Source: Patescibacteria group bacterium (lineage in GTDB: Bacteria; Patescibacteriota; Patescibacteriia; Buchananbacterales; UBA6539). From it: 64,000 nt of DNA. Made by a program: the position numbers and the translations under genes. The notes beneath the pieces are model-generated. The model was not told the DNA's origin. It saw only the letters and a list, made by a program, of their open reading frames with translations, and made no database searches. Below are positions 1 to 64,000 of this stretch, one piece after another; the first letter of the stretch is position 1; the number at the start of each line of letters is the position of its first letter. The stretch spans positions 33,021 through 97,020 of the forward strand of contig JAQTYZ010000004.1 of the NCBI GenBank assembly GCA_028688055.1, in the 5' to 3' direction.

Positions 1-217
1 ACGGCGTATAGCCGGCGATTTCTGAATAAAACAGACTGCCCAACGTCGCGGTCAGCGCCACAATAAATGCCAGCCATAAGCCGTAACGATTTAGAAACAC
101 TAGGGCCCCTTGCGCCTTGCCATAACGTCCCATTACCAGCACCACCAAAATAGCAACCGCCATTATTTCTGATACTACGGTTAATAAGCTTAAAATTTGA
201 TTAATTGTTTCAACCAT
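1..217 (-). CDS. Polytopic membrane protein, possibly VKOR-family. Partial: N-terminal 72 aa only, continues past the window start.
   Basis: Reverse-strand ATG at 215-217 gives an open frame to position 1 (MVETINQILSLLTVVSEIMAVAILVV...), hydrophobic throughout. It sits 4 nt downstream of a Trx-like CPHC protein, a pairing typical of VKOR/Trx-like gene pairs. Confidence 0.35.
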   Translation of the reverse strand, partial: MVETINQILSLLTVVSEIMAVAILVVLVMGRYGKAQGALVFLNRYGLWLAFIVALTATLGSLFYSEIAGYTP

Positions 218-221
218 AAAA

Positions 222-602
222 TTATTTTATTGAGCAGCCGGTTTTATCAGCTAACTCTTGTAAAGTTTTAACGCCAACCTCGCGCGAGCCGTCGGGATAT
301 TCCCAAGTCGGGTATGATTGAATGCCTTTTTGCTGACAGCTGATTAACATTGATTGTCCGTCAGCGGTTGAACATTCAACATACGGTAACAGTTTGGCTG
401 AATTGCCAAACTCTTTTTTCTGATCTTGGCAATGGGGGCACCAAAAAGCGCCATAAAAAATCGCGCCTTTATCTTTAAGGCATTGAGCGAAAGTATCATA
501 GTCACCCGGCTTGTTTTTATTATAAATCGAATAGCCAATACCGACGGCCATGACCAAAATTACCGCGGCAATAATGACTAAATTCTTTTGTTTTTTATTC
601 AT
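222..602 (-). CDS. Membrane-anchored thioredoxin-like thiol-disulfide oxidoreductase.
   Basis: 126 aa with an N-terminal TM helix, a WCPHC active-site motif and a second Cys pair. Thioredoxin-fold pattern. Confidence 0.7.
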   Translation of the reverse strand: MNKKQKNLVIIAAVILVMAVGIGYSIYNKNKPGDYDTFAQCLKDKGAIFYGAFWCPHCQDQKKEFGNSAKLLPYVECSTADGQSMLISCQQKGIQSYPTWEYPDGSREVGVKTLQELADKTGCSIK

Positions 603-702
603 TGGCTAAAACTAATGTTTATATTTTGATTATAACATTATCAGGCTAAAATCCGCAAAATTAACGACCCCGAGTTTAACTGCTATAATATAAGATAATA
701 AC

Positions 703-1065
703 ATGAAAAAAATAACCTACCATAAACTCATTCGCGATAAAATTCCCGAGGTGATTGCGGCGCACGGTTCACAGGCCAAAACCAAAAAACTCAACGCCAA
801 AGATTTTGAGATCGCCTTGCTTAATAAACTCAGCGAAGAAGCCCGCGAAGTAGTCGCGGCTAAAAGTAAAATCGAACTGACATTCGAAGTCGGCGACGTT
901 TTAGATGTCCTCGACGAAATTATTAAATTAAAAAAACTCAAACCCGCCGACATAAAAAAAGCGCGCCAAATAAATCTGGCACGCAAGGGCGGATTTAAAA
1001 AAAGATTGTTTTTACTCTGGTCGTCCGACGACGGCTATAAAACCCGCAAAAAAAATTTAACCTAG
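703..1065 (+). CDS. Predicted all-alpha NTP pyrophosphohydrolase (MazG/HisE-like).
   Basis: 120 aa with an HKLIRDKIPEVI ... EE..E ... DVLDVLDEI pattern typical of PRA-PH/MazG-like house-cleaning pyrophosphatases. Confidence 0.45.
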   Translation: MKKITYHKLIRDKIPEVIAAHGSQAKTKKLNAKDFEIALLNKLSEEAREVVAAKSKIELTFEVGDVLDVLDEIIKLKKLKPADIKKARQINLARKGGFKKRLFLLWSSDDGYKTRKKNLT

Positions 1066-1067
1066 CT

Positions 1068-2906
1068 TTAATTAACCGCCGCCGTCGATAATAAAATTTC
1101 ATTCAATAATTTCGTTTTGTTGCTTTCGGCCGTCAAACTAATTTTTCCATTCACCACTTCAAAAGGAAAATAGCTAATTCGCCAGCTATTTTTTTCTTCA
1201 GGATTTTTATTGAAGGTCAAACCAATTGCAAGCCCCCGTTGAGTCTCGGCAGAAAAATACTGATCAAAGATAAAATTTCCCAGTGAATAAAAAATCGGCT
1301 TATCTTTATAAATTTCAACACCCTGAATCACATGCGGATGGCTACCAATAATAACGTCGGCACCACTATCAATTAATTCATGGGCAATTTTTTGTTGGCG
1401 CTCATTGAATTGAGCTTGGTACTCTTGTCCCCAATGAATACTAACAATAACCGCATCATTTTCGCTCGAAAGCTTTCTTAATAGTTGAGTCGCTTTATTC
1501 AAATCAATTTGATTATAGACCATACTAAAACCAACCATGGCGATTTTTAAATCACGGACGGACACAATCTTTGAGCTACAGTCATCAACGCTGCCGTCCG
1601 AACAGCCACTAAAATTAAAATTCAATTCGCTTAAATTTTTAGCAGTTTCCGTAACGCCTTTGACCCCTTGATCAGTCAGATGATTATTGGCGATATTAAA
1701 AAAATTAAAGTTATATCGACTTAGATTTTTAACTGTCGCGGGATCAAACGCAAAATCATTAGTTAGTTCGGGCGGATAATGACTACCATTATTAGTCACC
1801 GCTCCTTCTAGATTAGCAACTACAATATCAATACCTCTGAAAAAACGCTTTTCTTCGCCCGCCAAATCTTTGAGGAGATAATCAAAACTTTTAGCCTTAA
1901 CTATTTCCTTAACATTTCGATCCAGCATAATATCGCCAAAAAACAAAAAATTTGCAACCGAAGATTCTTTCTTTTGCCCCTGATAAAAATAAAAAATATT
2001 GTGGCTCGTTGTTGGTAGATCGGCATTGCCTAACAATGCTCCGGAGTTGGTTGAAAACAAAAGGTCACTCTTCTCAGCCTGCTGAAATTCAAGATATTTT
2101 AATAAAACATACAATGACGGACCAGAACAGGTATCAAGCGCGCGCAGGCTGTCAAAATCAAAATTTTCAATTGCCGCAATACTTTTTTGATCATGAAATG
2201 AGGCCACGTCCAAGGGTTGGTAATGAGAAAAATCAACGCTGGTTAATACCAGAGTATTGGTTGGATTAACATTTTCGTCAAGCAACTGCGCCAACTTTTT
2301 CAATTCAACTAATGGCGTATTATCTTTAATAATAATGGGGATAAATTTCGCTTGGGGCAGGCTTTTTTTTATAAAACTAACCAACCCAGAGATTGAATGC
2401 TCGACAATAAATGGCTCTTCTTCAACCCTTAAGTTAGAAATTTTCTTCTGCATTTCAAGCTTCGGTTCCAAGGCTCCATAAGGTGTCGCCCAAACTGCCC
2501 GTGACGTAATAATATTATCCGCCCCTCCATTATAGTGGTTTGGACCAATTAAAATAACGGTTTGATAATCAAATTTTTCCAGGCCTTCAAAAAAAGCAGC
2601 GATTTTGTCCTTAACAATCAAGTGATGGGGAATAATTCCACCAATCACCTTTGCTTTTGGTAAAACTTTTTCCGATTCAGCCTGGCTATAAGCATCATCA
2701 AAAAAATCGCGCTCGGAAAAAAATGAATAATGAACAGGCAGATTATCCAAAGTTTTTAGATCCTTAATATTGGATGTAGTCAGTTGCGATTGTGGCGTCA
2801 GCCAAAAAAAATATAGCAGCACAAATTGCGATACCATCAGAGCTGCTATAATTCCGTAAATTATTTTTTTAACCATACAAACTAACGATGAAGCGCGCCA
2901 CCCCAC
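1068..2906 (-). CDS. Fusion protein: N-terminal TM anchor, MEMO1-like (AmmeMemoRadiSam system protein B) domain, then a CapA/PgsA-family metallophosphoesterase domain.
   Basis: 612 aa. IIPHHLIVKDK ... GPNHY resembles MEMO1. The C-terminal half has IHWGQEYQ ... GSHPHVIQGVE ... LGNFIFDQ motifs of the CapA family. It overlaps the upstream gene by 25 nt. Confidence 0.6.
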   Translation of the reverse strand: MGWRASSLVCMVKKIIYGIIAALMVSQFVLLYFFWLTPQSQLTTSNIKDLKTLDNLPVHYSFFSERDFFDDAYSQAESEKVLPKAKVIGGIIPHHLIVKDKIAAFFEGLEKFDYQTVILIGPNHYNGGADNIITSRAVWATPYGALEPKLEMQKKISNLRVEEEPFIVEHSISGLVSFIKKSLPQAKFIPIIIKDNTPLVELKKLAQLLDENVNPTNTLVLTSVDFSHYQPLDVASFHDQKSIAAIENFDFDSLRALDTCSGPSLYVLLKYLEFQQAEKSDLLFSTNSGALLGNADLPTTSHNIFYFYQGQKKESSVANFLFFGDIMLDRNVKEIVKAKSFDYLLKDLAGEEKRFFRGIDIVVANLEGAVTNNGSHYPPELTNDFAFDPATVKNLSRYNFNFFNIANNHLTDQGVKGVTETAKNLSELNFNFSGCSDGSVDDCSSKIVSVRDLKIAMVGFSMVYNQIDLNKATQLLRKLSSENDAVIVSIHWGQEYQAQFNERQQKIAHELIDSGADVIIGSHPHVIQGVEIYKDKPIFYSLGNFIFDQYFSAETQRGLAIGLTFNKNPEEKNSWRISYFPFEVVNGKISLTAESNKTKLLNEILLSTAAVN

Positions 2907-4675
2907 TCAACGACAGTAAAACCATTACGACTCGGGGCGGTTAACTTTTGCGCCGCAACATTAGCGTAATCATCCAAACCTTGATAATCCATAAAAATTC
3001 TAATGACCGTATCGGGTTTAGGAGTTACCTCAAGCGGCGCCAATTTATCAAACTCGGTTTGCGGCACAAATGAAATCAAATAATAATTTTTTGCCTGCAT
3101 TTTAGGTAACCAAAAATCGATAAATTCATCATACTCATTTTTTACTAACCCCAATTTACTCAATGAGTCAACCAAAAAATCTTTAACATTTTCTTGCTTA
3201 ACAACAAAGCCTTCCTGCGGCCGATCATAGTTTAAAGCGTAGCCTTCCCAAAATAAATAGGGATAAATTTTACCATCAGCATAATTATAGATTGATCCAT
3301 CCGGACTGGCTTTAACAAACCAACCGTTTCGATAAAGCGGTTCGGTAATGGTCAGGCCGCCAGCCGGTTTGACTTTGACACTCACGTCCTGGACTTGTTG
3401 AGGGTATAAATAAATAACCGGCTTGCCGCACTCGACCGCCGGCAAATATTTGGCATTACGAAATTCAATAAACTTACCGAACGGATCTTGCCAAAAAATA
3501 ATCGGCCGCTGGGTCAAAAATGATTCAAAACTAATTTTTGGCTTTTCTTTTGATGCGTTGCTATCGTACCCTGGATAATACTGATTATACATGGTCTTCA
3601 AGACTGAATCTGTATCCTTGCTGTTAGCCTTAAGCGAAATATTTTTGAGGTCATAGACAGGATCGCCACTCGAAGTTTTGCCAATTTGTTCAAGCGGCGA
3701 AACATCTTTAAGATAACTCGCGTAGTTGTAACAACCACTAGCACCGCAACCGCCAATATTTTTAAAAATATATTCATTTGAATTTTTACTGCCATCATTC
3801 CAAGTCACGTCTAAAACATATGGCGTTGCTCCGGCGTACTGACTCGGTTCCCCCGCTTTCGTGGCAAACGTGAGATTGAAATAATATTCTCGAACCGTGC
3901 CGTCAGCTGCTTTGATCAGGAAACAGCCTTGATTATTGTCTTTGTAAAGATAATGCTCACCGTCATATTTGAATAATTTTTCCACATTATCATATGAGGT
4001 CAAAAATCGATACGGCTCTTTATCGGCCCGATCCAACACTAGCTTTGAATTCGGGATTAAGACCGACTCAGGCGTGCCAAGATTACCAATCGTTAGCGTG
4101 TCATTTATTTCAAAGATTTTTTGGCCAAAACCGTAAGGCGCGGCTGAAGAAATTTTTGTTAAAACAATTAAGCGATTGCCGTCCTTAATCACGCGATACA
4201 TTTGCGGCCAAGCTGGACCGCTGACATCTTGATAAATTACGTCGTACAAAACGGCGGCACTAAATTGGCCGCCCTGATTCACGGTGCCAACTTTATAAAT
4301 TTTAAAACCCGCAAAATAATTAGCAACGGAATTTTGATAATAGTCTTTAATGTCAGTGTCATTTTTACTAAGTGTTTCAACACTTTGAGTATCAAAAAAA
4401 TTATAATAGGCTACTTCAACCGGCCAATCGCTCCAAGCTATTGAAAGCGACCCGCTGGTTGTATCAATATTCGCCGACGTTTCTGTTGTCGTCGGAACCT
4501 GAGACGAATCAATTGGCGTAGTGTTAGTATTTACCACCGTCGCTTCGCTATTAACATTATCATCCGAAACGGCTTTATTTTTTTGCAGCAGTAAAAAAAT
4601 TGTCACCCCATTAAATAATACTAAAATAATTATTACCAGCGCGCTGAGATATTTTTTTAGCGACAATGTATTCAT
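2882..4675 (-). CDS. Membrane-anchored extracytoplasmic protein, function unknown.
   Basis: 597 aa with a single N-terminal TM helix followed by a Thr/Asn/Ser-rich linker. No recognisable catalytic motif. Confidence 0.5.
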   Translation of the reverse strand: MNTLSLKKYLSALVIIILVLFNGVTIFLLLQKNKAVSDDNVNSEATVVNTNTTPIDSSQVPTTTETSANIDTTSGSLSIAWSDWPVEVAYYNFFDTQSVETLSKNDTDIKDYYQNSVANYFAGFKIYKVGTVNQGGQFSAAVLYDVIYQDVSGPAWPQMYRVIKDGNRLIVLTKISSAAPYGFGQKIFEINDTLTIGNLGTPESVLIPNSKLVLDRADKEPYRFLTSYDNVEKLFKYDGEHYLYKDNNQGCFLIKAADGTVREYYFNLTFATKAGEPSQYAGATPYVLDVTWNDGSKNSNEYIFKNIGGCGASGCYNYASYLKDVSPLEQIGKTSSGDPVYDLKNISLKANSKDTDSVLKTMYNQYYPGYDSNASKEKPKISFESFLTQRPIIFWQDPFGKFIEFRNAKYLPAVECGKPVIYLYPQQVQDVSVKVKPAGGLTITEPLYRNGWFVKASPDGSIYNYADGKIYPYLFWEGYALNYDRPQEGFVVKQENVKDFLVDSLSKLGLVKNEYDEFIDFWLPKMQAKNYYLISFVPQTEFDKLAPLEVTPKPDTVIRIFMDYQGLDDYANVAAQKLTAPSRNGFTVVEWGGALHR

Positions 4676-4692
4676 AAATTTAAATTTATTTT

Positions 4693-6951
4693 CTATTTGG
4701 TCAAAACCGGCGCTTTCTCTTCAACTTTCACATTACCCGGTCCGGCAATCGGCACAGAGAAACAGAACTGCGAGCCTTTGCCTTCGCCGTCGCTGTCCAC
4801 CCAAATTTTTCCTTTATGCGCGTCAATCAACATTTTAGCAACATACAACCCCAAGCCAACGCCTTCGGTGTGAATGCGGAAACTGTCCTTGCCGCGCGTA
4901 AACTTTTGAAATAATTTTTCTTGAATATCTTTGGACACGCCGATACCGGTGTCCTTAACACAAAAGGTTACCATCCCTTTCGGATTGGCCCGCAAAATAA
5001 CTTCAATTTTTCCTTCCTTGGTATATTTAATGGAATTGTCGATAAAATTCATCATCACCTCGTGTAACTTGGCGTCATCCGCGACAATCATTGGAATATT
5101 ACCTTCCGGCTTGACCAAAATTAATTTCAAACCTTTTTGCTCAGCGTTATTTTTGAGCGTCTCAACAATTTCTTTGGCCTTGGCAACAGCATCAACTTTT
5201 GACCAAATAAATTCCTGACGGCCGCTTTCAATGCGTGAAATGTCGAGCAAATTTTCCACCAACCCAATTAATCGTTCGTTGGACAGATAAACTTTATCCA
5301 AATTCTGCATAATTTGATCAGGCACTGGCCCAAATGAACCTTCTTTCATCATTGAAATATAACCCTTAATAACGGTTAACGGCGTGCGCAATTGGTGCGA
5401 TGCGATCGAAATGAATTCCGACTTCGCTTTATCAAGCTGTTTTAAATTAGCGTTGGCTTTGCGTAACTCCGCGGTCTTGCGACGGACTTCTTCTTCTAAC
5501 TTTACATTGAAATCTTTTAATTCATCGTAAAGTCTAGCGTTTTCAATCGCAATCCCCGCCTGACCGCCGATAATTTTGAGCGTGTTAATATCTTGATTGT
5601 TATAGGTATCACCGGATTTTTTATTACCTAAAGCTAGTACGCCAATTAAATTTTCTTGCACAAACAACGGAATGATTAAAGCGATATCGTTGTCGTGCAG
5701 GGCTTTAAGTAAAACTGGATTAACGGGCTGGAATTCGCCGTTCTCAAATTGCGTTACCATTTCGTCAATAACCAAAATTCCCGGCGTTTGTTTTAACTCC
5801 TGCTGCAAAATTTTGACGACATCTGGGAAGGCAATTAATTGTTCGGCCACACCGGCCTTAAAACCATCCTTATGTAGGATCTCGAGTTTACTATCTTTAT
5901 CAAGTAAAACAATACCGACTTTTTGAAAATGGAAAGCCTCACCTAAAGTCTTGGCTATTGAAGCTAAAAGATTTTTTAAGTCTAGAATTGAAGAAGTGAC
6001 TTCAGAGATTTGTGACAGCAATTTATCTGGATCATAGGTTTTTTTATAGAGAAACTTATCAGTTGATCTTTCAATAATTCTTCGCAACGGCTGATACCCA
6101 GCGGCGATCAGAATTGACATTACTAAACCGACAAGAATATTTGATCTAAAACCAATCAAGCTTTCAAAAAAAGAAGCAATAATTACTGATAAAACCGAAT
6201 AGAGTGAAACTAATAGCAAAACAATTAAACCAAAAACCAGCGTACGAGCAACAATCAAACGAATATCCATTAAACGATATTGACTTATTGCATAATAAAT
6301 AAACCCAACCATTATCACAGAAAAAGCTGGCCCCAAATTATTAAAGTTGAATATACCAAATCTTGGTAAAATTAAATTAGTTATAAATGCCATAAAAGAA
6401 AACAACATTATACCTATAAAAAAATATTTCATCTGCTGACGTTGAATTGCTAACTTGGTACTTCTATATCCATATATCATCAAATAAAGAATAAATAAAA
6501 AATTTAAGATATAGTAAACTACTAAATAATTATAAAATCTACCTAAAACTAGGCTTACTCCTGTGAAATATATTGATTTATTTGAAACTGTAATATCATA
6601 TATAATAAACTTCGTAAATGATATTAACCAAAAAAAAGTGCCCATTACAATAAATAGATAAACTGCATAATTTAATAAGTTGCTAAATTTAACAACTTTT
6701 TTAATATAATTTTTAAGAAACAACGTAAAAAGAATAAAAGCGGCTGAAACAAACCAAAATGCAAACCTAGGCCATATTATTTTATTTGTGATGGTCATCA
6801 TCGCAATAGAAAAACCCCAGCCACAAATATTTAAAATAAAAATCGATAAATAAATATTGGAGAAATTTTTTTTATTTTTCAAAAAAATAATAATACCTAA
6901 AAATAGATTTATTATTATTAAAGAAAATAAAACCAAATTAGCAAAATTCAT
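4693..6951 (-). CDS. Sensor histidine kinase with a multi-TM N-terminal sensor domain, a GAF-like domain, HisKA and HATPase_c. No cognate response regulator lies in this window.
   Basis: 752 aa. Roughly 300 aa of TM helices come first, then an SHQLRTPLTVIKGY H-box, then N/G1/G2 boxes (DTGIGV, GVGLGL). Confidence 0.85.
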   Translation of the reverse strand: MNFANLVLFSLIIINLFLGIIIFLKNKKNFSNIYLSIFILNICGWGFSIAMMTITNKIIWPRFAFWFVSAAFILFTLFLKNYIKKVVKFSNLLNYAVYLFIVMGTFFWLISFTKFIIYDITVSNKSIYFTGVSLVLGRFYNYLVVYYILNFLFILYLMIYGYRSTKLAIQRQQMKYFFIGIMLFSFMAFITNLILPRFGIFNFNNLGPAFSVIMVGFIYYAISQYRLMDIRLIVARTLVFGLIVLLLVSLYSVLSVIIASFFESLIGFRSNILVGLVMSILIAAGYQPLRRIIERSTDKFLYKKTYDPDKLLSQISEVTSSILDLKNLLASIAKTLGEAFHFQKVGIVLLDKDSKLEILHKDGFKAGVAEQLIAFPDVVKILQQELKQTPGILVIDEMVTQFENGEFQPVNPVLLKALHDNDIALIIPLFVQENLIGVLALGNKKSGDTYNNQDINTLKIIGGQAGIAIENARLYDELKDFNVKLEEEVRRKTAELRKANANLKQLDKAKSEFISIASHQLRTPLTVIKGYISMMKEGSFGPVPDQIMQNLDKVYLSNERLIGLVENLLDISRIESGRQEFIWSKVDAVAKAKEIVETLKNNAEQKGLKLILVKPEGNIPMIVADDAKLHEVMMNFIDNSIKYTKEGKIEVILRANPKGMVTFCVKDTGIGVSKDIQEKLFQKFTRGKDSFRIHTEGVGLGLYVAKMLIDAHKGKIWVDSDGEGKGSQFCFSVPIAGPGNVKVEEKAPVLTK

Positions 6952-7700
6952 AGAAAGTTTTTATATTTAAACCAGTCTTCATTAATCTTAGCATCGATCT
7001 CATGCATCAATTTTTTGTTTTTTTGATAATTAGTTCTGATATTTTTTGAAAAATAATTAAATAAAATTTTATTTTTTGACCTAAAATAAATAAAAGATTC
7101 ATTAACATTTAAAAACACGGGGACCACATGGTGCTCAGGCATTGGGTTCCACCGTTTTGGTTCATTAAAAATGATAAAAGGTATACCTAAACGATTAAAC
7201 AAAACCCAATTTGGATAAAAAATTATAGCTACCCAATAATCTATTTTTTTTTCAATACTATATTGCATCAATTCCCTAGCGAGATTAAATGTAACCTCAT
7301 GTCCTCTACCTCTTTTTTGTTTGGAAACAATAAATCTCGATAATTCAACAACTGTGCCGCGCCTAATATACTCTGGTAAGTTTAAATATTCCTCTGCCTG
7401 AATTTTGTGATCACCCTTACCTAAAATTAAACGAGCGGTACCAACAATATTTCCATGGCTATCCCTAGTTATGAACGATATTGAATGTTGGTCATACTTA
7501 TCTTTCTCCCTATAATCCTCATAAAATTTAGCGTCTAAATAGTTTTTTTCAGTACAATAAACCTCATATCTCAATTTATATATATCATCATAATCTATGT
7601 CATTTTCTGCGATATAGGTTTTATATTCTTCCTTAATAAACCCAATACTACTGAGATAAAGCTTTAATGCATAATAAATTTTTTTTATATACCTCTTCAT
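6948..7700 (-). CDS. GNAT-fold N-acyltransferase, FeeM/N-acyl amino acid synthase-like (autoinducer-synthase-like).
   Basis: 250 aa. YKLRYEVYCTEKNYL ... GTARLILG resembles the exosortase-associated N-acyl amino acid synthase family. Its start overlaps the histidine kinase gene by 4 nt. Confidence 0.5.
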   Translation of the reverse strand: MKRYIKKIYYALKLYLSSIGFIKEEYKTYIAENDIDYDDIYKLRYEVYCTEKNYLDAKFYEDYREKDKYDQHSISFITRDSHGNIVGTARLILGKGDHKIQAEEYLNLPEYIRRGTVVELSRFIVSKQKRGRGHEVTFNLARELMQYSIEKKIDYWVAIIFYPNWVLFNRLGIPFIIFNEPKRWNPMPEHHVVPVFLNVNESFIYFRSKNKILFNYFSKNIRTNYQKNKKLMHEIDAKINEDWFKYKNFL

Positions 7701-7732
7701 TAAGAATTATCACTAAATTACTAAAAATTTTT

Positions 7733-8440
7733 CTACTTAGTGGCCGTATTTAGAATGGCTTGACCAGCATAAACAAATTTATCATCGGAAATATTTACAA
7801 AATGTGCACTGCGCATTAACTTAGCCTGCTCACCAGTCCTCATAAAATCATAATCACCAAATACACCCTCCTTTTTTATTAAATAATTATAATAAAACAT
7901 TAAAAAAGTTGGGTATGCCATTTTAGATACATTAATAAGTACATTCAATAAACTATGGACTCTGAATTCATTATTTAGATGAGACATATAAATTTTAAAT
8001 GGACTCCACCCCTCCTTCACGTTTGATACAACAACCATTCCACCCTTCTTTAAAACACGATAAAATTCTTCAAATATTTTTTTTCGTATCTCGGCGTTGA
8101 TGGTGTATATAACATTGTTACAAACAATACCATCAAAACTTTCATCTTCAAAAGGCAATCTACCATCAGAAAGATTAATTAGGTGGGTAGCAATATTACT
8201 ATTCTTATCCTTTATAATGTCTAAGGCTATATCGCTATTATCAAGCGCTGATACAGTTGCACCATTGTGCGCAAACGCAATCGCAAAATTGCCAGTACCA
8301 GCACCTACGTCTAAAATTTTTTTACCTTCAACATTACCAAAAATTGATAAAAACTCATTAATAAGATTTTGGTAAGGTATTACTATTTTTAAAACATCAT
8401 AGACGGAAAAATATTTTTTCCAAAATAAATTAGTAAGCAT
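7733..8440 (-). CDS. Class I SAM-dependent methyltransferase.
   Basis: ILDVGAGTGNFAIAFA glycine-rich motif I, then an acidic motif II (ALDNSD). Confidence 0.75.
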   Translation of the reverse strand: MLTNLFWKKYFSVYDVLKIVIPYQNLINEFLSIFGNVEGKKILDVGAGTGNFAIAFAHNGATVSALDNSDIALDIIKDKNSNIATHLINLSDGRLPFEDESFDGIVCNNVIYTINAEIRKKIFEEFYRVLKKGGMVVVSNVKEGWSPFKIYMSHLNNEFRVHSLLNVLINVSKMAYPTFLMFYYNYLIKKEGVFGDYDFMRTGEQAKLMRSAHFVNISDDKFVYAGQAILNTATK

Positions 8441-9113
8441 CTTTAAAAATTATTTGATTAACATACATTAAAATTGTAAAAACTGACATCGCGCCAATAA
8501 CCGAGGTATCAAACGTAGTAAAAAAATAAATTGACATACTAAATAAAACATTAAAAATTATTGTTACTAAAGTTCCTAAAACTATTTTTTTTATTTTTAA
8601 CTTATAAATTCCATCAATCGTATAATAAACTTTCAAAAGATTGACAAGTGCAGCAATTGAATAAATCAAAAAAGCAAGGATAAATATAAACAAACCTATT
8701 GGATTAATCGACGTATAAAAATATGGAAAAACACTAACAGCACTCAAGGAATATAAGCCTGGGACAAAAAAAGAAAATGACAAAACCATAGTTACAAAGT
8801 ACGCAATTAACGCTTTTACTTTCCTTCTATTAACTTCAAAAGGGTAGGTTAAAGTAAAAATATAAAAAAAATGAACGATTAACAGGCCAAAAAGAAAAGA
8901 AAAATTTTCAATAACTAAAAGGGTAATAAATCTAAAATTTAAAAAAGATAAAAAAAGATCAGCCAGCCAAAATGTCAATGCAAGCTGTGCCATTCCAAAA
9001 TTAAAATATATTGGCTTTCCTTTTGACTTTGACAATAGAATAATTGAATACAATAAACTGATCAAAGCCATTAATCCATCAAGATATATAGATAATGTAA
9101 ACAATAATTTCAT
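8430..9113 (-). CDS. Stand-alone multi-TM (about 7 TM) sensor-domain paralog, homologous to the N-terminal membrane domain of the 4693-6951 histidine kinase.
   Basis: 227 aa, all hydrophobic helices. It shares the (K/R)xK...YFxFG(M/L)Axxxxxxxx(W/F) pattern with its neighbours and with the kinase N-terminus. Confidence 0.6.
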   Translation of the reverse strand: MKLLFTLSIYLDGLMALISLLYSIILLSKSKGKPIYFNFGMAQLALTFWLADLFLSFLNFRFITLLVIENFSFLFGLLIVHFFYIFTLTYPFEVNRRKVKALIAYFVTMVLSFSFFVPGLYSLSAVSVFPYFYTSINPIGLFIFILAFLIYSIAALVNLLKVYYTIDGIYKLKIKKIVLGTLVTIIFNVLFSMSIYFFTTFDTSVIGAMSVFTILMYVNQIIFKDAY

Positions 9114-9129
9114 TAAATTATAATAAAAA

Positions 9130-9804
9130 TTAATCCTTAAATAAAATAGAATAAATGTAAAACAGAATTATAAAGGTAAAAAATATACCAATAGCGGTTA
9201 AATCAAAGTTAGTATAATAAAAATTTAAAAGACTAAATATAATATTTGACAGCACCACAAACGCTGATCCAACAATAATCTTTCTTAACTGAATTTTATA
9301 AATTCCTCCGCTTCCTTCGTAGCTAACAAACAAATTCTTGAACGACAGGGCAGAAAATAGAAAAAAATAAGTATTATAAATCGTCAGGTAAAATGGATTA
9401 ATTGTTCGGTATCTGAACGGAAAATTTGAATAGGCGGAAGTTATAAATTCGGGCCAAAAAGAAATAAAAGCAATAAAAATAACAATGCCATAAAAAAAAT
9501 AATATTTTGATTTAGGGGCAGCGTCAGGTACCGGAAAATTTCTAGTAAATAGGTAAAAGAAAATTAAAACCAAAGCTCCGGTTAGAAAACCCATTTGTGC
9601 GTGGAAAATGGGCGATAATGGAGTGAGTCTAAAATAATCAGAGAGAGTAAAGAGCATCCACAGACCCAGCACCAAAAGTGCCATCCCGAAATAATGAACC
9701 CCGCTACCCTTTCTTTTCAATAAAATATAGGACAAACAAAAACTGACAACCATTAAAATTACATTGATATATAGTATTACTGATAATAAATACTTTAAAA
9801 TCAT
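9130..9804 (-). CDS. Stand-alone multi-TM sensor-domain paralog.
   Basis: 224 aa. Closest to the 8430-9113 product (LLKRKGSGVHYFGMALLVLGLWM versus LLSKSKGKPIYFNFGMAQLALTFWL). Confidence 0.6.
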   Translation of the reverse strand: MILKYLLSVILYINVILMVVSFCLSYILLKRKGSGVHYFGMALLVLGLWMLFTLSDYFRLTPLSPIFHAQMGFLTGALVLIFFYLFTRNFPVPDAAPKSKYYFFYGIVIFIAFISFWPEFITSAYSNFPFRYRTINPFYLTIYNTYFFLFSALSFKNLFVSYEGSGGIYKIQLRKIIVGSAFVVLSNIIFSLLNFYYTNFDLTAIGIFFTFIILFYIYSILFKD

Positions 9805-9808
9805 AAAC

Positions 9809-10498
9809 TTACTTTATATAAAGTTTCTTATCCCCCAACAAAATAAACCAGGTTAAAACAATAACCATCGGCAAAGAAAGATATGCAACATACCATGGAT
9901 TATCAACCCCATAAATTAAAGGCAATATTACGCCCGGCAAAGTCCCAAAAATTGCCAATGATCCTGTAGCCAATAGTATAATTAAAGAATTTTTCTTTAT
10001 TAAACCTTGTGATTTAAAAAACTTTTTCATTAAAATATAAAATGCTATTAGCAAATACGAACAAAAAAATACTGAGTAATATACTCTGCCCGGCAGAGCG
10101 GAGCTAAAATTATTAAATGGGGGCATTAAAATAATATGATCCAAATATAAAGATGGGGTGATAATTATTATTATATCAATAAATAAACTAGCTACAATCA
10201 AAAATTTAAGATATGGCTTAATTTTAAATGATTGATATGGATAATAAATACAAAAAATAAAAAAGCTAACTGGAACCAATGATCCCGATAAGTTCTCAAA
10301 TATTGCCCAAAAAGTTGCCGCTGATAAATCAACCGATTCACGAAACATTGATTCTCCTAATGCCCATAATGCGAGAAGCATAAGGGATAATGCCAACATC
10401 AAATTGATCTTACTGTTTCTATTTCTCAACCATACCAATAAGCCGAGGAAAAAATTAAGAAAAGAAACTAAAATTTCACCAATGTTTATGGAATTCAT
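9809..10498 (-). CDS. Stand-alone multi-TM sensor-domain paralog.
   Basis: 229 aa. Aligns end-to-end with the 12220-12918 product. Confidence 0.6.
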   Translation of the reverse strand: MNSINIGEILVSFLNFFLGLLVWLRNRNSKINLMLALSLMLLALWALGESMFRESVDLSAATFWAIFENLSGSLVPVSFFIFCIYYPYQSFKIKPYLKFLIVASLFIDIIIIITPSLYLDHIILMPPFNNFSSALPGRVYYSVFFCSYLLIAFYILMKKFFKSQGLIKKNSLIILLATGSLAIFGTLPGVILPLIYGVDNPWYVAYLSLPMVIVLTWFILLGDKKLYIK

Positions 10499-10507
10499 AT
10501 CAAAATT

Positions 10508-10753
10508 TCACTTCAATTTTAATTTCATCGACAAAAATACTAGTCGAGCATGAAAATTCAACGAAAATTGAGTAGCCCTAAAATAATCTGAAAAAGACAT
10601 AAACATCCAAGTTAACAAAGCGACATTGGCTAATCCAAAACTAAAATAAATCTTAGTATTTTTAGCTCTGGAGATCAAAATTGAAGCTGTAATTAATAAT
10701 GCGAACATCATTGATGTATCAAGTAATAGTACCTCTTCAAAAAATAGTTTCAT
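10508..10753 (-). pseudogene. Internally deleted mini-paralog of the 7TM family (N-terminal helix fused to the C-terminal tail). Probably a pseudogene or mini-protein.
   Basis: 81 aa. The N-terminus (ISRAKNTKIYFSFGLANVALLTWMF) matches the paralogs. The C-terminal codons (VFLSMKLKLK) match the tail of the 12220-12918 product at DNA level. Confidence 0.4.
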
Positions 10754-10783
10754 AATAGATTAGTTATCCTTAATATTAAGAAT

Positions 10784-11908
10784 CTACCTAATCGACAAAT
10801 AACCAGCCCTCGTCCCTTGTTTCGAAAAAACTATCTGCCAAAGTTGTGTTTTCCTGGTTCTAAATAGAGCCGCCGAGGACAAAAGGTAATATTTCCACAT
10901 TCTATAAAATGTCTCATTGTAGCCTTCTTTTAAATTGTTCCAATTTTTATCAAAATTACTAAACCAGGCTAAAAGCGTTTTGTCGTAATCAAGACCAAAA
11001 TTATGCCAATCTTCCATAATAAATAATCCCTTCGACGACCGAATAATCTCTTCGGCAGCTGGTAACATTGAATTCGGGAAAATATACTTTAGTAACCAGG
11101 CATCCGAAATGGCTTTACTCTTGTTACATCCTATAGTGTGCAGTAAAAATAGTCCACCCATTTTCAAATTTTTATTCACAATAGACATATATGCTCTGTA
11201 ATTCTTGTTTCCAACATGTTCAAACATTCCTAAGGAAACAATATGATCAAACTTTTCATTAACCTCACGATAGTCTTGAAGTCGAATTTCTACCGGCAAA
11301 TCAGCACATATTCTATTACCTAAATCGACCTGCTCTTTTGAAACAGTTATTCCGACTACTGACACCCCATACTTTTCGGCTGCGTATTTTGCAAAACTGC
11401 CCCATCCGCAGCCAATATCTAAAATTTTTTGTCCTGACCTCAATTTTAACTTTCTGCACACCAAATCAAGTTTATTTTCCTGAGCTTCATCTATATTTTT
11501 AGCATCTTCCCAATATGCACACGTATAAACCATTCTTTTATCTAGCATTGCTTTATACAAATCATTTCCTATATCATAATGCTGCATACCGACATCAAAT
11601 GCATGGGAAACATCTTGTAAGTTTAAAAATTTTGCTCGAAAAATGCTAATAATTGTTTTCAAATTTTTTTTCAAATACTTATTAAGCCTGGCCTTAAAAA
11701 CTTTTTCGAAAAATTTGTCTAATTCCTTTACATCCCACCAACCAGCCATGTATGTTTCACCCATACCCAAAGTATTACCCGTCAAAAAACGCTGATAGAC
11801 CCTATCATCTTTAATTTGAATATCCCAAGACTTATCTCCGTTTACCTTAATTCCCGCTCCAGCAAGAAGCCCTTGGACTATTTTTTTATATTGGTTAAAA
11901 TTTATCAT
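10784..11908 (-). CDS. cfa: Cyclopropane-fatty-acyl-phospholipid synthase family methyltransferase.
   Basis: 374 aa. Collinear with E. coli Cfa across the catalytic core (LDIGCGWGSFAKYAAEKYGVSVVGITVS ... LQDYR ... FDHIVSLGMFEHVG ... LLHTIG ... YIFPN ... MEDWHNFG ... LWQIVFSK). Confidence 0.85.
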   Translation of the reverse strand: MINFNQYKKIVQGLLAGAGIKVNGDKSWDIQIKDDRVYQRFLTGNTLGMGETYMAGWWDVKELDKFFEKVFKARLNKYLKKNLKTIISIFRAKFLNLQDVSHAFDVGMQHYDIGNDLYKAMLDKRMVYTCAYWEDAKNIDEAQENKLDLVCRKLKLRSGQKILDIGCGWGSFAKYAAEKYGVSVVGITVSKEQVDLGNRICADLPVEIRLQDYREVNEKFDHIVSLGMFEHVGNKNYRAYMSIVNKNLKMGGLFLLHTIGCNKSKAISDAWLLKYIFPNSMLPAAEEIIRSSKGLFIMEDWHNFGLDYDKTLLAWFSNFDKNWNNLKEGYNETFYRMWKYYLLSSAALFRTRKTQLWQIVFSKQGTRAGYLSIR

Positions 11909-11949
11909 TTAGAATATATAACTTCTAATTATAATTAATAATTCATTTA

Positions 11950-12213
11950 TTAACCCCATCTTAACCTTGATGTCATCCATAAAAATACGTCCGCCATTAA
12001 AACTGGGTACAGCCAGACGATAAACTGACCGTAGAAATAAGTTCCGGTGAAATCAGCGACAAAATTGAAGATGCCACCGGCAAGACCGAAATTTAAATAA
12101 ACCTTATTGTTTTTAGATCTAGCAAGCAGTGTAAGAGATATAAAAAATGTTGCGACCATTAAAAAAATATCAACGAAAAAAATTCCAATTAATATATGCT
12201 TAAAAATATTCAT
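11950..12213 (-). pseudogene. Internally deleted mini-paralog of the 7TM family.
   Basis: 87 aa. The N-terminal helix (LARSKNNKVYLNFGLAGG) plus a C-terminal IVWLYPVLM segment match the two ends of the 12220-12918 product. Confidence 0.4.
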
Positions 12214-12219
12214 AATATT

Positions 12220-12918
12220 TCAAAACTTTATTTTAAATTTAATTTCATCAACAAAAATACCATAAGTCACAATTATCGGATATAGCCAAACAATAAAATC
12301 ACCATAGGGATAAATACCGAGCGTCTGAGGCAAAAAATTGGATCCTCCACCCAATGATAGTACAAGTGACCCAAGCAAAAGATAAAATGTCTTCTGCTTT
12401 ATTATGCCATCATTTGATGAATAAGCTACGTAAATCCAATAAATAGCCAAAAGCACATAAGCCCAGAAATAAACAATAAATAATGGATACCAACTGCCAG
12501 CATCGACCCAAGATGAAAAACCAAGTTTCGGCGATGAACCAGCAACTATTTTATCAGTAAAGCTCAAGGCTAAAAAAAATAAAGCTAAGAAATACCCTAA
12601 GCTTATTAAAACTATATTTTTTTTACTTCTAGCCTGATGGGTAAAACTCCAAATAAAATGTAAGAAAAAAATTGGGATAAAAGCGGCCGCCGCGTGTAAA
12701 ATTTTTGAGAAATAAACCCCTTCAGAACTCGTATCGCTCCCGATCAAAAAAAATAAACCGGTGGCCCAAAGTCCGATTGCAAGACAAAGTAAAAACCAAA
12801 ATTTTACCGTTAATGATTTTGGATTTTTTAAAATGCTAAACAGCCCTAATAGAAATGATAATACTGCCAGTAATCCGATACTAAATTCTAAAATTTGATT
12901 ACTCATCATAATTACCAA
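12220..12918 (-). CDS. Stand-alone multi-TM sensor-domain paralog. First gene of the minus-strand block.
   Basis: 232 aa. Homologous to the 9809-10498 product and to the kinase N-terminal domain. Confidence 0.6.
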   Translation of the reverse strand: MVIMMSNQILEFSIGLLAVLSFLLGLFSILKNPKSLTVKFWFLLCLAIGLWATGLFFLIGSDTSSEGVYFSKILHAAAAFIPIFFLHFIWSFTHQARSKKNIVLISLGYFLALFFLALSFTDKIVAGSSPKLGFSSWVDAGSWYPLFIVYFWAYVLLAIYWIYVAYSSNDGIIKQKTFYLLLGSLVLSLGGGSNFLPQTLGIYPYGDFIVWLYPIIVTYGIFVDEIKFKIKF

Positions 12919-12984
12919 AAAAGTATATTACAAAATATCTTAATTTTGACGGTTAAATTATACCACAAAACTATCATCTTTAGT

Positions 12985-13025
12985 AAATAAAAAAGCTCGA
13001 TTTCCCAGACTGGCAAAATCGAGCG
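12985..13025 (-). terminator. Rho-independent terminator downstream of the 13094-16828 gene.
   Basis: Minus strand has a GCTCGATTT/AAATCGAGC stem followed by TTTTTTATTT. Confidence 0.6.
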
Positions 13026-13093
13026 TCGCGCTTTGATTACGGCAAGGTTCGCGGTGATAATATCACCTCATTTTCGGCGTGGTCGGCAATTCC

Positions 13094-16000
13094 TCACGGC
13101 AGCGCGGGGTAGTTTCGCACCTCCAGGTAATCAAGGTTGATAGGTGTTTGGTTACCCCACTCATACCAACTACCGATCTCGTGCGCTCCGGCGGTCAAAT
13201 TGACCACCAGACTTGCTTCACCCCAGACATCCCATTGGTCTGGTCCGAGACTTGGCAGTGTCAACGTGTCGACCAACTGTCCGTCGACATAGATGTTGCG
13301 TGTCGCGTCGTCACTAGTGCCGTTGGCGTACCGGAATACCAGTTGGTATTGGCCGGCTTCAGGAATGGCGAGGGTAAAGTCCGCGCCACGGTTAGGGCTG
13401 TCAAAACCGTCAGCGAATCCGGTACCGGAGTAACCCCAGTGACCGGTGTTGATGCCAAGGCCCGTCAGGGTCGCCGCTTCGGCTTCAAGATGTTCAATCG
13501 GTGTCGCGACTTCAGTGACTTCCAGCGCGTCAAGGTTGATCGCCCCACCGTTCATCCAGTCTTGGACTAAGCCAATGGTGTGAGCGCCAGCGGTTAAATT
13601 CACGAGCACTTCGCTGTTGCCCCAGACGTCCCAGCTACTGCCAAGACCGAGGAAGGTTTGACGACTAAAATAGTCACAGTCAAGATAGACATTGCGGGTG
13701 GCCGGACTGGGGTCACCCCGGCTGTAGCGGAAACGTAAACGATAGGTGGCGTTCATTGGAACAGTGACGGCGAAATCAACGGCGTCACCAACACTTTCAT
13801 ATTGGTCGACAAAACCACTGCCAACATAATCAACGTGGTCAGTATCAACTGCGGTGTTGGTTAGTGAGGCCGTTTCGGCTTCCAAGCGTTGCCACCAATT
13901 GGGCAGTTGGGTCACTTCGAGGTAATCAAGATTGATCGCCCCGCTGTCAGACCACTCCGACGACAATTCAATCGTGTGAACACCGGCCGTCAGTGACCCT
14001 AATTGTGACGCGGTGCTCCAATCATCCCAAGTGCCAAGACTGGGAAATACCAGCGAGCTAAAATACTCGCCGTCAATCCAGATATGGCGAACCGCCGCGT
14101 CTGGGTAACCATTGGCGTAGCCGAAATCAAAGCGGTAGGTTCCGGCCAGCGGGACGTTAACCGTGAAACTGACAACATCACCAAAGCTTTCGAATTCATC
14201 GACAAAACCAATACCGCTGAAACCAGCGTGATCGGTGTCAACCGCGACGTTAGTCAATGTCGCCGCTTCGGCTTCAGACCGCTGGTGGTACATCAGCGTT
14301 GGATTGTTGAGCGTCAGCAGACAATGGCTAACGTCATTGTCCGTTCTGACATTTTGGACTGCATTGTCCGTATTGACCACGAGCCTTAAGTCGTACTGGC
14401 CGCTGGGAATTGAGCTGAAATCCAGCGTCGTTTCCCAGACTTCCCGTACCGCCAGTTGCGGTGCGAGTAATGACGCCACTAATGTGTCGTCGAGATAGAC
14501 TTCGTAGCGAAACGACGCGCAAGTGCTGTTGGCTTCGTTGCTCAGCGTCAGCGGCACCGCTGACGCGTCCACGTTCATGGTTGCCGGCAAATCCGACGCC
14601 GGATCAGTGAAGCGCACCACTTGCAGGTAGTCTTGGAAACTTCGATTGATACCTAGTAGCCCCAAGCTTGGCATGTCGCCATCAGCTTCAAACCAAACAC
14701 TGACGGCGACACTGGACGACAATAGGTAATCACTTCCGGTATGGAAGGTAACCGTGCAGAGAAACACTGTTGAGTAAGGCGCGATGTACGAAGGCAGTTG
14801 GTAGGTATTGGAATCCAACGTTGCCCAACTGCTGTTCACGGCAATACCGGAGTGACTACCAACAAAGTCAGTAATCGGATCGGCCGTATTGTTGAAGATG
14901 TAGTACGTCCGGGTGTAGGTTTGGTTTGGCAACAGCACAACAGGGCTATCGTAAGTAACGATGCTGACGTTCTGTCCCAAGGTCAGTGCCGCGCTACCCG
15001 CAGCGAGCACTACGCCGGTGGCTGAATACGCCGACACGTGAACCGTGACGGTTTGGCCGTTGCTCAGGTTGTAAATCGTGCACTGGGCATTCTGGAAATT
15101 GTTGTAGAAACTGCCGTTGACGCTGACGCGGTAGTAGGCCGCGCCGGCAATCGTTAACCAACTGGCATCCAAAGACAAAGTGCGGGGCTGCAAGACAACC
15201 TGCAAATTTTGCAGGGCGGGAGCGACAGGCAAGGTAACGGTCACGGTCGACGAGGTCGCCAAAACATTAGCGTTACCATCAACGGCCTCCAGGTGATAGC
15301 TATGCGAGGAGCTGGGAGCCAGGTTGCTCACCGTGAAGTCGAGCGTGGCTGGATTCAAGGTGCCGAGGTACTGGTTGTCTTGATAGACGCGATAGTACGA
15401 CGTACCAGTGACCGCACTGCCAGACAGGTAGACGGTGGTTGATGAAGTCTCGTTGGCGTAGAGGTTGAGACTGGTACCGTTGCCGGGGATGGTGGCATAG
15501 TGAAAACCTGCACTTAATGTTCCACGAACATCACTGTAGCCATAGACGGTGTCATAGACTAGATAGCCGTTGGCCATCTTTTGGACTGCCAACTGATGAC
15601 CGTTATAGTCATCCGTCGCATATTTTTCCTCCTCAACGGGACCGCCAAGTGTTCCCGAAGACATTTGGATATTTGGCCCACCGTAGGCTCTGTAGAAATC
15701 CCAGAGTTGACCATGAATGACGAAGGCTTTACTCTGGCTATGCTGAGAATCATACACTATTGCACACCCATTCAGAGAATCACCAGAGAAATTCTGAATC
15801 CAGCAACTACCCCATTGATGCGCCGCGACAGGACTAGCGTTGTCTGATACTGGCTCACCGACGAGTGAAGCTTTACCATTATCGTTAAAACAACTCACGA
15901 TAACAGGAGAGAGATCAGGACGCCAACCATTAACGGTTTCTCCAGGGCAAACAGAGTTTGACCATCCAGAGATTATGATAGAGTTGTTAGCGGTTAGATA

Positions 16001-16828
16001 CATCACCGCATGGCGAAAATCTTGACGCCAACCACTTCCATCTGAATAGAGAGGCGTGACAGCAAAGCCATATGACGACTCTCCGCCGCCGTTGGCCCAG
16101 GCTTGTCTTAAAGCTGTGTCAACTGGGTAGCGTCCACAAATTATGGGGCTGATGGTTAACACTCGGTCTAATCCGACCGAGGAAGGTGTATAAATAACAC
16201 CTTGGCCTGAGGTAGTGCCATTCCAGGTGGTATTGATGTTACCAAATGGATCATTGACTACTATTCTATAGTCATCAGTATAGCCAATGATTACCAGGTA
16301 ATGGCCATAGGTACTGGCTAAGTGACCAATTAATGGTCTACCGGCATCAATCTCTGATTTGATGGTAGACATCAGGCTGGAATAGATCCAAGCGCTACCT
16401 GTCGTTAACCCATGACGCTGGAGATATTCTACCGATGCTGAAGCATCAGCTTTCCAATCACCATCAATGGGCTTAACGATATAGCCATGCGCACCATACA
16501 CTACATGAGGATTGGTGTCATTTGAAGGATTCCAATCCCTAGCCCAGCTAGTCGTGTAGTCTTCACCGCTGACATCAGTACATCCCGAATATGCGTTGTA
16601 GACATACCATCCTTTGTAGCTGGACGGGTTGTCCGGTTGTAGGCCGTAGTAGCTCGTAATCATCACCGCACTTGTCGGCGCACACGCATTGTAACCAAGA
16701 AAGTCACCCTGATTCATATCCTGAACTTGATGGATGTAGGGAACATCCAATGTTACTGCCGCCGAGACTGAGCGACACACACCGACCAACATCAAAGACA
16801 CTAACATGACCATCAACTTAGCTTTCAT
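13094..16828 (-). CDS. Large secreted multidomain protein: signal peptide, C39-like (papain-like) peptidase domain, Ig/FN3-like beta region, then three tandem CBM6/CBM35-like (galactose-binding-like) repeats of about 130 aa.
   Basis: 1244 aa. AGGAG RBS 8 nt upstream. The N-terminus has a signal peptide, then YIHQVQDMNQGDFLGYNACAPTSAVM (Cys nucleophile context) and a later His/Asp. The C-terminal repeats carry LEAEAATLTNxAVDTDHxGxxGxGFVDxFESxGDxVxFxVxVP ... YRxxFRYANG ... NLTAGxHTIxL ... INLDYLEV. GC content is far above the flanks. Confidence 0.7.
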   Translation of the reverse strand: MKAKLMVMLVSLMLVGVCRSVSAAVTLDVPYIHQVQDMNQGDFLGYNACAPTSAVMITSYYGLQPDNPSSYKGWYVYNAYSGCTDVSGEDYTTSWARDWNPSNDTNPHVVYGAHGYIVKPIDGDWKADASASVEYLQRHGLTTGSAWIYSSLMSTIKSEIDAGRPLIGHLASTYGHYLVIIGYTDDYRIVVNDPFGNINTTWNGTTSGQGVIYTPSSVGLDRVLTISPIICGRYPVDTALRQAWANGGGESSYGFAVTPLYSDGSGWRQDFRHAVMYLTANNSIIISGWSNSVCPGETVNGWRPDLSPVIVSCFNDNGKASLVGEPVSDNASPVAAHQWGSCWIQNFSGDSLNGCAIVYDSQHSQSKAFVIHGQLWDFYRAYGGPNIQMSSGTLGGPVEEEKYATDDYNGHQLAVQKMANGYLVYDTVYGYSDVRGTLSAGFHYATIPGNGTSLNLYANETSSTTVYLSGSAVTGTSYYRVYQDNQYLGTLNPATLDFTVSNLAPSSSHSYHLEAVDGNANVLATSSTVTVTLPVAPALQNLQVVLQPRTLSLDASWLTIAGAAYYRVSVNGSFYNNFQNAQCTIYNLSNGQTVTVHVSAYSATGVVLAAGSAALTLGQNVSIVTYDSPVVLLPNQTYTRTYYIFNNTADPITDFVGSHSGIAVNSSWATLDSNTYQLPSYIAPYSTVFLCTVTFHTGSDYLLSSSVAVSVWFEADGDMPSLGLLGINRSFQDYLQVVRFTDPASDLPATMNVDASAVPLTLSNEANSTCASFRYEVYLDDTLVASLLAPQLAVREVWETTLDFSSIPSGQYDLRLVVNTDNAVQNVRTDNDVSHCLLTLNNPTLMYHQRSEAEAATLTNVAVDTDHAGFSGIGFVDEFESFGDVVSFTVNVPLAGTYRFDFGYANGYPDAAVRHIWIDGEYFSSLVFPSLGTWDDWSTASQLGSLTAGVHTIELSSEWSDSGAINLDYLEVTQLPNWWQRLEAETASLTNTAVDTDHVDYVGSGFVDQYESVGDAVDFAVTVPMNATYRLRFRYSRGDPSPATRNVYLDCDYFSRQTFLGLGSSWDVWGNSEVLVNLTAGAHTIGLVQDWMNGGAINLDALEVTEVATPIEHLEAEAATLTGLGINTGHWGYSGTGFADGFDSPNRGADFTLAIPEAGQYQLVFRYANGTSDDATRNIYVDGQLVDTLTLPSLGPDQWDVWGEASLVVNLTAGAHEIGSWYEWGNQTPINLDYLEVRNYPALP
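15322..15620. repeat. Copy 1 of a roughly 300-bp, about 94%-identical duplicated segment, lying inside the large secreted-protein gene.
   Basis: Direct alignment with 17840-18138 shows identical runs of 69 and 85 bp. Flanking homology continues at lower identity. Confidence 0.85.
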
Positions 16829-16982
16829 TGTACCAACTCCTTGTTGTTTGCCCTAAGACACAATCTTCACTTTTCAAAGAACTGACGTATAGGTTCATAC
16901 AGGAACCTTGATTGCCGCTATACAAAAAACATAGCATCGCACCAAACAAGGTGACTGTCGCGCTATGTTTTTTATTTATGTT

Positions 16983-17702
16983 TTAATTTATGTATTCTAT
17001 AGTTTGTAGAAAATTATTTTCAAGATTCTCTTTTCCATTAACACTTATATAATCATAATAGATATAATCGGAATCCGTCACATAAGGAGGTGCCTCAACT
17101 TTTTTGGAATAAACTAAATAATACATCTTTCCAATAAAGACACCAGCATGCTGACACATTTGACATGGACCAGACTGATCTGTAGTTTTGCAAGGCTGAC
17201 AAGGGCCATATTGGATAGCCAACTGATATGCATCAATATTATTATTCTGACCAACCAAAACTTTTGTGCGACTAATTAATTTGGTAGGTTCTCCAAAATC
17301 TTGTTTCCAGCCATACTTCACAATATAATCCTCAAGATTATCAGCGACCGGAAAAGCATCCCTAATGCTGCCTAAATGCATATATAGCGGCGTTGATGAC
17401 TTATCGTTATAACTTATATCAATGCTCGAACGGTCAGTTATAACATAAAGTTTATCATCCTTATCCTCAAACCTAAACTTAATTCCCCAATCTTTATTAG
17501 TATACGTTTTCCAACCATCCGCATCTTTAGTCAAAGTTATGTTTTCTTCCTTTAAGTCTGCAGTACTACTTGAAGTGTTAACATTTTGATTCACCGACTC
17601 ATTGGTATTAATCTTAACTGGTGGTTTTTTGTAGCATCCCGAAAGAATCGTGCTAAGGGCAAGGACGGTGAGTGTAAAAATTGTTAGTTTAAATTTGGAC
17701 AT
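16983..17702 (-). CDS. Lipoprotein, paralog A of three.
   Basis: 239 aa. Signal peptide with an LSGC lipobox, and a WKTYTNKDWGIKFRFEDK motif shared with the 19079-19723 and 22116-22769 products. Confidence 0.7.
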   Translation of the reverse strand: MSKFKLTIFTLTVLALSTILSGCYKKPPVKINTNESVNQNVNTSSSTADLKEENITLTKDADGWKTYTNKDWGIKFRFEDKDDKLYVITDRSSIDISYNDKSSTPLYMHLGSIRDAFPVADNLEDYIVKYGWKQDFGEPTKLISRTKVLVGQNNNIDAYQLAIQYGPCQPCKTTDQSGPCQMCQHAGVFIGKMYYLVYSKKVEAPPYVTDSDYIYYDYISVNGKENLENNFLQTIEYIN

Positions 17703-17732
17703 AATTTTGTAAAAAATAAAGCGCTTGAAGCG

Positions 17733-18917
17733 CTATGTTGGTAAAATGATGTTGTAGTAATTATCATCAGTAAATATATAGTGTTTAGGATAAAGTGTCA
17801 ACGGCCACGAGATAGTAGGTGGGGTTGAGCTTGGAGCTAGGTTGCTCACCGTGAAGTCGAGCGTGGCTGGATTCAAGGTACCGAGATACTGGTTGTCCTG
17901 ATAGACGCGATAGTACGACGTACCAGTGACTGCACTACCGGACAAGTAGACAGTGGTTGGTGATTGGGCCGTGGCGTAGAGGTTGAGACTGGTACCGTTG
18001 CCGGGGATGGTGGCATAGTGAAAACCTGCACTTAATGTTCCACGAGCATCGCTGTAGCCATAGACGGTGTCATAGACTAGATAGCCGTTGGCCATCTTTT
18101 GGACTGCCAACTGATGACCGTTATAGTCATCCGTCGCGTAGCGTTCTTGGTCGACTGGACCACCTAAATAACCAAGTACTGAAGTGTTGGCCTTAATGAA
18201 GTACCACAGTTGATTGTGGACTACGAACGCCTGGTTCGGGCTGTTAACAGTGTCATACAAAATGGCACATTCACCCAACGTGCCACCACTGAACATCTGG
18301 AACAGACAATTTGACACATTGGGCCAAACACTGACACGCCCGTCTGTGAAAGGCACCTCTAAATTAGCAACGGTGCATCCGATTTTTATGTTGTCACCGT
18401 TAGTGTGATAACAACACAAAAATTCCTTACAGTTGCTTCCATCCTGATTTCTGCCAACCATTAAACGGTAGAAATAAACTTGGTGATTAGGCTTTGTAGA
18501 GACGTAGGCATATGGGTCCCAATTATGATCCCTCACTTTAAAATCCTGGGGATCACTATAGTTGGAATCTACTACTTCATAGTAGCTTCCACTAATACCT
18601 GCGTAGACAGCGGAATGATAGATGTAGTAATCATCCCACTCATAGTTAATAGTTGGATTACTGGTCTGGATGATGTCACCAGACTGCAGAACCGATACTT
18701 CTGTAAAGCCTGCATCTAGATAGCAGTCATGATATCCAGCTCCCAGGGTACCCCCAATCTGACCAATAACAAACTGCACAAACTCCTTACAGGACCAGCC
18801 GTATTGACCAACATACGTCTTTGCCTTGTCAGCAATGTTGATGTTGGTCTGGGCAAACGCTTGACCAATACACATCATTATGACACAAACAAAAAAAACA
18901 ATCTGCTTATTTTTCAT
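17733..18917 (-). CDS. Secreted CHAP/NlpC-P60-like cysteine peptidase or amidase domain protein. Its C-terminal beta region is shared with the 13094-16828 protein.
   Basis: Start moved to MKNKQIVFF (AAGGAAGG RBS). Signal peptide, then a GWSCKEFVQ Cys and YHSAVY His (CHAP-like). A C-terminal roughly 130 aa is near-identical to an internal segment of the large protein. Confidence 0.6.
   Translation of the reverse strand: MKNKQIVFFVCVIMMCIGQAFAQTNINIADKAKTYVGQYGWSCKEFVQFVIGQIGGTLGAGYHDCYLDAGFTEVSVLQSGDIIQTSNPTINYEWDDYYIYHSAVYAGISGSYYEVVDSNYSDPQDFKVRDHNWDPYAYVSTKPNHQVYFYRLMVGRNQDGSNCKEFLCCYHTNGDNIKIGCTVANLEVPFTDGRVSVWPNVSNCLFQMFSGGTLGECAILYDTVNSPNQAFVVHNQLWYFIKANTSVLGYLGGPVDQERYATDDYNGHQLAVQKMANGYLVYDTVYGYSDARGTLSAGFHYATIPGNGTSLNLYATAQSPTTVYLSGSAVTGTSYYRVYQDNQYLGTLNPATLDFTVSNLAPSSTPPTISWPLTLYPKHYIFTDDNYYNIILPT
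17840..18138. repeat. Copy 2 of the duplicated segment, lying inside the CHAP-like gene.
   Basis: See copy 1. Confidence 0.85.
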
Positions 18918-19078
18918 CACACACCTTCCTTTCAAGTTGTCAAAGTTCATCATCTCCCTCTTTTTGCCACAAGGCATCAAGAGAAAAGCCCTCAACCTAG
19001 AGGACTTCTCAAAATAATAGATAGCACTATTACTTAGAGAAACACTCTAAGAAATGCGCTATGTTGATTATAAAAAAA

Positions 19079-19723
19079 TTATTTTACTAGCTGAAAGGAT
19101 TTAACTAAGTCATTATATACTTCTAAGTCTTTATCTAACTGATCAACATCAGTATTATCATACCTTCGGTGGAATCTAAGAACAACATAGATATTTTTAT
19201 TTGGAACATTAACGGAAGTATCTACTATTCTGATCCATATATTTGGGATAGTACTACCCTCAGGATCTTTGTAAGGTAGATCTCCGGATATTTTAACAAA
19301 ATTATTTCCGTTAGCAACAACTTCTTTTTCTACCACGTTGGTGATAATAGACATTTGTGATTCATTCAATGTATTTGGGCTATCTCCAATAGATACAGAA
19401 ATTTTTGCGTCTGGCAAATTAACATTACACGCAACTTTTGTATCAGATAAAATTAATAGGTTATCATAAGTATTTTGATCACAGCTATCTAGATACCACT
19501 GGAGTGGATACTTAAACTCAAACCCATACTCATCGTTTCTGTAAGTTTTCCAATCTGATGTATTGATATCGGCAGTGGTTGTTGCACTATTAGTATTTTG
19601 ATCAGCATTCACATTCTGCCCTTCAACATTGCTCAGGGTGACTGGTTTTTTATAACACCCCGAAACCACCGTGCTGACAGCAAGGACTATGAGGGTAAAA
19701 ATTGTTAGTTTAAGCTTGGTCAT
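19079..19723 (-). CDS. Lipoprotein, paralog B.
   Basis: 214 aa. VSGC lipobox, DWKTYRNDEYGFEFKYPLQW motif. Confidence 0.7.
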   Translation of the reverse strand: MTKLKLTIFTLIVLAVSTVVSGCYKKPVTLSNVEGQNVNADQNTNSATTTADINTSDWKTYRNDEYGFEFKYPLQWYLDSCDQNTYDNLLILSDTKVACNVNLPDAKISVSIGDSPNTLNESQMSIITNVVEKEVVANGNNFVKISGDLPYKDPEGSTIPNIWIRIVDTSVNVPNKNIYVVLRFHRRYDNTDVDQLDKDLEVYNDLVKSFQLVK

Positions 19724-19890
19724 ATTTTTGTAAAAAATAAAGCGCTCTAGGCGCTATGTCATTAAAACGATGTTGTAGTAATTATCATCAGTAAATATAT
19801 AGCGTGTGATCTAAAAAGTCAACGGCCACGAGATAGTAGGTGTGGGTTGAGCTGGGAGCTCGGTTGCTCACCATGAAATTGAGCGTGGTC
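19724..19890. repeat. Truncated third copy of the duplicated unit (the 3' end of a secreted-enzyme gene plus the intergenic terminator region).
   Basis: 19724-19817 matches 17703-17810 (ttttgtaaaaaataaagcgc...gatgttgtagtaattatcatcagtaaatatatag). 19818-19890 matches 17811-17880, the 3' end of the CHAP-like gene and the start of the identical block. Homology then breaks off abruptly. Confidence 0.7.
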
Positions 19891-19916
19891 GGCTAAATTC
19901 TTTGGTTTATAAATTT

Positions 19917-20432
19917 TCATAAATCATCGTGATCTTTCAAAACTTTATAATCATGCAAATTAATTCCGTATTTTTCATAAACCATTTTTGTTGTAATGGG
20001 AAAATGTTTTACATAACCCATTCTTTTTATTGCCTCTAACACCGCTGACTTGCTGCCACCTTCAATTTCGATATAGGGAGGAATCATTGGCCATTCTTCA
20101 ATGGTAATTTCCACATCATTCCATCTACAACTTTGTTCATAATTATATTGCTCAGCTATTAATTCACACCCCAATACTTTTAATAATTTAGCGGCTTTTT
20201 CAGGATTAACTTCAAATTCAAATTCTTCAATACCACCAATAGTATAAGTTTTATAATTTTTATAACTTAAAGTGTTATCTATTATTCTAATCCAGGCTTT
20301 GTCTTCTTTATTTGGGAGATCAAACACTAAACGCTTAATTAATCTTCGAGATGTAAACACTGCTCCATCTAGTTTTTCCTTTAATGAAGCAATGTCGATG
20401 TCTAATATTTTTGTTTCAAATTCTAAATCCAT
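19917..20432 (-). CDS. CYTH-domain protein (triphosphate tunnel metalloenzyme, class IV adenylyl cyclase-like).
   Basis: LEFETKILDIDIASLKEKL (ExExK-type N-terminal motif) ... IEIEGGS. An ATG at 20432 is preferred. An alternative GTG start at 20483 would add 17 aa. Confidence 0.6.
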   Translation of the reverse strand: MDLEFETKILDIDIASLKEKLDGAVFTSRRLIKRLVFDLPNKEDKAWIRIIDNTLSYKNYKTYTIGGIEEFEFEVNPEKAAKLLKVLGCELIAEQYNYEQSCRWNDVEITIEEWPMIPPYIEIEGGSKSAVLEAIKRMGYVKHFPITTKMVYEKYGINLHDYKVLKDHDDL

Positions 20433-20488
20433 AACATAATAAAGGGCAGGAGAAAGGAGACAGCTTCCTCTCTCCTGCCTCACGGTTA

Positions 20489-21403
20489 TTAGAGTTTGAG
20501 TCTATCGGCAACCAGTTGACCGCATCCGACCTTAATGTCCTTCATCGGGCCAAAGACGTAGGCGTTAGCGCCGGCTTCTTGAGCACAGCTCAGGAGCTGA
20601 TGATGCTGCGATTCTCCAACGCATCTCAAGCCATGAGCATCAGAACAATCCGTCGCATTGAGGAAGGAAAGCTTGAATTCAGAGCCATCCAATACTCCGC
20701 ATTGTTTCAGCCGTTCAACGGTACCCCTAACTACCTCTTCGTTGTCGTTGAACCCGGCAATGCAGATGAAATTGAATTTGATGCGGATATCAGGTCGCAA
20801 AGTCTTGATCTCACGGACCGCCAGCAGAACCTGCTCGGAATCGTAACCATTCCTATTGCCGAGAATATGTTTCAACTGGTCATTCTCGTAATGAGGGAAG
20901 GTCACTTGTAGTGCCTCCCAATTCGGGATCTCACGAGCTAATAATAACATACCCTCCGGCCTTGCGCCCATCGTTGAGATTTTAAACCTTGAGCCGGGAT
21001 AAAGCCCTAGGATCTCTTGGGCCGATGCGATGACCACTTTCGGTATCAGTGAAGATTCACCAATACCTTGATAGCAAAAATGCTTCGGCACTTCATCGTG
21101 CTCGGCCAAATCTGCCAAACAACAGGCCTGCTCGACAATCTCCTCGACGCTCAATAAAGACGCTTTGCCAAGATTGCCACTAGCGCAAAAAAGACAGCCA
21201 ATCGGGCATCCGAACATACTGGAGACTTCAATGGCATACCTGATCGGAACACCGTCATGCCTTTGCTCGTAAATCGAGCCTTCAATCATCTTGCCTGTCC
21301 GCCGGACCTTAAAAACGTAACGTCTTGCCCGCTGGCCATTGAAACACCGGCCAACATACGGATAGGCATCTTCAAACCGTTGCACGATCTCCATTGTCTT
21401 CAT
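20489..21403 (-). CDS. RlmN/Cfr-family radical SAM enzyme (RNA adenosine C2/C8 methyltransferase-like) lacking the N-terminal HhH domain.
   Basis: 304 aa. VSSMFGCPIGCLFCASGNLG matches VSSQVGCALGCTFCATG of RlmN, and YQGIGESS matches MGMGEPL. ISTMG and GCGQLVAD are also conserved. About 52% GC versus about 30% for the next gene downstream. Confidence 0.65.
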   Translation of the reverse strand: MKTMEIVQRFEDAYPYVGRCFNGQRARRYVFKVRRTGKMIEGSIYEQRHDGVPIRYAIEVSSMFGCPIGCLFCASGNLGKASLLSVEEIVEQACCLADLAEHDEVPKHFCYQGIGESSLIPKVVIASAQEILGLYPGSRFKISTMGARPEGMLLLAREIPNWEALQVTFPHYENDQLKHILGNRNGYDSEQVLLAVREIKTLRPDIRIKFNFICIAGFNDNEEVVRGTVERLKQCGVLDGSEFKLSFLNATDCSDAHGLRCVGESQHHQLLSCAQEAGANAYVFGPMKDIKVGCGQLVADRLKL

Positions 21404-21590
21404 TGCTCACACTCCTTTAACTAAAGGACATCACCTCCTCCCTTGCTTTAGGGTTAAGAGGCCAAGCCTTCCCCAATGGAAAACTTTTCTAAAAATAAAA
21501 CACAGCATTTTATTCTTAGAAAAAATTTCCAAGAATTTGCGCTATGTCGATTAAATTTATAAATTGAGTTTTTTAAATTTGTTTTGGCGT

Positions 21591-22007
21591 TTAAGCGTGA
21601 CTAGATTTTATTAATCCTTTCCGTAACATTCTTTTGGCATTCGGCCAGATAAAATTATAATTATCCAAATCATCGGCAGCCACCCATTCCATTTTACTAT
21701 GTTCATGGCTCAAACTTATCTGGTCATTATCATTTTTTATTAAATAAGCCACACCGCTGTAAGGTTTACCTGAAGACGAATACCAAACATCAAAATCGAT
21801 TAAATCAATGATCTCAAAATCAGACAAATTCAATTCCTCTTTAATTTCTCTTCTAAAGGCGGCTTCGCCATTTTCTTTTTCATCAATTCTTCCTCCCGGC
21901 AATCCCCAGTAACCGCGCCGGTCCGAAAATTCTAAAACTAAACATTTGTTATTTCTGACTAAAACTGCCACTTGGCTGATCGTAAATTTTTCAAATTTTT
22001 TATTCAT
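21591..22007 (-). CDS. NUDIX hydrolase.
   Basis: Nudix box GLPGGRIDEKENGEAAFRREIKEELNL. Confidence 0.85.
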   Translation of the reverse strand: MNKKFEKFTISQVAVLVRNNKCLVLEFSDRRGYWGLPGGRIDEKENGEAAFRREIKEELNLSDFEIIDLIDFDVWYSSSGKPYSGVAYLIKNDNDQISLSHEHSKMEWVAADDLDNYNFIWPNAKRMLRKGLIKSSHA

Positions 22008-22115
22008 AGATCTAAAAAATATGTACAGTCATACTCTTAGAGAAAGTCTCCAAAATGCGCTATGTATAGTTAAACTATCCTACACAAATTTTAAATTAAA
22101 ATTAAAATAAAAAAA

Positions 22116-22769
22116 TTAATTAATAAATCTAAAGGAATCTATTAACCCAAAATAAACTTTATCAATTTCAGCATTAATTTCCTTCGAGCCAAGATTTACT
22201 TTAGATATTGAATATTGTTTATAATTCTTAAAAATATCAGTTTCAACCCCTAAATAATCAGAACTTTGGACTGCATGGTCGCTTCTTTCAATTGATACTT
22301 CTTTGACAACACCCCCTCTATTGTCTTTTATATTGATTAAGTCACTCCTCCAATTATTAAAGGAAAAATCACGACTAATACTAATAACATTTATACTTAT
22401 CAAATAAGTAATGGATCCCTCAAGAGCATAAGAATTTCGACTATCTCTAAATTCAACAATGCCAGAAGAGCTTATTTTATATTCCCAACTTTTAGGATAT
22501 TTAAATTCAAACCCATACTGATCATTTCGGTAAGTCTTCCAACTTGGAGTATCAATCTCAGCCGTGGTAGTGGAAGTATCGGCATTAACATTTTCATTCA
22601 GATTAACATTCTGATTCTCATTCTGGATTCCCGTCGGCACGGGAATGACAGCGTTGGTATTAGTATTTGTATTGTCATTCTGAACTTGTTTCAGAATCTG
22701 ACACCCCGAAACCACCGTGCTGACAGCAAGGACTATGAGGGTAAAAATTGTTAGTTTAAGCTTGGACAT
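22116..22769 (-). CDS. Lipoprotein, paralog C.
   Basis: 217 aa. VSGC lipobox, SWKTYRNDQYGFEFKYPKSWEY motif. Confidence 0.7.
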   Translation of the reverse strand: MSKLKLTIFTLIVLAVSTVVSGCQILKQVQNDNTNTNTNAVIPVPTGIQNENQNVNLNENVNADTSTTTAEIDTPSWKTYRNDQYGFEFKYPKSWEYKISSSGIVEFRDSRNSYALEGSITYLISINVISISRDFSFNNWRSDLINIKDNRGGVVKEVSIERSDHAVQSSDYLGVETDIFKNYKQYSISKVNLGSKEINAEIDKVYFGLIDSFRFIN

Positions 22770-22964
22770 ATTTCATCATTTCTCTGATTATTCTAGCATT
22801 AAAGTCCTATTATCGGGAGCCCAGGCTCAATCCACCTTCATCAAGTACTCTTTGCGGGCTCCAGGCTCAACATAGCGCGAAAAGCTCAAGGACCCGCAAA
22901 GAACATTTGATAACATTGGCGGACAAACACCGCGCGAAAGCTCAAAGCTCCCGATAATAACCCT

Positions 22965-23195
22965 CTACGCCCGACTCAATAAACGGCACTCTAGCGTATT
23001 GCCGTTTGGTAATTTGACTGTCACCTGACTCGGATAACGCTTGCCTAGCAACGCCCTGGCCAAAGGCGACAGATAGGAAATGACGCCGTGTTTCGGATCG
23101 CCGGTCGGCACGTCAACAATTTCCAGCTCCCTTATCGCACCGTCCAAAATCACTTTAACTTTGTCGCCGATATTAACTGTATAGTTGCTACTCAT
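22965..23195 (-). CDS. Small GreA/GreB C-terminal-domain-like protein.
   Basis: 76 aa. ISYLSPLARALLGKRYPSQVTVKLPNG resembles the GreA C-terminal FKBP-like domain (SPIGKALLGK...). Confidence 0.5.
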   Translation of the reverse strand: MSSNYTVNIGDKVKVILDGAIRELEIVDVPTGDPKHGVISYLSPLARALLGKRYPSQVTVKLPNGNTLECRLLSRA

Positions 23196-23410
23196 ATAAT
23201 TTTTTAATTTCTAATGAGGTTATCCACTTATTTTCGCGACGGCGGAGCAAGCCGACGGCGCTAGTTCATCTTTTTAAAAAAATTCCACCGGCATTAATTT
23301 ATTGAGTGGTATTTTTTTAAAGTCCGCTTTAATTTTATTTTTCGCGACGGCGCAATGTGTTGCGACGGCGCAATTTCTATATTCATCTTAGCAAATTTAT
23401 TAACTTTGTC

Positions 23411-23436
23411 AAGAAAAACCCCGCCTCGGCGGGGTT
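23411..23436 (-). terminator. Rho-independent terminator of the 24992-23458 operon.
   Basis: Minus strand has a CCCCGCC/GGCGGGG stem followed by TTTTTCTT. Confidence 0.65.
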
Positions 23437-23457
23437 TAGATCAAAACTAAATAAAAA

Positions 23458-24060
23458 TTATTTTTTGATAAACTTTTGATACGCCTCGTCGGCATCAATT
23501 AAATCCTCAATTTTATGACGCAAAAAATCCGCTTTCGAAATTTTAGTATTATGAGTTTTCCATTGCAAATATCTTTCAATTCTCGAGGTAATGCGCAAGG
23601 TAAATTTAATGGTCGGCACTTCACGCCCTTCACCTTTCTCCACATTTTCCAAAAATTCAGTTATGACGCTGCCCAAACTCTTCTCATTATAATTTGCCAG
23701 CGTCAACAAACGCGAAGTGTTTTTATCTTTTTGTAAATGAAGCAAATTTTTATTAAGCAGTTTGCCTTTTTCCACCAAATACAAAATCGGTTTTTGATGA
23801 GTCAACGCAATCGCAATTAGATAGCCACTTTCCGGCACCGTTCGACTGCCTTCGATAACCAGCGCATCCATTCGCTCAATCAAAACTTCGCCCGACTGAT
23901 TAATTTTTTCCAAATCTTGGCTGGAAAATCCGCTGACACTGCGATCCACCAAGTTACTCATAATCAAAACGCCCGACGCCGTCAAAATCTCAATAATTTT
24001 TGAGAAATTTTTCTGCAGTCTTTCCTCGGCTTGATTGTCGGCGGTAAAGTATATTCTCAT
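23458..24060 (-). CDS. Hypothetical protein with a nucleoside 2-deoxyribosyltransferase-like (Rossmann/SLOG-like) N-terminal half and a possible RHH-like C-terminal tail.
   Basis: 200 aa. MRIYFTADN ... ALVIEGSRTVPESGYLIAIAL resembles the NDT-like fold pattern. Weak. Confidence 0.35.
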   Translation of the reverse strand: MRIYFTADNQAEERLQKNFSKIIEILTASGVLIMSNLVDRSVSGFSSQDLEKINQSGEVLIERMDALVIEGSRTVPESGYLIAIALTHQKPILYLVEKGKLLNKNLLHLQKDKNTSRLLTLANYNEKSLGSVITEFLENVEKGEGREVPTIKFTLRITSRIERYLQWKTHNTKISKADFLRHKIEDLIDADEAYQKFIKK

Positions 24061-24062
24061 AA

Positions 24063-24992
24063 TTATGTTTTGATTATTTCGCCGGCCACATCTTTAGCCA
24101 TCAGTTCACGAATTTTTGAAATATTTTTCGTTTGTCCCAATACCCACATCAACTTCGTCACGGCGGCGGGCCAAGTGATATCAGACACAATAATCAAATT
24201 TTTCGGCAAAATAATTTGATTTCTGATTTTATCAGACCAGATGACCACCGGTAAATCGTTGGTAATTTTTTCCAAAAAAAACAACACATCCGCCGGCAAA
24301 TTGAGATAACTACTGGCGTCAATGATAATCGCGTCGCGATCAATTACCTTTTTTGCCAACGTCCGTAAATTAATTACCGGCGCTAAAGTTAGAACTTCGA
24401 TATTGCCGTTGAGGTCGGCTACTAATTTAGTCACGCCTTTATTTTTAGTAATCAACTTATCGGCCAGGCGGATACTAAAATCAATTCGTCCTAAAACCGC
24501 TGACGGACTGGCCGTAAATAAATTAAGTGATTCATCAGCCGAGCGAACGGCTTGATTAGCGCGAAGCAAACGATTCCCAAACATTAAACCGACATCGCTA
24601 TATTGATAACCCGCGGCCTGAACGGCATTAATCAAATTAGCCTTAACTTCCAATTTGCGGTCTGACTGGCTGACATAATGTCCGCCGGTAAAAATAACCG
24701 GCTTGGTTAAATTTGTCAGCATAAAAGAAATCGCCGAACTTGAGTACAAAATATTATCAACATCATGAAAAACGACAAACCCATCAACCGCTTTTAGGCG
24801 GGCAAAAATTTCGGCCGCCAAATTCTGCCAAACTTCAGGGATAATGTCCGCCGACGGCTTATCAAAAACCACCACCGGTTCGATGTCAGCCAAAATACCA
24901 ACTTCCGGCATCTGACTAAACCAATGGTCGGGTCCAATGGTCGCATTTTGACCGCAGAGTAAAAAACAAATTTTTTTTCGGTTTGTTACCAT
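24063..24992 (-). CDS. Asparaginase/GatD-family protein with diverged catalytic motifs.
   Basis: 309 aa. ICFLLCGQNATIG sits in place of TGGTIAG, and FVVFHDVDNIL in place of ITHGTDTME. Collinear with type I asparaginases but without the nucleophilic Thr residues. Confidence 0.55.
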   Translation of the reverse strand: MVTNRKKICFLLCGQNATIGPDHWFSQMPEVGILADIEPVVVFDKPSADIIPEVWQNLAAEIFARLKAVDGFVVFHDVDNILYSSSAISFMLTNLTKPVIFTGGHYVSQSDRKLEVKANLINAVQAAGYQYSDVGLMFGNRLLRANQAVRSADESLNLFTASPSAVLGRIDFSIRLADKLITKNKGVTKLVADLNGNIEVLTLAPVINLRTLAKKVIDRDAIIIDASSYLNLPADVLFFLEKITNDLPVVIWSDKIRNQIILPKNLIIVSDITWPAAVTKLMWVLGQTKNISKIRELMAKDVAGEIIKT

Positions 24993-25085
24993 AAAATTGC
25001 GCCGTCAGTGTTAATTGCGCCGTCACAATTATTTTACCGCTTTTAAAGGTAAAAAACAAACCCCGCCGGATATTCCATTGGGGTC

Positions 25086-25535
25086 TTAAGTCGGTTGGCC
25101 CGACTGGCGTTCGGCTTGGTCCAAAGTTCTGCTTGCCAAAGCCATTGGCATTGGCTCAGGTTTCACAAAACGCAGCTGCTCCTCAAAAAATGAGCCGAGC
25201 CGATAAAGCGAAATGATTGGCGCAATCTGGGCCCTTGATTGAAAGATCAACTGCCACTCGGCGTTGCGGCGAATGGCAATGGCGGCCAGCTCAATTAGCA
25301 CAGCAATAACATCACTGCCAAAACCTTCGCCGTCCGCGGTTCTCAGCGCCACGAAATCGACTTCCAGTCTTTGCCAGTGATTAGACTGGCGAATTTTTTT
25401 CATCGCCCAAAAGACTCGAGCGACATTGCCACACATATTCCAAACGCCCGATAGACGCAAAGAATAAGTTTTAGTTGAGCGTCGATAAACTAGCGACGCT
25501 CGGACTTTATGGCCTTTTTTGAAAAGTCCAAACAT
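25086..25535 (-). CDS. Hypothetical protein, GC-rich.
   Basis: Start set at MFGLFKKGHK with GGAGG 8 nt upstream. A terminator hairpin lies downstream at 25040-25075. Confidence 0.4.
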   Translation of the reverse strand: MFGLFKKGHKVRASLVYRRSTKTYSLRLSGVWNMCGNVARVFWAMKKIRQSNHWQRLEVDFVALRTADGEGFGSDVIAVLIELAAIAIRRNAEWQLIFQSRAQIAPIISLYRLGSFFEEQLRFVKPEPMPMALASRTLDQAERQSGQPT

Positions 25536-25695
25536 CGCGCTACCCTCCATCGGTTGTCAGACACTTGGTTAAGTATAACTAAAAAATTAAAATAAAAAAA
25601 AGAGCTACAAGGGGGATGGCTTGTAACTCGAGAGGGTTAAGTTGCCCGTAAGGCAACAGAGAGCAGAACAACGCTACCCTGCGAAAGCCGATGGG

Positions 25696-25866
25696 CTACC
25701 AGTTCGCGAGAGCCGCGTTTGCGTTCGTCAGATTGACGTCGTTGCCGCCGTTTTCTTTGGCGTTCGGGTTGGCGCGTCCGCGTGCCAGATTCGTCGGATT
25801 GCCGTTCGTCGTGTTTGCCGGATTGCCTTCCTGATGGTGCGCCTTGACGGGGCCGGACTGCGTGAT
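25696..25866 (-). CDS. Small (57 aa) low-complexity Asn/Gly/Pro/Ala-rich protein. Hypothetical.
   Basis: GGAGG 8 nt upstream of ATG. Product is MITQSGPVKAHHQEGNPANTTNGNPTNLARGRANPNAKENGGNDVNLTNANAALANW. A hairpin-plus-T-run terminator lies about 70 nt downstream on the minus strand (25588-25625). Confidence 0.3.
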   Translation of the reverse strand: MTQSGPVKAHHQEGNPANTTNGNPTNLARGRANPNAKENGGNDVNLTNANAALANW

Positions 25867-26497
25867 CATAGGATGTTCCTCCAAAACGTTGGACGTTGTT
25901 GTTTTCCGCTGCCCGCAACGGGCAATCGGAGATACTACTCGAGACTAGCCGTGCTCAGGGCTTCCTTGGTGTTGTCACAATTGCGACATTACTTTAGAAG
26001 CCATTGGCCGCAAATCCCCGAAACGCCGTAGCGTTTCCCTTATTGGCCTTTGACAGCCCTCCGTTTTGTCACTGAAAGCGACAAACACTTTGGTTGCCTA
26101 AGCAGCTGCTATAAAAAAAATCCTAACAAATTAATAAAAAAAATGCAAGCGTTTCTCAACAAAATAACGTCCTCCCCGCACAGCGCTACGCTCGTGCGTG
26201 GTTTTCCTGAGCTCCGCTATTCGCTAGCCCCACGGCGTCATACTGAACTTGCTTTGGAATTAGAATTTTATGCCGCCCCTTCTTTTTTTGTCATGCCGAA
26301 TGACGCTTGCTCCGCCGTGGCGGTGGGTTCGGTATCTCTAGCGATCCTTTGACCTCCGCTAAGGCGGGGCAAACAAACTTAGGATAACAGATAAAACAAG
26401 ATGACAGACAAAAAAATGTCATTCCCGCATCCGCTCGGGGTTTCCTTTTGGGCAAGAAAAAGCCCAGCGCGAGCTGAACCTTCATTAACGACAAAAA

Positions 26498-27085
26498 TTA
26501 CTTGGTAATTGATCGAAAAACTTTTACTGACTCACAATTGATTGATTTCAGTTGTTGGTAAAACGGCGCGACTTCTTGTTTGAATTCCGGCAGACTGATT
26601 TTGGCAAAACCTTTCGCCAGGTGTTTTAAAACCCAGGCCGATTTTTCGCACGGTTCTTTTTTTGACAGCAAACCAAATAACGGCGAATAAATCACCTGCG
26701 CGGCACCGTCGGCTGATGACACAATTTTTTCTTCAATTGAACTCTTGGCTGACGCGCGCGCTGAATGGTTTAAAATGCACGTCACCACTTGCTCGATTTC
26801 ATCATTTTGATAATTCAATTTTTTTAAAATTTTACGCGCCAGAGCCGCTCCCAATTCCTGATGCGGTTTGTCATGATGACCGCGGCCGTGATCGTGCAAC
26901 AACGCCGCCGCCGCGATCACGCGGCGATTACCGCCAAATCTTTTTTGTAAGTCCAGCGCAATTTTATAAACAAAAGCCACATGACAAACGTATTCGTTGG
27001 GGTGCGCTTGATAAACAATTTTTTTCAATTTTTCATCAGCCATAGCAACCCAATAAAATTTACTGTAATAAATAACGCCCATCAT
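26498..27085 (-). CDS. HD-domain phosphohydrolase.
   Basis: H ... LLHDHGRGHHD ... D motif set. Its start overlaps the acyl-CoA synthetase stop (TAATG). Confidence 0.7.
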   Translation of the reverse strand: MMGVIYYSKFYWVAMADEKLKKIVYQAHPNEYVCHVAFVYKIALDLQKRFGGNRRVIAAAALLHDHGRGHHDKPHQELGAALARKILKKLNYQNDEIEQVVTCILNHSARASAKSSIEEKIVSSADGAAQVIYSPLFGLLSKKEPCEKSAWVLKHLAKGFAKISLPEFKQEVAPFYQQLKSINCESVKVFRSITK

Positions 27086-28815
27086 TAATACATTGCGGCC
27101 AGTGATTTTTGGTAATGTTCCTCAATGATTTTCCGTCTTAATTTCAACGTCGGCGTCACCTCGTCTTTATCGGCGGAAAACTCATTGGGCACCAAAATAA
27201 ATTTCCGAATTTTTTCCCACTCCGCTAACTGATCATTAATTTTTTCCAACCGCTGATTAAAAATATTTACAAAATTACTATCTTTAATTAAAACTTCAGG
27301 CTCGCTACTGCTAATTCTAAACGCTGATAAATTATTGGTAATTTCCGACCAATCCGGAACAATCAGAGCTGTGAGATAACTTTTATCGTTGCCATAAACC
27401 ATCGACTGATTAATGAACCGATCATTATTTAAAATAACTTCCAATTGTTCGGGCCAAGCAATTTTGCCATTTGACAGCGAGATCATTTCTTTTTTGCGGC
27501 CGATGATTACCAAATAACCGTCTTGCGTCAGGTGACCCAAATCACCGGTATGAAACCAGCCGTCCTGATCAATAACTTCGGCGGTGAGCGCGTCATTTTT
27601 ATAATAGCCCTTCATCACGTTTGCCCCTTTAACTAAAATCTCTTTGTCCGCGGCGATTTTAACTTCCACGCCGGCTAACTGTTTACCGACAGTGCCAAAT
27701 TTAAAATTGTCCAAACGATTGCAGGTAATGATCGGCGCGGTTTCGGTTAACCCATAACCTTCAACAATCATAATTCCCATCCGCCAGAAAAATCGCGCCA
27801 ACTTATGATTCAGCGTCGCGCCGCCGGAGATTGTCAACCGCAAGCGTCCGCCAAAACCGGCGCGAATTTTTTTAAAAACTAATTGATCAGCGATGAAATG
27901 TCCGATGGTATGCGGCTCTTGCTTTAAGGCCCAGACAAAAATTTTGTATTTTAATTTCGATCCCTGCTTAACCTTTTCCCAAATACCGTTGTGAATTTTT
28001 TCAAAAATTCTTGGAATCGAAACAATAATTGTTGGCTTAATTTCTTTAAAATTCTGCGTCAACGTTTTAATACTCTCCGCGTAAGCGATACAACAACCGC
28101 GACAAACCAGCGGCGCATAATACCCCGCGGTCCGCTCCAATACGTGCGACAACGGCAGAAAAGACAATAACACATCCTGCTCAGTCACTGGCACTGCCGT
28201 TACCGCTTCAATGGCGTTAAACATTAAATTAGCGTGCGTTAACATAACGCCCTTCGGCAGCGCCGTTGTCCCTGACGTATAAACAATACTCGCAACATCA
28301 TCGGGCCTAACCTCAAATTTATAAACATTTTTTGATTCACGGCCTAATTTCATCACCTCGCTAAGGCTAATCAATTTCGGTTGCAGCTGCTGCGAGTTAG
28401 GATCATCTAAATTTAAATAAACAATCATCTCTAACTTTGGTAATTCCGGTGCCACTAACATCAATTTATTAAACTGGATTTGATTTGACACAAAAACAAT
28501 CCGGCTTTCAGAATTGTTTAGAATATGACCAATAATTTTGGACGATAGCGTCGTATGTAACGGCACGGTTACCGCGCCAATTTTCAGCGCTGCTAAATCA
28601 ACTCTCACCCACTCACTACGATTCTCAGACAATATTGCCACTCGATCCCCTTTGATAATTCCCAAATCGCTCAAGCCAACGGCTAAAACCTCAATTCTCC
28701 TCAATAGTTCAGCAAACGACAAACTGATATAGGCGCCTTGATACTTAAATTTAAGCGCCGGCCGCTTTGAAAATTTATTGGCTGTGACCGCAAATTGTTC
28801 AAAAATAGTTTTCAT
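27085..28815 (-). CDS. Long-chain fatty-acid--CoA ligase (AMP-binding family).
   Basis: IVYTSGTTALPKGVMLTHANL AMP-binding motif. GYGLTE and DGWFHTGD motifs are also present. Start set at MKTIFEQF. Confidence 0.8.
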   Translation of the reverse strand: MKTIFEQFAVTANKFSKRPALKFKYQGAYISLSFAELLRRIEVLAVGLSDLGIIKGDRVAILSENRSEWVRVDLAALKIGAVTVPLHTTLSSKIIGHILNNSESRIVFVSNQIQFNKLMLVAPELPKLEMIVYLNLDDPNSQQLQPKLISLSEVMKLGRESKNVYKFEVRPDDVASIVYTSGTTALPKGVMLTHANLMFNAIEAVTAVPVTEQDVLLSFLPLSHVLERTAGYYAPLVCRGCCIAYAESIKTLTQNFKEIKPTIIVSIPRIFEKIHNGIWEKVKQGSKLKYKIFVWALKQEPHTIGHFIADQLVFKKIRAGFGGRLRLTISGGATLNHKLARFFWRMGIMIVEGYGLTETAPIITCNRLDNFKFGTVGKQLAGVEVKIAADKEILVKGANVMKGYYKNDALTAEVIDQDGWFHTGDLGHLTQDGYLVIIGRKKEMISLSNGKIAWPEQLEVILNNDRFINQSMVYGNDKSYLTALIVPDWSEITNNLSAFRISSSEPEVLIKDSNFVNIFNQRLEKINDQLAEWEKIRKFILVPNEFSADKDEVTPTLKLRRKIIEEHYQKSLAAMY

Positions 28816-28870
28816 CTTACTTATTATATAATACTTTCTAAAAAAAGACCCCACTCCCAAGAAAGCAGGG

Positions 28871-29131
28871 CTAATAACTGCGAAAGGTAACGGAAAAATG
28901 TTTAACCTCCTTTTCCCCGCGGGCCTCAAGATTGGCGCAAATCACCCGCGCCGCTGCCTCGGCTGTCTGATAGTTAGGCACAAAACGACGAAAGTGCAAA
29001 ACACACTCGATGTCGCCACTAGGCCACCCAACTTCAGTAACCCGTTGATATCGACCCTTAAACGACAACCGATCTGGCAATGGCGTACCATTAAGCGGCA
29101 CAACAAAAAGGGCAATTTCAAAATGACACAT
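28871..29131 (-). CDS. Small hypothetical protein, GC-rich.
   Basis: 86 aa from MCHFEIAL, with GGAGGG 8 nt upstream. Confidence 0.35.
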   Translation of the reverse strand: MCHFEIALFVVPLNGTPLPDRLSFKGRYQRVTEVGWPSGDIECVLHFRRFVPNYQTAEAAARVICANLEARGEKEVKHFSVTFRSY

Positions 29132-29190
29132 AGGCCACCCTCCATCAACCAAATTATCTATAAGATAGTGCCAAAGCTAAAATACGTCAA

Positions 29191-29970
29191 CTACTCAAAA
29201 CTGTTAATGAAGCGCAAAATCGAACGATAAATCAACCAGCGCTTATCATCAGTTGCCAACGTATGGTGACGACTATTCACCCAAAGGATTCTTTTATCAT
29301 CAGACCCCAAATGTTCATGAAGATAAAACGCTGAAAGCGGATCGACAATCCGATCATCACTCGATTGAATAATCAAAGTCGGCACGATGACTGAATTCAA
29401 GATCGGAATCGTATATTGACTAATAAATTTAAAAAAACGCCTCAGGGAAGGAATGGGCATCACCGTATAGATAATTTGCTCCTGTTCCATATACTCCGAT
29501 TTAAAATGATGGCGTCGTTTTTTTTGATTTTTTTTAAACCAACCATAAGTATACAAGGCCAGCTTAAACAAGCGCTGCCAGCGCAAACGAATCGGCGTGC
29601 CCAGTGAAATAATTCCGTCAATTTTTTCACCCGTGGTGGCCGCCAAGTCAAAAGTTAGGTTACCACCAAACGAACTACCAATAATAAAAATCTTTTTGAC
29701 GCGCGGGCGCAAAAAAAGAAAAGAGTTTAAAACTGAATTTTTCCAATCGTTAATAGTCGACAAGGCTAAATCTTGAGGGGTCGTCCCATGCCCGGCAATT
29801 CGCGGCGCCAGCACCGTAATATTTCTCGACGTTAAGTAGTCAATCAAATCAATAAACTCATACGGTGTACTAGTATAGCTATGAACTAGCAAAACACCAA
29901 CCTCACTACCCCGCTCAACGTAGATCCGTCCCAAAGTATCGCTACCAAAATTATGTTTCTTAAAATTCAT
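29191..29970 (-). CDS. Alpha/beta hydrolase (esterase/lipase-like).
   Basis: GSSFGG nucleophile elbow. Later Asp and His residues are present. Confidence 0.7.
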   Translation of the reverse strand: MNFKKHNFGSDTLGRIYVERGSEVGVLLVHSYTSTPYEFIDLIDYLTSRNITVLAPRIAGHGTTPQDLALSTINDWKNSVLNSFLFLRPRVKKIFIIGSSFGGNLTFDLAATTGEKIDGIISLGTPIRLRWQRLFKLALYTYGWFKKNQKKRRHHFKSEYMEQEQIIYTVMPIPSLRRFFKFISQYTIPILNSVIVPTLIIQSSDDRIVDPLSAFYLHEHLGSDDKRILWVNSRHHTLATDDKRWLIYRSILRFINSFE

Positions 29971-30062
29971 GCTATCACTAATTCTAACAAATTACTGACA
30001 AAATCGAAATTACTCATTTACAAACACCATGATTATGGGTATTATTTATTTTATTCAATTAA

Positions 30063-30136
30063 GCCCTCGTAGCTCAACTGGATAGAGCAGGTCCGTCCTA
30101 AGGACAAGGTTGTAGGTTCAACTCCTGCCGAGGGCA
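30063..30136 (+). tRNA. tRNA-Arg (anticodon CCT).
   Basis: Hand-folded cloverleaf: acceptor GCCCTCG/CGAGGGC, D-arm GCTC..GAGC, anticodon loop GTCCTAA, T-arm GTAGG TTCAACT CCTGC. No encoded CCA. Confidence 0.8.
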
Positions 30137-30140
30137 TTTT

Positions 30141-30216
30141 GGGCCTGTAGCTCAGTTGGTAGAGCGCTACATTCGCATTGTAGAGGTCAGGGGTTCGACT
30201 CCCCTCAGGTCCACCA
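30141..30216 (+). tRNA. tRNA-Ala (anticodon CGC).
   Basis: Acceptor GGGCCTG with G3:U70, anticodon loop TTCGCAT, T-loop TTCGACT. CCA is encoded. Confidence 0.85.
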
Positions 30217-30223
30217 GTTAATT

Positions 30224-30250
30224 AGCGTCGTTTTGCGACGCTTTTTTTTA
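30224..30250 (+). terminator. Rho-independent terminator after the Arg-Ala tRNA pair.
   Basis: AGCGTCG ttttg CGACGCT followed by TTTTTTTT. Confidence 0.7.
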
Positions 30251-30344
30251 TTTAATTTTAGAGAAATTTTAAAATAAACCAAAAAAATTATAAACATATT
30301 TCAGCTAGCTTGACAAATTTAGCTAAATGTTATAGTATTCATAC

Positions 30345-30507
30345 TGCTCTTTTGTTTTAATTGATCACTCCGTGGGCTACCTCTTTGCCCACACAACCCA
30401 TATACGGGTCAAGCTCGCGGTGATGCCCCAAGCATCTGCGAGCCGGGAAGCTCATCCTACTTTACTTGTTGGCGCAAGAGGGTCACGGTGAGCTTCCCTC
30501 TTTTTTC
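30345..30507 (+). ncRNA. Candidate small structured RNA with its own promoter and terminator. Class unknown.
   Basis: TTGACA (30310-30315), 17-nt spacer, TAGTAT. The transcribed region is GC-rich with hairpins (GTGGGC..GCCCAC, GCTCGC..GCGAGC). It ends in a 10-bp GGGAAGCTCA/TGAGCTTCCC stem followed by TCTTTTTT. Confidence 0.3.
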
Positions 30508-30569
30508 ACTTTGACAGTATTTTTTTTTCATTTTATAATAAGTCGGTAATTTATTTATCTTGCTTTTTT

Positions 30570-30645
30570 GGGCCTGTAGCTCAGCTGGTAGAGCGCTTCC
30601 ATGGCATGGAAGAGGCCAGGAGTCCGAGTCTCCTCAGGTCCACCA
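30570..30645 (+). tRNA. tRNA-Ala (anticodon GGC).
   Basis: Acceptor GGGCCTG with G3:U70, anticodon loop ATGGCAT, CCA encoded. The T-loop TCCGAGT is atypical. Confidence 0.8.
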
Positions 30646-31357
30646 AAAAATTGTTCCACGTGGAACTTTTTTTTATTTATTTTTTCTGAGGTTTGTCTAA
30701 CTTTAAGCTAAGATTTGAAGTTTATATAATTTTATAGTTGTGGGCTATAAATAATTAACGCCAGAGAATTATTTATCTGCTTAATATAGTGAATCTTTTT
30801 TCTAGCGACCACTATATAACCAATAATAAATAAAGACCACTGATTTCTGTACTTTGACAACCTTCGCCATTAAAATTAGCTATTGCAGAAGCTTAGCTCT
30901 ATTTTTCAATTTTTGAAGTATTATTATTTAAATATCACAATTTATTAAGATCCTCTAAAATATTATGGCCGCTAAAGACTTTTAATTAATTAGCAGCAAT
31001 ACCTTTTAACAATAAATATTTTTGCTTTCATCAAAAAATTATAAAAACAAAATTGTCCCTTAAGCTAAATGTTCCACGTGGAACATTTTTTTGGAACAAC
31101 AAAATATATGCACGTTAAAAAATTATTTTACTTATTGCAACCGTAATTACCAAAAACTCCTAGGCGTAAATTAAATTTTTTAAAATATCCAAAAAAATTA
31201 TATTACAAATATTATTTAGCCATTTATTTTTTACGCTTCAATTTGTTTCACGCGGAACATTTACAAAAACGAAGCTAGTGCTGGTGATCAATAAAGGTGT
31301 TTATTAATAGCTAAGCTGGATTTAGGCCCGATCATTAAATACTACCCCCCAGTATAA

Positions 31358-31393
31358 ATTATATAATAAACAAGGGCGGAGTAGTGTCCGCCC
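31358..31393 (-). terminator. Terminator downstream of ldh.
   Basis: Minus strand has a GGGCGGA..TCCGCCC stem followed by TTGTTTATTAT. Confidence 0.55.
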
Positions 31394-31399
31394 TTAAAA

Positions 31400-32323
31400 C
31401 TAGATGCCCTTAACCACTTGTTTCAATTTTGTTGACGACTGGGTTAAGAGCTTCTTTTCCGTTGAGGATATTAGCGGATTGACACTAGCGACTAATCCTT
31501 CACTACCGACGATGGCCGGCATGCTAAGGGCTAAATTCTTAATTCCGTATTGACCATTAAGCAAATGCGAGACCGACATTACGGTTCGCTGATCATACAA
31601 AACTGAACGGGCAATTTCGGCAATACCGGCGCCGATGGCGTAATAAGTCGCTTGTTTACCTTCGATAATAGTATAGGCCGCATTCTTGGCCTCATTAAAA
31701 ATTTTCTTTTTCTCAGCCTCGGGAATCTTTTTGAATTTATCAAGTGGCGTATTGCCAACCGTCGCTGTGCTCCAAAGCGGTAGTTCACTATCGCCGTGCT
31801 CGCCAACAATATAGGCGTGAACACTTTTGGGGTTAACTTTCAAATAGCGACCAATCAGAAATCTAAAGCGGGAGGTGTCCAAAACGGTTCCGGAACCAAA
31901 AATTTGACCTTTTTTTTCTGGGTACATTTTAATCGCCAAGTAGGTCAGAATATCAACCGGATTTGTTACCATCAATAAAATAACTTGCGGGTTAGCTTTA
32001 AATACTTCGGGCAGAATACCTTTAACGATGGCCGAATTTTTTTTAACTAAATCAAGCCTTGTTTCACCGGGTTTTTGCGCGGCACCGCAAGTGATAACGA
32101 CCAACTTGCTGTCCTTAATATCAGCATAAGTTCCAACCTTAACCTTAGTATAGCTATAAAAAGGAACGGAGTGTTGTAAATCCATCACCTGCGACGAAAC
32201 TAATTTATCATTAATATCAATTAAGGCGATTTCTTCGGTAATGCCGGATTCAATCATACTAAAGGCGGCCGTGCTGCCAACCATACCAGCGCCGATAATG
32301 GTTACTTTATTTTTTAGTTGCAT
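31400..32323 (-). CDS. ldh: L-lactate dehydrogenase (LDH/MDH family).
   Basis: IIGAGMVGSTAAF Rossmann motif, GEHGDS, and a catalytic His context. Confidence 0.8.
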   Translation of the reverse strand: MQLKNKVTIIGAGMVGSTAAFSMIESGITEEIALIDINDKLVSSQVMDLQHSVPFYSYTKVKVGTYADIKDSKLVVITCGAAQKPGETRLDLVKKNSAIVKGILPEVFKANPQVILLMVTNPVDILTYLAIKMYPEKKGQIFGSGTVLDTSRFRFLIGRYLKVNPKSVHAYIVGEHGDSELPLWSTATVGNTPLDKFKKIPEAEKKKIFNEAKNAAYTIIEGKQATYYAIGAGIAEIARSVLYDQRTVMSVSHLLNGQYGIKNLALSMPAIVGSEGLVASVNPLISSTEKKLLTQSSTKLKQVVKGI

Positions 32324-32418
32324 AAATTTGTGTTTAAGCTTTAGTAGACTTCAGTATAACACTTTGAAAGTATTAAATAAAATTAGCGTCTTGGCGATTT
32401 TTTGTGTAAAATAAAAAG

Positions 32419-33636
32419 ATGAAAACCAAAAAAATTATTGTTCTGGCCGCGATCGCGGCGATTATTTTTCCAAATTTATCAGCGCGGGCGACCGAAAATT
32501 TAGCCGAGCGATTAGCTGGTAAAATTTTACTGCAAGTCGAAAGCTATGGCCGCGCTTGGTATATCAATCCGACAACCAAAGAGCGCTACTATTTGCAAGA
32601 CGGTAACGCCGCTTATGACTTAATGCGTCAGTTAAGTTTAGGTATCAGCAATAAAGACTTGGCCAATATTCCCATCAAGCGCGGCGCTAAAAGCGACGCC
32701 AAATTGGTTAATCGCTTAAAAGGCAAAATTTTACTACAAGTCGAAAGCCATGGGGAAGCGTGGTATGTCAACCCCGTTGACGGGCTGCGCTATTACCTAA
32801 AAGACGGCAACGCCGCTTATGACTTAATGAAAAAATTTGCCATTGGTATTAAAGATAAAGACTTGCGCACCATTCCGATGAATAAAACCCAGCGCGTGAT
32901 GGATACGACTTTCGATGATGTTGCCCACGTGTCGTTTGACGGCACTAATTATGCAGATCAATATCACGCCGACCAAATCTTAGCACCGGCCTCAATGACT
33001 AAGTTGATGACCGCCCTGGTGTTACTTGACCAACAGCTTGATTGGAATCAGATTGTTACCATTATGCCAGAAGACATTGCTTATCCAAAAATCTTTGTCG
33101 GCGATGATACCACCAGTGAAATTGATATTGCCATTGGCGATCAAGTTAGTATCGGGGACTTGTGGGTGGCGATGTTAGTATCATCGTCAAATCAAGCGGC
33201 CGCGGCTCTAACGCGGGTAACCGGCTTGGCCAAACAAGATTTTGTCGCCTTGATGAATCAAAAAGCCGAAAACCTTGGACTAAAAAAAACCTATTTCTAT
33301 GATGTCGCCGGCCTTGATTCACACGACGTAACGACGCCCAAGGAAATGGCCGTCATCGCTTATCATGCTTTTAATATTCCTAAAATCGCGGACACTTCAA
33401 TTATCCGCAGTTACACCCTCAATGTTGTTGACGCCAAAGGCAGCGCTAAGGCCGTTAAGGCGACTAACCGCAACTACAGCTTATTAGCATTTAATCCGCA
33501 AGGAGCAAAAACCGGCTATCTGGTTGAAGCCAAATGCACGGTGGCAGTTAAAATCAACAATGTTATCTATGTGGTGATGCACGCCAATCACGTCGCTAAC
33601 CGTAACAATATCCTCAAAAAAATCATCACCGACTGA
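32419..33636 (+). CDS. D-alanyl-D-alanine carboxypeptidase (S11 family) with an N-terminal tandem 68-aa duplicated domain.
   Basis: Signal peptide, two repeats of GKILLQVESxGxAWYxNP..ExRYYLxDGNAAYDLM ... KDL, then an ASMTK (SxxK) motif. Confidence 0.8.
   Translation: MKTKKIIVLAAIAAIIFPNLSARATENLAERLAGKILLQVESYGRAWYINPTTKERYYLQDGNAAYDLMRQLSLGISNKDLANIPIKRGAKSDAKLVNRLKGKILLQVESHGEAWYVNPVDGLRYYLKDGNAAYDLMKKFAIGIKDKDLRTIPMNKTQRVMDTTFDDVAHVSFDGTNYADQYHADQILAPASMTKLMTALVLLDQQLDWNQIVTIMPEDIAYPKIFVGDDTTSEIDIAIGDQVSIGDLWVAMLVSSSNQAAAALTRVTGLAKQDFVALMNQKAENLGLKKTYFYDVAGLDSHDVTTPKEMAVIAYHAFNIPKIADTSIIRSYTLNVVDAKGSAKAVKATNRNYSLLAFNPQGAKTGYLVEAKCTVAVKINNVIYVVMHANHVANRNNILKKIITD
32518..32925 (+). repeat. 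Intragenic tandem duplication, 2 x 204 bp (68 codons), in the carboxypeptidase gene.
   Basis: 32518-32721 and 32722-32925 align at about 75% nucleotide identity. Confidence 0.8.
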
Positions 33637-33666
33637 GACTTGACACGTGTCCGGGCTCAAATTTTT

Positions 33667-35169
33667 TTAACCAAGGCTCTGGCGCAATTTGCCTGACGCG
33701 ATGATATTGGCACCGAGTTTTTTGCCGCGTCGCCAATCAGTATAAAACTTTGATGACAAAGCCAGATGTTTTTTTGCTTTTGAAGACTTCGGGCCAAACT
33801 CGAGGCCAAAATATTGTTCTAAAATTTCCACGTCGTCCAAAACTTGAGCCCACGCTTTTTTAGTTTTGGCCAGCTTAATCAAATTTTCTTTATTCAAAAA
33901 TTCACCGGCCAAGCTTAAGTCTTTCTTAAAATTTAAATAATATTTTTCCAGTTTAATGCCGCGTTTAGCCAGCTGGACTAAACCACGACCAGTGCCGATA
34001 AATTCCGGTGGTACGCCCAGTGAATATAACACCGCGGTAAAAGGAATCGCGCGCGGCAAGCGTTTTTTTCCAAGCGCGCGCGAATAACCAAACAAACCGA
34101 CATGCAATTTTCGCTCGCGGCGAGTCGGTACCTGCTCGGCCAATTTATTAATCAAGCCCGCCAACGGCTCAACGGTTTGCTGATAAGGTTTCGAAAATAT
34201 TTGGCAAATCTCAGCCGCTTCCGATAATTCACGACGCTGATAAATTTTAATCGGCGTGGTCGGCAATTTTTCATTCAATTTTTTAATGGCTTTTTTTACA
34301 ACCCGTAAATCAAAATCATAACGAAAGGCTGACTGGATATAAACTGTTCTCATCCCCGAGTACTCCGCTAAAAAATCATTAATCCGCTCGGGCGACAAAC
34401 TGCCGCGAAAGGGCAGTGTACCAACCCCAATGGCCGGATAAATTTTAATCCCATGGTCTTGGCCAAAACGATGAAATTCGGACAAGGCGACCTTACCGGC
34501 CACCACCGCCGCGACTAAACCGGCATTCAGCGCCGGATCACTGCGGGCAATATGAAGCCGCAAATAGGCTGGCTGACCCTTAAAACTTGCCAAATGCAGT
34601 TTTAAATAATCATCCAATAAGGCCCGTGACTGTAATAAATTATCAATCCCTTCGATCAGCGGCCAAACATTGAGATAATCAAAATTTGAGTTTTCATTAA
34701 ACAGCTTATTTTTAAACTTTGCCAACTTAGCAAAAGTATTTTGGATATAAATGATATTTTCGGCCTTCACCGTCATTGGTAAAATTACTTCAAACAACGG
34801 TGGCGTGTGAAACTCCAAGTCGCGGGCAAAACTCTCGGCGGTTAATATTCCCATCATCGCGCGCGCCAAGCCATAACCTTTTTCCCGCCAAATATTGGGG
34901 ATGCGAAAAGTCAAAAATTTATCGCGCCCCAGCTGCTGCCGCTTAAAATAAGCATGATATTCGGAAAACATTTTATCAATCACGCCTTCGTCAACATACT
35001 TACCCTCCCAATCCCACATAAATTCCTCGCAATTCAAATCACGGAACGCCGAAACGCTTTCCCTGATTTCCTCTTTGGTCGACACAAAACCATCACCGTC
35101 CTGCTCCCAATAAGGAGCCGCGGCGTTATCAGGATGCTGGGTCGCCATGGTTGCTGGAATATGCCTCAT
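33667..35169 (-). CDS. ppcA: Archaeal-type phosphoenolpyruvate carboxylase (PepcA).
   Basis: 500 aa. An N-terminal IPATMATQHPDN motif and the overall length are typical of archaeal-type PEPC. Confidence 0.85.
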   Translation of the reverse strand: MRHIPATMATQHPDNAAAPYWEQDGDGFVSTKEEIRESVSAFRDLNCEEFMWDWEGKYVDEGVIDKMFSEYHAYFKRQQLGRDKFLTFRIPNIWREKGYGLARAMMGILTAESFARDLEFHTPPLFEVILPMTVKAENIIYIQNTFAKLAKFKNKLFNENSNFDYLNVWPLIEGIDNLLQSRALLDDYLKLHLASFKGQPAYLRLHIARSDPALNAGLVAAVVAGKVALSEFHRFGQDHGIKIYPAIGVGTLPFRGSLSPERINDFLAEYSGMRTVYIQSAFRYDFDLRVVKKAIKKLNEKLPTTPIKIYQRRELSEAAEICQIFSKPYQQTVEPLAGLINKLAEQVPTRRERKLHVGLFGYSRALGKKRLPRAIPFTAVLYSLGVPPEFIGTGRGLVQLAKRGIKLEKYYLNFKKDLSLAGEFLNKENLIKLAKTKKAWAQVLDDVEILEQYFGLEFGPKSSKAKKHLALSSKFYTDWRRGKKLGANIIASGKLRQSLG

Positions 35170-35255
35170 AGTTGTAATAATATCAATAATTCATCAGCAC
35201 GACAATTAATTGCCCAGTTCAGTTGCCAATAATTTTCTGCTATACTGTTAGTAGT

Positions 35256-35486
35256 ATGAAAAAAAATCAAACCAACTATTTGCACCGTCTCCACCGTTTA
35301 GTCGGTCAATTAACCGGCGTGGAAAAATTGGTCACCAACAACGCCGCGGTGGCCGACATTATTCAGCAAATTGAAGCCGTCCGTGGCAGCTTGCGCGGAC
35401 TGGAAAAAGAACTGCTGAGCGAAAAAATAAAAAAAATAAAAGACGCCGACTTAAAGCAAGCCCACGAATATTTGCTTAAACTCTAA
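35256..35486 (+). CDS. CsoR/RcnR/FrmR-family metal-sensing transcriptional repressor.
   Basis: YLHRLHRLVGQLTGVEKLV helical-bundle motif. Start set at MKKNQTNY. Confidence 0.75.
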   Translation: MKKNQTNYLHRLHRLVGQLTGVEKLVTNNAAVADIIQQIEAVRGSLRGLEKELLSEKIKKIKDADLKQAHEYLLKL

Positions 35487-35574
35487 AGACTGGACAAAAT
35501 AAAATCCAGACGCTATAATGATTTTATGTTTAAGCAAATGCTTAATATTTAATTACTAATGCTTGGAGACTCCT

Positions 35575-35904
35575 ATGGCCGAAGTTATCTTAAACGATCA
35601 AAATTTCGATGCTGAAGTTATTAATTCAACAGTGCCAGTGCTAGTTGATTTTTGGGCCCCCTGGTGCGGGCCGTGTAAAATGCAAGGTCCAATTATTGAA
35701 CAGTTGGCGAAAGAGTATGAAGGCAAAAATATTAAAATCGCCAAATTGGACGTTGATACAGCACCAATATCGGCCAGCCGCTTCCACGTGATGAGTATTC
35801 CAACTTTAATGATTTTCAAAGGTGGCCAGCCGCTTGCCCAAATGGTTGGCGTGCAGGATAAATCGACGCTAACAGCCAAGTTAAATCAAATCATCCAAGC
35901 ATGA
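35575..35904 (+). CDS. trxA: Thioredoxin.
   Basis: WAPWCGPCKM active site. GGAG RBS 6 nt upstream of the ATG at 35575. Confidence 0.9.
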   Translation: MAEVILNDQNFDAEVINSTVPVLVDFWAPWCGPCKMQGPIIEQLAKEYEGKNIKIAKLDVDTAPISASRFHVMSIPTLMIFKGGQPLAQMVGVQDKSTLTAKLNQIIQA

Positions 35905-36839
35905 CACTAAAAGACGTTTTAATTATTGGTGGCGGCATTGCCGGAAATACGGCCGCCCTCTACACGGCCCGAGCCAGCCTCGAACCGACGGTTTTTGTCG
36001 GCTTAAATCCAGACCAGCTCAGCCTGACGGCAATGGTTGAAAATTTTCCAGGTTTTATCAACGGCGTTTTAGGACCAGAACTGGTTGGCAACGCTAAAAA
36101 ACAAGCCGAAAAATTTGGGGCTACCTATATTAATGAGAACGTTGAATCGTTTGAAATTAACGACGGCGCTTTTACCATTATTACCGCTGATAAAACCTAC
36201 CAAAGCCGAACCGTCATCATTGCCACCGGCGCCTCAGCCAGATTTCTCGGTGTCAAAGGGGAAAGTGACTATATCGGCAAAGGCGTTTCGACTTGCGCGA
36301 CTTGCGACGCCGCTTTTTACCGCGATCGAGAAGTGGTCGTGATCGGCGGCGGTGATTCAGCAATGGAAGATTCCAGTGTCCTCTACAAATTCGCCAAAAA
36401 AATTACCATTATCCATCGACGTAATGAATTTAAAGCGAGTAAAATAATGCAGGATCGGATTTTTGGACTTAAAGACAAAATTGGCATTGTTTGGAATTCC
36501 GCTGTTGAAGAAATTATCGGCAATGGCCAATTCGTTACCGGTATCAAAATTAAAAATGTTGAAACGGGTGAACTTTCCGAACTTAAAACCGATGGCGTTT
36601 TTCTGGCTATCGGTCATGACGCCAATACCAAACTATTTGCCGGTAAAGTTGAACTTGATCAGCAAAATTATATTATTACTGATAAAAGAGCGCGAACGTC
36701 GGTCCCGGGAATTTTCGCCGCTGGCGATGTTGCTGATCCGACTTTCCGCCAAGCGATCACTTCCGCCGGTACCGGTTGTGCCGCGGCTATGGAAGCGGAA
36801 AAATATATTGAAAATCTCAAAGCGAACAAAAAATACTAA
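35901..36839 (+). CDS. trxB: Thioredoxin-disulfide reductase.
   Basis: GGGIAG FAD motif, CATCDAAFY redox-active CxxC, GGGDSAME NADPH motif. ATGA overlap with trxA. Confidence 0.9.
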   Translation: MTLKDVLIIGGGIAGNTAALYTARASLEPTVFVGLNPDQLSLTAMVENFPGFINGVLGPELVGNAKKQAEKFGATYINENVESFEINDGAFTIITADKTYQSRTVIIATGASARFLGVKGESDYIGKGVSTCATCDAAFYRDREVVVIGGGDSAMEDSSVLYKFAKKITIIHRRNEFKASKIMQDRIFGLKDKIGIVWNSAVEEIIGNGQFVTGIKIKNVETGELSELKTDGVFLAIGHDANTKLFAGKVELDQQNYIITDKRARTSVPGIFAAGDVADPTFRQAITSAGTGCAAAMEAEKYIENLKANKKY

Positions 36840-36967
36840 AAAAAATTTCAAAAAGTCGACGCGCACAGTCGGCTTTTTAGATTCACAAATAATGTAAAAG
36901 CATTAATATTCTATAGTTAAGTGCTGTTTAACAATGTTGTTAGCTTCATCTCAAGGAGGGAACGCCA

Positions 36968-38155
36968 ATGAAGTTAATGTCGCCACATCTGTTTGATCGG
37001 CAACTAGCTACTGCCGATGCAAAAGCCAAAATCAAGCTTAGGAAACAGCTTCGCGAATTTGACGAAGACTGGGTGCTCCAGTTTATGCAGCAAGCCATTA
37101 AGGGGATGTTGGATGTTTCTTCAGATGTCGGACGAGATCTCGTCAAGGTCGCCATTGAGCGACGACGCGGCGCCGAGTTAATCGGCATGATGATCCGCAT
37201 TAGTCTCGAAAAAGACTTGCCGGTTGATGATATTCCGAAGTATATCCTGCTGACGGTGACATTTTTGGTAATCAACCCGATGATTTCCGTCCAATTGTTC
37301 AAGGCCTGTCGGAATAACGACGGGTTACTCAAAATGGTGCAACTGCTAATGCTTGCTTACTACAAGCGTGGTGGATGCATTAAAGTTGTTAATCATGTAA
37401 CCAACGACAACCGCCTCGAAACACCCGTGTACAGTAACGACCCAATGGTTATAAACTGGGCGGTTCCGTCCATGCACCAAGCCATGGCCCTCGACATTGT
37501 CACGGCGGCCAGGGCAATCTGTGAGCATGACAATCAACTACTGTCCCAAACTTTTAACGCGGATTGTCGCTGGGATTTAGTTGATGGACTGTGGCGAAAA
37601 ATCAAGGAGGACGCCACCTACGTTCTGCACACTCAGGGTGACCAGATTGAGGTGAAAGTCGAATTACTTAGAGCTTTCAACTTCACCCACTTTACCATTA
37701 AAGCCAGCGGTGTATTTCCCAATGCCAGCGTGGTCTGCCACTTCGACAAAATGGGCGTCGACGGCATTCTGGAGTGCGAACTCATTGACGGACGACTCAT
37801 GACTGACGGGTTTGACTTGTGCTTGAACGAATACATCCGTTTTGTCGCCACCGCGACCCTGCTTTCCGGCTACTGGAAAATTGTCAGCGGCGAAGATGAC
37901 GAACACTCTCATACCAGTAAGCGTGGTAACGGTAGTGTTAGAACTACTGAACGGTGTCGACCAAAACCTCATCCGATGAGATTGCGGGAGGGATTTCATC
38001 CCAGCCGAAAAGCCATTGAAGAGTGCCTTCGTCTGCGCGGTCAAGCACCGGCGCCAGGAAAAACCTGGCGGACGCCCTTACATGGTGCCATTGTCGTGTC
38101 CAAAGCGACAACAACAGTTACCGACGACGATCTTTCGCAAGCCCTGGCGGTCTGA
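36968..38155 (+). CDS. Hypothetical protein with no recognisable domain. GC-rich and Cys-rich.
   Basis: 395 aa with a strong GGAGGG RBS. A terminator-like hairpin and T-run follow at 38140-38180, and a TATAAT box for the next gene lies just after that. Confidence 0.5.
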   Translation: MKLMSPHLFDRQLATADAKAKIKLRKQLREFDEDWVLQFMQQAIKGMLDVSSDVGRDLVKVAIERRRGAELIGMMIRISLEKDLPVDDIPKYILLTVTFLVINPMISVQLFKACRNNDGLLKMVQLLMLAYYKRGGCIKVVNHVTNDNRLETPVYSNDPMVINWAVPSMHQAMALDIVTAARAICEHDNQLLSQTFNADCRWDLVDGLWRKIKEDATYVLHTQGDQIEVKVELLRAFNFTHFTIKASGVFPNASVVCHFDKMGVDGILECELIDGRLMTDGFDLCLNEYIRFVATATLLSGYWKIVSGEDDEHSHTSKRGNGSVRTTERCRPKPHPMRLREGFHPSRKAIEECLRLRGQAPAPGKTWRTPLHGAIVVSKATTTVTDDDLSQALAV

Positions 38156-38216
38156 ACTTTCAGCCGCTTTTTTTTATACCAAAAACTGTTATAATTTAGA
38201 CACTAATTTCACCTTG

Positions 38217-39419
38217 ATGTTAAAAACTTCGCAGCGTTCAAATAAAATAATTGCTTCGCCAATCAGAAAATTTCTGCCTCTAGTTAACGCGGCCGAAAAA
38301 AGAGGTATTAAAGTCATTAAATTGAATGTCGGTGAGCCTGATTTAGAACCACCGACCAGTTTTTTTAAGGCCATCAAAAAATATCCGACGGGCAAACTAG
38401 GCTATGCGCCATCACCAGGGACAAGACAACATAATGAAGCCTGGATTAAATATTATCAGCAATTTGGCGTAACGCTTAAGCCAGAAAACATCATTCCCAC
38501 TGTTGGCGGGGCCGAAGCCATGCTCATGTCCTTACTGGCCGTGGCCGATCCTGGTGATGAAATTTTGGTCTTTGAGCCGCTTTACACCAGCTACAAAGGT
38601 TTTGCCGCGATGGCTAACGTTAAACTAGTACCAATAACTTTAGCGGTCGAAAATAATTTTTCCCTCCCTCACAAATCGGCCATTGAAAAAAAAATCAACA
38701 ACAAAACCAAAGCCATCATTATTATTAATCCCAATAATCCGACCGGATCGGTTTTGACTGACTCCGAAATAAAGCTCCTCAGCGACCTGGCACTTAAAAA
38801 TAATTTATTTATTATTGCTGATGAGATCTACCGCGAGATAATTTTTACTACTACCCCCTCGACCCTGCTAACAAAAACAAAAATAAAAAATAATTTAATC
38901 GTGATTGATAGTGTTTCAAAACGCTTTTCCTGCCCCGGCGCCCGCAGCGGTTGTTTAATTAGTTTTAATCGTGAAATTTTGGCGGCCATTTTAAAAATGG
39001 CAATGATCAGGCTGTCGACGCCGACCCTTGAGCAAGCAGCGATTGTTCCCATGCTGAAAAATTCCCAAGTTTACACCACTAAAATTCAAAAAATATACCA
39101 GGAACGAAAAAAAGTTTTATGCCGTGAATTATCTAAAATTCCCGGCGTTCAATTTCACCACCCCGACGGTACTTTTTATTTAGTCGCCAAATTGCCAGTT
39201 GATAATACCGAAAATTTTATTAAATGGCTTTTGACCAAATTTCAAGTAAACAAAAAAACGGTTTTACTGACACCGCTGGCCGAATTTTATATCACGCCTC
39301 ATCAGGGCGAGCAAGAAATCCGAATTGCCTACGTTGTCAATACCACCAAAATCAAGCAAGCAATCAAGATTCTTAGTCAGGCACTTAAAGTTTACCCTAA
39401 TAAAAAACCGGCCCGTTAG
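38217..39419 (+). CDS. Class I/II pyridoxal-phosphate aminotransferase (aspartate/aromatic type).
   Basis: IIINPNNPTG ... SVSKRFSCPGARSG (PLP-Lys). Start set at MLKTSQRS (38217). Confidence 0.8.
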   Translation: MLKTSQRSNKIIASPIRKFLPLVNAAEKRGIKVIKLNVGEPDLEPPTSFFKAIKKYPTGKLGYAPSPGTRQHNEAWIKYYQQFGVTLKPENIIPTVGGAEAMLMSLLAVADPGDEILVFEPLYTSYKGFAAMANVKLVPITLAVENNFSLPHKSAIEKKINNKTKAIIIINPNNPTGSVLTDSEIKLLSDLALKNNLFIIADEIYREIIFTTTPSTLLTKTKIKNNLIVIDSVSKRFSCPGARSGCLISFNREILAAILKMAMIRLSTPTLEQAAIVPMLKNSQVYTTKIQKIYQERKKVLCRELSKIPGVQFHHPDGTFYLVAKLPVDNTENFIKWLLTKFQVNKKTVLLTPLAEFYITPHQGEQEIRIAYVVNTTKIKQAIKILSQALKVYPNKKPAR

Positions 39420-39490
39420 CCGTTTTGGAAAAACTAAACCCCCACCCGTAATTTTAAATTATGGTTTGAAAACGAAACTTTAACCGTCAG

Positions 39491-39679
39491 TTACACCACT
39501 AAGCGCTGATGGAGTGAACGAAGTAAAACTTCATTCATTTCCTCCATTAACAACAAGTCGTGCAAAACTGCTTTCACCTTGGGGTTGTCCGCTCGCTGCG
39601 ACATCTTGCGGTAGCAGTCCTGCAATTTAATCTCGACGGTTAATGCCCGCTGTGCTTCATTGAGCAATTCATTGGACAT
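39491..39679 (-). CDS. Small hypothetical protein (62 aa).
   Basis: GGAG 7 nt upstream of the ATG. No homology recognised. Confidence 0.3.
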   Translation of the reverse strand: MSNELLNEAQRALTVEIKLQDCYRKMSQRADNPKVKAVLHDLLLMEEMNEVLLRSLHQRLVV

Positions 39680-39885
39680 ACAAATCTCCGAGCTAATAAA
39701 TTAAAGGGGCAGGGTTTTGCCATAATAGCGCCAGCGACAAATAGCGTCAATGCCAAATTTAATACTAAAATTAGCCAAATAATTTGTCAAAATTAAATTT
39801 TCTTGCCAAGTTTTCGATAAACTGAAAAAACCGGTCACTTAATCACCACTTAACCAAAGCTTGTCCACAAATTAACCACAATCTA

Positions 39886-40497
39886 ATGCCATATCCAAAT
39901 TTAAAAGTTGAACGAAAGCTGAATCGCCAGGGGTTTAAATTAGTAGCCGGTATTGACGAGGCTGGCAAAGGATCATGGGCGGGTCCAATTGTTGCCGCCG
40001 CGGTGATTTTAGATCCAAAGAAAAAAATTTCCGGTATCAAAGATTCCAAACTACTGCGTTCGCCACAGCGCCGAGAATTATTCAAAAAAATTACCGACAC
40101 GGCCTTGGCTTGGTCAATTGGCATCATCAGCCATGACTTAATTGATCAACATGGGATAAAGTCTGCCAACATCATGGCCATTGAACAAGCGCTTGATTAC
40201 CTCCGACCGAAACCTAATTACATTTTGGTTGATGCGTTAGAAATTCAATATCATAAAATTCCCAGCCTCGGGATCATTGACGGGGACTACAAAATAAAAT
40301 CCATTGCCGCAGCCTCGATTGTCGCCAAAGTTGTTCATGATTTAATTATGGATGAACTTGACGACCCTTATCCACAATATGGTTTTAAGCAACACAAAGG
40401 TTATGGCACCAATCATCATTTTCAAATGGTCATGCAGCATGGCGTTTCCAAAATTCATCGTCATACCTTTCAACCGATGAAACATTTACTTAATTAA
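39886..40497 (+). CDS. rnhB: Ribonuclease HII.
   Basis: GIDEAGKGSWAGPIVAAAVIL catalytic motif. Confidence 0.9.
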   Translation: MPYPNLKVERKLNRQGFKLVAGIDEAGKGSWAGPIVAAAVILDPKKKISGIKDSKLLRSPQRRELFKKITDTALAWSIGIISHDLIDQHGIKSANIMAIEQALDYLRPKPNYILVDALEIQYHKIPSLGIIDGDYKIKSIAAASIVAKVVHDLIMDELDDPYPQYGFKQHKGYGTNHHFQMVMQHGVSKIHRHTFQPMKHLLN

Positions 40498-40533
40498 GCA
40501 TTTTTTCTATACTTAAATAGTTGATTAATTATT

Positions 40534-41085
40534 ATGGTCTACATTTCGGGCGGCAACGAATTATTGGACCCCTATGAAATTTTAAAAAAGTTGGGGGTGG
40601 AAACCGGATCCAAAATCGCAGACTTAGGTTGCGGTGGGGCTGGACATTTTATAATCCCAGCTGCTAATATAGTTGGTAAAGAAACAATCGTTTATGCCGT
40701 CGACATCCTTAAGACCGTTTTAAAATCAGTGGTGAGTAAAGCGAGAATTGAGGGGGTTTATAACATTAAAACGATTTGGTCCAACCTTGAGATCATCGGC
40801 GCGACTAAAATAAAAACCGGCGGCCTTGATTTCGCGCTCTTAATCAACACCTTATTTCAAACTCAGCAGCATGATGCGATTATGGCCGAAGCCGTGCGAC
40901 TCATAAAGCCAGGCGGCAAACTACTGGTCATTGACTGGGGTCAGTCGCTGACGCCATTTGGCCCGCCGCCATCACACCGCGTCAAAGCCGATGAAGTTAA
41001 ACAGGCTGCCGCCCGACTAAAATTAAATTTAGACGAAGAATTTAAAGCCGGCACCTATCATTATGGATTAATTTTTAGCAAATGA
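40534..41085 (+). CDS. Class I SAM-dependent methyltransferase.
   Basis: IADLGCGGAGHF motif I. Confidence 0.65.
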   Translation: MVYISGGNELLDPYEILKKLGVETGSKIADLGCGGAGHFIIPAANIVGKETIVYAVDILKTVLKSVVSKARIEGVYNIKTIWSNLEIIGATKIKTGGLDFALLINTLFQTQQHDAIMAEAVRLIKPGGKLLVIDWGQSLTPFGPPPSHRVKADEVKQAAARLKLNLDEEFKAGTYHYGLIFSK

Positions 41086-41486
41086 CTGACTACCTTAAAT
41101 ATTTTTTCAACTTAAACCACTTACTCAATTTACGGCCTGAGCCACTGCACTCCCGGGCAATTATTGCTGGGGTGATTATTTTTGGGGCCCTGGTGCTACT
41201 CGGCGTTGCCTGCAAAATTATGTCACGGGCGACTAAAGACGGTTTAAAAATAAAAGGCTACCGAAAATTTTTCAATTTATTTTTAACTATGGGCCTAATC
41301 GGTTTTGTCTATTTATTCTTTGCCTGGCAAGGAGTGGTGTTGTTGTCTTCCCGGCTCGTACTTCTAGCCTGGGCAATTATTTCAGTGATTTGGCTTTTAT
41401 TCATCCTGAAATATATAATTATCGAAGTTCCAAAAACCAGAAAACAGCTTCAAGCCAGACGACAATTCGAAAAGTACTTACCATAA
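41082..41486 (+). CDS. Small membrane protein, hypothetical.
   Basis: 134 aa with three predicted TM helices. Overlaps the upstream gene. Confidence 0.5.
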   Translation: MTDYLKYFFNLNHLLNLRPEPLHSRAIIAGVIIFGALVLLGVACKIMSRATKDGLKIKGYRKFFNLFLTMGLIGFVYLFFAWQGVVLLSSRLVLLAWAIISVIWLLFILKYIIIEVPKTRKQLQARRQFEKYLP

Positions 41487-41525
41487 TTAAATTCATCAAC
41501 ATAGCGCCTTAAACCAAGGCGTTTT

Positions 41526-41885
41526 ATGTTAACCAAAAAAAATCTGGGAGCAATCGGCGAGCGAATCGCCAAAAACTATTTGCGGCTTCGCGGCTATCAA
41601 ATTATCAAAACCAATTTCTACACGCGTTATGGCGAGGTCGATATTATCGCCAAAAAAAATAAAACCATTCACTTTGTCGAAGTTAAAACCCGAAGCAATA
41701 AAAATTTCGGCTACCCCGAGCAGGCGGTTGACCGGAACAAAAGCTCCAAAATCGCGCTGGCGGCTGAAATTTTTTTACTCGCCTTTAATATTAACACGGC
41801 CTGGCAAATTGACGTGATTGCCATTGAATTCAAATCAAAACTCAACCGGCGGCTAACGCACATCCAAAATATCATTATCGAGTAA
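41526..41885 (+). CDS. yraN: YraN-family (UPF0102) predicted endonuclease.
   Basis: GERIAKNYLRLRGYQIIKTNF ... GEVDIIA ... FVEVKTR motif set. Confidence 0.8.
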   Translation: MLTKKNLGAIGERIAKNYLRLRGYQIIKTNFYTRYGEVDIIAKKNKTIHFVEVKTRSNKNFGYPEQAVDRNKSSKIALAAEIFLLAFNINTAWQIDVIAIEFKSKLNRRLTHIQNIIIE

Positions 41886-41998
41886 GCATCATTGACATTC
41901 TAATGACTAGCTGTTAAGATACTTGTAGTTAATCTGAATTGCTGTCTACGGTCGCCTCCGGCGACCACTTTTTTTAGAAAAATTAATCATCTAAATTT

Positions 41999-43318
41999 AT
42001 GGATCAATCATCAATCGCCGAAGCGGTCAAGCAAATTTGCGACGAAAAAGGTATCCCGGTCGCGTCGGTTATCGCCACCATTGAAGCGGCCCTAGCAGCG
42101 GCTTATCGCAAAGATTTTGGCGAGAAAAATCAAAACATTAAAGTCGAATTTGATTTAGCCACTGGCAAATCAAACGTTTTTGATGTTAAAACAGTCGTTG
42201 AAGATGTCCCCGAAGAATTGTTGGAGACAGCGCTAGAGGCTGAAGACGAAAAAATCGAAACAACTAAAAAAGAAGCTGAGACCATTGAAACTGCCGACGA
42301 GGTTAAAAAATTCAACCCTAAAACAGAAGTTCAAATTTCCGAAGCCAAGGCACTTAAAAAAAATGCGGCCCTGGGTGATGAAATCAAAACACCCCTGGAA
42401 GTTCCCGGCGACTTCGGCCGAATGGCCGCTCAGACCGCCAAGCAAGTCATCGTCCAAAAACTTCGCGAGACTGAACGCGAGACCCTGTACGCTGAGTACA
42501 AAGACCGCGAGGGAGAAATTATTGTCGGCACGGTGCAGCGGCGCGAAGGCAATATGATTTTAGTCGACCTAGGCCGGATTACGGCCTTACTACCGCCGGA
42601 AGAACAAATCCGCGGTGAAAATTACACCCCTGGTTCACATGTTAAAATTTACATTATTGCTGTTAGCGAAACCACAAAGGGGCCGGAAATTATTGTCTCA
42701 CGCGCTCATCCGGAAATTGTCAGAAAATTATTCTGGTTAGAAATTCCGGAAATTGCTAACGGTACTGTTGAAATTAAATCAGTCGCCAGAGAAGCCGGTT
42801 CACGTTCGAAAATCGCGGTGTGGACTGATCAAGAAAATATTGATCCAATCGGATCATGCATTGGCCAGCGCGGTGCCAGAATTCAAACCATTATTTCGGA
42901 ATTAAAGGGTGAAAAAGTTGACATCATTAAATACTCCGAGGATCCACTTGAATTCATTGCCAACGCTTTGTCGCCAGCCAAAATTATTGAAATCAAACTC
43001 AACAATGAAAATAAAACTGCCACCGCCAAAGTCGCCGAGGATCAGTTGTCCTTAGCCATTGGCAAGGCCGGCCAAAATGTCAGACTAGCAGCTAAATTAA
43101 CCGGTTGGAAAATTGATATTGTTGCCGACGGCCAAAAAGCACCAGTTGCCAGCACTGAAGAAAATGTTGAAACCGCCGAGGAAATTAATAAAGCTGAAGC
43201 TGCTACCGAACCAGCCGTTGACGAGATGGCCGACGCCGCAACTGAAGTCAAAAAAACCAAGGCCGAAAAACCAAGCAAAGCCAAAAAGGCTAAGGCCACT
43301 AAAACTAAAAAAGGTTAA
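41999..43318 (+). CDS. nusA: Transcription termination/antitermination factor NusA.
   Basis: N-terminal domain, an S1 domain (GEIIVGTVQRREGNMILVDLG) and two KH domains, then a Lys/Ala-rich tail. Confidence 0.9.
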   Translation: MDQSSIAEAVKQICDEKGIPVASVIATIEAALAAAYRKDFGEKNQNIKVEFDLATGKSNVFDVKTVVEDVPEELLETALEAEDEKIETTKKEAETIETADEVKKFNPKTEVQISEAKALKKNAALGDEIKTPLEVPGDFGRMAAQTAKQVIVQKLRETERETLYAEYKDREGEIIVGTVQRREGNMILVDLGRITALLPPEEQIRGENYTPGSHVKIYIIAVSETTKGPEIIVSRAHPEIVRKLFWLEIPEIANGTVEIKSVAREAGSRSKIAVWTDQENIDPIGSCIGQRGARIQTIISELKGEKVDIIKYSEDPLEFIANALSPAKIIEIKLNNENKTATAKVAEDQLSLAIGKAGQNVRLAAKLTGWKIDIVADGQKAPVASTEENVETAEEINKAEAATEPAVDEMADAATEVKKTKAEKPSKAKKAKATKTKKG

Positions 43319-43334
43319 CTATTAATTTTAATAA

Positions 43335-45323
43335 TTGTCTATGGAACAGTACTTACTTTGGGCTGGAATGATTGCGTTAGTTGCCCTGGCCACTGCCGCT
43401 ATTTTAGCCCACCGCATCAAATCGGTTAAAGTTACCGACCCAAAAGTCGCCGAAATTTCCGGTTATATTCATGAAGGGGCGATGACTTTTTTGAACAAAC
43501 AATACCGAATCTTAATCGGTTTTATTATTGTGGTTGCTTTATTAATCGCTTTTGTCCCTGGTTTAAGCTGGAAGACAGCCGTCTTATTTGTTATGGGGGC
43601 GGTTATTTCAATTGCTTCGGGAAACATTGGCATGCGTATCGCCACAAATGCCAACGCCAAAACGGCCGAAGCCGTTAAAAAAAGTGTAGGTGAAGGTTTA
43701 AAAATTTCATTTTTTGCCGGCAGTGTCAGCGGCCTAGCCGTTGTCGGCTTAGGACTACTTGGTGTCATCGCTGCTTATTTGCTGTTCAAAGATGTTGACG
43801 CGATGTTTGGCTTTGCGTTCGGCGCGTCATCGGTTGCCTTATTCGCTCGCGTCGGCGGTGGGATTTATACTAAAGCGGCTGATGTCGGTGCTGACTTGGT
43901 TGGAAAAGTTGAAGCCGGAATTCCGGAAGACGACCCGCGCAATCCCGCCGTTATTGCTGACAACGTCGGCGACAACGTCGGCGATGTGGCCGGTATGGGC
44001 GCTGACTTATATGAAACTTATGTTGATGCGATTATCGCGGCCACGGCCCTAGGTTCAATCAGTGTTGCCACCTTTGGCAACAAAGCCTTGTTTGTCCCAA
44101 TTTTGTTAGCCGCCGCCGGAATTTTAGGCACCCTAATCGGCAACCTAGTGGTTAAGTTTTTCAATCATCCCAAGCCACACATTGTTATGAACGCCGCAAT
44201 TGCCGTGGCTAATCTGTCATCAATTCTTTTGGCCGCCCCAGTCGTTTACACTTTACTGCCCGGCAACTTCAATGTTTTTTGGGCCCTAGTTACCGGTTTA
44301 CTGGCCGGCGTAATTATCAGCGTTTCAACTGAATACTTTACTTCAACTCGTTATCAACCGGTTAAAAAAATCGCTGCGGCGGCTCAAACTGGTCCGGCCA
44401 CCGCGATTATTGCTGGTTTGGCGGTTGGAATGATTAGCACGATTGTACCAATTGTTTCAGTTTCTGCAGCCATTTTGATCGCTTTCCATTTTGCCGGATT
44501 ATTTGGCATTGCCATTGCGGCAATTGGTATGCTAGCTTCACTCGGAATTACTTTAGCAACGGATACCTACGGTCCAATTGCTGACAACGCCGCCGGGATT
44601 GCGGAGATGGCTGGGATGGGCCCAGAAACGCGCGAACGCGCTGAAATGCTAGATGCAGTTGGTAATTCCACAGCGGCCATCGGTAAAGGTTTTTCCGTTT
44701 CCGCCGCCGCTTTAATCGCGTTAGTCTTACTAATTAGTTTTTCGAAGATTGTTAATTTAACGACGGTTAATTTGCTTGATCCAAAAGTTTTAGTCGGTAT
44801 GTTTATTGGCGGCTTACTACCATTTATCTTCGCCGCTCTAACAATGCAGTCAGTCGGCAAGGCGGCTTTCCAAATGGTCCAAGAAGTTCGTCGACAATTC
44901 CGTGAGATCCCTGGACTACTTGAAGGGACTGGCAAACCTGACTACAAACAGTGTGTTGGTATTTCAACTGACGCCGCACTTAAAGAAATGATGTTACCGG
45001 GCATCTTGGCGATTGTTTTTCCGCTCGGCGTGGGCTTTGGTTTAGGCGCCGCCGCACTAGCCGGTTTTCTGGCCAGCTCAATGATCGTCGGATTTTTAAT
45101 GGCGATTTTTATGGCCAACACCGGCGGCGCTTGGGACAACGCTAAAAAATATATTGAAGCTGGCAACCTGGGCGGCAAAGGTTCTGACGCGCACAAGGCC
45201 GCCGTGATTGGTGATACAGTCGGCGATCCGTTTAAAGACACTTCCGGCCCAGCCGTTAATATCTTAATTAAAGTTGTCGCCACGGCTTCCATTGTTATCG
45301 CCCCACTATTACTATTGATGTAA
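43335..45323 (+). CDS. hppA: Membrane-bound proton-translocating pyrophosphatase.
   Basis: DNVGDNVGDVAGMGADL and GDTVGDPFKDTSGP motifs, about 16 TM helices. The start may be the ATG at 43341. Confidence 0.9.
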   Translation: MSMEQYLLWAGMIALVALATAAILAHRIKSVKVTDPKVAEISGYIHEGAMTFLNKQYRILIGFIIVVALLIAFVPGLSWKTAVLFVMGAVISIASGNIGMRIATNANAKTAEAVKKSVGEGLKISFFAGSVSGLAVVGLGLLGVIAAYLLFKDVDAMFGFAFGASSVALFARVGGGIYTKAADVGADLVGKVEAGIPEDDPRNPAVIADNVGDNVGDVAGMGADLYETYVDAIIAATALGSISVATFGNKALFVPILLAAAGILGTLIGNLVVKFFNHPKPHIVMNAAIAVANLSSILLAAPVVYTLLPGNFNVFWALVTGLLAGVIISVSTEYFTSTRYQPVKKIAAAAQTGPATAIIAGLAVGMISTIVPIVSVSAAILIAFHFAGLFGIAIAAIGMLASLGITLATDTYGPIADNAAGIAEMAGMGPETRERAEMLDAVGNSTAAIGKGFSVSAAALIALVLLISFSKIVNLTTVNLLDPKVLVGMFIGGLLPFIFAALTMQSVGKAAFQMVQEVRRQFREIPGLLEGTGKPDYKQCVGISTDAALKEMMLPGILAIVFPLGVGFGLGAAALAGFLASSMIVGFLMAIFMANTGGAWDNAKKYIEAGNLGGKGSDAHKAAVIGDTVGDPFKDTSGPAVNILIKVVATASIVIAPLLLLM

Positions 45324-45334
45324 ATAAATTAATA

Positions 45335-45366
45335 AAAAACCCCGCCAGCTGGCGGGGTTTTTTATT
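45335..45366 (+). terminator. Rho-independent terminator after hppA.
   Basis: AAAAAACCCCGCC agct GGCGGGGTTTTTTATTT. Confidence 0.8.
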
Positions 45367-45458
45367 TCTTGCCTCACCTTCAATATTGACTGACAACCTT
45401 TTTTTTGCTAGATTAAAAAAGCGTCAAAACGCATTTTTATTTATAATTTTAACCAGCT

Positions 45459-46739
45459 ATGAATGTTGTTGCTAAAAAATTACCGCGCGGACAGGTTGAA
45501 TTAAATATTGAATTAACCGTTGATGAGTATCAGCCTTTTTTGGCCATCGCGGCCAAAAAAATTTCCGCTGAGCTAAAAATTCCAGGCTTCCGGCCCGGCA
45601 AAGCTGATTTAGCAACGGTCAAAAAAACCGTCGGCGAAGCTCACCTTTGGGAAGAAGCCCTTGAAGGGGCAGTGCAAAAAACTTTCGTCAAAGCGGTTGA
45701 TGAACAAAAATTAATCACCGTTGGCGCACCGCAAATTGATGTGGTCAAATTGGCCCCGGGAAATCCCATTAGCTATAAAGCGCTGGTCAGTATTATGCCT
45801 GAAGTTGAGCTGGGTGAAATCCCACCAAAATATTTTGCCAAAAAAGAAGCTGATATTAAAACCGACGATGTTAAAAAAATTATTACTGATTTACAAAAAT
45901 CACGCTCGACGGAAGCCAAAGTTAATCGCGCCGCCGCACTTAACGATAAAATAATTATTAATTTTCATACTTACCTAGATAAAATTCCGGTCGACAATGG
46001 ACGACAAGATAAATTTCCGCTCGTGATCGGCGAAAAAACTTTTATTCCCGGGTTTGAAGAAGAGCTAGTTGGATTAAGTGCCGATCAAGAAAAAGAGTTT
46101 CAATTAAAATTTCCGGAGAACTATCATCAAAAAAACTTAGCCGGAAAATTTGTGGACTTCAAAGTTAAAATGCTGGAAGTTTATGAATTAACGCCGCCGG
46201 CATTAAATGATGATTTTGCCAAGGCAATTGGTTTCCCAACTATGGCTGAAGCAGAAACAGCCATAAAGGAAAATTTAAAAACGGAAGCCGATCAGAAAGA
46301 AAATCAAAGACTGGAAGATGAAATTATTGAAAAAATAATTGACCTCAGTAAGTTTACCGACGTACCCGATAATCTCATCGATTCGGAGGTTAAAAAAATG
46401 ATTGAAGAACTGGAACATAATTTAGCTCATCAGGGTTTAAAATTTGAAGATTATTTAGTCCACCTTAAAAAAAATAAAGCAGAATTAATGTTGGATTTTT
46501 CGCCGCAAGCGATTAAGCGCATCAAAAGTGCGGTGGCCTTAAGGAAAATTCGTGAAAATAATAAGATTGAAGTTAGCGAATCGGAAGTTGACGAGGAAAT
46601 CAAAAATACCTTAGCCGCCTACAGCGGCAATCCGGACGTTGAAAAAAGTGTCGGCCAAGTGGCTTACCGCAGCTATCTTAAAAATGTTTTAGCGGCCCGC
46701 AAAGTAATTGATTATCTCAAGTCGGTAATGGTAAAATAG
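45459..46739 (+). CDS. tig: Trigger factor.
   Basis: Ribosome-binding N-terminal domain (GFRPGK) and an FKBP-type PPIase core (GEKTFIPGFEEELVGL). Confidence 0.9.
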   Translation: MNVVAKKLPRGQVELNIELTVDEYQPFLAIAAKKISAELKIPGFRPGKADLATVKKTVGEAHLWEEALEGAVQKTFVKAVDEQKLITVGAPQIDVVKLAPGNPISYKALVSIMPEVELGEIPPKYFAKKEADIKTDDVKKIITDLQKSRSTEAKVNRAAALNDKIIINFHTYLDKIPVDNGRQDKFPLVIGEKTFIPGFEEELVGLSADQEKEFQLKFPENYHQKNLAGKFVDFKVKMLEVYELTPPALNDDFAKAIGFPTMAEAETAIKENLKTEADQKENQRLEDEIIEKIIDLSKFTDVPDNLIDSEVKKMIEELEHNLAHQGLKFEDYLVHLKKNKAELMLDFSPQAIKRIKSAVALRKIRENNKIEVSESEVDEEIKNTLAAYSGNPDVEKSVGQVAYRSYLKNVLAARKVIDYLKSVMVK

Positions 46740-46759
46740 TTTTACCTAAACAAAAAACT

Positions 46760-47611
46760 ATGCAATTTGGACTTCATGTTTCGGCCGCTGGCGGCGTCTT
46801 TAACGCGCCAATTAAGGCCGCTGAGCTTGGCTGCGAAACATTCCAATTCTTTACCCGTTCGCCGCGCGGCGGCGCGGCGCCAAAATTAACCTCCGACATC
46901 ATCAAACAATTTCTTGAAAATTGCCAAAAATTTAAATTTAGCAATTACTACGTGCACGCTCCGTATTACATAAATTTAGCGTCATCAAATCCCAAGATTG
47001 CCAGCGACTCCGCCAAAATTATTCGGGAAGAACTGGACCGAAGTTCAAAATTAAAGGTAGGCGGATTGATGGCGCACCTTGGTAGTGCCAAGGAATTAGA
47101 TCGAACCATTGCCATCAACAAAGTTATTGAGGGGTTAAAAATCATCTTGCAAGGCTACCAAGGCACCACCCAATTTTTAATTGAAATCTCGGCTGGATCT
47201 GGTAATGTCATCGGTGACACTTTTGAAGAAATAGCGGAGTTAATCGAAAAAACTCAAAAAGTAATTTCAACGCCAATCGGCGTTTGTTTTGATACCGCCC
47301 ACGCTTTTGCGTCCGGCTATGATCTACGAACGGCGACCAAAGTCAATGACACCCTGTCAAAATTTGACCAGCTCATCGGACTAAAAAGGCTAAAACTGAT
47401 CCACGGCAACGACTCAAAAGTTGATTTTAACTCACACGTTGATCGACATTGGCATATCGGCCAAGGAAAAATTGGTTTAGCGTGTTTTAAAACTATTATC
47501 AACCATCCAAAATTAAAAAATGTCGATATGATTTTAGAAACCCCTGACAATGATGGTGGCTGGGATAAAAAAAATATGGCAACGGTTAAAAAATTACGGT
47601 TAAAAAATTAA
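46760..47611 (+). CDS. nfo: Endonuclease IV (AP endonuclease, xylose-isomerase-like TIM barrel).
   Basis: MQFGLHVS ... HAPYYINLAS ... metal-binding His/Glu/Asp set. Confidence 0.85.
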   Translation: MQFGLHVSAAGGVFNAPIKAAELGCETFQFFTRSPRGGAAPKLTSDIIKQFLENCQKFKFSNYYVHAPYYINLASSNPKIASDSAKIIREELDRSSKLKVGGLMAHLGSAKELDRTIAINKVIEGLKIILQGYQGTTQFLIEISAGSGNVIGDTFEEIAELIEKTQKVISTPIGVCFDTAHAFASGYDLRTATKVNDTLSKFDQLIGLKRLKLIHGNDSKVDFNSHVDRHWHIGQGKIGLACFKTIINHPKLKNVDMILETPDNDGGWDKKNMATVKKLRLKN

Positions 47612-47622
47612 CGGTACCCATT

Positions 47623-48123
47623 ATGAAGTTCGCCATCATCTCCGACAGCCATGACAACGTTCCCAATCTTGAAAAATTTTTAGCTTGGGCCAAAGTTAAT
47701 GATATTGAATTGATAATCCATTGCGGCGACCTGGCCGCTCCCGCTGTTATTAAAAAAATCTTTGGGCCAAATTGGACCAAACCATTTCATTTTATTCACG
47801 GCAACGTCGCTGATCGTGATTTAAATGAAAAAGTGGCGGCGGAATTTGAGCATGTTACTTGTCATGGCGACTTAGGCGAACTGGAAGTAGACGGCAAAAA
47901 AATTGTTTTTAACCATTACCCCAATGAGGCCAAACAACTTGCCGCCAGCGGCCAGTATGATTTGGTTTTTTATGGCCACGATCATAAGCCGTGGGAGGAA
48001 AAAATCGGCCAAACGGTTTTACGCAATCCCGGCACCTTAGCGGGAATGTTTAACAAAGCGACCTTCGCAGTTTATGACACCGCCAGTGACACCGCCAAAC
48101 TAATACTGCTGGAAAAAATATAA
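47623..48123 (+). CDS. YfcE/MJ0936-family metallophosphoesterase.
   Basis: ISDSHDN ... GD ... GNVAD ... GHDH motifs. Confidence 0.75.
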   Translation: MKFAIISDSHDNVPNLEKFLAWAKVNDIELIIHCGDLAAPAVIKKIFGPNWTKPFHFIHGNVADRDLNEKVAAEFEHVTCHGDLGELEVDGKKIVFNHYPNEAKQLAASGQYDLVFYGHDHKPWEEKIGQTVLRNPGTLAGMFNKATFAVYDTASDTAKLILLEKI

Positions 48124-48154
48124 GTGTCTTGTAAATTTATTTGAATTTAAAAAA

Positions 48155-48412
48155 ATGACATTTACTGATCATAAAAAAATATTTGAAGTTACGGTAATTA
48201 CTAACGCCAAACAATCAAAAATTGTTGAAGAGGCTGATCATTTTCTAAAGGTTAAGCTAACCGCAATTCCCGAAAAGGGGAAAGCCAATACTGAACTGAT
48301 AAAAATTTTAGCTAAAAAATTTGACGTTAGTAAATCGCAAATTGAGATTGTTAAGGGTTTGACAACGAAAAAAAAATTGGTTAGGATTGAATTTATCAAA
48401 AGTCAAAAATAA
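48155..48412 (+). CDS. DUF167 (YggU/UPF0235) family protein.
   Basis: 85 aa with a KVKLTAIPEKGKANTELIKILAKKF pattern. Confidence 0.65.
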   Translation: MTFTDHKKIFEVTVITNAKQSKIVEEADHFLKVKLTAIPEKGKANTELIKILAKKFDVSKSQIEIVKGLTTKKKLVRIEFIKSQK

Positions 48413-48492
48413 AAAATACCGCCTAGCGGTAATAGTAAAATAAAAATAAATCGCTAAATTAAGCGATTTTTTGGTTTTTTACAGTAATACTC

Positions 48493-48521
48493 TTGACAAC
48501 AATCAAATGTTATGCTATAGT
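48493..48521 (+). promoter_or_regulatory. Sigma70-like promoter driving the 48563-48810 element.
   Basis: TTGACA, 17-nt spacer, TATAGT. A terminator for the upstream gene lies just before it (48451-48475). Confidence 0.5.
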
Positions 48522-48562
48522 GATTAGTTATCGTAATTTGACAAAGTAATTTAAATTTCCGT

Positions 48563-48810
48563 CCAAAAGTCTGCAGACAGCCCAAAACGGGTCAGTATCC
48601 TCCCATGTGCTTTCCGTGCCCATAGCGGAGGGGCTAGCAGTGCCTGTAGTACTTGGTTGGCAAGAAAAAATTTGTACCTTTCAATACAAACCTCCTTTCA
48701 CTTGCCATCCAAGCTCTGCAGGCACGACAAGCACGAAATTTGTTTCTTGGAAAATCCGGCTCCGGCTCGATTTTTCCCAGAAAAAAATTTCTTGTCTGCA
48801 GACTTTTGTA
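48563..48810 (+). ncRNA. Candidate structured RNA, or a MITE-like element with 17-22 bp terminal inverted repeats. Class unknown.
   Basis: The ends CCAAAAGTCTGCAGACAG and CTTGTCTGCAGACTTTTG pair as a 17-bp closing helix. Internal hairpins include CCTCC..GGAGG, GGCAAG..CTTGCC, CCAAG..CTTGG and GGAAAAT..ATTTTCC. No credible ORF is present. Confidence 0.3.
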
Positions 48811-48867
48811 CGGGAGCAATTCCGATACTTACTTTGAACCGTTAACGACTATTGTCGTTAGCGGTTT

Positions 48868-50742
48868 TTAGTTAATCGTTGGTTCAATTATCGCCTCCGG
48901 CACTACCGTTTCAGTTGACGAAGCGTTTGGATCAACACCAATTTTCCAGACTTCCGGCCACGCCACATAATGACTGTGAAAATTCTGTTCTTTCTTGTCG
49001 CCGTTGGGATAAATAACCGTGTAGGTAAAATCAGTGTCAGCACCATTATGAGCGTGCTCAACAATTTTTTTCTCACCCGGCTTTAAATCGGTCGTCTCAA
49101 TGTAGTGCGGCTCACCCGGTCGAGTGACGTTATAAATTTTTGGCGGGTTGGGATCAAGAATAACTTGCCGGCCATCTTTAGTACCGTAAAATTCAAAAAT
49201 TAAATTATCACCTTCAAGCTTGGTCACAAATAATATATCGTGGCCGGTATCATTTAAAAATTTCATATCCGGGGCGGGATCATAAATAGTTGCGTCCATT
49301 CCGGCCGGTTCATAATACACCACGCGATAAGAATGATTCCGTCTTTCCGTAATTGGCAAACCGGCATTGAGCGCGGCCCGAAAGGTTGTGGTACCAATTT
49401 GGCACAAGCCACCACCGTATTCCGGCAAAGTTCGGTCGCCTTTAATAACCAGCTCTTGCAAATAACCATGATTGCCATCAATTGGTCCCAGCGCTTTTAA
49501 CAATGAAAAATCTTCGCCTGGTTTAATCAACACGCCGTTCAACGAACCGGCACCGACGGCAATATTTACTCGTCGATTTTTTGGACTGCCTTTAAAATTT
49601 GACGTCCCGCGACCGATCAATTCAACGATACCTAAATTATTTAAATCCCCATTAGCGACTTTGGCGGTAACGACTTCAACACTCAATGGAATATCATCAC
49701 TAATACCGGCTACGACCTGATTATTTATTTTCTCATAACTCTTATCAATATTAAGTGATTTACCATCCTGGATTGACTGAAAACTAGTCACGCGACCGTC
49801 ACTAATTTCAAACTTCGCGTCCTTAACTTCCACGTCAAGCTGCTCTTTAATCGGCTGCAAAAATTCAGCCACCAGCGCTTTGTTTAACCCAATAACAATT
49901 TCATTATTTCGCTGCTGAAATTCCAACCAACTCTGTAATTGCTTAGCAGTAATGGTCCAGCTATCCTGACCAGCGGTCAATTTCAACGACTCAATTTTTA
50001 AAATAGCCTCTAAGCCGTTTAACGCTGAGCCCAAATTTTGTTTTTTGATTTGGGGCTCCTGGAAGCTTAAAGTCATTGGAATCGGCACAAAATCCAAGTT
50101 ATTTAAATTCTTTTCCAAAGTATCAATGGCCGATTGATAATCAAAAACTTTTCCTGATTGCTCACCAATTATTTCCGGTGCCTGGTTATTAATAACCAGC
50201 CGGGCATTTAAGGGCGGCTGCTCCTGATCAAAAAAATTAGATTTTAACGTTGCTAACAATTCCGTTTTATCCAACACAAATACCGGGCTGGTGTGATGGC
50301 CAAACATAACCGTGCTCGCTTGTGACAAAAGATCGTTAATTAAATTACCACCGCGGCCATTGCGATAAGCAACATTTACCGTTTGCGACCAATCAAAATA
50401 TAAAACCGGTTTGGCTAAATCCGGGTCGGTCGCCGAAATATTAATCAGCTCAATATTAATATTTTTGCCCGCTGAACTAAAAATTAATCCCTTTGATTGA
50501 AGCTTGGCTTCAATATTTTTTAGACTCTCAAGTGCTTGATTTTTGGTCAGACCACCGACATCCAGATAACCAATTTTGGTGTTAGGATAAAACTTCGACG
50601 CGCAAGTAACTTCAAACGTAATAACCAGACCAATAATGACAACGAAGAGCATAAAAAAAACAGCGGCCACGATTAACCACCATTTATTATGATGCGACTT
50701 TTCAAAAATATCCTCAGACTTTTTATTATCTTGCTTGCTCAT
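48868..50742 (-). CDS. VanW-family protein with an N-terminal TM helix and peptidoglycan-binding-like region.
   Basis: 624 aa. YGGGLCQIGTTTFRAALNAGLPITERRNHSYRV VanW core. Confidence 0.75.
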   Translation of the reverse strand: MSKQDNKKSEDIFEKSHHNKWWLIVAAVFFMLFVVIIGLVITFEVTCASKFYPNTKIGYLDVGGLTKNQALESLKNIEAKLQSKGLIFSSAGKNINIELINISATDPDLAKPVLYFDWSQTVNVAYRNGRGGNLINDLLSQASTVMFGHHTSPVFVLDKTELLATLKSNFFDQEQPPLNARLVINNQAPEIIGEQSGKVFDYQSAIDTLEKNLNNLDFVPIPMTLSFQEPQIKKQNLGSALNGLEAILKIESLKLTAGQDSWTITAKQLQSWLEFQQRNNEIVIGLNKALVAEFLQPIKEQLDVEVKDAKFEISDGRVTSFQSIQDGKSLNIDKSYEKINNQVVAGISDDIPLSVEVVTAKVANGDLNNLGIVELIGRGTSNFKGSPKNRRVNIAVGAGSLNGVLIKPGEDFSLLKALGPIDGNHGYLQELVIKGDRTLPEYGGGLCQIGTTTFRAALNAGLPITERRNHSYRVVYYEPAGMDATIYDPAPDMKFLNDTGHDILFVTKLEGDNLIFEFYGTKDGRQVILDPNPPKIYNVTRPGEPHYIETTDLKPGEKKIVEHAHNGADTDFTYTVIYPNGDKKEQNFHSHYVAWPEVWKIGVDPNASSTETVVPEAIIEPTIN

Positions 50743-50986
50743 CTTTATTTTTCAAAACCTGATTTAAAATTGCTTTTGCCAACTTATTCCGCTCAGTTTC
50801 GCTCGCTTCATTTAAAATCACTAACTTCACTTCAGCACCAAGTTCCGAACCGGCTGGCAGAAAATCGGTCGGCCATTTAACAGTCTGCCCATCGGCCAAA
50901 GTAATCGTTGCCACACTCTTATCCAACGCTTCAATTTTACCGACTAAAAAATTTTGATTCTGGGCAATAACCGATTCAGGTGACAT
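50726..50986 (-). CDS. DUF3006-like small protein.
   Basis: 86 aa. VGKIEALDKSVATITLADGQTVKWPTDFLPAGSELGAEVKLVI pattern. Confidence 0.45.
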   Translation of the reverse strand: MSPESVIAQNQNFLVGKIEALDKSVATITLADGQTVKWPTDFLPAGSELGAEVKLVILNEASETERNKLAKAILNQVLKNKDEQAR

Positions 50987-50998
50987 AAAACAACAAAA

Positions 50999-51406
50999 TT
51001 AACTGTTAACTTTAATGGAAATATTTTGACGTCGTTCAGCTTTTGGTAAGGTAACGGTCAAAATACCATCTTTTAAAACTGCCGAAATCTTATCAGGTTT
51101 AACTTCAACTGGCAAGATGATTGAACGGGAAAAATTGCCCCAATAGCATTCCTGATAAAAATAATCAACCGCTTCGTTCACTTCTTCTCGTGAGCGCTTG
51201 CCCCTGATCGTGAGCATATCATTATTTAACGAAACCTCCAGCTCCGCCGGATCAACGCCGGCCATCGTCGAACAAACATAAATATTTTTTTGGTCTTGGT
51301 AAACATCCAGCATCAACTGACCTTCCGACTCATCGTCTAGCCAAGCTTCGGATTGCCCCAATTCGCCAAAAGAAATTTTTAAATTGTTTTTATTTTGCTC
51401 ACTCAT
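50999..51406 (-). CDS. Hsp20/alpha-crystallin small heat-shock protein.
   Basis: 135 aa. GILTVTLPKAERRQ C-terminal motif and an alpha-crystallin domain pattern. Confidence 0.85.
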   Translation of the reverse strand: MSEQNKNNLKISFGELGQSEAWLDDESEGQLMLDVYQDQKNIYVCSTMAGVDPAELEVSLNNDMLTIRGKRSREEVNEAVDYFYQECYWGNFSRSIILPVEVKPDKISAVLKDGILTVTLPKAERRQNISIKVNS

Positions 51407-51848
51407 TTATTTGTCTTTTAATACTAATATTATAAGGTAAAACGACATTAATTTCAACTGAATTATGAATGATTCAGATTGTCGTAATCATATTTTATTT
51501 TTTCCACGCCACAGCAAAATATCAAGGTTGGAATAACTTGGTTTTAATTCTAATCAACCATCACTTGAGTCTAACCGGAATTAGCAACGTGATTTTCAGA
51601 CATTACCGAAGAAAAACTGTTAACCCGACGCTAGTGTGGTTTGTTTTTTTGTTAATCAAAACATTCCATCGGTAATACCAACGTTTCACCAAACATTAAC
51701 CAACACGTTACTGCCACCATCCAATAAGCCTTAAATAAAAGCCTAAAACCACAGTCTTTTATTTTGTCTTACTCTGTTTTCTAGCCACTATCTTAGCAAC
51801 ACTTAGTTAATAGTTGATTAGGCGGTTTCAGTACTATGGTCTGCGGTT

Positions 51849-51941
51849 GTCATTGCGAGGAGTGCAACGACGAAGCAATCCCTTGATTATTTCCGGGCAA
51901 TCATGAGATTGCTTCGCTCACTGCCGTTCGCTCGCAATGAC
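51849..51941. repeat. 93-nt nested inverted repeat (long hairpin) in a 700-bp intergenic region.
   Basis: GTCATTGCGAG pairs with CTCGCAATGAC (11 bp), CGAAGCAATC with GATTGCTTCG (10 bp), TGATT with AATCA. Confidence 0.7.
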
Positions 51942-52055
51942 CTAAATTGAGAGGCTCATTGTCTAAGCCCAGTTATCAACTAATGACCATTCTTGACCTA
52001 GAAAAACTGCTACCGTTCATAACAGATAGTTAATAATGATTTACAACCTTTAATA

Positions 52056-52084
52056 CTTGACAATATATTAAAACAATGCTATAA
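52056..52084 (+). promoter_or_regulatory. Sigma70-like promoter for the 52125 gene.
   Basis: TTGACA, 17-nt spacer, TATAAT, about 40 nt upstream of the ATG. Confidence 0.6.
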
Positions 52085-52124
52085 TTTACTATTAATTAAA
52101 ACAATAGCTATAATAACCCATCAA

Positions 52125-54386
52125 ATGACCAATAAACTATTAAATTTAGCCAAAAAATGGTTAATAGCTTCCATTGCTATTATCTCGATTTTAGGTACTT
52201 TTTTACCGGCCATTAACGTTGCGGCAATTGATCCACTGACAATTTCAAACATTAATATCACTTCGACTGATAAATCAGCGGTCATCACCTGGAACACCAA
52301 TCGAACGGCTTACGCTAAAATCCAGTACGGCTTAAACACCGGGGCCTACACTTTTACGATTCAAACCAACCAAAAAGCCACCACTCAAACGATGACAATT
52401 TTTGGTTTATCAGCGGAGACCACTTATTACTTTAAAATAATGTCCGACGACGGTACCAACCAAGTTTATTCAACTGAACGCAGTTTCAAAACCAGCAAAG
52501 CAATTGATAATCAGGCGACCACCATTTCGGGTGTTTCCGTTGTTTATACCACCGGTTCGACGGCGACCATTCAATGGCAGACCGATGAAGATGCAACTAC
52601 CGAAGTTGAATACGGGATGTCCCAAACTTACGGCGCGTCAAAAGTTGACGGTCGCTTAGTTCGCAGCCACGATATCACGTTAACCGGTTTAATTGACGGA
52701 ACTTCCTATCACTTCCGTGTTAAATCAAAAGACAAAAGTAATAATATTTCAACTTGGTCTGATTCAACTTTCTCAACCAAAGTCACAAATGTGTCCGACA
52801 ATCAGGCGCTGACCATCTATAATATCAAACCGGCCGCGGAAAATGATGTCAACATCAAGCAAACTTCCGTGATCATTTCTTGGTGGACCAATAAATTAAG
52901 CGAAGGTTGGGTTCGCTTTGGCACCAGCCCGGCTTATGGTCAAGTTTTCAATACCACGCCACCGCGTGATTTTATGAATAGCGTTACCATCACTAACTTA
53001 AAACCGAACACCACTTATTATTTCGAAATTAACGGCCGTGATGTTAACGGCAAAACCGCTAACTCCGGTGGCTTCTCCTTCAAAACCGCCGCGGTTGATC
53101 AAAACAATACTGGTTCGGGCTCAACTGGTTCCGGCACTGGCTACACTGGTACTGGTTCAATTACTGGTAGTACTGGCGGAACAGTTTTAGGAATTTCCAA
53201 CTGTGACGTGAATTTAAGTTCGGATTTTGGTTATTTCGGTTTGTATTACAATTTAACTCCGGCTCATCCTGATTTTGAAACCTGGCAGCAAACGGTAAAA
53301 ACCGCCGGCCAAAATGACTGGTACAGCGCCCAATATTATGCCTTTAGTCGCGTTGATAGTACTTTAGATTTTGGTCAAAATTTTTTTCCTGTTGATGAGA
53401 AAAAAGCCAACGACCCGCACGACTTTGCGGTTCACTGGCGCGCGATTATGAATGTTCCCGACACCGGCACCTACACCTATAAAGTCAGCTCGGATGACGA
53501 TTCCTGGGTTTTTGTTGACGACATTCTCAGCGTTGACTTACACGGCATTCACAACAATCAAGATAAGCTTGTTAATATGAGCTTAACGCCGGGCTACCAC
53601 AAAATTGAAATCTACTATGCTGATCGCCAAAGCTCGCGCGCGGCCTTCACTTTTGTCAACGACAAAAAAATTAAAATTAATCCTTTACCTGACGGTTGCG
53701 AAATTTCTGATGTCTTAGCTTACAACAAAGGCTTAGGCCAAGGTTACGGCGCTGGCGGCGGTTATGTCGTCGGCACTAACAATGGCTCTGGCGGCAAAGT
53801 ATTAGGTGCCTCCAATATTGATGACGACCCCTACCGTGGCTATGCCTGTAATCCTGATTTAGGTTATACCAAAATTAAGGCTCTCTACAAAACTTCAGAC
53901 AGTCCTGACATTTGGGCGATTTTAGAAACTGGCCAGCGCAGTTATATCACCAGCCCGTTATCATTCAACGAATATCAGTGCCGTTGGAATAAGGTAAAAA
54001 CCGTATCGCGTGCCTTACTCAATAGCTATGCCTCGGCCACTTTGGTTCGAACGCCAACCGATCCAGTCATTTATCATTTATTCCAACGACCAGATGTTAA
54101 ATGGTTGAAAATAAATATTCCGTCACCAACAGTTTTCATCAGCTATCCTAATAACTACTGGGGTAATGTGGCGCGCTTGAATCATTATGACTTAGAAGCT
54201 TACCCTAAAGTTCAATTGATAAAACTTGCGAACAAACCGGAGGTATATCTGATTGATGGTGCCAACAAGCGTCATATTGCCACGGAAGCGGTATTCAAGG
54301 CTCATTACTTTGAATGGTCAGAGGTGGTTGAGCTAAACCAAACCCATTTTGATAGTTATGACAACGGTGCCGAATTGACTGAGTAA
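52125..54386 (+). CDS. Large secreted surface protein: four FN3/purple-acid-phosphatase-N-like domains, a PA14 domain and a C-terminal domain.
   Basis: 753 aa. Signal peptide, repeated ITSTDKSAVITWNTN...Y.F-type FN3 modules, a Gly/Ser/Thr linker, then a PA14 signature (HWRAIMNVPDTGTYTYKVSSDDDSWVFVDD...YHKIEIYYAD). Confidence 0.7.
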   Translation: MTNKLLNLAKKWLIASIAIISILGTFLPAINVAAIDPLTISNINITSTDKSAVITWNTNRTAYAKIQYGLNTGAYTFTIQTNQKATTQTMTIFGLSAETTYYFKIMSDDGTNQVYSTERSFKTSKAIDNQATTISGVSVVYTTGSTATIQWQTDEDATTEVEYGMSQTYGASKVDGRLVRSHDITLTGLIDGTSYHFRVKSKDKSNNISTWSDSTFSTKVTNVSDNQALTIYNIKPAAENDVNIKQTSVIISWWTNKLSEGWVRFGTSPAYGQVFNTTPPRDFMNSVTITNLKPNTTYYFEINGRDVNGKTANSGGFSFKTAAVDQNNTGSGSTGSGTGYTGTGSITGSTGGTVLGISNCDVNLSSDFGYFGLYYNLTPAHPDFETWQQTVKTAGQNDWYSAQYYAFSRVDSTLDFGQNFFPVDEKKANDPHDFAVHWRAIMNVPDTGTYTYKVSSDDDSWVFVDDILSVDLHGIHNNQDKLVNMSLTPGYHKIEIYYADRQSSRAAFTFVNDKKIKINPLPDGCEISDVLAYNKGLGQGYGAGGGYVVGTNNGSGGKVLGASNIDDDPYRGYACNPDLGYTKIKALYKTSDSPDIWAILETGQRSYITSPLSFNEYQCRWNKVKTVSRALLNSYASATLVRTPTDPVIYHLFQRPDVKWLKINIPSPTVFISYPNNYWGNVARLNHYDLEAYPKVQLIKLANKPEVYLIDGANKRHIATEAVFKAHYFEWSEVVELNQTHFDSYDNGAELTE

Positions 54387-54442
54387 TATTGACTAAGAAC
54401 AAAGTTTAATTTATACTATTTCTTGTTACAATCAAAGTTGAG

Positions 54443-54462
54443 TCCGCCTTCGGGCGGATTTA
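54443..54462 (+). terminator. Terminator after the 52125-54386 gene.
   Basis: TCCGCC ttcg GGCGGA followed by TTTAACTT, within a longer CTTGTTACAA..TTGTAACAA inverted repeat. Confidence 0.6.
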
Positions 54463-54485
54463 ACTTGTAACAATAAATTGAATAT

Positions 54486-54560
54486 GGGGCTATCGTCTAG
54501 TGGTTAGGACATCAGGCTTTCATCCTGATAACCGGGGTTCAATTCCCCGTGGCCCTACCA
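54486..54560 (+). tRNA. tRNA-Glu (anticodon TTC).
   Basis: TCGTCTAGTGGTTAGGAC D-arm typical of Glu, anticodon loop CTTTCAT, T-arm CGGGG TTCAATT CCCCG, CCA encoded. The acceptor stem has G1-U72 and U6-G67 wobble pairs. Confidence 0.8.
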
Positions 54561-54570
54561 TATCGAAAAG

Positions 54571-54594
54571 CAGAGCCTAAAGCTCTGTTTTTTG
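54571..54594 (+). terminator. Terminator after tRNA-Glu.
   Basis: CAGAGC ctaaa GCTCTG followed by TTTTTTG. Confidence 0.6.
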
Positions 54595-54624
54595 TTTTAG
54601 CCAAAGTAGATAATAAAACAAAAA

Positions 54625-55362
54625 TTATCTATTCCAATGTACAAAATATTTTTCCGCATGTCTAATAATTTTATTTAACAAAAACCCCAGTAAACCCACC
54701 ACTAAGATATACCCGTACATATCTGGAATTCTGTAGGCAGTATAACTGTCAAAAATTTTCTGACCCAATCCTAACTTTGTTCCAATCGACATCTCTGCCA
54801 CAATAACCAACACTAAGGCTAGAGATAGTCCTGTTCTGAGGCCAGTAAAAATTTCCGGCAAAGCATCATAAAAAGTAATATAGCGAAGACTTTGATAGCT
54901 ATTGGCACCAAAGACTTTACCGACGCTGATCCTAATTTGAGAAGTATGCCAAACACCATGGATAGTGTTAACTAAAATAATCCAAAAAGCAATAAAAGCA
55001 GCAACTGCTATTTTGGATGCATCACCAATACCAAAAAACAATAAAGCTAAGGGGAATAAAGCAGGGGCTGGCAGGGAACGAAAAAAATCAATTACAAACT
55101 CCAACGACCAATATACTTTTTTATAATATCCGATTATAACGCCGAGTGGCACAGCTAAAAAAACAGCGATAAAAAATCCGAGCACGGCCCGATAGCTTGT
55201 CGCCCAAAAATCAGCGCCGTGAAATAAAATAATTTGCTTCAGGGCTATGATAGTCTCACTCAAAGATGGTAAGTAGAGTGGAGTAATTATTTTAAACTTG
55301 GTAAAAAATGTCCAACCCAAAACTAAGCCAAGTGGTCCAATACATTTCCACCAATAAGACAT
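54625..55362 (-). CDS. ABC transporter permease (SsuC/TauC nitrate-sulfonate-bicarbonate family).
   Basis: 245 aa, 6 TM helices, binding-protein-dependent transport signature region. Confidence 0.75.
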   Translation of the reverse strand: MSYWWKCIGPLGLVLGWTFFTKFKIITPLYLPSLSETIIALKQIILFHGADFWATSYRAVLGFFIAVFLAVPLGVIIGYYKKVYWSLEFVIDFFRSLPAPALFPLALLFFGIGDASKIAVAAFIAFWIILVNTIHGVWHTSQIRISVGKVFGANSYQSLRYITFYDALPEIFTGLRTGLSLALVLVIVAEMSIGTKLGLGQKIFDSYTAYRIPDMYGYILVVGLLGFLLNKIIRHAEKYFVHWNR

Positions 55363-55365
55363 AAG

Positions 55366-56346
55366 CTAATAACGATAAAGCCAGTCGGAAACAATTGGCT
55401 TTTTATCTAAAATTTTATACTTAATTTCAATATCAGCTAAACGGTTAACATTATCTAGATTAATATTTTTACTATTGCCATATTTGGGCAGTGGCATATT
55501 CTGAGCAACGGCACTATCTAGCCCTAGATACTTCTGAAAAATTTCCCGAGTTTTTTGTTCATTTTTTTCAATATACCCTATCGCTTTTTCAATCGACTGA
55601 ACAAACTTTTGTGCTTCCCGAGGGTGTTGCTCTATGAATCTCACACTTAAAGCAGCAGCGGCCACCGGAAAAGGATTAATAACATATTTAGCACGGGGGC
55701 TAATAATTAAAGTGGTGCCTAGGCCTTTTTCTACAATATCAGTGGCGGCTGGTTGAATATCTAGGTAAGCAGAAATCTCTGGTTTAGCAAAGGTTAACAC
55801 AAGAAGTGGCGGATCAACTTGAACAAACTCAATTTTTTTTGGATCTAAGCCAAGAGCGCTCAAAACCAATTCACCTTGAGCCTTTGAAGACAAACCTGAA
55901 CGCATAACTACTTTTTTACCTACTAGCTGCTCTGGGGAAGTAATACCGCTATCTTTTTTCACAATCAACTGAGACCAGCCCGTGTCTTGATTTTCTGTCC
56001 AGCCCTCATAAAGCTTAAATATTCCAGGGGATCTATTTTCAAAAGCCAATAACGTTGAGTAAGAGACAGCCGCCGCGACATCAATATCACCTCGAGACAA
56101 AGCTTCCATAACCAGGTTAGTATTAGAAAATTTTTCTAACTGTACGTCTAAACCAGCTTCATCAAAATAACCCATTTCTTTAGCTACAAAAGCAACGTGG
56201 GGTAAAGGATTATATCCTAACTTAACTACCATTTTTTCTGGCTCGCCGCCCGGAGCGTTAAAACTAGGCTTAACAAAAGTAAAAACTGCCGCTGTTAATA
56301 AAACCACTGCCGTTAAACCAAGAATGATTTTTTTACTCATATCCAT
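55366..56346 (-). CDS. ABC transporter substrate-binding protein (NMT1/SsuA/TauA-like).
   Basis: 326 aa with a signal/TM anchor and a periplasmic binding-protein fold pattern. Confidence 0.7.
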   Translation of the reverse strand: MDMSKKIILGLTAVVLLTAAVFTFVKPSFNAPGGEPEKMVVKLGYNPLPHVAFVAKEMGYFDEAGLDVQLEKFSNTNLVMEALSRGDIDVAAAVSYSTLLAFENRSPGIFKLYEGWTENQDTGWSQLIVKKDSGITSPEQLVGKKVVMRSGLSSKAQGELVLSALGLDPKKIEFVQVDPPLLVLTFAKPEISAYLDIQPAATDIVEKGLGTTLIISPRAKYVINPFPVAAAALSVRFIEQHPREAQKFVQSIEKAIGYIEKNEQKTREIFQKYLGLDSAVAQNMPLPKYGNSKNINLDNVNRLADIEIKYKILDKKPIVSDWLYRY

Positions 56347-56363
56347 TTGATTGTTTATTAATT

Positions 56364-57098
56364 TTAATTCACTGTATTTATCGCTTGCATAATATCCTTC
56401 TTTAAATTAATAAAGGATGGGCTATCTATTGAAGCTAGTGTTCTGGGAAAAGGCAGATCATTTTTGAATACTTTTACTACCTTAGTTGGATTGCCAGCTA
56501 ACACTACGATGGTGGTTGAAAAAAATACCGCCTCTTCACCATCATGAGAGACAAAAAATGCTGTCAATTTTTCTTGTTTTAAAATTTCAACACAAATTTT
56601 AAGCATCATCAGACTAGTTTGATAATCAAAAGATGAAAAAGGTTCGTCCAATAAATAGATATCTGGACGAACTATTAAACCTCGCAACAACGCCACTAAT
56701 TGCTGCTGTCCACCGCTTAACTGGTATGGATATGCTTTTGAGTTAATATGAGGAGCAAATTTTTTTAATAATTCTTTGGCCTTAACTCGGCGCGATTGAA
56801 TATCTACTTTTTGTAGGAGCAAGGGAAAGCTTATATTATCTTCAACGGTAAGCCATGGGAGAAGGGATTCTCGATAATTTTGGAAAATATACCCAACTTT
56901 AAATTTATCTTGATGGTTAAACAAAATTTCTCCCTGCTCTGCGGGTTGCACCCCAGCAATCAAATTCAAAAGCGTAGTTTTGCCACAACCGTTGGGACCG
57001 TAGACGCTCACCAGCTCTCCGGTGGGAACTTCCAAATTAAAATTACTAAAAACTTGGTATTTGGAATAAGTTTTATTAATATTTATTAGTTGGATCAT
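56364..57098 (-). CDS. ABC transporter ATP-binding protein (SsuB/TauB-like).
   Basis: Walker A (GPNGCGKTT), LSGGQQQ signature, Walker B (LLDEPFS). Confidence 0.85.
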   Translation of the reverse strand: MIQLININKTYSKYQVFSNFNLEVPTGELVSVYGPNGCGKTTLLNLIAGVQPAEQGEILFNHQDKFKVGYIFQNYRESLLPWLTVEDNISFPLLLQKVDIQSRRVKAKELLKKFAPHINSKAYPYQLSGGQQQLVALLRGLIVRPDIYLLDEPFSSFDYQTSLMMLKICVEILKQEKLTAFFVSHDGEEAVFFSTTIVVLAGNPTKVVKVFKNDLPFPRTLASIDSPSFINLKKDIMQAINTVN

Positions 57099-57216
57099 AA
57101 AATAGCTTAGTACTAAATACTAACACAGTGATTTTAGCTTAACAATAATTCTGGCAAGCTTAAGAATAAAGACTTGATTTATCCTTTATTTACTGGTATT
57201 ATTAAGCTAAATTTTG

Positions 57217-57235
57217 TTGTCAAAAATGTTGACAA
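57217..57235 (+). promoter_or_regulatory. Inverted repeat (candidate operator) overlapping the -35 region of the TrmB-family regulator gene.
   Basis: TTGTCAA aaatg TTGACAA. An ATAATA -10 lies about 6 nt before the ATG at 57247, so the transcript is possibly leaderless. Confidence 0.4.
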
Positions 57236-57246
57236 TATGATAATAT

Positions 57247-57972
57247 ATGCAGCTAGAAACCATATTAAAACAATACGGACTCAATCAAAAGCAAGCCAAG
57301 GTCTACTTGGCTACGTTGGAATTGGGATCTGCCTCGGTCAGTAAAATAGCGGAAAAAGCCAATTTACCTCGTTCAACCACCTACATCACTCTTGAAAACT
57401 TGCAAGAAAAAGGATTAGCCTCTTCATTTAAGAAAAAAAGTATCAAGTGGTTTTCCGCCCAAGACCCGAAAACAGTTATTGATCTAGCTAAACAAAAACT
57501 TAAACTGATAGAAGAAAGTCTACCTCAATTTTTGGCAATTTATGCCACCGCTACTGCAAAACCAGATGTAAGATTTTACCAAGGTAACGAGGGGGTGCAT
57601 TTAATTCTTGAGGAGATATTAGCCGAGGCCAAAGAATTATTATCATTTAGCTCTACAGCCGATTTATTTAAAGCTATCGAAGATTATCCAAACTTTGTTA
57701 AAAGACGAGTTGAGCATAAAATTTCAGTTCGAGTAATAGCCCGGGATTCCGACATAGCTCGAGAACGAAAAAAAACTGGACAATCTCAATTACGACAAAT
57801 GAAACTAATGCCAGCTGATTTTCCTCACCACGGTACAATTTATATTTGGGCCAATAAAGTAGCAATTTTATCTTTTGGGTATAAAACCTCATCACTAGTG
57901 ATTGAAAGTGAAGAGATGATGTTGGTACAAAAATCAATGTTTGAAATGATTTGGGAAGCCTTGCCTAACTAA
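57247..57972 (+). CDS. TrmB-family transcriptional regulator.
   Basis: N-terminal wHTH (KVYLATLELGSASVSKIAEKANLPRSTTYITLENLQEKGL) plus a C-terminal effector domain. Confidence 0.75.
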   Translation: MQLETILKQYGLNQKQAKVYLATLELGSASVSKIAEKANLPRSTTYITLENLQEKGLASSFKKKSIKWFSAQDPKTVIDLAKQKLKLIEESLPQFLAIYATATAKPDVRFYQGNEGVHLILEEILAEAKELLSFSSTADLFKAIEDYPNFVKRRVEHKISVRVIARDSDIARERKKTGQSQLRQMKLMPADFPHHGTIYIWANKVAILSFGYKTSSLVIESEEMMLVQKSMFEMIWEALPN

Positions 57973-58071
57973 TAGCTTACCCACTGATTCAGAAAGCCGT
58001 ACCATTTAAACAATCGCCGCGTCACCACCACCGCGGGACGAGCAGGCGGTTTTTTGGTAAACTTAATAGTA

Positions 58072-58818
58072 ATGAAAAAATTAGGAAAATTTGGAGCGTT
58101 GGTAAAACAATATGAACGGGCCCGGCGGCAATACCCACCCGAAGTTTTTATTTTTTTGAAAAGCAAATTAGCGATTCAAAAACCAGCAATCTTGGATTTG
58201 GGTTGTGGGACAGGGATTTCGACCAGACAATTGGCGCGACTTGGTGCGGTTATCATCGGTTGCGACCCGGACTACCCGATGCTCGTGGCTGCTAAAAAAC
58301 ATCAAAAAATCGGACCAGAAAAATACGTCCTCGGGGCGGCGGAAAAGTTACCTTTTAAGAATTCAACGTTTGATGTCGTCACAGCGTTTGGGGCGTTTCA
58401 CTGGTTTGATGATCGGAAAAGTATTGCCGAAATAAAACGAGTGTTGAAACCGAGTGGCATAATTTTTATCGTCAATAAAAATGGTTTAAAGAGTTGGAGC
58501 GAAGGCTATCGCCAAGCGATCATCAAAACCATCGGCCAAAAAATTGCCAACTTTCAAAAGAATACTTATGACCCAAAACGAAGTTTAGAAAAAAATGGCT
58601 TTAAAAAAATCCAAGTCAGACGCTGGCCAGAAGCAGAATTATACACCTTGGATAGTGTCCTTGAGTTTATCCAATCAGTCTCAATTTGGAACTCCGTACC
58701 GCCGCCCCTGAGAACCAAAGCGCTGGCAGGATTAAAAATATATTTTAAAAAAATGAAACAAAGTAAGGGTAAAATTGAAAGAAAGTTGGCAATAACGGTA
58801 GTTACTGGGATAAAATAA
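58072..58818 (+). CDS. Class I SAM-dependent methyltransferase.
   Basis: LDLGCGTGISTRQLA motif I. Start set at MKKLGKFG. Confidence 0.7.
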   Translation: MKKLGKFGALVKQYERARRQYPPEVFIFLKSKLAIQKPAILDLGCGTGISTRQLARLGAVIIGCDPDYPMLVAAKKHQKIGPEKYVLGAAEKLPFKNSTFDVVTAFGAFHWFDDRKSIAEIKRVLKPSGIIFIVNKNGLKSWSEGYRQAIIKTIGQKIANFQKNTYDPKRSLEKNGFKKIQVRRWPEAELYTLDSVLEFIQSVSIWNSVPPPLRTKALAGLKIYFKKMKQSKGKIERKLAITVVTGIK

Positions 58819-58908
58819 CCCAAAGTTATGCCAATTTCACATCCAATAATTTACCATGACGATTGTTGGATCAATAATACGATGCTTGGCTTTAAACGCC
58901 AAAGACAA

Positions 58909-60189
58909 TTATTGTTTGAATAAAGTATAGAACATGGCCAGCGCCGAGGCGGCCATAAAGATGAACGTTATCCAAACTAAAATTTTTGATGCCTTACCAC
59001 TTTTGTATTTACCCATTATTTTTTTGTTACCAGCAATTTTAGCAATGAGAAAAATTAGTGGTACGGCGGCAACGCCGTTAAATACAGCAGCGAAAATCAA
59101 CGCCTGGATTGGGTTGATACCAATAAAATTTATCATTAAGCCAATGATCGTGGCAATGGTAATGACGCCGTAAAAACCGTGAGCTTTTTTTAGTTTAAGA
59201 TTGAGCCCTTCTTTCATATTAAAAGCTTCTGATACGGCATAAGCCGCCGAGCCAGATAATACCGGGATGCCCAAAAGTCCCAAACCGATGACACCGGTGG
59301 CAAAAATCAGCTTGGCCAAAAAACCGGCATGCGGGAAGGTCTGGACCAATGGTTCCAAGGCCTTAGCGGCATCAGCGGCCGAAGCAACATTAAATATGCC
59401 GTTGGCGTTTAAGACGGTTGCCGCCACCACGATGATTGACCAGGTGGCAAAATTGGAAAACACCATGCCAATTAAATTATCGAGGCGAAGATTTTTAATG
59501 AAGCGATCACTAATTTTTGGGGCTTGATTTTTTTTAATTAAATGTTTGGCCTTTTCTTCTTCCACTTCTTCTGAGGCTTCCCAAAAAAACATATACGGTG
59601 AGATGGTCGTGCCGAGCACGCCGGTGATAATAAAAAAGAAAGCAAAACTTAATTCAAAATGGGGCACAAAAGTCGCTTGGAGAATAGTTAGCCATGGCTG
59701 ACTAATCATAAAAACTGTTATCGGATACGCCAAAAGCGTCAAAGCCAGCCATTTTAATATTCGGGAATAAACTTTATAAGAAGTAAAAATTTCCAGAATT
59801 AAAATTAACGCCGTAAAACCAAGCGTCAAAACCACGAAGTTTAGCGGAATTATTAATTGCGCGGCCGCGGCCAAAGCGCCAATATCCGCGCCAATATTGA
59901 TAGTGTTGGCGGCCAAAACCAATAGCACCACGGCATACAAAATTTTCTTATTATAATTTTCCTTAACCACGGCCGCCAACCCTTTACCGGTCACCGCGCC
60001 GATGCGGGCGCAGGCTTCTTGCGTCGCGGTCATAAAAGGTAAAATTAACAGCGCCACCCACAGTTGGCCGTAGCCGAACTGCGAGCCGGTTTGGGTGTAA
60101 GTGGCGATGCCGGAAGGATCATCATCGGCCGCGCCGGTAATGACGCCCGGTCCAAGAATTTTAAAGAATTTTTTTATTTTTCGTAGCAT
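58909..60189 (-). CDS. mntH: NRAMP-family divalent metal (Mn2+/Fe2+) transporter.
   Basis: GPGVITGAADDDPSGIATYTQTGSQFGY consensus transport motif, 11 TM helices. Confidence 0.85.
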   Translation of the reverse strand: MLRKIKKFFKILGPGVITGAADDDPSGIATYTQTGSQFGYGQLWVALLILPFMTATQEACARIGAVTGKGLAAVVKENYNKKILYAVVLLVLAANTINIGADIGALAAAAQLIIPLNFVVLTLGFTALILILEIFTSYKVYSRILKWLALTLLAYPITVFMISQPWLTILQATFVPHFELSFAFFFIITGVLGTTISPYMFFWEASEEVEEEKAKHLIKKNQAPKISDRFIKNLRLDNLIGMVFSNFATWSIIVVAATVLNANGIFNVASAADAAKALEPLVQTFPHAGFLAKLIFATGVIGLGLLGIPVLSGSAAYAVSEAFNMKEGLNLKLKKAHGFYGVITIATIIGLMINFIGINPIQALIFAAVFNGVAAVPLIFLIAKIAGNKKIMGKYKSGKASKILVWITFIFMAASALAMFYTLFKQ

Positions 60190-60409
60190 AGTTTTTAATA
60201 GCTAGTACTTAATTAATTTAAAAGTTATCATTCGTAATCCTAATACCCATTATACTACATAATGGGACAGCACGACTAACATCGCCACCAAAACGACTTT
60301 TTGGTATCATTAGTATAATTATGCAGACAAAAAATCACTACCATATCCCAATTAATTTAAAACAAGTAACCAACATTGAGATTACAAATCAGCATCGCAT
60401 CAAGGCGAT

Positions 60410-60760
60410 TTGCAATACTCAATTGATTATGATGCACCGGCAGGAACAGCGGTTACAGCGGCACTAGACGGTTTAGTGATCGCCGTCAAAATTGATTCTA
60501 AAATCGGTGGCCTCAATCGAGCGTTTGAAAATCACGGCAACTACATTGAAATTCTGCATCGTAACAACGAAGTCTCAGAATATGAGCATTTAAAATTTGG
60601 CTCGGCCAAAGTGAAGGTCGGCGATAAAATCAAAACCAATCAAATAATCGCTGAAGTTGGCAATACGGGCTGGAGCGCCTGTCCGCATCTTCATTTTATG
60701 GTTTACCCCAATCAGCAAAAATATAAAACCCGAAAAATAATTTTTACTGAGAAAAAATAG
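60410..60760 (+). CDS. M23 (LytM-type) metallopeptidase catalytic domain only, possibly a gene remnant.
   Basis: Apparent TTG start with no upstream ATG (in-frame TGA at 60377). SIDYDAPAGTAVTA and HLHF motifs are present. There is no signal peptide or N-terminal region. Confidence 0.45.
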   Translation: MQYSIDYDAPAGTAVTAALDGLVIAVKIDSKIGGLNRAFENHGNYIEILHRNNEVSEYEHLKFGSAKVKVGDKIKTNQIIAEVGNTGWSACPHLHFMVYPNQQKYKTRKIIFTEKK

Positions 60761-60901
60761 CTAACCACCCCTGAAAAAAATTGCCACTTGCGCAAAAAAA
60801 TTATGTCTATTTTTCGAGCGCAAAATATCCCTCACTAAAAAACTGGTAAAACTTTAGTGGAAACAAAAAACGCCGTAACGATCCGGCGTTTTTTATAAAC
60901 T

Positions 60902-61846
60902 TTATTTAGTTGCAGCTAGCAGCGCCGTTCGCGTCTGAGGGCCAGTTTGACCATAACCCGTCGTTGCCTCACTACCCTGGCAAACAATATTCTTTTCACA
61001 CTGGAAGCGCTGCACCGCGGCGCGCGTCAGCGAACCAAAATATTCGGTTTCGTTACCCACCGCGCCCGGACCGGATTTGGCAATAATAAAGCCAGATTTA
61101 TTTAATAGTTGCTGTAAAATTTTAACCTGTGAGTTGGTATCGCCAAGCTTTAAATTTAACGTTAACAAATTACTGGAAGCCACCGGCGCCGAACCCTTAA
61201 CACACCCAGCCCAAGGTCGAGTTCCCAACTGACCATATAAATATTTGGCATAGGCCATATTGCCATCAAGCGTATAAATATCCATCCCTAAACTTTTCGC
61301 AAAATCAGCGTGAACCTTGGCCGCAATTTGAAAAACCCCGATATATAAGCCATGACCAAGCAGGGGCGTCCCGTCGTTATTGTACTGACGAAATCCGGAT
61401 TCACATTTGGCAACGGTAATCATCACTGGCGTCTCAATAAAATAAGCACGCACTTTAGCTTCCGTTTCAGCCAAGGTCGGCAGTGCTGGCGTTGAGGTGA
61501 CCATTGGATCACCAATTAAATATTTGGTTAGGGCCTCATCAGTAACAGTAACAATGTTGCCCCATTTAAAATCCAAGGCCTTAAAGGTTACCTCATCTGG
61601 TATCCAGCGCAGCATATTATTTTCCGACAACACATAAACTTCGGTGCCACTACCCTTGACTAAATCGCCGCTTTTCAAGGTTGCCAATTTTAGGTCAAAA
61701 GGTAATGACGTAGTAGCCGTGGTAGTAACGTCAGCGGTGACTAATTGCGGCCATAAAATCGGCCCTAAAAAAATCGCACTTATTACCGCGCCCTGAATAA
61801 TAACGTTAAATTTATAAAAAATATTTTTTTTATTAGCCATCTCCAA
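60902..61846 (-). CDS. Secreted cell-wall hydrolase: Rpf-like transglycosylase domain plus a C-terminal peptidoglycan-binding (PG_binding_1) domain.
   Basis: Signal peptide, then AKCESGFRQYNNDGTPLLGHGLYIGVFQI (Rpf/SLT-like catalytic Glu context). The C-terminal LGDTNSQVKILQQLLNKSGF ... AVQRFQ matches the PG-binding repeat. Confidence 0.65.
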   Translation of the reverse strand: MEMANKKNIFYKFNVIIQGAVISAIFLGPILWPQLVTADVTTTATTSLPFDLKLATLKSGDLVKGSGTEVYVLSENNMLRWIPDEVTFKALDFKWGNIVTVTDEALTKYLIGDPMVTSTPALPTLAETEAKVRAYFIETPVMITVAKCESGFRQYNNDGTPLLGHGLYIGVFQIAAKVHADFAKSLGMDIYTLDGNMAYAKYLYGQLGTRPWAGCVKGSAPVASSNLLTLNLKLGDTNSQVKILQQLLNKSGFIIAKSGPGAVGNETEYFGSLTRAAVQRFQCEKNIVCQGSEATTGYGQTGPQTRTALLAATK

Positions 61847-61958
61847 AGCGAAATTAATTAAATATTTTAGAACTATATTCTACCACAATCAGGTCCGAGC
61901 AACAAATTGTAAAAATCGTCGAGTCGACGATTTTTTGGTATAGTTATTATATCATCAT

Positions 61959-62153
61959 ATGAATGGAAATATACGTCATCATCTTAAAGCCGGGCTGGAA
62001 GTTGAGATTGTCTTGAAAGAAGATCAGTCTTCGGGCAAACTAACGCGCGGCGTGGTGGCCGATATTTTAACTAACTCTGAACAGCACCCGCACGGTATTA
62101 AAGTTCGGCTCGTTTCCGGCCAAGTCGGCCGCGTCCAAAATATCATCGCTTGA
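61959..62153 (+). CDS. YwbE-family small protein (TIGR03833-like).
   Basis: 64 aa. GLEVEIVLKEDQSSGKLTRGVVADILTNSEQHPHGIKVRLVSGQVGRVQNI. Confidence 0.7.
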   Translation: MNGNIRHHLKAGLEVEIVLKEDQSSGKLTRGVVADILTNSEQHPHGIKVRLVSGQVGRVQNIIA

Positions 62154-62154
62154 T

Positions 62155-62424
62155 ATGTACTATTTATACATTTTAAAATGCGCCGACCAAACGCTCTACA
62201 GTGGTATCACCACCCATCTGGCGCGACGACTCAACGAACATAATTCATCAAAACTTGGCGCCAAATATACCCTGAGCCGCCGACCAGTTAAACTCGTTTA
62301 TTCGAAAAAATATCGCAACCGGTCGACCGCGACGCAAGCCGAACTAAAAATCAAAAAACTGTCACGTCGGGGAAAAATCGAACTGATGAAAACAGCAAAG
62401 AATATTCAATTTCCCAAGACATAG
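62155..62424 (+). CDS. GIY-YIG nuclease superfamily protein (UPF0213/YhbQ-like).
   Basis: MYYLYILKCADQTLYSGITTHLARRLNEHN. Confidence 0.8.
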   Translation: MYYLYILKCADQTLYSGITTHLARRLNEHNSSKLGAKYTLSRRPVKLVYSKKYRNRSTATQAELKIKKLSRRGKIELMKTAKNIQFPKT

Positions 62425-62508
62425 CCAAATAATTATCAAAAAACCCTTGAATCATATCACTTAGTGTGCTATATTAAGCAATATCAAAATTATACTGAAG
62501 CAAATTAT

Positions 62509-62976
62509 ATGGAAGAAAAAAAATTTTACGTCAAGGACTTTATGTCCACTCGACAAATTTCAATTAAAAAAACAGCTACCCTAAAAGAAGCCGTAGCCGT
62601 AATGATTACCGAGAAGACCAATGGTTTAGTCGTAACTAATGGTGAAAATAATATTGCTGGTATTATCTCAAGTTGGGACATTGTTAAGCACGTCGTACCA
62701 GATTATTTGGAAAATGAAGATCATCTTTCCTCATTTGAGGCCGAAGCGGTATTTACTTCACGCGTCAATGAAGTGGCCAATGACTCAATTGAAAATTTTA
62801 TGACTAAAAATGTCCATACAGCTCATCCCTCAGACACTTTGATGGAAGCCGCCGCTATTTTAGCCGAACATGGCATTCGACAATTGCCGGTCATTGATGA
62901 AAATAAAAAATATATTGGCTACATTAATCGAACCGATATCAAGCGCGCCATCGGCGATATTTTAAATATTAATTAA
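62509..62976 (+). CDS. CBS-domain pair protein.
   Basis: Two CBS motifs (FMSTRQISIKKTATLKEAVAVMI ... ; FMTKNVHTAHPSDTLMEAAAILAEHGIRQLPVID). Confidence 0.75.
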   Translation: MEEKKFYVKDFMSTRQISIKKTATLKEAVAVMITEKTNGLVVTNGENNIAGIISSWDIVKHVVPDYLENEDHLSSFEAEAVFTSRVNEVANDSIENFMTKNVHTAHPSDTLMEAAAILAEHGIRQLPVIDENKKYIGYINRTDIKRAIGDILNIN

Positions 62977-62989
62977 AACAAAAAAAGTA

Positions 62990-64000
62990 TGGAAATTCAG
63001 CTTAACGCTGTTTTTTGGTTTACGTTAATGATCTTTGTTGCCACGTATGCCATTATTATTTCAGAAAAAATTCACCGCACTGTCGCAGCACTTGCTGGCG
63101 CTGTCTTACTGATTTTATTAGGAATAATTACCCAAGAGCAAGCCGTCGAAGGGATTGACTTCAATACTCTGGGATTATTGATTGGCATGATGGTCATTGT
63201 CACTATTGCCAAACACTGCGGCATGTTTCAATATGTTGCAATTTTAGCCTCGCGACTTGGCAAGGGTAAACCACTGCCAATTTTTATTATGCTAGGGTTT
63301 ATTACCGCGATTTTTTCTGCCTTCCTTGATAACGTCACTACTGTTTTGCTCATGGTGCCAGTAATGTTCGTCGTCGCAAACAATCTAAAAGTTAACCCAA
63401 AACCTTATTTAATAGCGACAATTTTATTATCAAATATTGGTGGTGCCGCAACCTTGATTGGTGACCCACCAAATATTCTTATTGGCAGTGCCGCTGAATT
63501 AAGTTTCAACGATTTTTTAGTTAACGTTGCTCCAATTGCTTTTCTAGTTGCAATAATTACAACCGGCTTGTTGGTCATTTGGTATCGTAAAGAATTTGTG
63601 GTAAAGCCCGAGGCACAGGCGGCGATTATGAAATTTAATCCTAATGAAGCTATTACTGATAAAACTCTACTCCTTAAATCATTAATCGTCTTAGGAATTG
63701 TTTTGCTCGGATTTTTAACTCACGGTGCCACACACCTTGAAGGAGCAACCATTGCTTTAACCGGCGCTGTCTTGCTCTTATTACTGACCCTAAACGAACC
63801 AGATCATCACTTAAAAGAGGTTGAGTGGACCACAATTTTCTTTTTTATTGGTCTATTTATCTTGGTAGTTGGACTTGAACACGTTGGAGTAATTCGATTT
63901 TTAGCCGAACAGCTTTTGCAGGCCACTGGTGGCAATATGGTTTTAACGACTCTAAGTATTCTTTGGGGGTCAGCGGTACTCTCCGCGGCCGTCGATAATA
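62990..64000 (+). CDS. ArsB/NhaD-superfamily anion or Na+ permease (citrate-transporter-like). Partial: runs off the window.
   Basis: Open frame from the ATG at 62990 to the window end, polytopic. FLDNVTTVLLMVPV and IGDPPNILIG motifs. Confidence 0.7.

Follow-up and report, generated by a model that had tools for sequence, protein, structure and literature searches.

Anatomy of the gene block

The window, by which we mean the whole 64-kb stretch of DNA analysed here, comes from an uncultured Patescibacteria MAG and carries a minus-strand block of 12 ORFs (Table 1). In an earlier sequence-only reading of this DNA the block was described as 12 co-directional, tightly packed genes with overlaps of 4-25 nt, and both the ORFs and the overlaps were verified: the intergenic spacing ranges from -25 to +41 nt, and overlaps occur between F and MT2 (11 nt), GNAT and the kinase gene (4 nt), and sec597 and the MEMO-CapA gene (25 nt). 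The region has a low GC3 (0.25 in MT2), and a terminator-like hairpin is present at 984-961, beyond the MEMO-CapA gene. The block is not an assembly artefact, because an independent Logan contig is identical to it and about 20 related loci have the same layout.

Table 1. Genes of the minus-strand block, with the kinase gene divided into its parts (window coordinates)
Feature	Coordinates	Strand	Description
A	12220..12918	-	stand-alone 7TM receptor-like protein, subfamily a
B	11950..12213	-	87-aa chimeric remnant, c-type TM1 and a-type C-terminal helix
cfa	10784..11908	-	cyclopropane-fatty-acyl-phospholipid synthase, inside the 7TM array
C	10508..10753	-	81-aa N-terminal fragment of a c-type 7TM gene
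D	9809..10498	-	stand-alone 7TM protein, subfamily b
E	9130..9804	-	stand-alone 7TM protein, subfamily c
F	8430..9113	-	second c-type stand-alone 7TM protein
MT2	7733..8440	-	class I SAM methyltransferase, cassette tailoring enzyme
GNAT	6948..7700	-	FeeM/LuxI-like N-acyltransferase, putative N-acyl amino acid synthase, cassette core enzyme
Kinase codons 1-230	6262..6951	-	7TM sensor domain (PF16927, residues 8-230)
Kinase codons 231-300	6052..6261	-	two further TM helices (hydropathy) and juxtamembrane motif YQPLR...FLYKK
Kinase core	4693..6051	-	GAF (codons 324-471), HisKA (509-577), HATPase_c (625-735) (Pfam)
sec597	2882..4675	-	membrane-anchored 597-aa protein, 17 nt after the kinase gene, co-directional
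MEMO-CapA (PGA_cap) fusion	1068..2906	-	N-terminal anchor; last gene of the co-directional block

The kinase is built of nine TM helices followed by GAF, HisKA and HATPase domains; the first seven helices form the sensor, which lies wholly within the membrane. Residues 8-230 scored 27.6 bits against PF16927 (HisKA_7TM), where the cutoff is 28.6, and invariant columns of the kinase alignment fall within the segment of codons 231-300.

Six genes of the block had been read as clear paralogs of one another and as homologues of this sensor domain. Four of them (A, D, E and F) proved to be full-length 7TM genes, and the remaining two, B and C, are fragments. Profile searches placed A (57.8 bits), D (45.6 bits) and E above the Pfam gathering score in HisKA_7TM, the family of the kinase's own sensor. 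F remained below that score (E 0.09); it aligns with E over 225 aa at 32% identity (E 3e-27) and matched our custom 7TM HMM with 234 bits. For A, the ATG at 12909 is the probable start codon and gives a protein of 229 aa, as in the public gene call. C matches the first 60-80 residues of E and F at 33-40% identity (custom HMM, E 4e-8). The N-terminus of B resembles C and F, and its last 28-32 aa match a-type C-termini at 54-69% identity; it matched the custom HMM (E 4e-6) and no Pfam family, and is probably a dead fragment. Identity between subfamilies is about 20-25%, and BLASTP alone was not significant at this level. When a profile of the stand-alone proteins was aligned with a profile of kinase N-termini (hhalign), the match extended over 231 columns with a probability of 99.9% (E 3.4e-32), and the homology to the kinase sensor is therefore solid, as had been proposed. 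The motif Y..S.G..K.QLK in the cytoplasmic TM5-TM6 loop is also common to the stand-alone proteins and the kinase.

The clearly fragmentary state of B and C and the low GC3 of the region would agree with an array that is functionless, being the decaying debris of duplicated kinase genes or an assembly artefact. We consider this scarcely credible, since full-length ORFs of about 225 aa are kept in some 20 independent assemblies, where they form three old subfamilies under purifying selection: orthogroups a (15 members, including A), b (10 members, including D) and c. Their dN/dS values are 0.09-0.22 (0.20 for A and its L090 orthologue, which are 54% identical; 0.115 for the b-type pair of L094 and L095), with dS similar to that of the adjacent ArgRS gene. 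For A, D, E and F, this conservation, the purifying selection and the identical Logan contig effectively refute decay.

The three enzymes named in the sequence-only reading were confirmed by family models. The cfa product is a bona fide Cfa (NF008686 equivalog, 578 bits vs a cutoff of 400; PF02353, E 6e-88). MT2 matches Methyltransf_11/25 (E 2e-18), and the GNAT exceeds the gathering scores of Acetyltransf_5, Autoind_synth and FeeM. The best NCBIfam match of the GNAT was TIGR03694, at 70 bits under a cutoff of 112, its sole PDB sequence match was the AHL synthase 3p2f (E 0.003), and it matches OlsB weakly. Within the array, cfa occurs in this genome only, between the two dead 7TM fragments, and among 29 related loci that were clustered it was not found in the cassette position (from the 7TM array to the kinase). 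It thus appears, from the comparison of loci, to be a lineage-specific insertion and not a conserved part of the system.

Downstream of the kinase gene, sec597 has a single N-terminal TM helix in the hydropathy profile and no Pfam match; an orthologue (58% identical) was found in L090 only, and whether sec597 belongs to the conserved system is uncertain. The predicted MEMO1-CapA fusion was borne out by matches to both Memo and PGA_cap in Pfam. It was absent downstream of the kinase in other loci of the clade and probably lies outside the conserved system.

Cassette diversity and the kinase sensor

About 20 metagenomic loci, from independent assemblies, share a layout of 1-6 stand-alone 7TM genes, 1-3 enzyme genes and a 7TM-GAF-HisKA-HATPase kinase gene, flanked upstream by syntenic genes for a large CARDB surface protein and a PsbP_2-like protein. 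The array is thus conserved and syntenic in relatives, in keeping with the sequence-only reading. The enzyme cassette differs among loci. It consists of a FeeM-like GNAT with MT2 or ThiF; of an alpha-oxoamine synthase (AOS) with an SDR, a formyltransferase or an ICMT/PEMT; of a GNAT with a pyruvoyl Arg decarboxylase or a PS decarboxylase; of a His decarboxylase; or of PlsC with HAD. All these predicted enzymes fit acyl/amino chemistry. The MT2-GNAT pair of the window recurs in L094, L096, L098 and L108, with MT2 46-61% identical. Several cassette types occur together in single metagenomes (L095, L098, L101 and L112 in Ga0265297; L094, L104 and L118 in Ga0172379). This is a conserved and apparently undescribed locus of Patescibacteria; our literature search returned no paper on stand-alone 7TM arrays coupled to a swappable enzyme cassette.

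Across pairs of loci, which are not phylogenetically independent in either of the tests used here, the sensor (kinase residues 1-230) was 51% identical when the cassettes were of the same type vs 29.5% when they differed (label permutation, p<1e-4), and the identity of the GNAT followed that of the sensor (r=0.85, Mantel p=0.0004) and not that of the kinase core (r=0.02). The core itself was 63% identical in same-cassette vs 61% in different-cassette pairs (p=0.18), and sensor and core identity were nearly unrelated (r=0.13). The same is seen from the window: its kinase core is 94% identical in amino acids to that of L090 (dN/dS 0.016) vs 34% for the sensor, and 54-68% identical to the cores of other clade members whatever their cassette type.

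Three pairs of relatives are DNA mosaics with breakpoints inside the kinase gene. L094 and L095 share 80-87% identity in a b-type paralog and throughout more than 10 kb of downstream DNA, and lack similarity across the enzymes and kinase codons 1-219. Between L098 and L104 the DNA similarity breaks at about codon 205 of the kinase, and between the window and L090 at about codon 286 (the blastn HSP starts at L001 9255, equal to window position ~6096). A step in GC3 inside the kinase gene was also seen in distant relatives without cassettes, and part of the step may therefore be an effect of transmembrane composition. The comparisons show that the 7TM sensor of the kinase travels with the cassette and not with the kinase core. 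Moreover, the AOS is 78-84% identical in loci where both the tailoring enzymes and the sensors differ, which suggests that the sensor follows the tailored end product.

The co-variation proves functional coupling of the sensor and the enzymes; that the product is the ligand, and that it serves as an intercellular signal, we infer. The direction of the coupling is not revealed by the co-variation and the mosaics, so both would also fit a sensor for an amine, amino acid or lipid from outside the cell, for instance from a host, which the cassette acylates, decarboxylates or methylates for assimilation or detoxification; sensor and cassette would then co-vary because both match the same incoming substrate, differing by host or niche. 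The occurrence of several cassette types in the same metagenomes and the episymbiotic lifestyle of Patescibacteria agree with this explanation. We nevertheless find it unlikely. Where the cassette is of the AOS type, it is the tailoring enzyme and not the conserved first enzyme that the sensor follows, which fits recognition of an end product better; no transporter or catabolic genes lie within the block; and FeeM/LuxI-like enzymes and AOS are biosynthetic condensing enzymes, whose characterised relatives make signals or lipids.

Partner regulator and candidate function

In agreement with the sequence-only reading, no receiver domain was found in the 64 kb by phmmer with CheY, PhoB and Spo0F queries. 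The window ends 4.7 kb downstream of the kinase, and a gene for a CheY-like REC protein lies 5.1-5.5 kb beyond window position 1, about 10 kb downstream of the kinase. Its identity is 70-76% with the REC at the syntenic place in L094-L096, and 44-56% with the REC genes that distant relatives carry downstream of their homologue of the kinase; in the loci whose gene coordinates were checked (L147, L154), the REC gene follows the kinase gene directly. The partner of the kinase is thus probably this single-domain REC protein just outside the window, a pairing that we only infer, since the gene is some 10 kb away behind housekeeping genes such as ArgRS.

Taken together, the block may be a diversifying module of a ligand synthase and its cognate receptor, that is, a self-made signal with a matching receptor, a reading to which we give almost an even chance. 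The product of MT2 and GNAT would be an acyl-amino amphiphile, probably an N-acyl amino acid carrying a methyl group, and would partition into the membrane. There the cognate 7TM sensor would bind it, modulating autophosphorylation, and the signal would pass to the CheY-like regulator. Diversification of cassette and sensor among close relatives would then create mutually private types of signal and receptor, comparable to the pherotypes of agr and comQXP. Against an acyl product as the signal counts the source of the acyl donor, as Patescibacteria typically lack fatty-acid synthesis.

The block had been proposed to sense and remodel membrane lipids or N-acyl lipids. That proposal is compatible with all our findings, including the lipid and acyl-amino character of the neighbouring enzymes; the co-exchange of sensor and cassette around a conserved core, however, points to a cognate ligand/receptor pair rather than to general membrane remodelling. 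In its remodelling form, the enzymes would modify resident or host-scavenged lipids by cyclopropanation, by synthesis of aminolipids or sphingoids, or by decarboxylation or methylation of head groups, and the 7TM kinase with its stand-alone relatives would monitor the composition of the bilayer so that the envelope is adjusted, no signal passing between cells. Such a role would suit the true Cfa equivalog, the PS decarboxylase, PlsC with HAD, PEMT/ICMT and SPT-like AOS with a ketoreductase-like SDR in cassettes of relatives, the weak OlsB match of the GNAT, a sensor entirely inside the membrane, and the dependence on host lipids that is ascribed to Patescibacteria. It does not predict wholesale replacement of enzymes between genomes with kinase cores 82-94% identical, nor the tight co-replacement of the sensor; the Arg and His decarboxylases, ThiF and the formyltransferase are not membrane-lipid enzymes, and Cfa is, among the loci compared, confined to this genome. 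We regard remodelling as possible but doubtful. PS decarboxylase, PlsC, PEMT/ICMT, SPT-like AOS and Cfa are classic membrane-lipid enzymes, and on this point lipid homeostasis fits as well as a signal does.

The stand-alone 7TM proteins look like kinase-less descendants of tandem 7TM kinases, since in Omnitrophota and other phyla tandem complete 7TM-HisKA-HATPase kinases adjoin a 7TM-GAF kinase. Most likely the stand-alone proteins would serve as auxiliary receptors or modulators whose effect is relayed by the single kinase that is left. Their tie to the cassette ligand is weak, because their co-variation with the cassette is not strict: although the cassette is swapped between L094 and L095, the b-type paralog of the two retains 85% nucleotide identity. 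This retention would also suit generic handlers of a lipidic product (an exporter, flippase or scramblase) or a membrane scaffold for the enzymes, with the kinase as sole sensor, as would the missing output domain and the tight packing with the enzyme genes in what is apparently one operon; some GPCRs act as lipid scramblases. Such a role seems improbable, given the full-length homology to the sensor domain, the TM5-TM6 loop motif common with the kinase and the complete kinases encoded by the equivalent tandem genes of other phyla. There is also no conserved charged or polar transport pathway, the invariant residues being W, F, P and G.

Comparison with known systems

The analogy to exosortase/PEP-CTERM modules drawn in the sequence-only reading is weak. 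NAS enzymes have been linked to exosortase systems (Craig et al. 2011, as cited in PMC4897644 and PMC11072679), and in the system with PrsK/PrsR, as here, a FeeM-like N-acyltransferase adjoins a multi-TM histidine kinase. However, the GNAT reaches 70 of the 112 bits that TIGR03694 requires, TIGR02916 (PrsK) does not recognise the kinase, and a PrsR-type regulator was not found. Nor did the Pfam scan of window proteins reveal an exosortase; the large membrane proteins that were inspected are an H+-PPase, an Nramp protein and an ABC permease.

The tandem HisKA_7TM kinases of Omnitrophota and other MAGs belong to the same 7TM family and likewise adjoin a 7TM-GAF kinase, but the tandem genes there encode complete kinases. 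Kinase-less forms are already present in databases under generic names, as the NCBI "histidine kinase N-terminal 7TM domain-containing protein" and as the Leptospira LIC10906 family, whose model was matched here at 38 bits vs a cutoff of 200. A resemblance of kinase 7TM domains to GPCRs has been pointed out (PMC13581589).

CqsA/CqsS of Vibrio, LqsA/LqsS of Legionella and LuxM/LuxN combine an autoinducer synthase of the AOS or acyltransferase type with a kinase embedded in the membrane, whose TM domain detects a hydrophobic signal. Similarly, in relatives of our locus an AOS gene immediately precedes the kinase gene, and the GNAT of the window is LuxI/FeeM-like. The AOS of the relatives, however, scored 214 bits vs the CqsA equivalog cutoff of 428, with BioF, Kbl and SPT models scoring higher; the kinases are of another family (GAF and HisKA_7TM) and are not hybrid; and here the enzyme classes swap within one orthologous locus.

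In agr of Staphylococcus and comQXP of Bacillus, signal-production genes also lie directly upstream of a multi-TM histidine kinase and variants coexist among relatives. In both, the kinase's N-terminal membrane sensor varies in step with the production genes, and the cytoplasmic part of the kinase is conserved. For ComP, a variable N-terminal and a conserved cytoplasmic domain have been described (PMC4008528). The signals of agr and comQXP are ribosomal peptides, whereas the cassettes described here encode small-molecule acyl/amino enzymes for a putative signal, the sensor has the GPCR-like HisKA_7TM fold, the putative response regulator is non-adjacent and without a DNA-binding domain, and extra stand-alone receptor paralogs accompany the kinase.

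Gene content of the block

Each of the twelve co-directional minus-strand genes delimited in the sequence-only reading was recovered in our ORF list with the same coordinates, and the genes were as tightly packed as described there, with intergenic spacing of -25 to +41 nt and overlaps of 11 nt (F/MT2), 4 nt (GNAT/kinase) and 25 nt (sec597/MEMO-CapA). The block was identical in an independent Logan contig. Promoter and terminator scans gave the same counts as shuffled sequence, and only the hairpin following the last gene looked strong, which is consistent with the co-directional block of 12 genes ending there. No rRNA or other Rfam family besides the listed tRNA genes reached the gathering score within the window.

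Coordinates of the features discussed (window positions unless another locus is named)
Feature	Position	Strand	Description
CARDB protein gene	13094-16828	minus	1244-aa secreted protein; Peptidase_C39_2, CARDB, three CBM35/CBM6 modules
A	12220-12918	minus	stand-alone 7TM gene
B	11950-12213	minus	87 aa; c-type first helix joined to a-type last helix
cfa	10784-11908	minus	Cfa homolog
C	10508-10753	minus	81 aa; N-terminal stub, c-type
D	9809-10498	minus	stand-alone 7TM gene
E	9130-9804	minus	stand-alone 7TM gene
F	8430-9113	minus	stand-alone 7TM gene
MT2	7733-8440	minus	SAM methyltransferase
GNAT	6948-7700	minus	putative FeeM/LuxI-like N-acyltransferase
Kinase	4693-6951	minus	7TM-GAF-HisKA-HATPase
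sec597	2882-4675	minus	membrane-anchored 597-aa protein
MEMO-CapA	1068-2906	minus	fusion
Terminator-like hairpin	961-984	minus	10 pairs and T-run, directly after MEMO-CapA gene
AMP-binding enzyme	27085-28929	minus	614 aa; acyl-CoA/ACP synthetase-like, 14 kb from block
tRNA cluster	30063-30645	plus	Arg-CCT, Ala-CGC, Ala-GGC
Membrane H+-pyrophosphatase	43335-45323	plus	846 bits; hydrophobic control, GC3 0.46
tRNA-Glu-TTC	54486-54560	plus	separate from the cluster
Single-domain receiver (REC)	L173 9263-9649		128 aa; 5.1-5.5 kb beyond window position 1
46-aa ORF, then radical SAM/SPASM enzyme	L004 7644-9152		directly downstream of orthologous kinase
46-aa ORF, then radical SAM/SPASM enzyme	L005 7642-9150		directly downstream of orthologous kinase

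The six array genes A to F had been taken for clear paralogs. This holds for A, D, E and F, which are full-length, but B and C turned out to be fragments, and neither matched PF16927 (HisKA_7TM; model of about 224 positions, gathering threshold 28.6 bits) in the Pfam scan. A, D and E scored above the threshold (57.8, 45.6 and 39.6 bits), F scored 13 bits, under it, and was 32% identical to E (E-value 3e-27), and kinase residues 8-230 scored 27.6 bits, slightly under it. When a profile of the stand-alone proteins was aligned by hhalign with a profile of 18 kinase N-termini, the match had a probability of 99.9% (E-value 3.4e-32, 231 columns), and the claim that the array consists of free-standing copies of the kinase's sensor domain is thus correct. 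The AlphaFold model of E (pLDDT 90.8, pTM 0.88) had seven helices with a TM4-TM5 hairpin, and the Lys/Arg distribution in the loops points, by the positive-inside rule, to an outside N-terminus and an inside C-terminus. The kinase belonged to the HisKA class (HisKA 64 bits, HATPase_c 93 bits), and its H-box, SIASHQLRTPL, was invariant throughout the clade.

The enzyme annotations proposed from the sequence were borne out. The cfa product was a genuine Cfa homolog, scoring 577.8 bits against the NF008686 equivalog (cutoff 400; residues 5-372 on positions 14-381 of the 383 in the model), the second SAM methyltransferase, MT2, was of class I, and the last gene of the block encoded the expected MEMO1-CapA fusion (Memo and PGA_cap). 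GNAT, described as FeeM-like, matched three related and overlapping Pfam models, FeeM PF21926 (39.5 bits, threshold 27), Autoind_synth PF00765 (41.2 bits, threshold 24) and Acetyltransf_5 (45.3 bits), so that it fits more than one subfamily, and had a weak match in the PDB, the AHL synthase 3p2f.

The suggested resemblance to exosortase/PEP-CTERM modules was not upheld. GNAT reached 70.4 bits against TIGR03694 (cutoff 111.95), with residues 26-136 alone aligned; PrsK (TIGR02916, with at least 300 bits over the full length as the criterion) was missing from the kinase's best 25 NCBIfam matches, and none of the window proteins that were scanned against Pfam proved to be an exosortase. The TIGR02916 N-terminus was matched by paralog F only (11.7 bits, E-value 0.067). 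A defence island and a mobile element were likewise rejected: PADLOC gave only generic methyltransferase and HATPase overlaps and no specific match, and the block's Pfam matches included no integrase or transposase.

Related loci and their enzyme cassettes

A HMMER search with E returned 24 representatives at E<1e-3 among 1.84 billion proteins, 20 of them 216-250 aa long and the longest no more than 313 aa, so that none could be a full kinase. From the contigs of these representatives, and from scans of genomes with the N-terminal half of the kinase and of metagenomes with the C-terminal one, we recovered about 20 related loci (denoted by L numbers) with one shared layout: one to six stand-alone 7TM genes, then one to three enzyme genes (the cassette), then a 7TM-GAF-HisKA-HATPase kinase of about 750 aa. 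The array seen in the window is therefore conserved in relatives, and the flanks are syntenic, with a large CARDB surface protein upstream (76% identity between the window and L090) and a PsbP_2-like gene further upstream. The CARDB protein gene of the window, directly upstream of the array, is a compositional outlier (GC 52%, GC3 0.56; window GC about 40%), and such CARDB giants also precede the array in L094 and L137. Distant kinase orthologues, with cores 45-50% identical and found also in Saccharibacteria, had no stand-alone 7TM genes.

Cassette types, from clustering and Pfam/NCBIfam annotation (AOS, alpha-oxoamine synthase)
Cassette	Loci
MT2 + FeeM-like GNAT	window, L094, L096, L098, L108
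GNAT + ThiF	L090, L112
GNAT alone	L104, L002
GNAT + pyruvoyl arginine decarboxylase	L101
GNAT + phosphatidylserine-decarboxylase family	L118
AOS (BioF/Kbl/SPT/CqsA-like) + extended SDR	L004, L106
AOS + formyltransferase	L097, L110
AOS + unknown + ICMT/PEMT	L095
AOS + unknown	L091
AOS alone	L137
Pyruvoyl histidine decarboxylase	L113
PlsC acyltransferase + HAD	L109
Methyltransferase-like	L099
543-aa unknown	L010

To judge from these annotations, the theme common to the cassettes is chemistry in which acyl groups are modified, or condensed, with amino acids or amines. Several types shared one metagenome (L095, L098, L101, L111 and L112 in Ga0265297; L094, L104 and L118 in Ga0172379), indicating that the variants coexist within one community. 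The AOS of L004 scored 214 bits against CqsA (NF005526), under the equivalog cutoff of 428, and 430 bits against BioF (cutoff 426), and the BioF/Kbl family and SPT models also outscored CqsA. Among L004, L091, L097 and L137 this enzyme was 78-84% identical though the kinase cores were only 58-67% identical, which could reflect recent horizontal spread or unusually strong constraint.

We do not count cfa as a core component, as no other locus had it in the cassette position and it was present in the window only. Its GC3 of 0.33 lies between that of the cassette and that of the rest of the genome, and it is probably a lineage-specific insertion; the dead 7TM fragments B and C, which flank it on both sides, suggest that it came via rearrangement within the paralog array. 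The organism is expected to be without fatty-acid synthesis, and GNAT might receive activated acyl donors from the AMP-binding enzyme encoded elsewhere in the window. In L004 and L005 the 46-aa ORF and the radical SAM/SPASM gene resemble a RiPP precursor with its maturase, and are followed by transglutaminase-core and methyltransferase genes.

Joint variation of sensor and cassette

The main new result of the analysis is that the kinase's sensor (residues 1-230) travels with the cassette. Between the window and L090, the kinase cores (the GAF-HisKA-HATPase part) were 94% identical (dN/dS 0.016), the sensors about 34% and the GNATs 31-33%. Over 17 loci, sensor identity was 51% in same-cassette pairs versus 29.5% in different-cassette pairs (label-permutation p<1e-4), core identity was 63% versus 61% (p=0.18), and across nine GNAT-bearing loci GNAT identity correlated with that of the sensor (r=0.85, Mantel p=0.0004) and not with that of the core (r=0.02), the locus pairs in the permutation and Mantel tests not being phylogenetically independent. 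Sensor and core identity were themselves nearly uncorrelated over the 17 loci (r=0.13). Among the AOS cassettes, the synthase was 78-84% identical even where sensors were 25-39% identical and tailoring enzymes differed, and the two loci with AOS and formyltransferase had sensors 50% identical with cores just 53% identical, which indicates that the sensor goes with the tailored end product.

The exchange was also visible as mosaics at the DNA level. In L094 and L095, a downstream stretch of more than 10 kb was 80-87% identical and a b-type paralog 85%, with no detectable DNA similarity over the enzymes and kinase codons 1-219; in the kinase gene, dN was 0.74 in codons 1-220 and 0.11 in the remainder. 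The break fell at about codon 205 of the kinase between L098 and L104, and at about codon 286, window position ~6096, between the window and L090. Cassette enzymes and 7TM genes had a GC3 of 0.18-0.37 regardless of the 0.26-0.50 of their neighbours, and the core of the L004 kinase reached about 0.8; other hydrophobic proteins of the window, such as the membrane H+-pyrophosphatase, had ordinary GC3. GC3 also changes in a step within the kinase gene. This step is partly confounded, since distant cassette-less kinases are also lower in N-terminal GC3, and we count it only in support of horizontal transfer and do not regard it as direct proof. For the soluble cassette enzymes, the finding of low GC3 is unaffected.

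On the best-supported reading, which we consider quite possible, if somewhat short of probable, the cassette would make an amphiphilic acyl-amino compound (in the window, probably an N-acyl amino acid that is methylated), and the kinase's GPCR-like 7TM sensor would have this compound as its cognate ligand. By being replaced jointly, cassette and sensor would give rise to distinct signal/receptor types among relatives. The co-variation shows coupling and not its direction, so two alternatives are live: the block may be a membrane-lipid homeostasis system, which we think unlikely, or the kinase sensor may sense a substrate, to which we assign a low probability.

Stand-alone 7TM proteins, probable output and known systems

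The stand-alone 7TM proteins fell into three orthogroups, a (including A), b (including D) and c (including E and F), which recurred among the loci in variable copy number and order. Their genes were under purifying selection (dN/dS 0.09-0.22), and the b-type pair of L094 and L095 had a housekeeping-like synonymous divergence (dS 0.63 versus 0.73 for ArgRS). The dN/dS values rule out diversifying selection, as on phage receptors. A silent reservoir feeding the 5' end of the kinase gene via gene conversion was also rejected, given full ORFs, purifying selection and about 23% identity to the sensor. The invariant residues were W, F, P and G together with a cytoplasmic TM5-TM6 loop motif, Y..S.G..K.QLK, common to the stand-alone proteins and the kinase, and no sign of catalysis or of a polar transport path was seen among the conserved residues.

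The arrays that lie beside a 7TM-GAF kinase in Omnitrophota and other MAGs consisted of genes for complete 7TM-HisKA-HATPase kinases of 455-490 aa. This suggests that the Patescibacteria proteins derive, with loss of the kinase part, from arrays of this kind, which may represent the ancestral state. Four of these loci (L014, L021, L022 and L029, from Omnitrophota and unclassified MAGs) had tandem arrays of one to three complete short kinases, with one or two 7TM-GAF kinases and some small genes (about 120-135 aa) as neighbours. Because the stand-alone genes are kept when the cassette changes, the receptors are probably not specific for its product. Our preferred guess is that they are accessory receptors working through the single kinase, the alternative being that they handle the product, and their role is the weakest point of the explanation.

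As the sequence-only reading had stated, the window holds no response regulator, with no receiver domain within the 64 kb. No cognate regulator adjoins the kinase, and the nearest REC lies about 9.8 kb downstream of its stop codon, outside the window, on L173, a contig of the same sample that overlaps the window start and extends past position 1. The gene order there is thioredoxin-like, DsbB, two small ORFs, a 530-aa protein, ArgRS, the Response_reg protein and YkuD. The order from the 530-aa protein through ArgRS and REC to a YkuD/TSP3 L,D-transpeptidase was also found in L094-L096, with RECs 70-76% identical to that of L173. The latter was 44-56% identical to single-domain RECs that distant relatives encode downstream of the homologous kinase (directly after it in L147 and L154, where gene coordinates were checked), in agreement with the divergence of the kinase cores. 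Orthology to these kinase-adjacent proteins suggests that the L173 REC is the cognate regulator, and as it has no DNA-binding domain, it would act through a phosphorelay or through protein-protein interaction.

CPR/Patescibacteria are tiny, uncultured and host-dependent, with supposedly very little capacity for regulation and biosynthesis. To the question of how they recognize partners or kin, the locus offers a concrete candidate answer, in which a cassette for small-molecule synthesis is paired with a membrane receptor to match. The small, E. coli-expressible cassette enzymes make the chemistry directly testable without culturing the organism. A broader reading, which we hold to be rather doubtful, is a chemical communication of Patescibacteria's own, in which a horizontally shuffled cassette makes lineage-private acyl-amino signals, the GPCR-fold sensor that reads them on a conserved kinase is co-transferred, and stand-alone receptors couple in trans to that kinase. 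If true, receptor and transducer would be separate proteins in a bacterial case, and one minimal kinase would integrate several ligands, possibly including signals of other strains or of the host.

In the literature, 7TM domains of kinases have been called GPCR-like in general terms (PMC13581589), HisKA_7TM is mentioned only as an uncharacterised sensor domain (PMC5847659), and our searches turned up no account of stand-alone HisKA_7TM arrays or of such cassettes in Patescibacteria. Gene context provides a first ligand hypothesis for a widespread, functionally uncharacterised family, whose GPCR-fold receptors occur here as free proteins beside their kinase-fused homologue. Such signalling has no earlier description for this phylum. 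Among known systems, the nearest sequence-level analogue of GNAT is the exosortase-associated NAS/PrsK module. CqsA/CqsS-like systems likewise pair an AOS with a membrane kinase; the AOS of the relatives is not a CqsA equivalog. New here are the GPCR-fold sensor family without known ligand, the free-standing receptor paralogs and the interchangeable small-molecule enzyme classes; known in kind are modules of a synthase and its cognate sensor kinase that diversify through cassette exchange. The agr and comQXP pherotype loci follow the same logic of signal production and sensor co-varying, ComP having a variable N-terminal and a conserved cytoplasmic domain (PMC4008528). In our loci cassette and sensor likewise vary jointly over a conserved core, and the cassette-receptor pair diversifies between close relatives, like the peptide pherotype systems of Firmicutes.

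Follow-up and report, generated by a model that had tools for sequence, protein, structure and literature searches.

Two tandem genes on the same strand of a Patescibacteria genome, hereafter genes A and B, are predicted to encode secreted enzymes in which different cysteine-peptidase heads are followed by a common module of LGFP-type repeats and FN3. Inside this module lies a block of about 300 bp that is nearly identical in the two genes and is surrounded by sequence that has diverged. We asked how this block came to be shared by analysing a window of 64,000 nucleotides, which is the whole stretch of DNA considered here. We conclude that repeated intragenomic gene conversion within a tandem array of hydrolase and lipoprotein genes is very probably the explanation. 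The two genes are as follows.

13094..16828, minus strand: gene A, 1244 aa, MDD2807603.1, annotated as 'CBM35 domain-containing protein'
17733..18917, minus strand: gene B, 394 aa from the MKNKQ start, PHW95_03745; the open frame reaches 18995

The N-terminus of the gene A protein consists of a signal peptide followed by a Peptidase_C39_2 head (aa 27-194), which scored above threshold against PF13529 (44.8 bits; cutoff 24). Its tail contains LGFP-like repeats (aa ~236-445), FN3 (aa ~452-540) and a second FN3-like domain, and the C-terminal part carries a CARDB domain (aa 753-833) and three CBM35 domains (aa 850-1244). The LGFP model PF08310 gave 26.5 bits against aa 210-560 (cutoff 22), with the best stretch at aa 254-281, and just 18.1 bits against the full-length protein. 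A change point in GC3 was found near codon 444, and thus gene A may itself be mosaic.

The gene B protein has a signal peptide, an NlpC/P60-CHAP-fold head, two LGFP-like repeats in which no PF08310 match was found, an FN3 domain cut after strand E and a frameshifted tail. The two heads had been described in the preliminary description as C39-like and CHAP-like, and as unrelated. They do belong to different families, but the CHAP assignment needs rewording as gene B gave no match to Pfam CHAP (PF05257) even at E <= 10. Homologs of its head also fell below the CHAP threshold (P0005, 20.5 bits; cutoff 26). Because a PDB sequence search with gene B returned marginal matches only (E = 0.21 for an FN3 monobody and, in a profile search, E = 1.1 for the CHAP domain of LytN), fold comparison was needed. 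The predicted structure of gene B had a pLDDT of 80.5, with values below 50 in the tail. Foldseek matched this model to CHAP endolysins and RipA/RipB/P60 proteins (Ly7917, PlyGRCS, RipA, RipB and MAP1204) with probabilities of 0.97-1.0; the best target-normalised TM-score was 0.61, and E-values ranged from 3e-3 to 5e-2, none being below 1e-3. Residues Cys43 and His101 of the head were near-invariant among 72 homologs. On the strength of the predicted model, the head of gene B is papain-like, with the NlpC/P60-CHAP fold, and its Cys/His pair is conserved. The C39 and NlpC/P60-CHAP families are conventionally grouped in the papain-like superfamily. Hydrolase activity is predicted for both genes.

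The shared block was then delimited in both genes.

15308..15619, minus strand: putatively converted tract, gene A copy, codons 404-507
17826..18137, minus strand: putatively converted tract, gene B copy, ORF codons 287-390

Pairwise alignment of 15322-15620 with 17840-18138 was gapless and contained 19 mismatches in 299 bp (93.6% identity). The longest identical runs were 86 bp (15534-15619 in gene A coordinates) and 74 bp (15454-15527), close enough to the roughly 18 mismatches and the runs of 69 and 85 bp reported beforehand. A wider match was returned by blastn (15279-15646 and 17798-18164, 88.9% over 368 bp). The full tract of ~310 bp (312 bp; A 15308-15619 corresponds to B 17826-18137) has sharp edges at both ends and is in frame on the minus strand in both genes. 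From LGFP repeat 2 it takes in the second half, which forms the beta-sheet, and it continues through the linker into FN3, where it covers strands A-E. Weaker protein homology had been described on either side of the block, and the peptides quoted for it, CWIQNFSGDSLNGCAIVYD and CLFQMFSGGTLGECAILYD, were confirmed; both flanks are homologous and diverged.

Within the homologous region, with 582 aligned nucleotides, the maximum chi-square value was 126 at gene A codon 404; in 500 permutations of the columns it never exceeded 18.4. Similarly, no identical run longer than 43 arose in 5000 permutations of the same 582 nucleotides, compared with the observed 86. At codons specifying the same amino acid in both genes, synonymous differences occurred in 18 of 33 cases to the left of the breakpoint and in 13 of 99 to its right (Fisher p = 5e-6). 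The match between genes A and B far exceeds chance and ordinary domain conservation.

We also compared the tract with its flanks and with a third, partial copy of the module.

15620..15901, minus strand: 5′ flank of gene A, codons 310-403; LGFP-like repeat 1 plus the opening half of repeat 2, with the LGGP motif
18138..18422, minus strand: 5′ flank of gene B, ORF codons 192-286; corresponds to A 15620-15901, but diverged
19724..19892, minus strand: remnant C, a third, headless FN3 3′ end with an AT-rich tail and a terminator, directly upstream of lipoprotein gene L2

The 5′ border coincides with gene A codon 404, where identity at third codon positions rises in a single step from ~40% to 95-100%. 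Upstream of it the flanks of A and B share 40% of their amino acids, ~40% of third codon positions and ~50-55% of nucleotides, with dN at 0.35 and dS saturated. Groupings obtained from the tract and from its flanks conflicted, which bears out the exchange proposed earlier. In amino-acid identity the left flanks of A and B (40%) are less alike than either is to P0018, a protein of another Patescibacteria genome that served as an outgroup (49% for A, 52% for B), and the 5′ flank of gene B is nearer to P0018, P0019 and P0020 of other genomes than to gene A. Within the tract, A and B are 98-100% identical in amino acids and every other protein reaches at most 59%. At the 3′ border, located at approximately A 15308, informative sites with remnant C as the third taxon supported AB at 6 positions and BC at 2 inside the tract, and AB at 1 and BC at 16 outside (Fisher p = 0.001); thus, 3′ of the tract gene B clusters with remnant C and not with gene A. 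Identity between B and C was 84% within the tract and 82% beyond it, similar values that are uninformative as to donor and recipient. Of the 11 synonymous differences that change GC, 9 have the AT-richer state in gene B (p = 0.065). Searches for relatives at species or genus level came back empty, both among genome contigs, with the module protein and a degenerate DNA pattern as queries, and among metagenome contigs, with gene B and a degenerate pattern.

Divergence between the two copies was not uniform along the tract, which falls into three segments.

A 15455-15619 = B 17973-18137, minus strand: recent sub-tract; 2 differences in 165 nt, dS 0.027
A 15440-15454 = B 17958-17972, minus strand: unconverted patch; 8 differences in 15, as in the flank
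A 15308-15439 = B 17826-17957, minus strand: older sub-tract; 11 of 132 nt differ, every change being synonymous; dS 0.43, dN 0

Divergence is lower in the recent than in the older sub-tract (2/165 versus 12/132 by hand count, the script count being 11/132; Fisher p = 0.0017). As the tract consists of two age classes split by an unconverted patch, at least two events are needed. The earlier proposal of conversion or exchange between the two genes is supported by the third-position step, the diverged flanks and the incongruence, but only part of the module was involved (half of an LGFP repeat and five FN3 strands) and, given the two dS layers, only ~165 bp of it are truly recent.

Genes A and B belong to a larger array, in which hydrolase genes are accompanied by lipoprotein genes.

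16983..17702, minus strand: lipoprotein gene L1, 239 aa, signal peptide ending in ...LSGC; between genes B and A
19079..19723, minus strand: lipoprotein gene L2, 214 aa, PsbP_2-like; upstream of gene B
22116..22769, minus strand: lipoprotein gene L3, 217 aa, PsbP_2-like; third of the lipoprotein series
17821..17822, minus strand: one-nucleotide deletion in gene B relative to gene A and remnant C, from three-way alignments
17720..17734, minus strand: terminator-like hairpin that overlaps the stop codon of gene B; sequence AGCGCTTCAAGCGCT, then a T run

The deletion shifts the reading frame in FN3 strand F, such that APSSTHTYYLVAVD of remnant C reads APSSTPPTISWPLT... in gene B. The 3′ end of gene B resembles remnant C (blastn, 17622-17866 with 19643-19888, 85%), the two share a truncation junction at the end of GCCGTTGAC, and the gene B hairpin has a twin at 19741-19755 after remnant C. 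Homogenisation extends to the lipoprotein genes, as the N-terminal coding region of L2 is ~80% identical with that of L1 and identical with that of L3 at 72 of 73 nt. The hydrolase genes have a GC content of 50-57%, their neighbours 30-36% and the window ~40% on average. An Rfam scan of the window returned tRNAs only.

A syntenic locus of a distant relative was found on a Buchananbacteria-like contig (L001), where the asparaginase is 53% identical. Three hydrolase paralogs alternate there with lipoprotein genes and show mosaic blocks like those of A and B. These blocks are 88-98% identical in nucleotides, begin at the boundary between linker and FN3, and adjoin flanks with 20-40% third-position identity. 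That contig was assembled independently in another study, and the hydrolase genes on it are GC-rich as well as mosaic.

Explanations other than recurrent conversion were weighed against these data. The block might be nothing but the most conserved part of an old duplicated domain, with no exchange at all, and the peptide YATDDxxGHQLxVQxxANGxLVYDTV is indeed well conserved family-wide. However, conservation of protein sequence leaves synonymous sites unhomogenised. Since dS is 0.027 and 0.43 within the tract and saturated in the flank, purifying selection alone is insufficient; moreover, 86 bp are identical, and the amino-acid identity of other family members to the tract peaks at 59%. We regard this reading as extremely improbable, and the synonymous-site data effectively refute it. 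An assembly or binning artefact, whether contig chimerism, collapse of a repeat or polishing that made paralogs alike, deserves thought because the sequence is a MAG contig and the hydrolase genes are atypical in composition. Yet the 19 differences between the copies, all synonymous in the older sub-tract, indicate that the repeat was not collapsed, and intact frames together with this synonymous pattern indicate that the differences arose by real evolution, under selection, and not through errors in sequencing. Common read lengths also exceed the longest identical run, each copy is bordered on either side by colinear, homologous but diverged sequence, the deposited annotation places both proteins on one 150,580-bp contig, and blocks of similar type occur in the independently assembled contig of the other study. 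An artefact is accordingly very unlikely.

A one-step mosaic, in which a segment of one of the two genes or of a horizontally acquired homolog was pasted once into the other gene, is a better candidate, although we still consider it unlikely; it would amount to segmental duplication or domain replacement. It would account for the hydrolase genes being GC-rich islands among AT-richer neighbours, for the GC3 change point in gene A and for a present 5′ flank too diverged for homologous initiation. In contrast, diverged homology in the same register on both sides is what replacement of pre-existing homologous sequence would leave, and the two age classes with their unconverted patch call for more than one event. 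The GC-rich mosaic also recurs at the syntenic locus of the distant relative, which marks it as an old feature of the array rather than the result of one recent import. Diversity-generating retroelements are common in Patescibacteria, and when a CPR genome carries a pair of almost identical 100-300-bp repeats close to the 3′ part of a gene for a surface protein, this could suggest a template and variable repeat pair. The mismatches, however, are mostly third-position transitions in both directions and are not limited to the adenines of one copy; in addition, both copies are coding and in frame, with flanking homology persisting on either side. We rejected such a pair because the mismatches lacked the adenine restriction, and its probability is close to nil.

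Our model of recurrent conversion predicts the following history. The module copies of A and B would be old lineages that diverged separately, and ectopic, non-reciprocal homologous recombination between the genes, 2.5 kb apart, would have overwritten an internal 312 bp at least twice. The older event would have covered the FN3 part (dS ~0.43), the amino acids remaining unaltered since, and the recent event the LGFP half (dS ~0.03), with the 15-bp linker patch in between escaping conversion. The array of hydrolase and lipoprotein cassettes, including the decayed third copy, would evolve via duplication, truncation and conversion. The molecular mechanism was presumably RecA-type heteroduplex formation with repair. 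The 5′ flank is now too diverged to initiate homologous recombination; either the tract was formerly longer, or internal identity alone was used. Recurrence of mosaic blocks in the distant syntenic array implies that the locus has long undergone concerted evolution, through which secreted enzymes may become diverse in reduced genomes.

The homogenised LGFP/FN3 tails and lipoprotein signal-peptide regions could conceivably also serve as recombination handles of a hydrolase-lipoprotein cassette system, effector-immunity-like and directed against host walls, although we consider this doubtful. C39-like, CHAP-like and M23 heads may have been joined repeatedly to common wall-targeting tails, leaving truncated orphan ends such as remnant C behind, and the lipoproteins, which are hypervariable past their N-termini, might be the cognate inhibitor or immunity partners. 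Array synteny is kept across distant Patescibacteria, each GC-rich hydrolase gene being followed by a PsbP_2-like lipoprotein gene. The organisation would be similar to that of polymorphic toxin loci, except that the variable part here is N-terminal. If true, such a system would attack or remodel the host cell walls of episymbiotic bacteria.

The repeats of the module have the MytA repeat fold, in which a helix is joined by a small antiparallel sheet, and its FN3 is a seven-strand beta sandwich that agrees with FN3 structures or the Pfam fn3 model. The LGFP domain of Corynebacterium glutamicum MytA binds cell-wall polymers (PMC11299179). In other genomes the LGFP-like and FN3 tail also follows CHAP, M23 and C39 heads, so that family-level domain shuffling and within-genome conversion are both real. 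Because of the MytA precedent and the fusion to three types of wall-hydrolase head, we infer that the module putatively binds cell-wall polymers. It would thus be a promiscuous tail on three wall-hydrolase-like families in Patescibacteria, one that predicts cell-wall targeting, possibly of the host wall. A literature search for LGFP in Patescibacteria/CPR returned nothing relevant. Compared with the LGFP of mycoloyltransferase A (PS1/MytA, PDB 6swz/6sx4; PF08310), the module has only ~13% sequence identity, its motif reads LGGP/FGxP, Pfam detects one of its approximately three repeats, and these repeats are longer and contain conserved Cys residues; the putative wall target may be the bacterium's own or that of its host.

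Peptidoglycan hydrolases and phage endolysins (CHAP, M23 or amidase with swappable binding domains) likewise join a head to a binding tail and recombine near domain borders. In our case the tail is an LGFP-type repeat instead of an SH3b, LysM or choline-binding repeat, no phage context was seen around these chromosomal tandem paralogs, and the border falls inside an LGFP repeat rather than at a linker. Bacterial paralogs are well known to undergo gene conversion, and the event between A and B is therefore unsurprising and ordinary in kind. A search of the literature on gene conversion in Patescibacteria found nothing, and the A/B tract is a clean, statistically well-supported case from this group (CPR), in which recombination dynamics are apparently little documented. 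Ectopic conversion of surface or secreted paralogs is exemplified by Helicobacter pylori babA/babB and other hop genes and by Neisseria opa and pilE/pilS, and slpA and slpB of Lactobacillus acidophilus have an identical wall-binding C-terminal third in common. Unlike those systems, the locus described here shows no sign of programmed silent cassettes, inversion or phase variation, its partners belong to different catalytic families and are not variants of one adhesin, and its host is an uncultured Patescibacteria bacterium. What they have in common is a sharp-edged, near-identical internal tract with homogenised synonymous sites in diverged surroundings, a conserved anchoring or binding module next to a part of differing specificity, and repeated, patchy tracts.

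Two neighbouring secreted-enzyme genes of this Patescibacteria genome, A and B, share a near-identical tract, and our results support its origin by ectopic gene conversion, repeated over time, within a tandem array of genes for secreted hydrolases. Annotation places both genes on a single 150,580-bp contig of a MAG named 'Patescibacteria group bacterium'. The array includes the following features.

13094–16828, minus strand: gene A, headed by a C39-like domain, 1244 aa (MDD2807603.1, 'CBM35 domain-containing protein')
16983–17702, minus strand: L1, PsbP_2-like lipoprotein gene
17733–18995, minus strand: ORF of gene B (PHW95_03745); 17733–18917 from the annotated start, 394 aa
19079–19723, minus strand: L2, PsbP_2-like lipoprotein gene
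19724–19892, minus strand: remnant C, a headless third copy of the module, with the last ~70 bp of an FN3 fragment, an AT-rich tail and a terminator
22116–22769, minus strand: L3, PsbP_2-like lipoprotein gene

In an ungapped alignment, 15322–15620 and 17840–18138 differed at 19 of 299 positions and shared unbroken matches of 86 bp (15534–15619) and 74 bp (15454–15527), close to the ~18 mismatches and runs of 69 and 85 bp reported in the preliminary description. Comparison of the window with itself also recovered the pair, widening the match to 15279–15646 and 17798–18164 at 88.9% identity. Both copies lie in frame on the minus strand in the two ORFs, and protein homology spans A 310–508 and B 192–391, with identity shifting stepwise. 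Third-codon-position identity was ~40% at A codons 292–396 and rose to 95–100% from codon ~404. Over 582 aligned nt, the maximum chi-square was 126 at A codon 404 (permutation maximum 18.4; 500 permutations) and the longest identical run was 86 (permutation maximum 43; 5000 permutations). Among codons specifying the same amino acid, 18 of 33 differed synonymously to the left of the breakpoint and 13 of 99 to the right (p = 5e-6). This 5′ conversion breakpoint falls just past the LGGP motif of the second LGFP-like repeat, and the tract beyond it has three parts.

A 15308–15619 = B 17826–18137, minus strand: full tract, A codons 404–507, B codons 287–390
A 15455–15619: LGFP half (recent), 2 differences in 165 nt, dS 0.027
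A 15440–15454: linker patch (NETSS vs TAQSP), 8 differences in 15 nt, diverged to the level of the flank
A 15308–15439: FN3 part (older), 11 differences in 132 nt, all synonymous, dS 0.43, dN 0

Divergence differed significantly between the LGFP half and the FN3 part (Fisher p = 0.0017), which requires two or more events of different age. The exchange had been described as recent, which holds for the LGFP half but not for the older FN3 part. The absence of nonsynonymous change in the older part indicates purifying selection on both copies, despite the incomplete FN3 domain of gene B. The 3′ border was set using remnant C as a third copy. Informative sites within the tract grouped A with B at 6 positions and B with C at 2, whereas just beyond the border 16 grouped B with C and 1 grouped A with B (Fisher p = 0.001); B–C identity was equal within and beyond the tract.

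Homologous proteins from other genomes (P handles) gave a conflicting signal for flank and tract. In the 5′ flank (A 310–403), amino-acid identity of A was 40% to B, 49% to P0018 and 45% to P0003, and B was 52% identical to P0018 and 47–48% identical to P0019 and P0020. In the tract, A and B were 98–100% identical and every other protein reached at most 59%. This incongruence indicates that the two genes carry different old module lineages and that the tract was exchanged inside this genome. Searches of genomes and metagenome contigs found no close relatives.

The stepwise identity, the synonymous homogenisation and the outgroup incongruence uphold the earlier suggestion of gene conversion or recombinational exchange between A and B. 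Homogenisation of synonymous sites refutes pure conservation of the protein as the explanation of the tract. An assembly artefact is unlikely: the two copies can be told apart, every difference in the older part is synonymous, both reading frames are intact and have homologous flanks, and the same pattern appears in an independent assembly from another study (L001). A single copy-paste event or a horizontal replacement is less probable than repeated conversion, fitting the two age classes and the two homologous flanks less well. The mismatch spectrum ruled out a DGR template/variable pair.

The 86-bp identical run is in direct orientation, in frame and spaced by 2.5 kb, and could support unequal crossover. 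Such an event would remove L1 together with the C39 head, leaving the CHAP-fold head of gene B joined to the FN3-CARDB-CBM35 tail of gene A; judged from the sequence, this is a plausible route for head/tail shuffling across the family.

Gene A contains Peptidase_C39_2 (aa 27–194), CARDB (aa 753–833) and three CBM35 domains (aa 850–1244). Successive CBM35 modules also form an internal repeat (13665–13882 vs 14058–14275, 67% identity). The module fragment scanned alone scored 26.5 bits against a Pfam LGFP threshold of 22, and the AlphaFold model of A 225–545 had pLDDT >90 over aa 294–444 and 454–534. LGFP repeats of C. glutamicum mycoloyltransferase A (MytA) have been reported to interact with peptidoglycan-arabinogalactan (PMC11299179). 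The head of gene B, previously called CHAP-like, had no hit in a Pfam scan, but its model (pLDDT >90 for most of the head) matched the CHAP endolysins Ly7917 and PlyGRCS and the NlpC/P60 enzymes RipA, RipB and MAP1204 in Foldseek with probability 0.97–1.0 and marginal E-values (3e-3 to 5e-2). Cys43 and His101 were near-invariant in 72 homologs. The LGFP-like and FN3 tail occurs behind CHAP heads (P0018, P0025, P0047), M23 heads (P0019, P0013, P0105) and C39-like heads (P0020, P0022, P0028, P0002, P0003), and all tail-bearing proteins with a source name are from Patescibacteria or Buchananbacteria.

L3 (22769–22116) comes first on the minus strand, followed further on by remnant C, L2 (19723–19079), gene B, L1 (17702–16983) and gene A. 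Remnant C directly adjoins L2 upstream and matches the 3′ end of gene B, together with the beginning of L1, at ~85% identity. B and C share a truncation junction, GCCGTTGAC followed by AT-rich sequence. In remnant C the original frame is still intact (APSSTHTYYLVAVD), whereas in gene B the loss of 1 nt at ~17821/17822 has frameshifted FN3 strand F; the gene B tail (pLDDT <50) runs on to a TAG overlapping the terminator hairpin at 17720–17734. The best sigma-70-like match of the region, TTGACA-17-TATATT (11/12), begins exactly at the FN3 truncation junction in gene B (17773–17801, minus strand) and recurs at remnant C (19794–19822, minus strand), each copy upstream of a terminator hairpin and a lipoprotein gene; the motif may be a leader-bearing promoter or a chance match. 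L1, L2 and L3 have in common a signal peptide and the first ~75–100 residues, beyond which they diverge completely and are barely alignable. The signal-peptide regions of L2 and L3 (19655–19727 vs 22701–22773) were identical at 72 of 73 nt, and that of L1 (17622–17706) was homogenised with both, giving the array a second instance of local conversion or of concerted evolution.

The hydrolase genes form GC-rich islands (13094–16828 and 17733–18995) of 50–57% GC (gene A; GC3 up to 0.77) compared with 30–36% in their neighbours and ~40% in the window. GC3 of gene A changed near codon 444 from ~0.42 to ~0.63 (chi-square 38.8; permutation maximum 14.3). Mosaic origin, horizontal origin or GC-biased gene conversion may explain this composition. 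Elsewhere, ~25000–26400 (~50% GC) held only overlapping, arginine-rich, implausible ORFs on both strands and had no match in an Rfam search; it may represent foreign DNA that has decayed, or a non-coding element of an undescribed type. A tRNA-Ala region adjoining tRNA-Arg(CCT) is duplicated (30137–30259 vs 30566–30684, 77% identity; anticodons CGC and GGC), and a tandem direct repeat of ~160 bp lies at 32518–32678 and 32722–32882 (70% identity).

A similar array lies on the syntenic contig L001 of a distant relative.

ENA ERZ4903137 k141_605882, 4796–13580: L001, array of alternating lipoprotein and hydrolase genes

L001 shares with the window a CMAS methyltransferase, an asparaginase (53% identity) and a 200-aa protein (66% identity), and it encodes P0022, whose 90%-identity cluster contains a Candidatus Buchananbacteria protein. 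Its order is lipoprotein, M23 hydrolase, lipoprotein, C39 hydrolase, lipoprotein and M23-like hydrolase, with the same GC contrast between hydrolases and lipoproteins. Among the three hydrolase genes, shared mosaic blocks reach 81–98% nucleotide identity (87.8% over 565 bp, 95.2% over 188 bp and 80.8% over 364 bp); they start at the linker/FN3 boundary beside flanks with 20–40% third-position identity. One of the three, too, combines a truncated domain with an AT-rich tail. In the 543-aa M23 gene, ~58 aa of a CARDB-like domain have been lost, and its end matches the tail of the C39 gene. The same mosaic in L001 indicates that the tails of the array evolve concertedly but patchily, and that the process is recurrent and old.

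Follow-up and report, generated by a model that had tools for sequence, protein, structure and literature searches.

Near-identical sequence blocks around variable lipoprotein and peptidase cassettes point to concerted evolution in a Patescibacteria gene array

The stretch of DNA analyzed here (the window) comprises 64 kb of a short-read MAG contig from the Patescibacteria (CPR). From 22769 down to 13094 its minus strand carries, in this order, lipoprotein C (lipoC), a NUDIX hydrolase, a radical SAM protein, a CYTH-like protein, a remnant of an enzyme 3' end, lipoprotein B (lipoB), a short secreted enzyme with a CHAP-like domain, lipoprotein A (lipoA) and a long secreted enzyme with a C39_2 domain. 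The left limit of this array lies at 13094 once the module copy in the 1244-aa gene is counted. GC content switches sharply along the array from 0.52 to 0.34, 0.45 and again 0.34, with 0.33-0.35 in the lipoprotein genes versus 0.52 in the long enzyme gene. For comparison we used a handful of short metagenomic contigs from relatives, none of them at strain level; L030, L035 and L036 may all derive from one genome.

The three lipoprotein genes are located at 16983-17702 (lipoA, 239 aa), 19079-19723 (lipoB, 214 aa) and 22116-22769 (lipoC, 217 aa), all on the minus strand and exactly where an earlier note on this DNA had placed them. As described there, each protein contains a lipobox (LSGC or VSGC; LSGC in lipoA) and the motif WKTY(T/R)N..(W/Y)G(I/F)(K/E)F. 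A six-frame regular-expression scan of the 64-kb window for the lipobox and WKTY motif found these three lipoproteins only. Pairwise comparison of their C-domains revealed no significant similarity except for a weak link between lipoB and lipoC. LipoB passes the Pfam threshold for PF18933 (PsbP_2; 28.9 bits, cut-off 27), lipoC scores below the cut-off and lipoA gives no match to this family. In a fold search the AF2 model of lipoB (pLDDT 88) matched PsbP/CyanoP/Mog1 structures (E 6e-7, TM about 0.6) as well as LpqN, DcrB and MTC28, with Tsi3 at rank 18 (E 4e-3). Orthologues of lipoB are the lipoproteins preceding the CHAP-type enzymes in L028 and L030/L031, and also P0004. The C-domain of lipoA is Cys-rich, and no relative of it was detected among the sequences compared.

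The long enzyme, last in the array (13094-16828, minus strand, 1244 aa, GC 0.52), consists of a signal peptide, a Peptidase_C39_2 domain (44.8 bits, cut-off 24), an LGFP-like region, an Fn3-like module, CARDB (E 6.6e-9) and three CBM35 domains (CBM_35, E 4e-41). The short enzyme (P0025; 17733-18917, minus strand) is annotated by NCBI as 394 aa from an ATG at 18917, and the mechanical ORF has 420 codons from a TTG start at 18995. Its signal peptide is followed by a divergent CHAP-like domain (NlpC/P60 fold), an LGFP-like region and an Fn3-like module that is cut after '..AVD', where a 1-nt deletion near 17821/17822 gives rise to a 30-aa out-of-frame tail. This ORF is therefore itself truncated and frameshifted, and thus partly degraded. 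The label CHAP-like, taken over from the earlier note, holds indirectly: a Pfam search of the short enzyme gave no direct CHAP match, but PF05257 is matched by 14 of 40 homologues, Cys, His and Asn are invariant among the homologues, and the AF2 model of the domain matches Tae3 (top, E 9e-5), CHAP endolysins and NlpC/P60 structures, including P60 domains and the CHAP domains of LysK, LysGH15, PlyGRCS and Ly7917. Both enzymes are Sec-secreted papain-like cysteine peptidases and probably act as peptidoglycan hydrolases. They would hydrolyze the cell wall, and the lipoprotein may cooperate functionally with the enzyme.

The self-alignment that had been proposed as a check on the repeats was carried out by self-BLASTN of 12500-23500, and the repeats aligned far above chance (E 8e-136, 5e-75 and 5e-31). 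The largest of them, absent from the earlier note, joins 15279-15646 to 17798-18164 (minus strand; 88.9% over 368 bp, E 8e-136) and represents a module of the two enzyme genes, module M, which consists of the end of the LGFP-like region and the Fn3-like domain. Sliding identity between the two genes is about 55-63% upstream of 15620/18138 and then rises at a sharp edge to 99% over 150 bp, with 148 of 150 positions identical in the core tract (15470-15619 versus 17988-18137). Another repeat, 17622-17866 versus 19643-19888 (85.0% over 246 bp, E 5e-75), spans the signal-peptide codons of the lipoproteins, the spacer and about 70 bp of enzyme 3' end; some 80 bp of it lie within the coding sequence of the lipoprotein. 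The sequence upstream of lipoA had been said to recur almost exactly upstream of lipoB; the repeat is real, but this wording is too strong for 85% identity and one 1-nt indel. The 5' ends of lipoB and lipoC (19655-19727 and 22701-22773) are 98.6% identical over 73 bp, after which identity falls to 74%. The tracts 17798-18164 and 17622-17797 form one contiguous junction block of module M, promoter/leader and signal-peptide codons. High identity is limited to two short, sharp-edged blocks; exact stretches in the window repeats do not exceed about 150 bp, and overall identity is 85-89%.

The repeated upstream sequence is mainly a lipoprotein promoter and leader (TTGACA-17-TATATT and a leader hairpin) and not just the terminator of an enzyme gene; its hairpin had been read as a terminator. 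Copy A (17703-17801, minus strand) matches a promoter at 11 of 12 positions, with TTGACA at 17801-17796, a 17-nt spacer and TATATT (to 17773). Its leader hairpin AGCGCTTCAAGCGCT at 17734-17720 resembles a terminator, with a U-run 8-10 nt ahead of the ATG, and part of the copy also encodes the frameshifted tail of the 420-aa ORF. Copy B (19724-19822, minus strand) has TTGACT (19822-19817), a 17-nt spacer, TATATT and the hairpin AGCGCCTAGAGCGCT at 19755-19741, followed by a U-run. The AGCGC..GCGCT hairpins and the subsequent T-run TTTATTTTTT are thus found at both sites as previously described; they are weak (-8 to -10 kcal/mol). This promoter/leader layout is conserved in three genomes, namely the window, L028 and L030. 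The region upstream of lipoC differs from that of lipoA and lipoB and is devoid of the promoter/leader block. Two-tier terminator-like hairpins are located 3' of lipoA (16905-16975, minus strand; AACATAGC...GCTATGTT and then a T-run, with ACATAGCGC at 16960-16968; -22.1 kcal/mol, z -3.3) and 3' of lipoB (19005-19071, minus strand; ACATAGCGC..CTTAGAG/CTCTAAG..GCTAT; -18.3 kcal/mol, z -3.8). The terminator hairpins are supported by pairing across homologues and by covariation.

Upstream of lipoB, the truncated enzyme remnant reported earlier is present as about 70 bp of non-coding enzyme 3' end (19819-19895, minus strand). It belongs to module M, being 78.6% identical over 70 bp to the long enzyme gene (15279-15348 versus 19819-19888) and lying within the 85% block shared with 17798-17866. 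In its ancestral frame it reads ..TLNFMVSNRAPSSTHTYYLVAVD, and a TAG at 19895-19893 closes the frame upstream. This frame matches the large gene (STHTYYLVAVD versus SSHSYHLEAVD), and unit A is one nucleotide short at this position. Repeat homology stops at about 19888-19895, some 22-28 bp from the stop codon (19917-19919) of the CYTH-like gene. The latter (19917-20483, minus strand) is a 188-aa ORF whose homologous region starts at about residue 18-20; the CYTH label can be kept only tentatively, on an invariant ExExK, a profile match to PDB 2EEN (E 2.7e-5) and TIGR00318 (E 0.022). Next to it lies the gene of a divergent RlmN/Cfr-like radical SAM protein (20489-21403, minus strand, 304 aa, GC 0.50). 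Relatives keep the CYTH-like gene paired with a radical SAM gene in the order opposite to that of the window. The second enzyme gene had been said to be truncated at the CYTH gene by insertion or deletion. An insertion may have occurred there, but the pair is native to the neighbourhood of this lineage and hence not an obvious foreign insertion. The spacer between the radical SAM and NUDIX genes (21404-21590, minus strand) is a homologue of the spacer that separates lipoprotein and enzyme genes in this family: it contains a two-tier hairpin (21478-21554) and an GGAGGTGATG region, and 21557-21476 is 79.5% identical over 83 bp to L028 6330-6412 (E 5e-13). The NUDIX hydrolase (21591-22007, minus strand, 138 aa) has a ACATAGCGC hairpin on each side.

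Among the few short contigs of related genomes the locus varies in gene order, in the enzyme that bears the long tail and apparently in copy number, for which a comparison with related genomes had been suggested as a check. L030/L031 has the order lipo194, C39-type enzyme (467 aa), lipo220, CHAP-type enzyme (1405 aa). Of the CHAP-type enzymes, that of L031 is the long form and that of the window the short one; for the C39 type the reverse applies, with the short form in L030 and the long form in the window. Within L030/L031, module M is 96.7% identical between its own two enzymes (396 bp) and the promoter plus lipoprotein 5' block 95.4% (345 bp), whereas both blocks are only 68-75% identical between the window and L030. 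At the protein level module M shows 93% identity within the window versus 47-51% between genomes. The parts between the blocks have orthologues elsewhere: CHAP domains share 55-61% aa identity among the window, L031 and L028, and the lipoB-type C-domain 43-62% in the window, L030, L028 and P0004. A lipoB-type lipoprotein directly precedes the CHAP type 1 enzyme in all three genomes with known context. L035 and L036, which terminate within module M, hold two more lipoproteins. Each of these precedes an enzyme that has its own, different CHAP-like domain and the identical module. At least four different catalytic N-domains occur on the same module in one metagenome. The C39 domains of the window and L030 are distant (25% over 189 aa). 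L030 and L034 have C39-type enzymes with 59% identity, yet the lipoproteins that precede them are unrelated, and the pairing of lipoprotein and enzyme is therefore not strict. The alternation of GC-rich enzyme genes (0.48-0.51) with AT-rich lipoprotein genes (0.33-0.35) and the gene order lipoprotein, hairpin, enzyme are common to three independent assemblies from different samples.

The earlier note had explained the locus by duplication of a unit of enzyme and lipoprotein, in an expanding and decaying tandem family. Two or three tandem duplications of one unit would have given rise to copies that now diverge and decay, the high-identity blocks being the parts still undiverged. The direct orientation of the repeats, their spacings of 2021 and 2518 bp and the existence of one truncated and one frameshifted copy fit this scenario, which we nevertheless regard as improbable. 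The catalytic domains belong to different families (CHAP-like versus Peptidase_C39_2), the lipoprotein C-domains share no detectable similarity, and identity changes in steps and not gradually. Moreover, the variable parts have orthologues of 43-61% aa identity in other genomes and hence pre-date the genome split, but copies of the shared blocks have 95-99% identity within a given genome, independently so in L030, and only about 70% between genomes. The proposed unit order of enzyme and then lipoprotein does not hold either, as the conserved pairing places the lipoprotein upstream of the enzyme (lipoB-type before CHAP type 1 in 3/3 genomes). Even less credible is an assembly artefact, in which the GC alternation and the remnant would stem from chimeric read joining at short repeats. 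Sharp GC switches, a short-read MAG contig and the breaking of relatives' assemblies at these repeats would suit such an origin; however, the same GC alternation and gene order recur in the three independent assemblies, and the window repeats are diverged enough (85-89%) to be resolved by assemblers.

A polymorphic system resembling effectors and immunity proteins deserves somewhat more weight than either of these, although we still consider it unlikely. In this view the secreted CHAP/C39 hydrolases would serve as wall-degrading effectors against other bacteria or a host, and the membrane-anchored lipoproteins would be their adaptors or the cognate inhibitors that protect the producer; conserved flanks would allow the exchange of matched cassettes, and the remnant would be the scar of an orphan cassette. 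Homogenised blocks flanking a variable cassette, the constant company of lipoB-type lipoproteins and CHAP type 1 enzymes and the variety of catalytic N-domains on one module are consistent with this. So are two structural results: the CHAP-like domain matches best to Tae3, an amidase effector of the T6SS, and the lipoB model also matches Tsi3, which provides immunity to the muramidase effector Tse3. Furthermore, polymorphic toxin loci have been described to include PsbP/MOG1-like proteins and C39-like peptidase toxin domains (PMC3482391). However, the PsbP/Mog1 and NlpC/P60-CHAP folds are generic with many housekeeping members, CPR bacteria need autolysins for their own wall too, and pairing fails for the C39 type in L030 and L034. 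The layout is opposite to that of a classical C-terminal toxin with a downstream immunity gene, and no specialised secretion system was seen beside the array. A PADLOC scan of the array proteins gave no matches; its library covers anti-phage defence and is not expected to hold an effector/immunity system.

We consider it likely that two blocks bracketing a variable cassette evolve in concert by gene conversion or unequal recombination. Near-identity of the blocks within each genome together with 68-75% identity between genomes argues for concerted evolution and against recent duplication of whole units followed by decay, and we infer recombination as the cause of the block pattern. At its core the locus would be an array, conserved in this lineage, of heterologous pairs in which the gene of a PsbP-fold lipoprotein precedes that of a secreted cysteine peptidase. 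The two blocks would be common to all members: one would comprise the promoter of the lipoprotein gene (TTGACA-17-TATATT) with its leader hairpin and the signal-peptide codons, the other the LGFP-like/Fn3-like module M, and the cassette between them the lipoprotein C-domain, the terminator spacer and the catalytic N-domain. Homologous recombination (gene conversion, unequal crossing-over) may keep the block copies near-identical within a genome and may also reorder, duplicate, truncate and re-fuse cassettes, which could explain why the catalytic domain on the long carbohydrate-binding tail differs from genome to genome. The tract 19819-19895 would then be the footprint of an event that left the lipoB promoter block fused to the terminal ~70 bp of an enzyme module; the remainder of the upstream enzyme gene would have been lost, with the radical SAM and CYTH-like genes now in its place. 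In the short enzyme, a truncation of Fn3 as in the remnant may have been followed by the 1-nt deletion.

The array resembles bacterial multigene families under concerted evolution in that paralogous segments are closer within a genome than orthologous ones between genomes, the tracts have sharp edges, their copies lie in direct orientation in one locus and truncated by-products occur. It differs in that only two short blocks in otherwise non-homologous genes are affected, one of them mainly promoter/leader DNA and signal-peptide codons. A pattern like that of gene conversion could also arise from partial duplications that occurred repeatedly and independently.

With polymorphic toxin-immunity loci (CDI/Rhs/LXG; PMC3482391) the array shares a conserved region to which exchangeable enzymatic domains are attached, a small neighbouring gene that varies with the enzyme and truncated orphan fragments that keep the recombination-prone segment. 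In contrast to these loci, its variable domain is N-terminal after a Sec signal peptide, the small gene lies upstream, pairing is not strict, and neither T5, T6 or T7 secretion machinery nor a trafficking domain of the PT type was seen. Similarly, a wall hydrolase gene beside a gene for a small extracytoplasmic protein recalls the peptidoglycan amidase or muramidase effectors of the T6SS and their periplasmic immunity proteins (Tae3-Tai3, Tse3-Tsi3). This likeness is at the level of the fold only (sequence identity 9-21%, TM about 0.5-0.6), and the array belongs to a Patescibacteria MAG with no T6SS genes seen nearby and encodes large, multidomain, Sec-secreted enzymes with CBM35, CARDB and Fn3 modules. 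Modular wall hydrolases of Gram-positive bacteria (CHAP and NlpC/P60 autolysins and endolysins; C39-like YvpB-type proteins) likewise have a signal peptide, and their papain-like Cys/His catalytic domain is coupled to repeats (LGFP-like, Fn3, CBM) that bind the wall or carbohydrates, but here the genes alternate with those of PsbP-fold lipoproteins and the module appears homogenised between paralogues. LipoB, with its N-terminal lipobox and low-complexity linker, is similar to envelope lipoproteins of the PsbP/Mog1 fold (PF18933; LpqN, DcrB, MTC28), from which the array differs by C-domains that are hypervariable between paralogues.

We describe the locus as a conserved array in which heterologous pairs of a lipoprotein and a hydrolase gene share two blocks, probably homogenised by recombination; a remnant at a breakpoint and a short enzyme gene in partial decay also belong to it. 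According to the ORF listing, every gene of the region 22769-13094 lies on the minus strand. In 5' to 3' order the array starts with lipoprotein C (lipoC, 22769-22116), followed by a NUDIX gene (22007-21591), a radical SAM gene (rSAM, 21403-20489), a CYTH-like gene (20483-19917) and a non-coding remnant of an enzyme module (19895-19819). Then come lipoB (19723-19079), a short CHAP-like enzyme gene (420-codon ORF, 18995-17733, annotated with 394 aa from the ATG at 18917), lipoA (17702-16983) and, as the last gene, a long enzyme gene of 1244 codons (16828-13094). The three lipoprotein ORFs were recovered exactly where the earlier note had placed them; they share the signal peptide, the lipobox and the motif WKTY..YGFEFKYP, and a six-frame scan of the window revealed no fourth family member. 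Self-BLASTN likewise placed the proposed repeated blocks above background (E 5e-31 to 8e-136). The repeat upstream of lipoA and lipoB is real (17622-17866 vs 19643-19888, 85.0% over 246 bp, E 5e-75), holds a hairpin with a T-run in both copies, extends by about 70 bp into the 3' end of an enzyme gene (19819-19888) and stops about 22-28 bp before the stop of the CYTH-like gene. That note had missed the strongest repeat, in which 15279-15646 aligns with 17798-18164 (88.9% over 368 bp, E 8e-136). As it is located inside the 1244-aa gene, the array reaches 13094. The idea of a duplicating and decaying tandem family needs revision, since the units are not homologous over their whole length.

The 1244-aa protein contains a signal peptide and, in Pfam, Peptidase_C39_2 (PF13529, residues 27-194, 44.8 bits vs a gathering score of 24), CARDB and three CBM35 modules. 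The 394/420-aa protein had no Pfam or NCBIfam match even at E<=10 and no PDB match by sequence, and a homologue search with the 420-aa protein returned 6 proteins only. The link of its N-domain to CHAP came from an exhaustive representative search that yielded 128 relatives; 14 of the 40 that were aligned matched CHAP (PF05257), and Cys21, His79 and Asn97 were invariant in all 40. Its AF2 model (pLDDT 86) adopts a papain-like fold with structural matches to Tae3, Ly7917, LysK CHAP, CHAP endolysins and NlpC/P60 endopeptidases. The earlier label CHAP-like is thus supported indirectly, by the matches of homologues, the catalytic Cys/His/Asn and the fold, and not by a direct profile match. On comparison the CHAP-like and C39_2 N-domains showed no similarity. 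Common to both enzymes are residues 192-391 of one and 310-508 of the other (66% aa), which comprise an LGFP-like region and an Fn3-like domain; the 3' portion of this part is the module of the strongest repeat. The enzymes are papain-like peptidases secreted via Sec and equipped with wall- or carbohydrate-binding modules; most likely they hydrolyse peptidoglycan.

The lipoproteins are membrane-anchored and probably of the PsbP fold; the fold comparison covers lipoB. A database entry 100% identical to lipoB is named 'PsbP-related protein' (Patescibacteria group bacterium MAG). For PF18933 PsbP_2 (cut-off 27) lipoB scored above the cut-off with 28.9 bits, lipoC below it with 22.4 bits, and lipoA had no match. 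The AF2 model of lipoB (pLDDT 88) shows a PsbP/Mog1 fold with matches to CyanoP (2LNJ, E 6e-7), PsbP and Mog1p; other structural matches were the envelope lipoprotein LpqN, DcrB, MTC28 and the immunity protein Tsi3. The C-terminal domains of lipoA, lipoB and lipoC had no mutual similarity at E<0.01. At that threshold these domains gave weak similarities only, between lipoC and proteins of the lipoB type from relatives (E 1e-4 to 3e-3), although a whole-protein search linked lipoB and lipoC (P0008).

Similar arrangements were found in relatives. On short metagenomic contigs there are lipoproteins that share 46-49% full-length identity with lipoB; an exact-protein look-up of lipoB for strain-level comparison found no contig, and a metagenome scan with the module returned 4 loci only. 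On the contigs of the loci L030 and L031 a histidine kinase is followed by lipo194, a C39-type enzyme of 467 aa with a complete Fn3 end, the lipoB-type lipo220 and a CHAP-type enzyme of 1405 aa whose tail domains include CARDB. A third locus, L028, carries a lipoB-type lipoprotein and then a CHAP-type enzyme. Orthology between the genomes amounts to 55-61% aa for the CHAP domain and 43-62% aa for the lipoB-type C-domain. Two further loci from the metagenome of L030 (L035 and L036) each contain another lipoprotein variant and then an enzyme with a different CHAP-like N-domain; both enzymes carry the identical module, in which both contigs end. Accordingly, C39, CHAP type 1 and two further CHAP-like catalytic domains are joined to one module. 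Since the repeats of the array break the metagenome assemblies of relatives, copy number in MAGs is likely under-reported.

Identity within the array is mosaic. The enzyme gene pair shares about 55-63% nt identity upstream of 15620/18138, 148 of 150 positions for 150 bp past this point and then 78-96% to about 15320/17838, and the tract boundary at 15620/18138 is abrupt (from 18/30 to 30/30 identical). lipoB and lipoC agree at 98.6% of the 73 bp that span the start codon, and identity is 74% further in. Paralogues within the window share 89-99% nt identity in the shared blocks. In L030 the modules of the two enzyme genes are 96.7% identical over 396 bp and the copies of the upstream spacer with the lipoprotein 5' end 95.4% over 345 bp, whereas module and lipoprotein 5' segments reach only 68-75% nt identity between L030 and the window. 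In amino acids, the module copies of the window share 93% identity vs 47-51% for copies from different genomes. In both genomes, therefore, paralogues resemble each other more closely than the same segments do between genomes. Blocks homogenised per genome, together with intervening parts that are old and orthologous, argue for concerted evolution and not for a recent duplication of whole units. As judged from these alignments, with two to three loci of full-length relatives, the promoter, leader and signal-peptide codons of the lipoproteins as one block and the module as the other appear to evolve in concert via gene conversion or unequal recombination. The two blocks bracket a cassette of lipoprotein C-domain, spacer and catalytic N-domain. 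The owner of the long tail differs by genome (C39 in the window, CHAP in L031), and such a swap is the expected product of recombination within the module. Concerted evolution, modular wall hydrolases and cassette-type polymorphic loci are known phenomena, which are found here in a new variant and in a poorly studied phylum.

The remnant upstream of lipoB (19819-19895) reads ..TLNFMVSNRAPSSTHTYYLVAVD in the enzyme-gene frame and matches ..TLDFTVSNLAPSSSHSYHLEAVD of the long enzyme. Upstream, the frame is closed by a TAG at 19895-19893, and the remnant is therefore non-coding. In the short enzyme gene one nucleotide is missing near 17821/17822 (AACCCACACC vs AACCCCACC), which puts the 420-codon ORF out of frame for 30 codons, to the TAG at 17733-17735. 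In the copy at lipoA as in that at lipoB, GCC GTT GAC are the last codons that match the long gene. There they are fused to promoter-like sequences (TTGACA/TTGACT, 17 nt, TATATT; 17801-17773 and 19822-19794, scores 11/12 and 10/12). Because of this common end, the truncation of the Fn3 domain is older than the duplication of the two copies and the frameshift is later. The annotation as a 394-aa 'hypothetical protein' conceals a truncated and frameshifted gene, and the remnant is absent from the annotation.

The genes between lipoC and the remnant bear on how a third enzyme gene may have been lost. The rSAM protein is distantly RlmN/Cfr-like. In the CYTH-like protein E2, E4 and K6 of the ExExK motif are invariant in 4 homologues; it had no Pfam match, its hit to TIGR00318 (E 0.022) was far below the cut-off of that family, and its profile matched 2EEN (E 2.7e-5) and 2DC4 (E 1.9e-4) in the PDB. 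Both are listed as hypothetical proteins, and we take them to be CYTH-family proteins. In PADLOC the NUDIX protein matched PDC-S07 (E 1.5e-15) and rSAM matched Cas6b at chance level; lipoproteins, enzymes and the CYTH-like protein had no match there. We considered foreign insertion of the CYTH-like, rSAM and NUDIX genes as the cause of the truncation and rejected it in this form, as the CYTH-like/rSAM pair is conserved on at least 4 contigs of Patescibacteria (CYTH-like 43-49%, rSAM 46-51% aa identity) and is therefore native to the lineage. In relatives the pair adjoins the same HisKA_7TM/histidine-kinase cluster (L037, L039 and L040/41). There the CYTH-like gene comes first and overlaps rSAM; the opposite order in the window, which also has the NUDIX gene, indicates that the region has been rearranged. 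The only relatives that a scan of genome contigs with rSAM found showed 25-59% best-segment identity and belong to archaea and Chloroflexota; full-length matches were 24-27% identical, the closest in GTDB representative genomes were Methanomassiliicoccales proteins with 25-27% identity, and in the one locus inspected (L006) the neighbours were unrelated.

Between NUDIX and rSAM, the spacer 21404-21590 shares homology with the one that separates lipoprotein and enzyme in L028 (79.5% over 83 bp, E 5e-13); three segments are collinear, among them the GGAGGTGATG region. Thus, rSAM and CYTH are flanked by a spacer like that 5' of an enzyme gene on one side and by the 3' end of an enzyme gene on the other, which fits replacement of a third enzyme gene body. 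It is plausible that the two genes took the place of such a gene downstream of lipoC; we keep to this wording since the hairpin spacer occurs elsewhere too (41499). A 14-bp GC-rich stem GGCAGGAGAGAGGAAGCTGTCTCCTTTCTCCTGCC was also seen at 20445-20479 (minus), at the very beginning of the listed CYTH-like ORF, spanning its GTG start region just past the rSAM stop. The homologous proteins start about 18-20 codons later, so that a start codon downstream is probable and the stem would lie between the genes.

Two types of hairpin accompany the lipoprotein genes. The block upstream of lipoA and lipoB, which is also kept in both L030 copies and in L028, comprises TTGACA and, 17 nt on, a -10-like box; about 45 nt further come a hairpin AGCGC-N4-5-GCGCT with a U-run and then the ATG. 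In L030 the TTGACA contains the stop codon of the preceding gene. This short GC hairpin is located at 17720-17734 and 19741-19755 in the window (minus strand), at 1455-1470 and 3670-3685 in L030 and at 5660-5676 in L028. In three genomes it lies 8-10 nt before the ATG and downstream of the predicted promoter, with no obvious Shine-Dalgarno sequence. The hairpin could serve in attenuation or form an unusual kind of leader for translation initiation.

A two-tier hairpin (ACATAGC, a variable inner stem-loop, GCTATGT and a T-run) is found 3' of each lipoprotein gene, of NUDIX and of one distant gene. It lies at 16960-16968, 19056-19064, 21539-21547 and 22057-22065 (minus) and, for the distant gene, at 41499-41507 (plus), and in relatives at L028 6340 and L030 2104. 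The 9-mer ACATAGCGC has 8 copies in the window vs 0.43 expected. Among homologues 84% of cells pair vs 35-52% in slid controls, and 4 of the 7 pairs of the inner stem covary. The hairpins after lipoA and lipoB, the only ones folded, reached -18 to -22 kcal/mol (z about -3.5). At the gathering threshold Rfam found four tRNAs only in the window and no family for the hairpins. These structures resemble intrinsic terminators, and their stem is conserved in the lineage. Integron-like cassettes, considered on account of the conserved hairpin 3' of each gene, gained no support: the hairpins have T-runs and this terminator-like appearance, and one of them lies far away at 41499. The outer stem has kept its sequence between genomes with protein identities of only about 50%, and the hairpin may be more than a plain terminator, e.g. 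a protein-binding or processing site.

The composition of the array raises the question of its origin. GC is 0.45-0.52 in the enzyme genes and 0.33-0.35 in the adjacent lipoprotein genes, so that GC-rich and AT-rich genes alternate. Such an arrangement might be produced by a chimeric contig; this is argued against by the recurrence of the alternation in three independent assemblies. Recent horizontal transfer as the source of the GC-rich enzymes was not supported, as the same contrast (0.48-0.52 vs 0.33-0.35) occurs in all three genomes. It is possible that it stems from amino-acid composition or from an older foreign origin of the enzymes.

Constant adjacency and the pairing of lipoB-type lipoproteins with CHAP type 1 in 3/3 cases suggest that lipoprotein and enzyme are functionally coupled, and the lipoprotein might act as inhibitor, activator or adaptor. 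Reading the array as an effector/immunity-like wall-hydrolase system finds some encouragement in the cassette architecture itself, in enzymatic domains that are interchangeable on a conserved scaffold and in Tae3 and Tsi3 among the structural matches. Moreover, PsbP/MOG1 proteins and C39-like domains are on record in polymorphic toxin loci (PMC3482391). However, the PsbP and CHAP-like folds are both generic, and the C39-type enzymes of L030 and L034 are 59% identical with unrelated lipoproteins (pairing 0/1), and we regard this reading as rather unlikely. Equally doubtful is its specific form, a Sec-dependent, CPR-specific polymorphic wall-hydrolase system with matched cassettes swapped by recombination at the two homogenised flanks. 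Here the cassette would comprise the inhibitor or adaptor domain of the lipoprotein and the catalytic domain of the hydrolase, flanked by the promoter/signal-peptide block and the LGFP/Fn3 module. If true, an episymbiont would vary its enzymes against the walls of hosts or competitors with its own wall protected. The layout of the array is reversed relative to classical toxin-immunity loci, and our literature search found nothing specific on a Patescibacteria lipoprotein/CHAP system. A role of the lipoproteins as cognate inhibitors or adaptors, if confirmed, would amount to a new layout for effector-immunity systems.

Patescibacteria live attached to other microbes. To our knowledge, the phylum has no known specialised toxin secretion, and we are aware of very little work on its surface or secreted proteins that act on own or host walls. 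The conserved array described here is a lineage-conserved and probably recombination-prone locus that combines catalytic domains of probable wall hydrolases, tails that bind carbohydrates and partner lipoproteins in varying ways and keeps the promoter/signal block and the module identical within each genome.

Several neighbouring features were also observed. Directly upstream of lipoC, a 76-aa ORF (22965-23195) contains only a GreA/GreB C-terminal domain (E 1.8e-13). The AT-rich region 4693-12918 (GC 0.26-0.34) holds a cluster with four membrane paralogues of the stand-alone HisKA_7TM type (12220-12918, 9809-10498, 9130-9804 and 8430-9113, the last without a Pfam match), together with a cyclopropane-fatty-acyl synthase-like gene, a methyltransferase, a 7TM-GAF histidine kinase and an autoinducer-synthase/FeeM-like N-acyl synthase. 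This cluster may be a signalling module. Clusters on L037 and L040/L041 share the stand-alone paralogues and the 7TM-GAF kinase, and that on L037 also the methyltransferase and the N-acyl synthase. The contigs of L030, L031, L040 and L041 overlap end to end (1120, 141 and 123 bp) in a 17.5-kb cycle with the order HK, lipo194, C39, lipo220, CHAP-big, CYTH, rSAM, 7TM x4, SDH-like, NAD synthase and HK. The cycle could represent a tandem duplication, a circular element or a mere graph branch; the 141- and 123-bp overlaps are consistent with assembly k-mer sizes, and 141 matches the ENA contig names 'k141_'.
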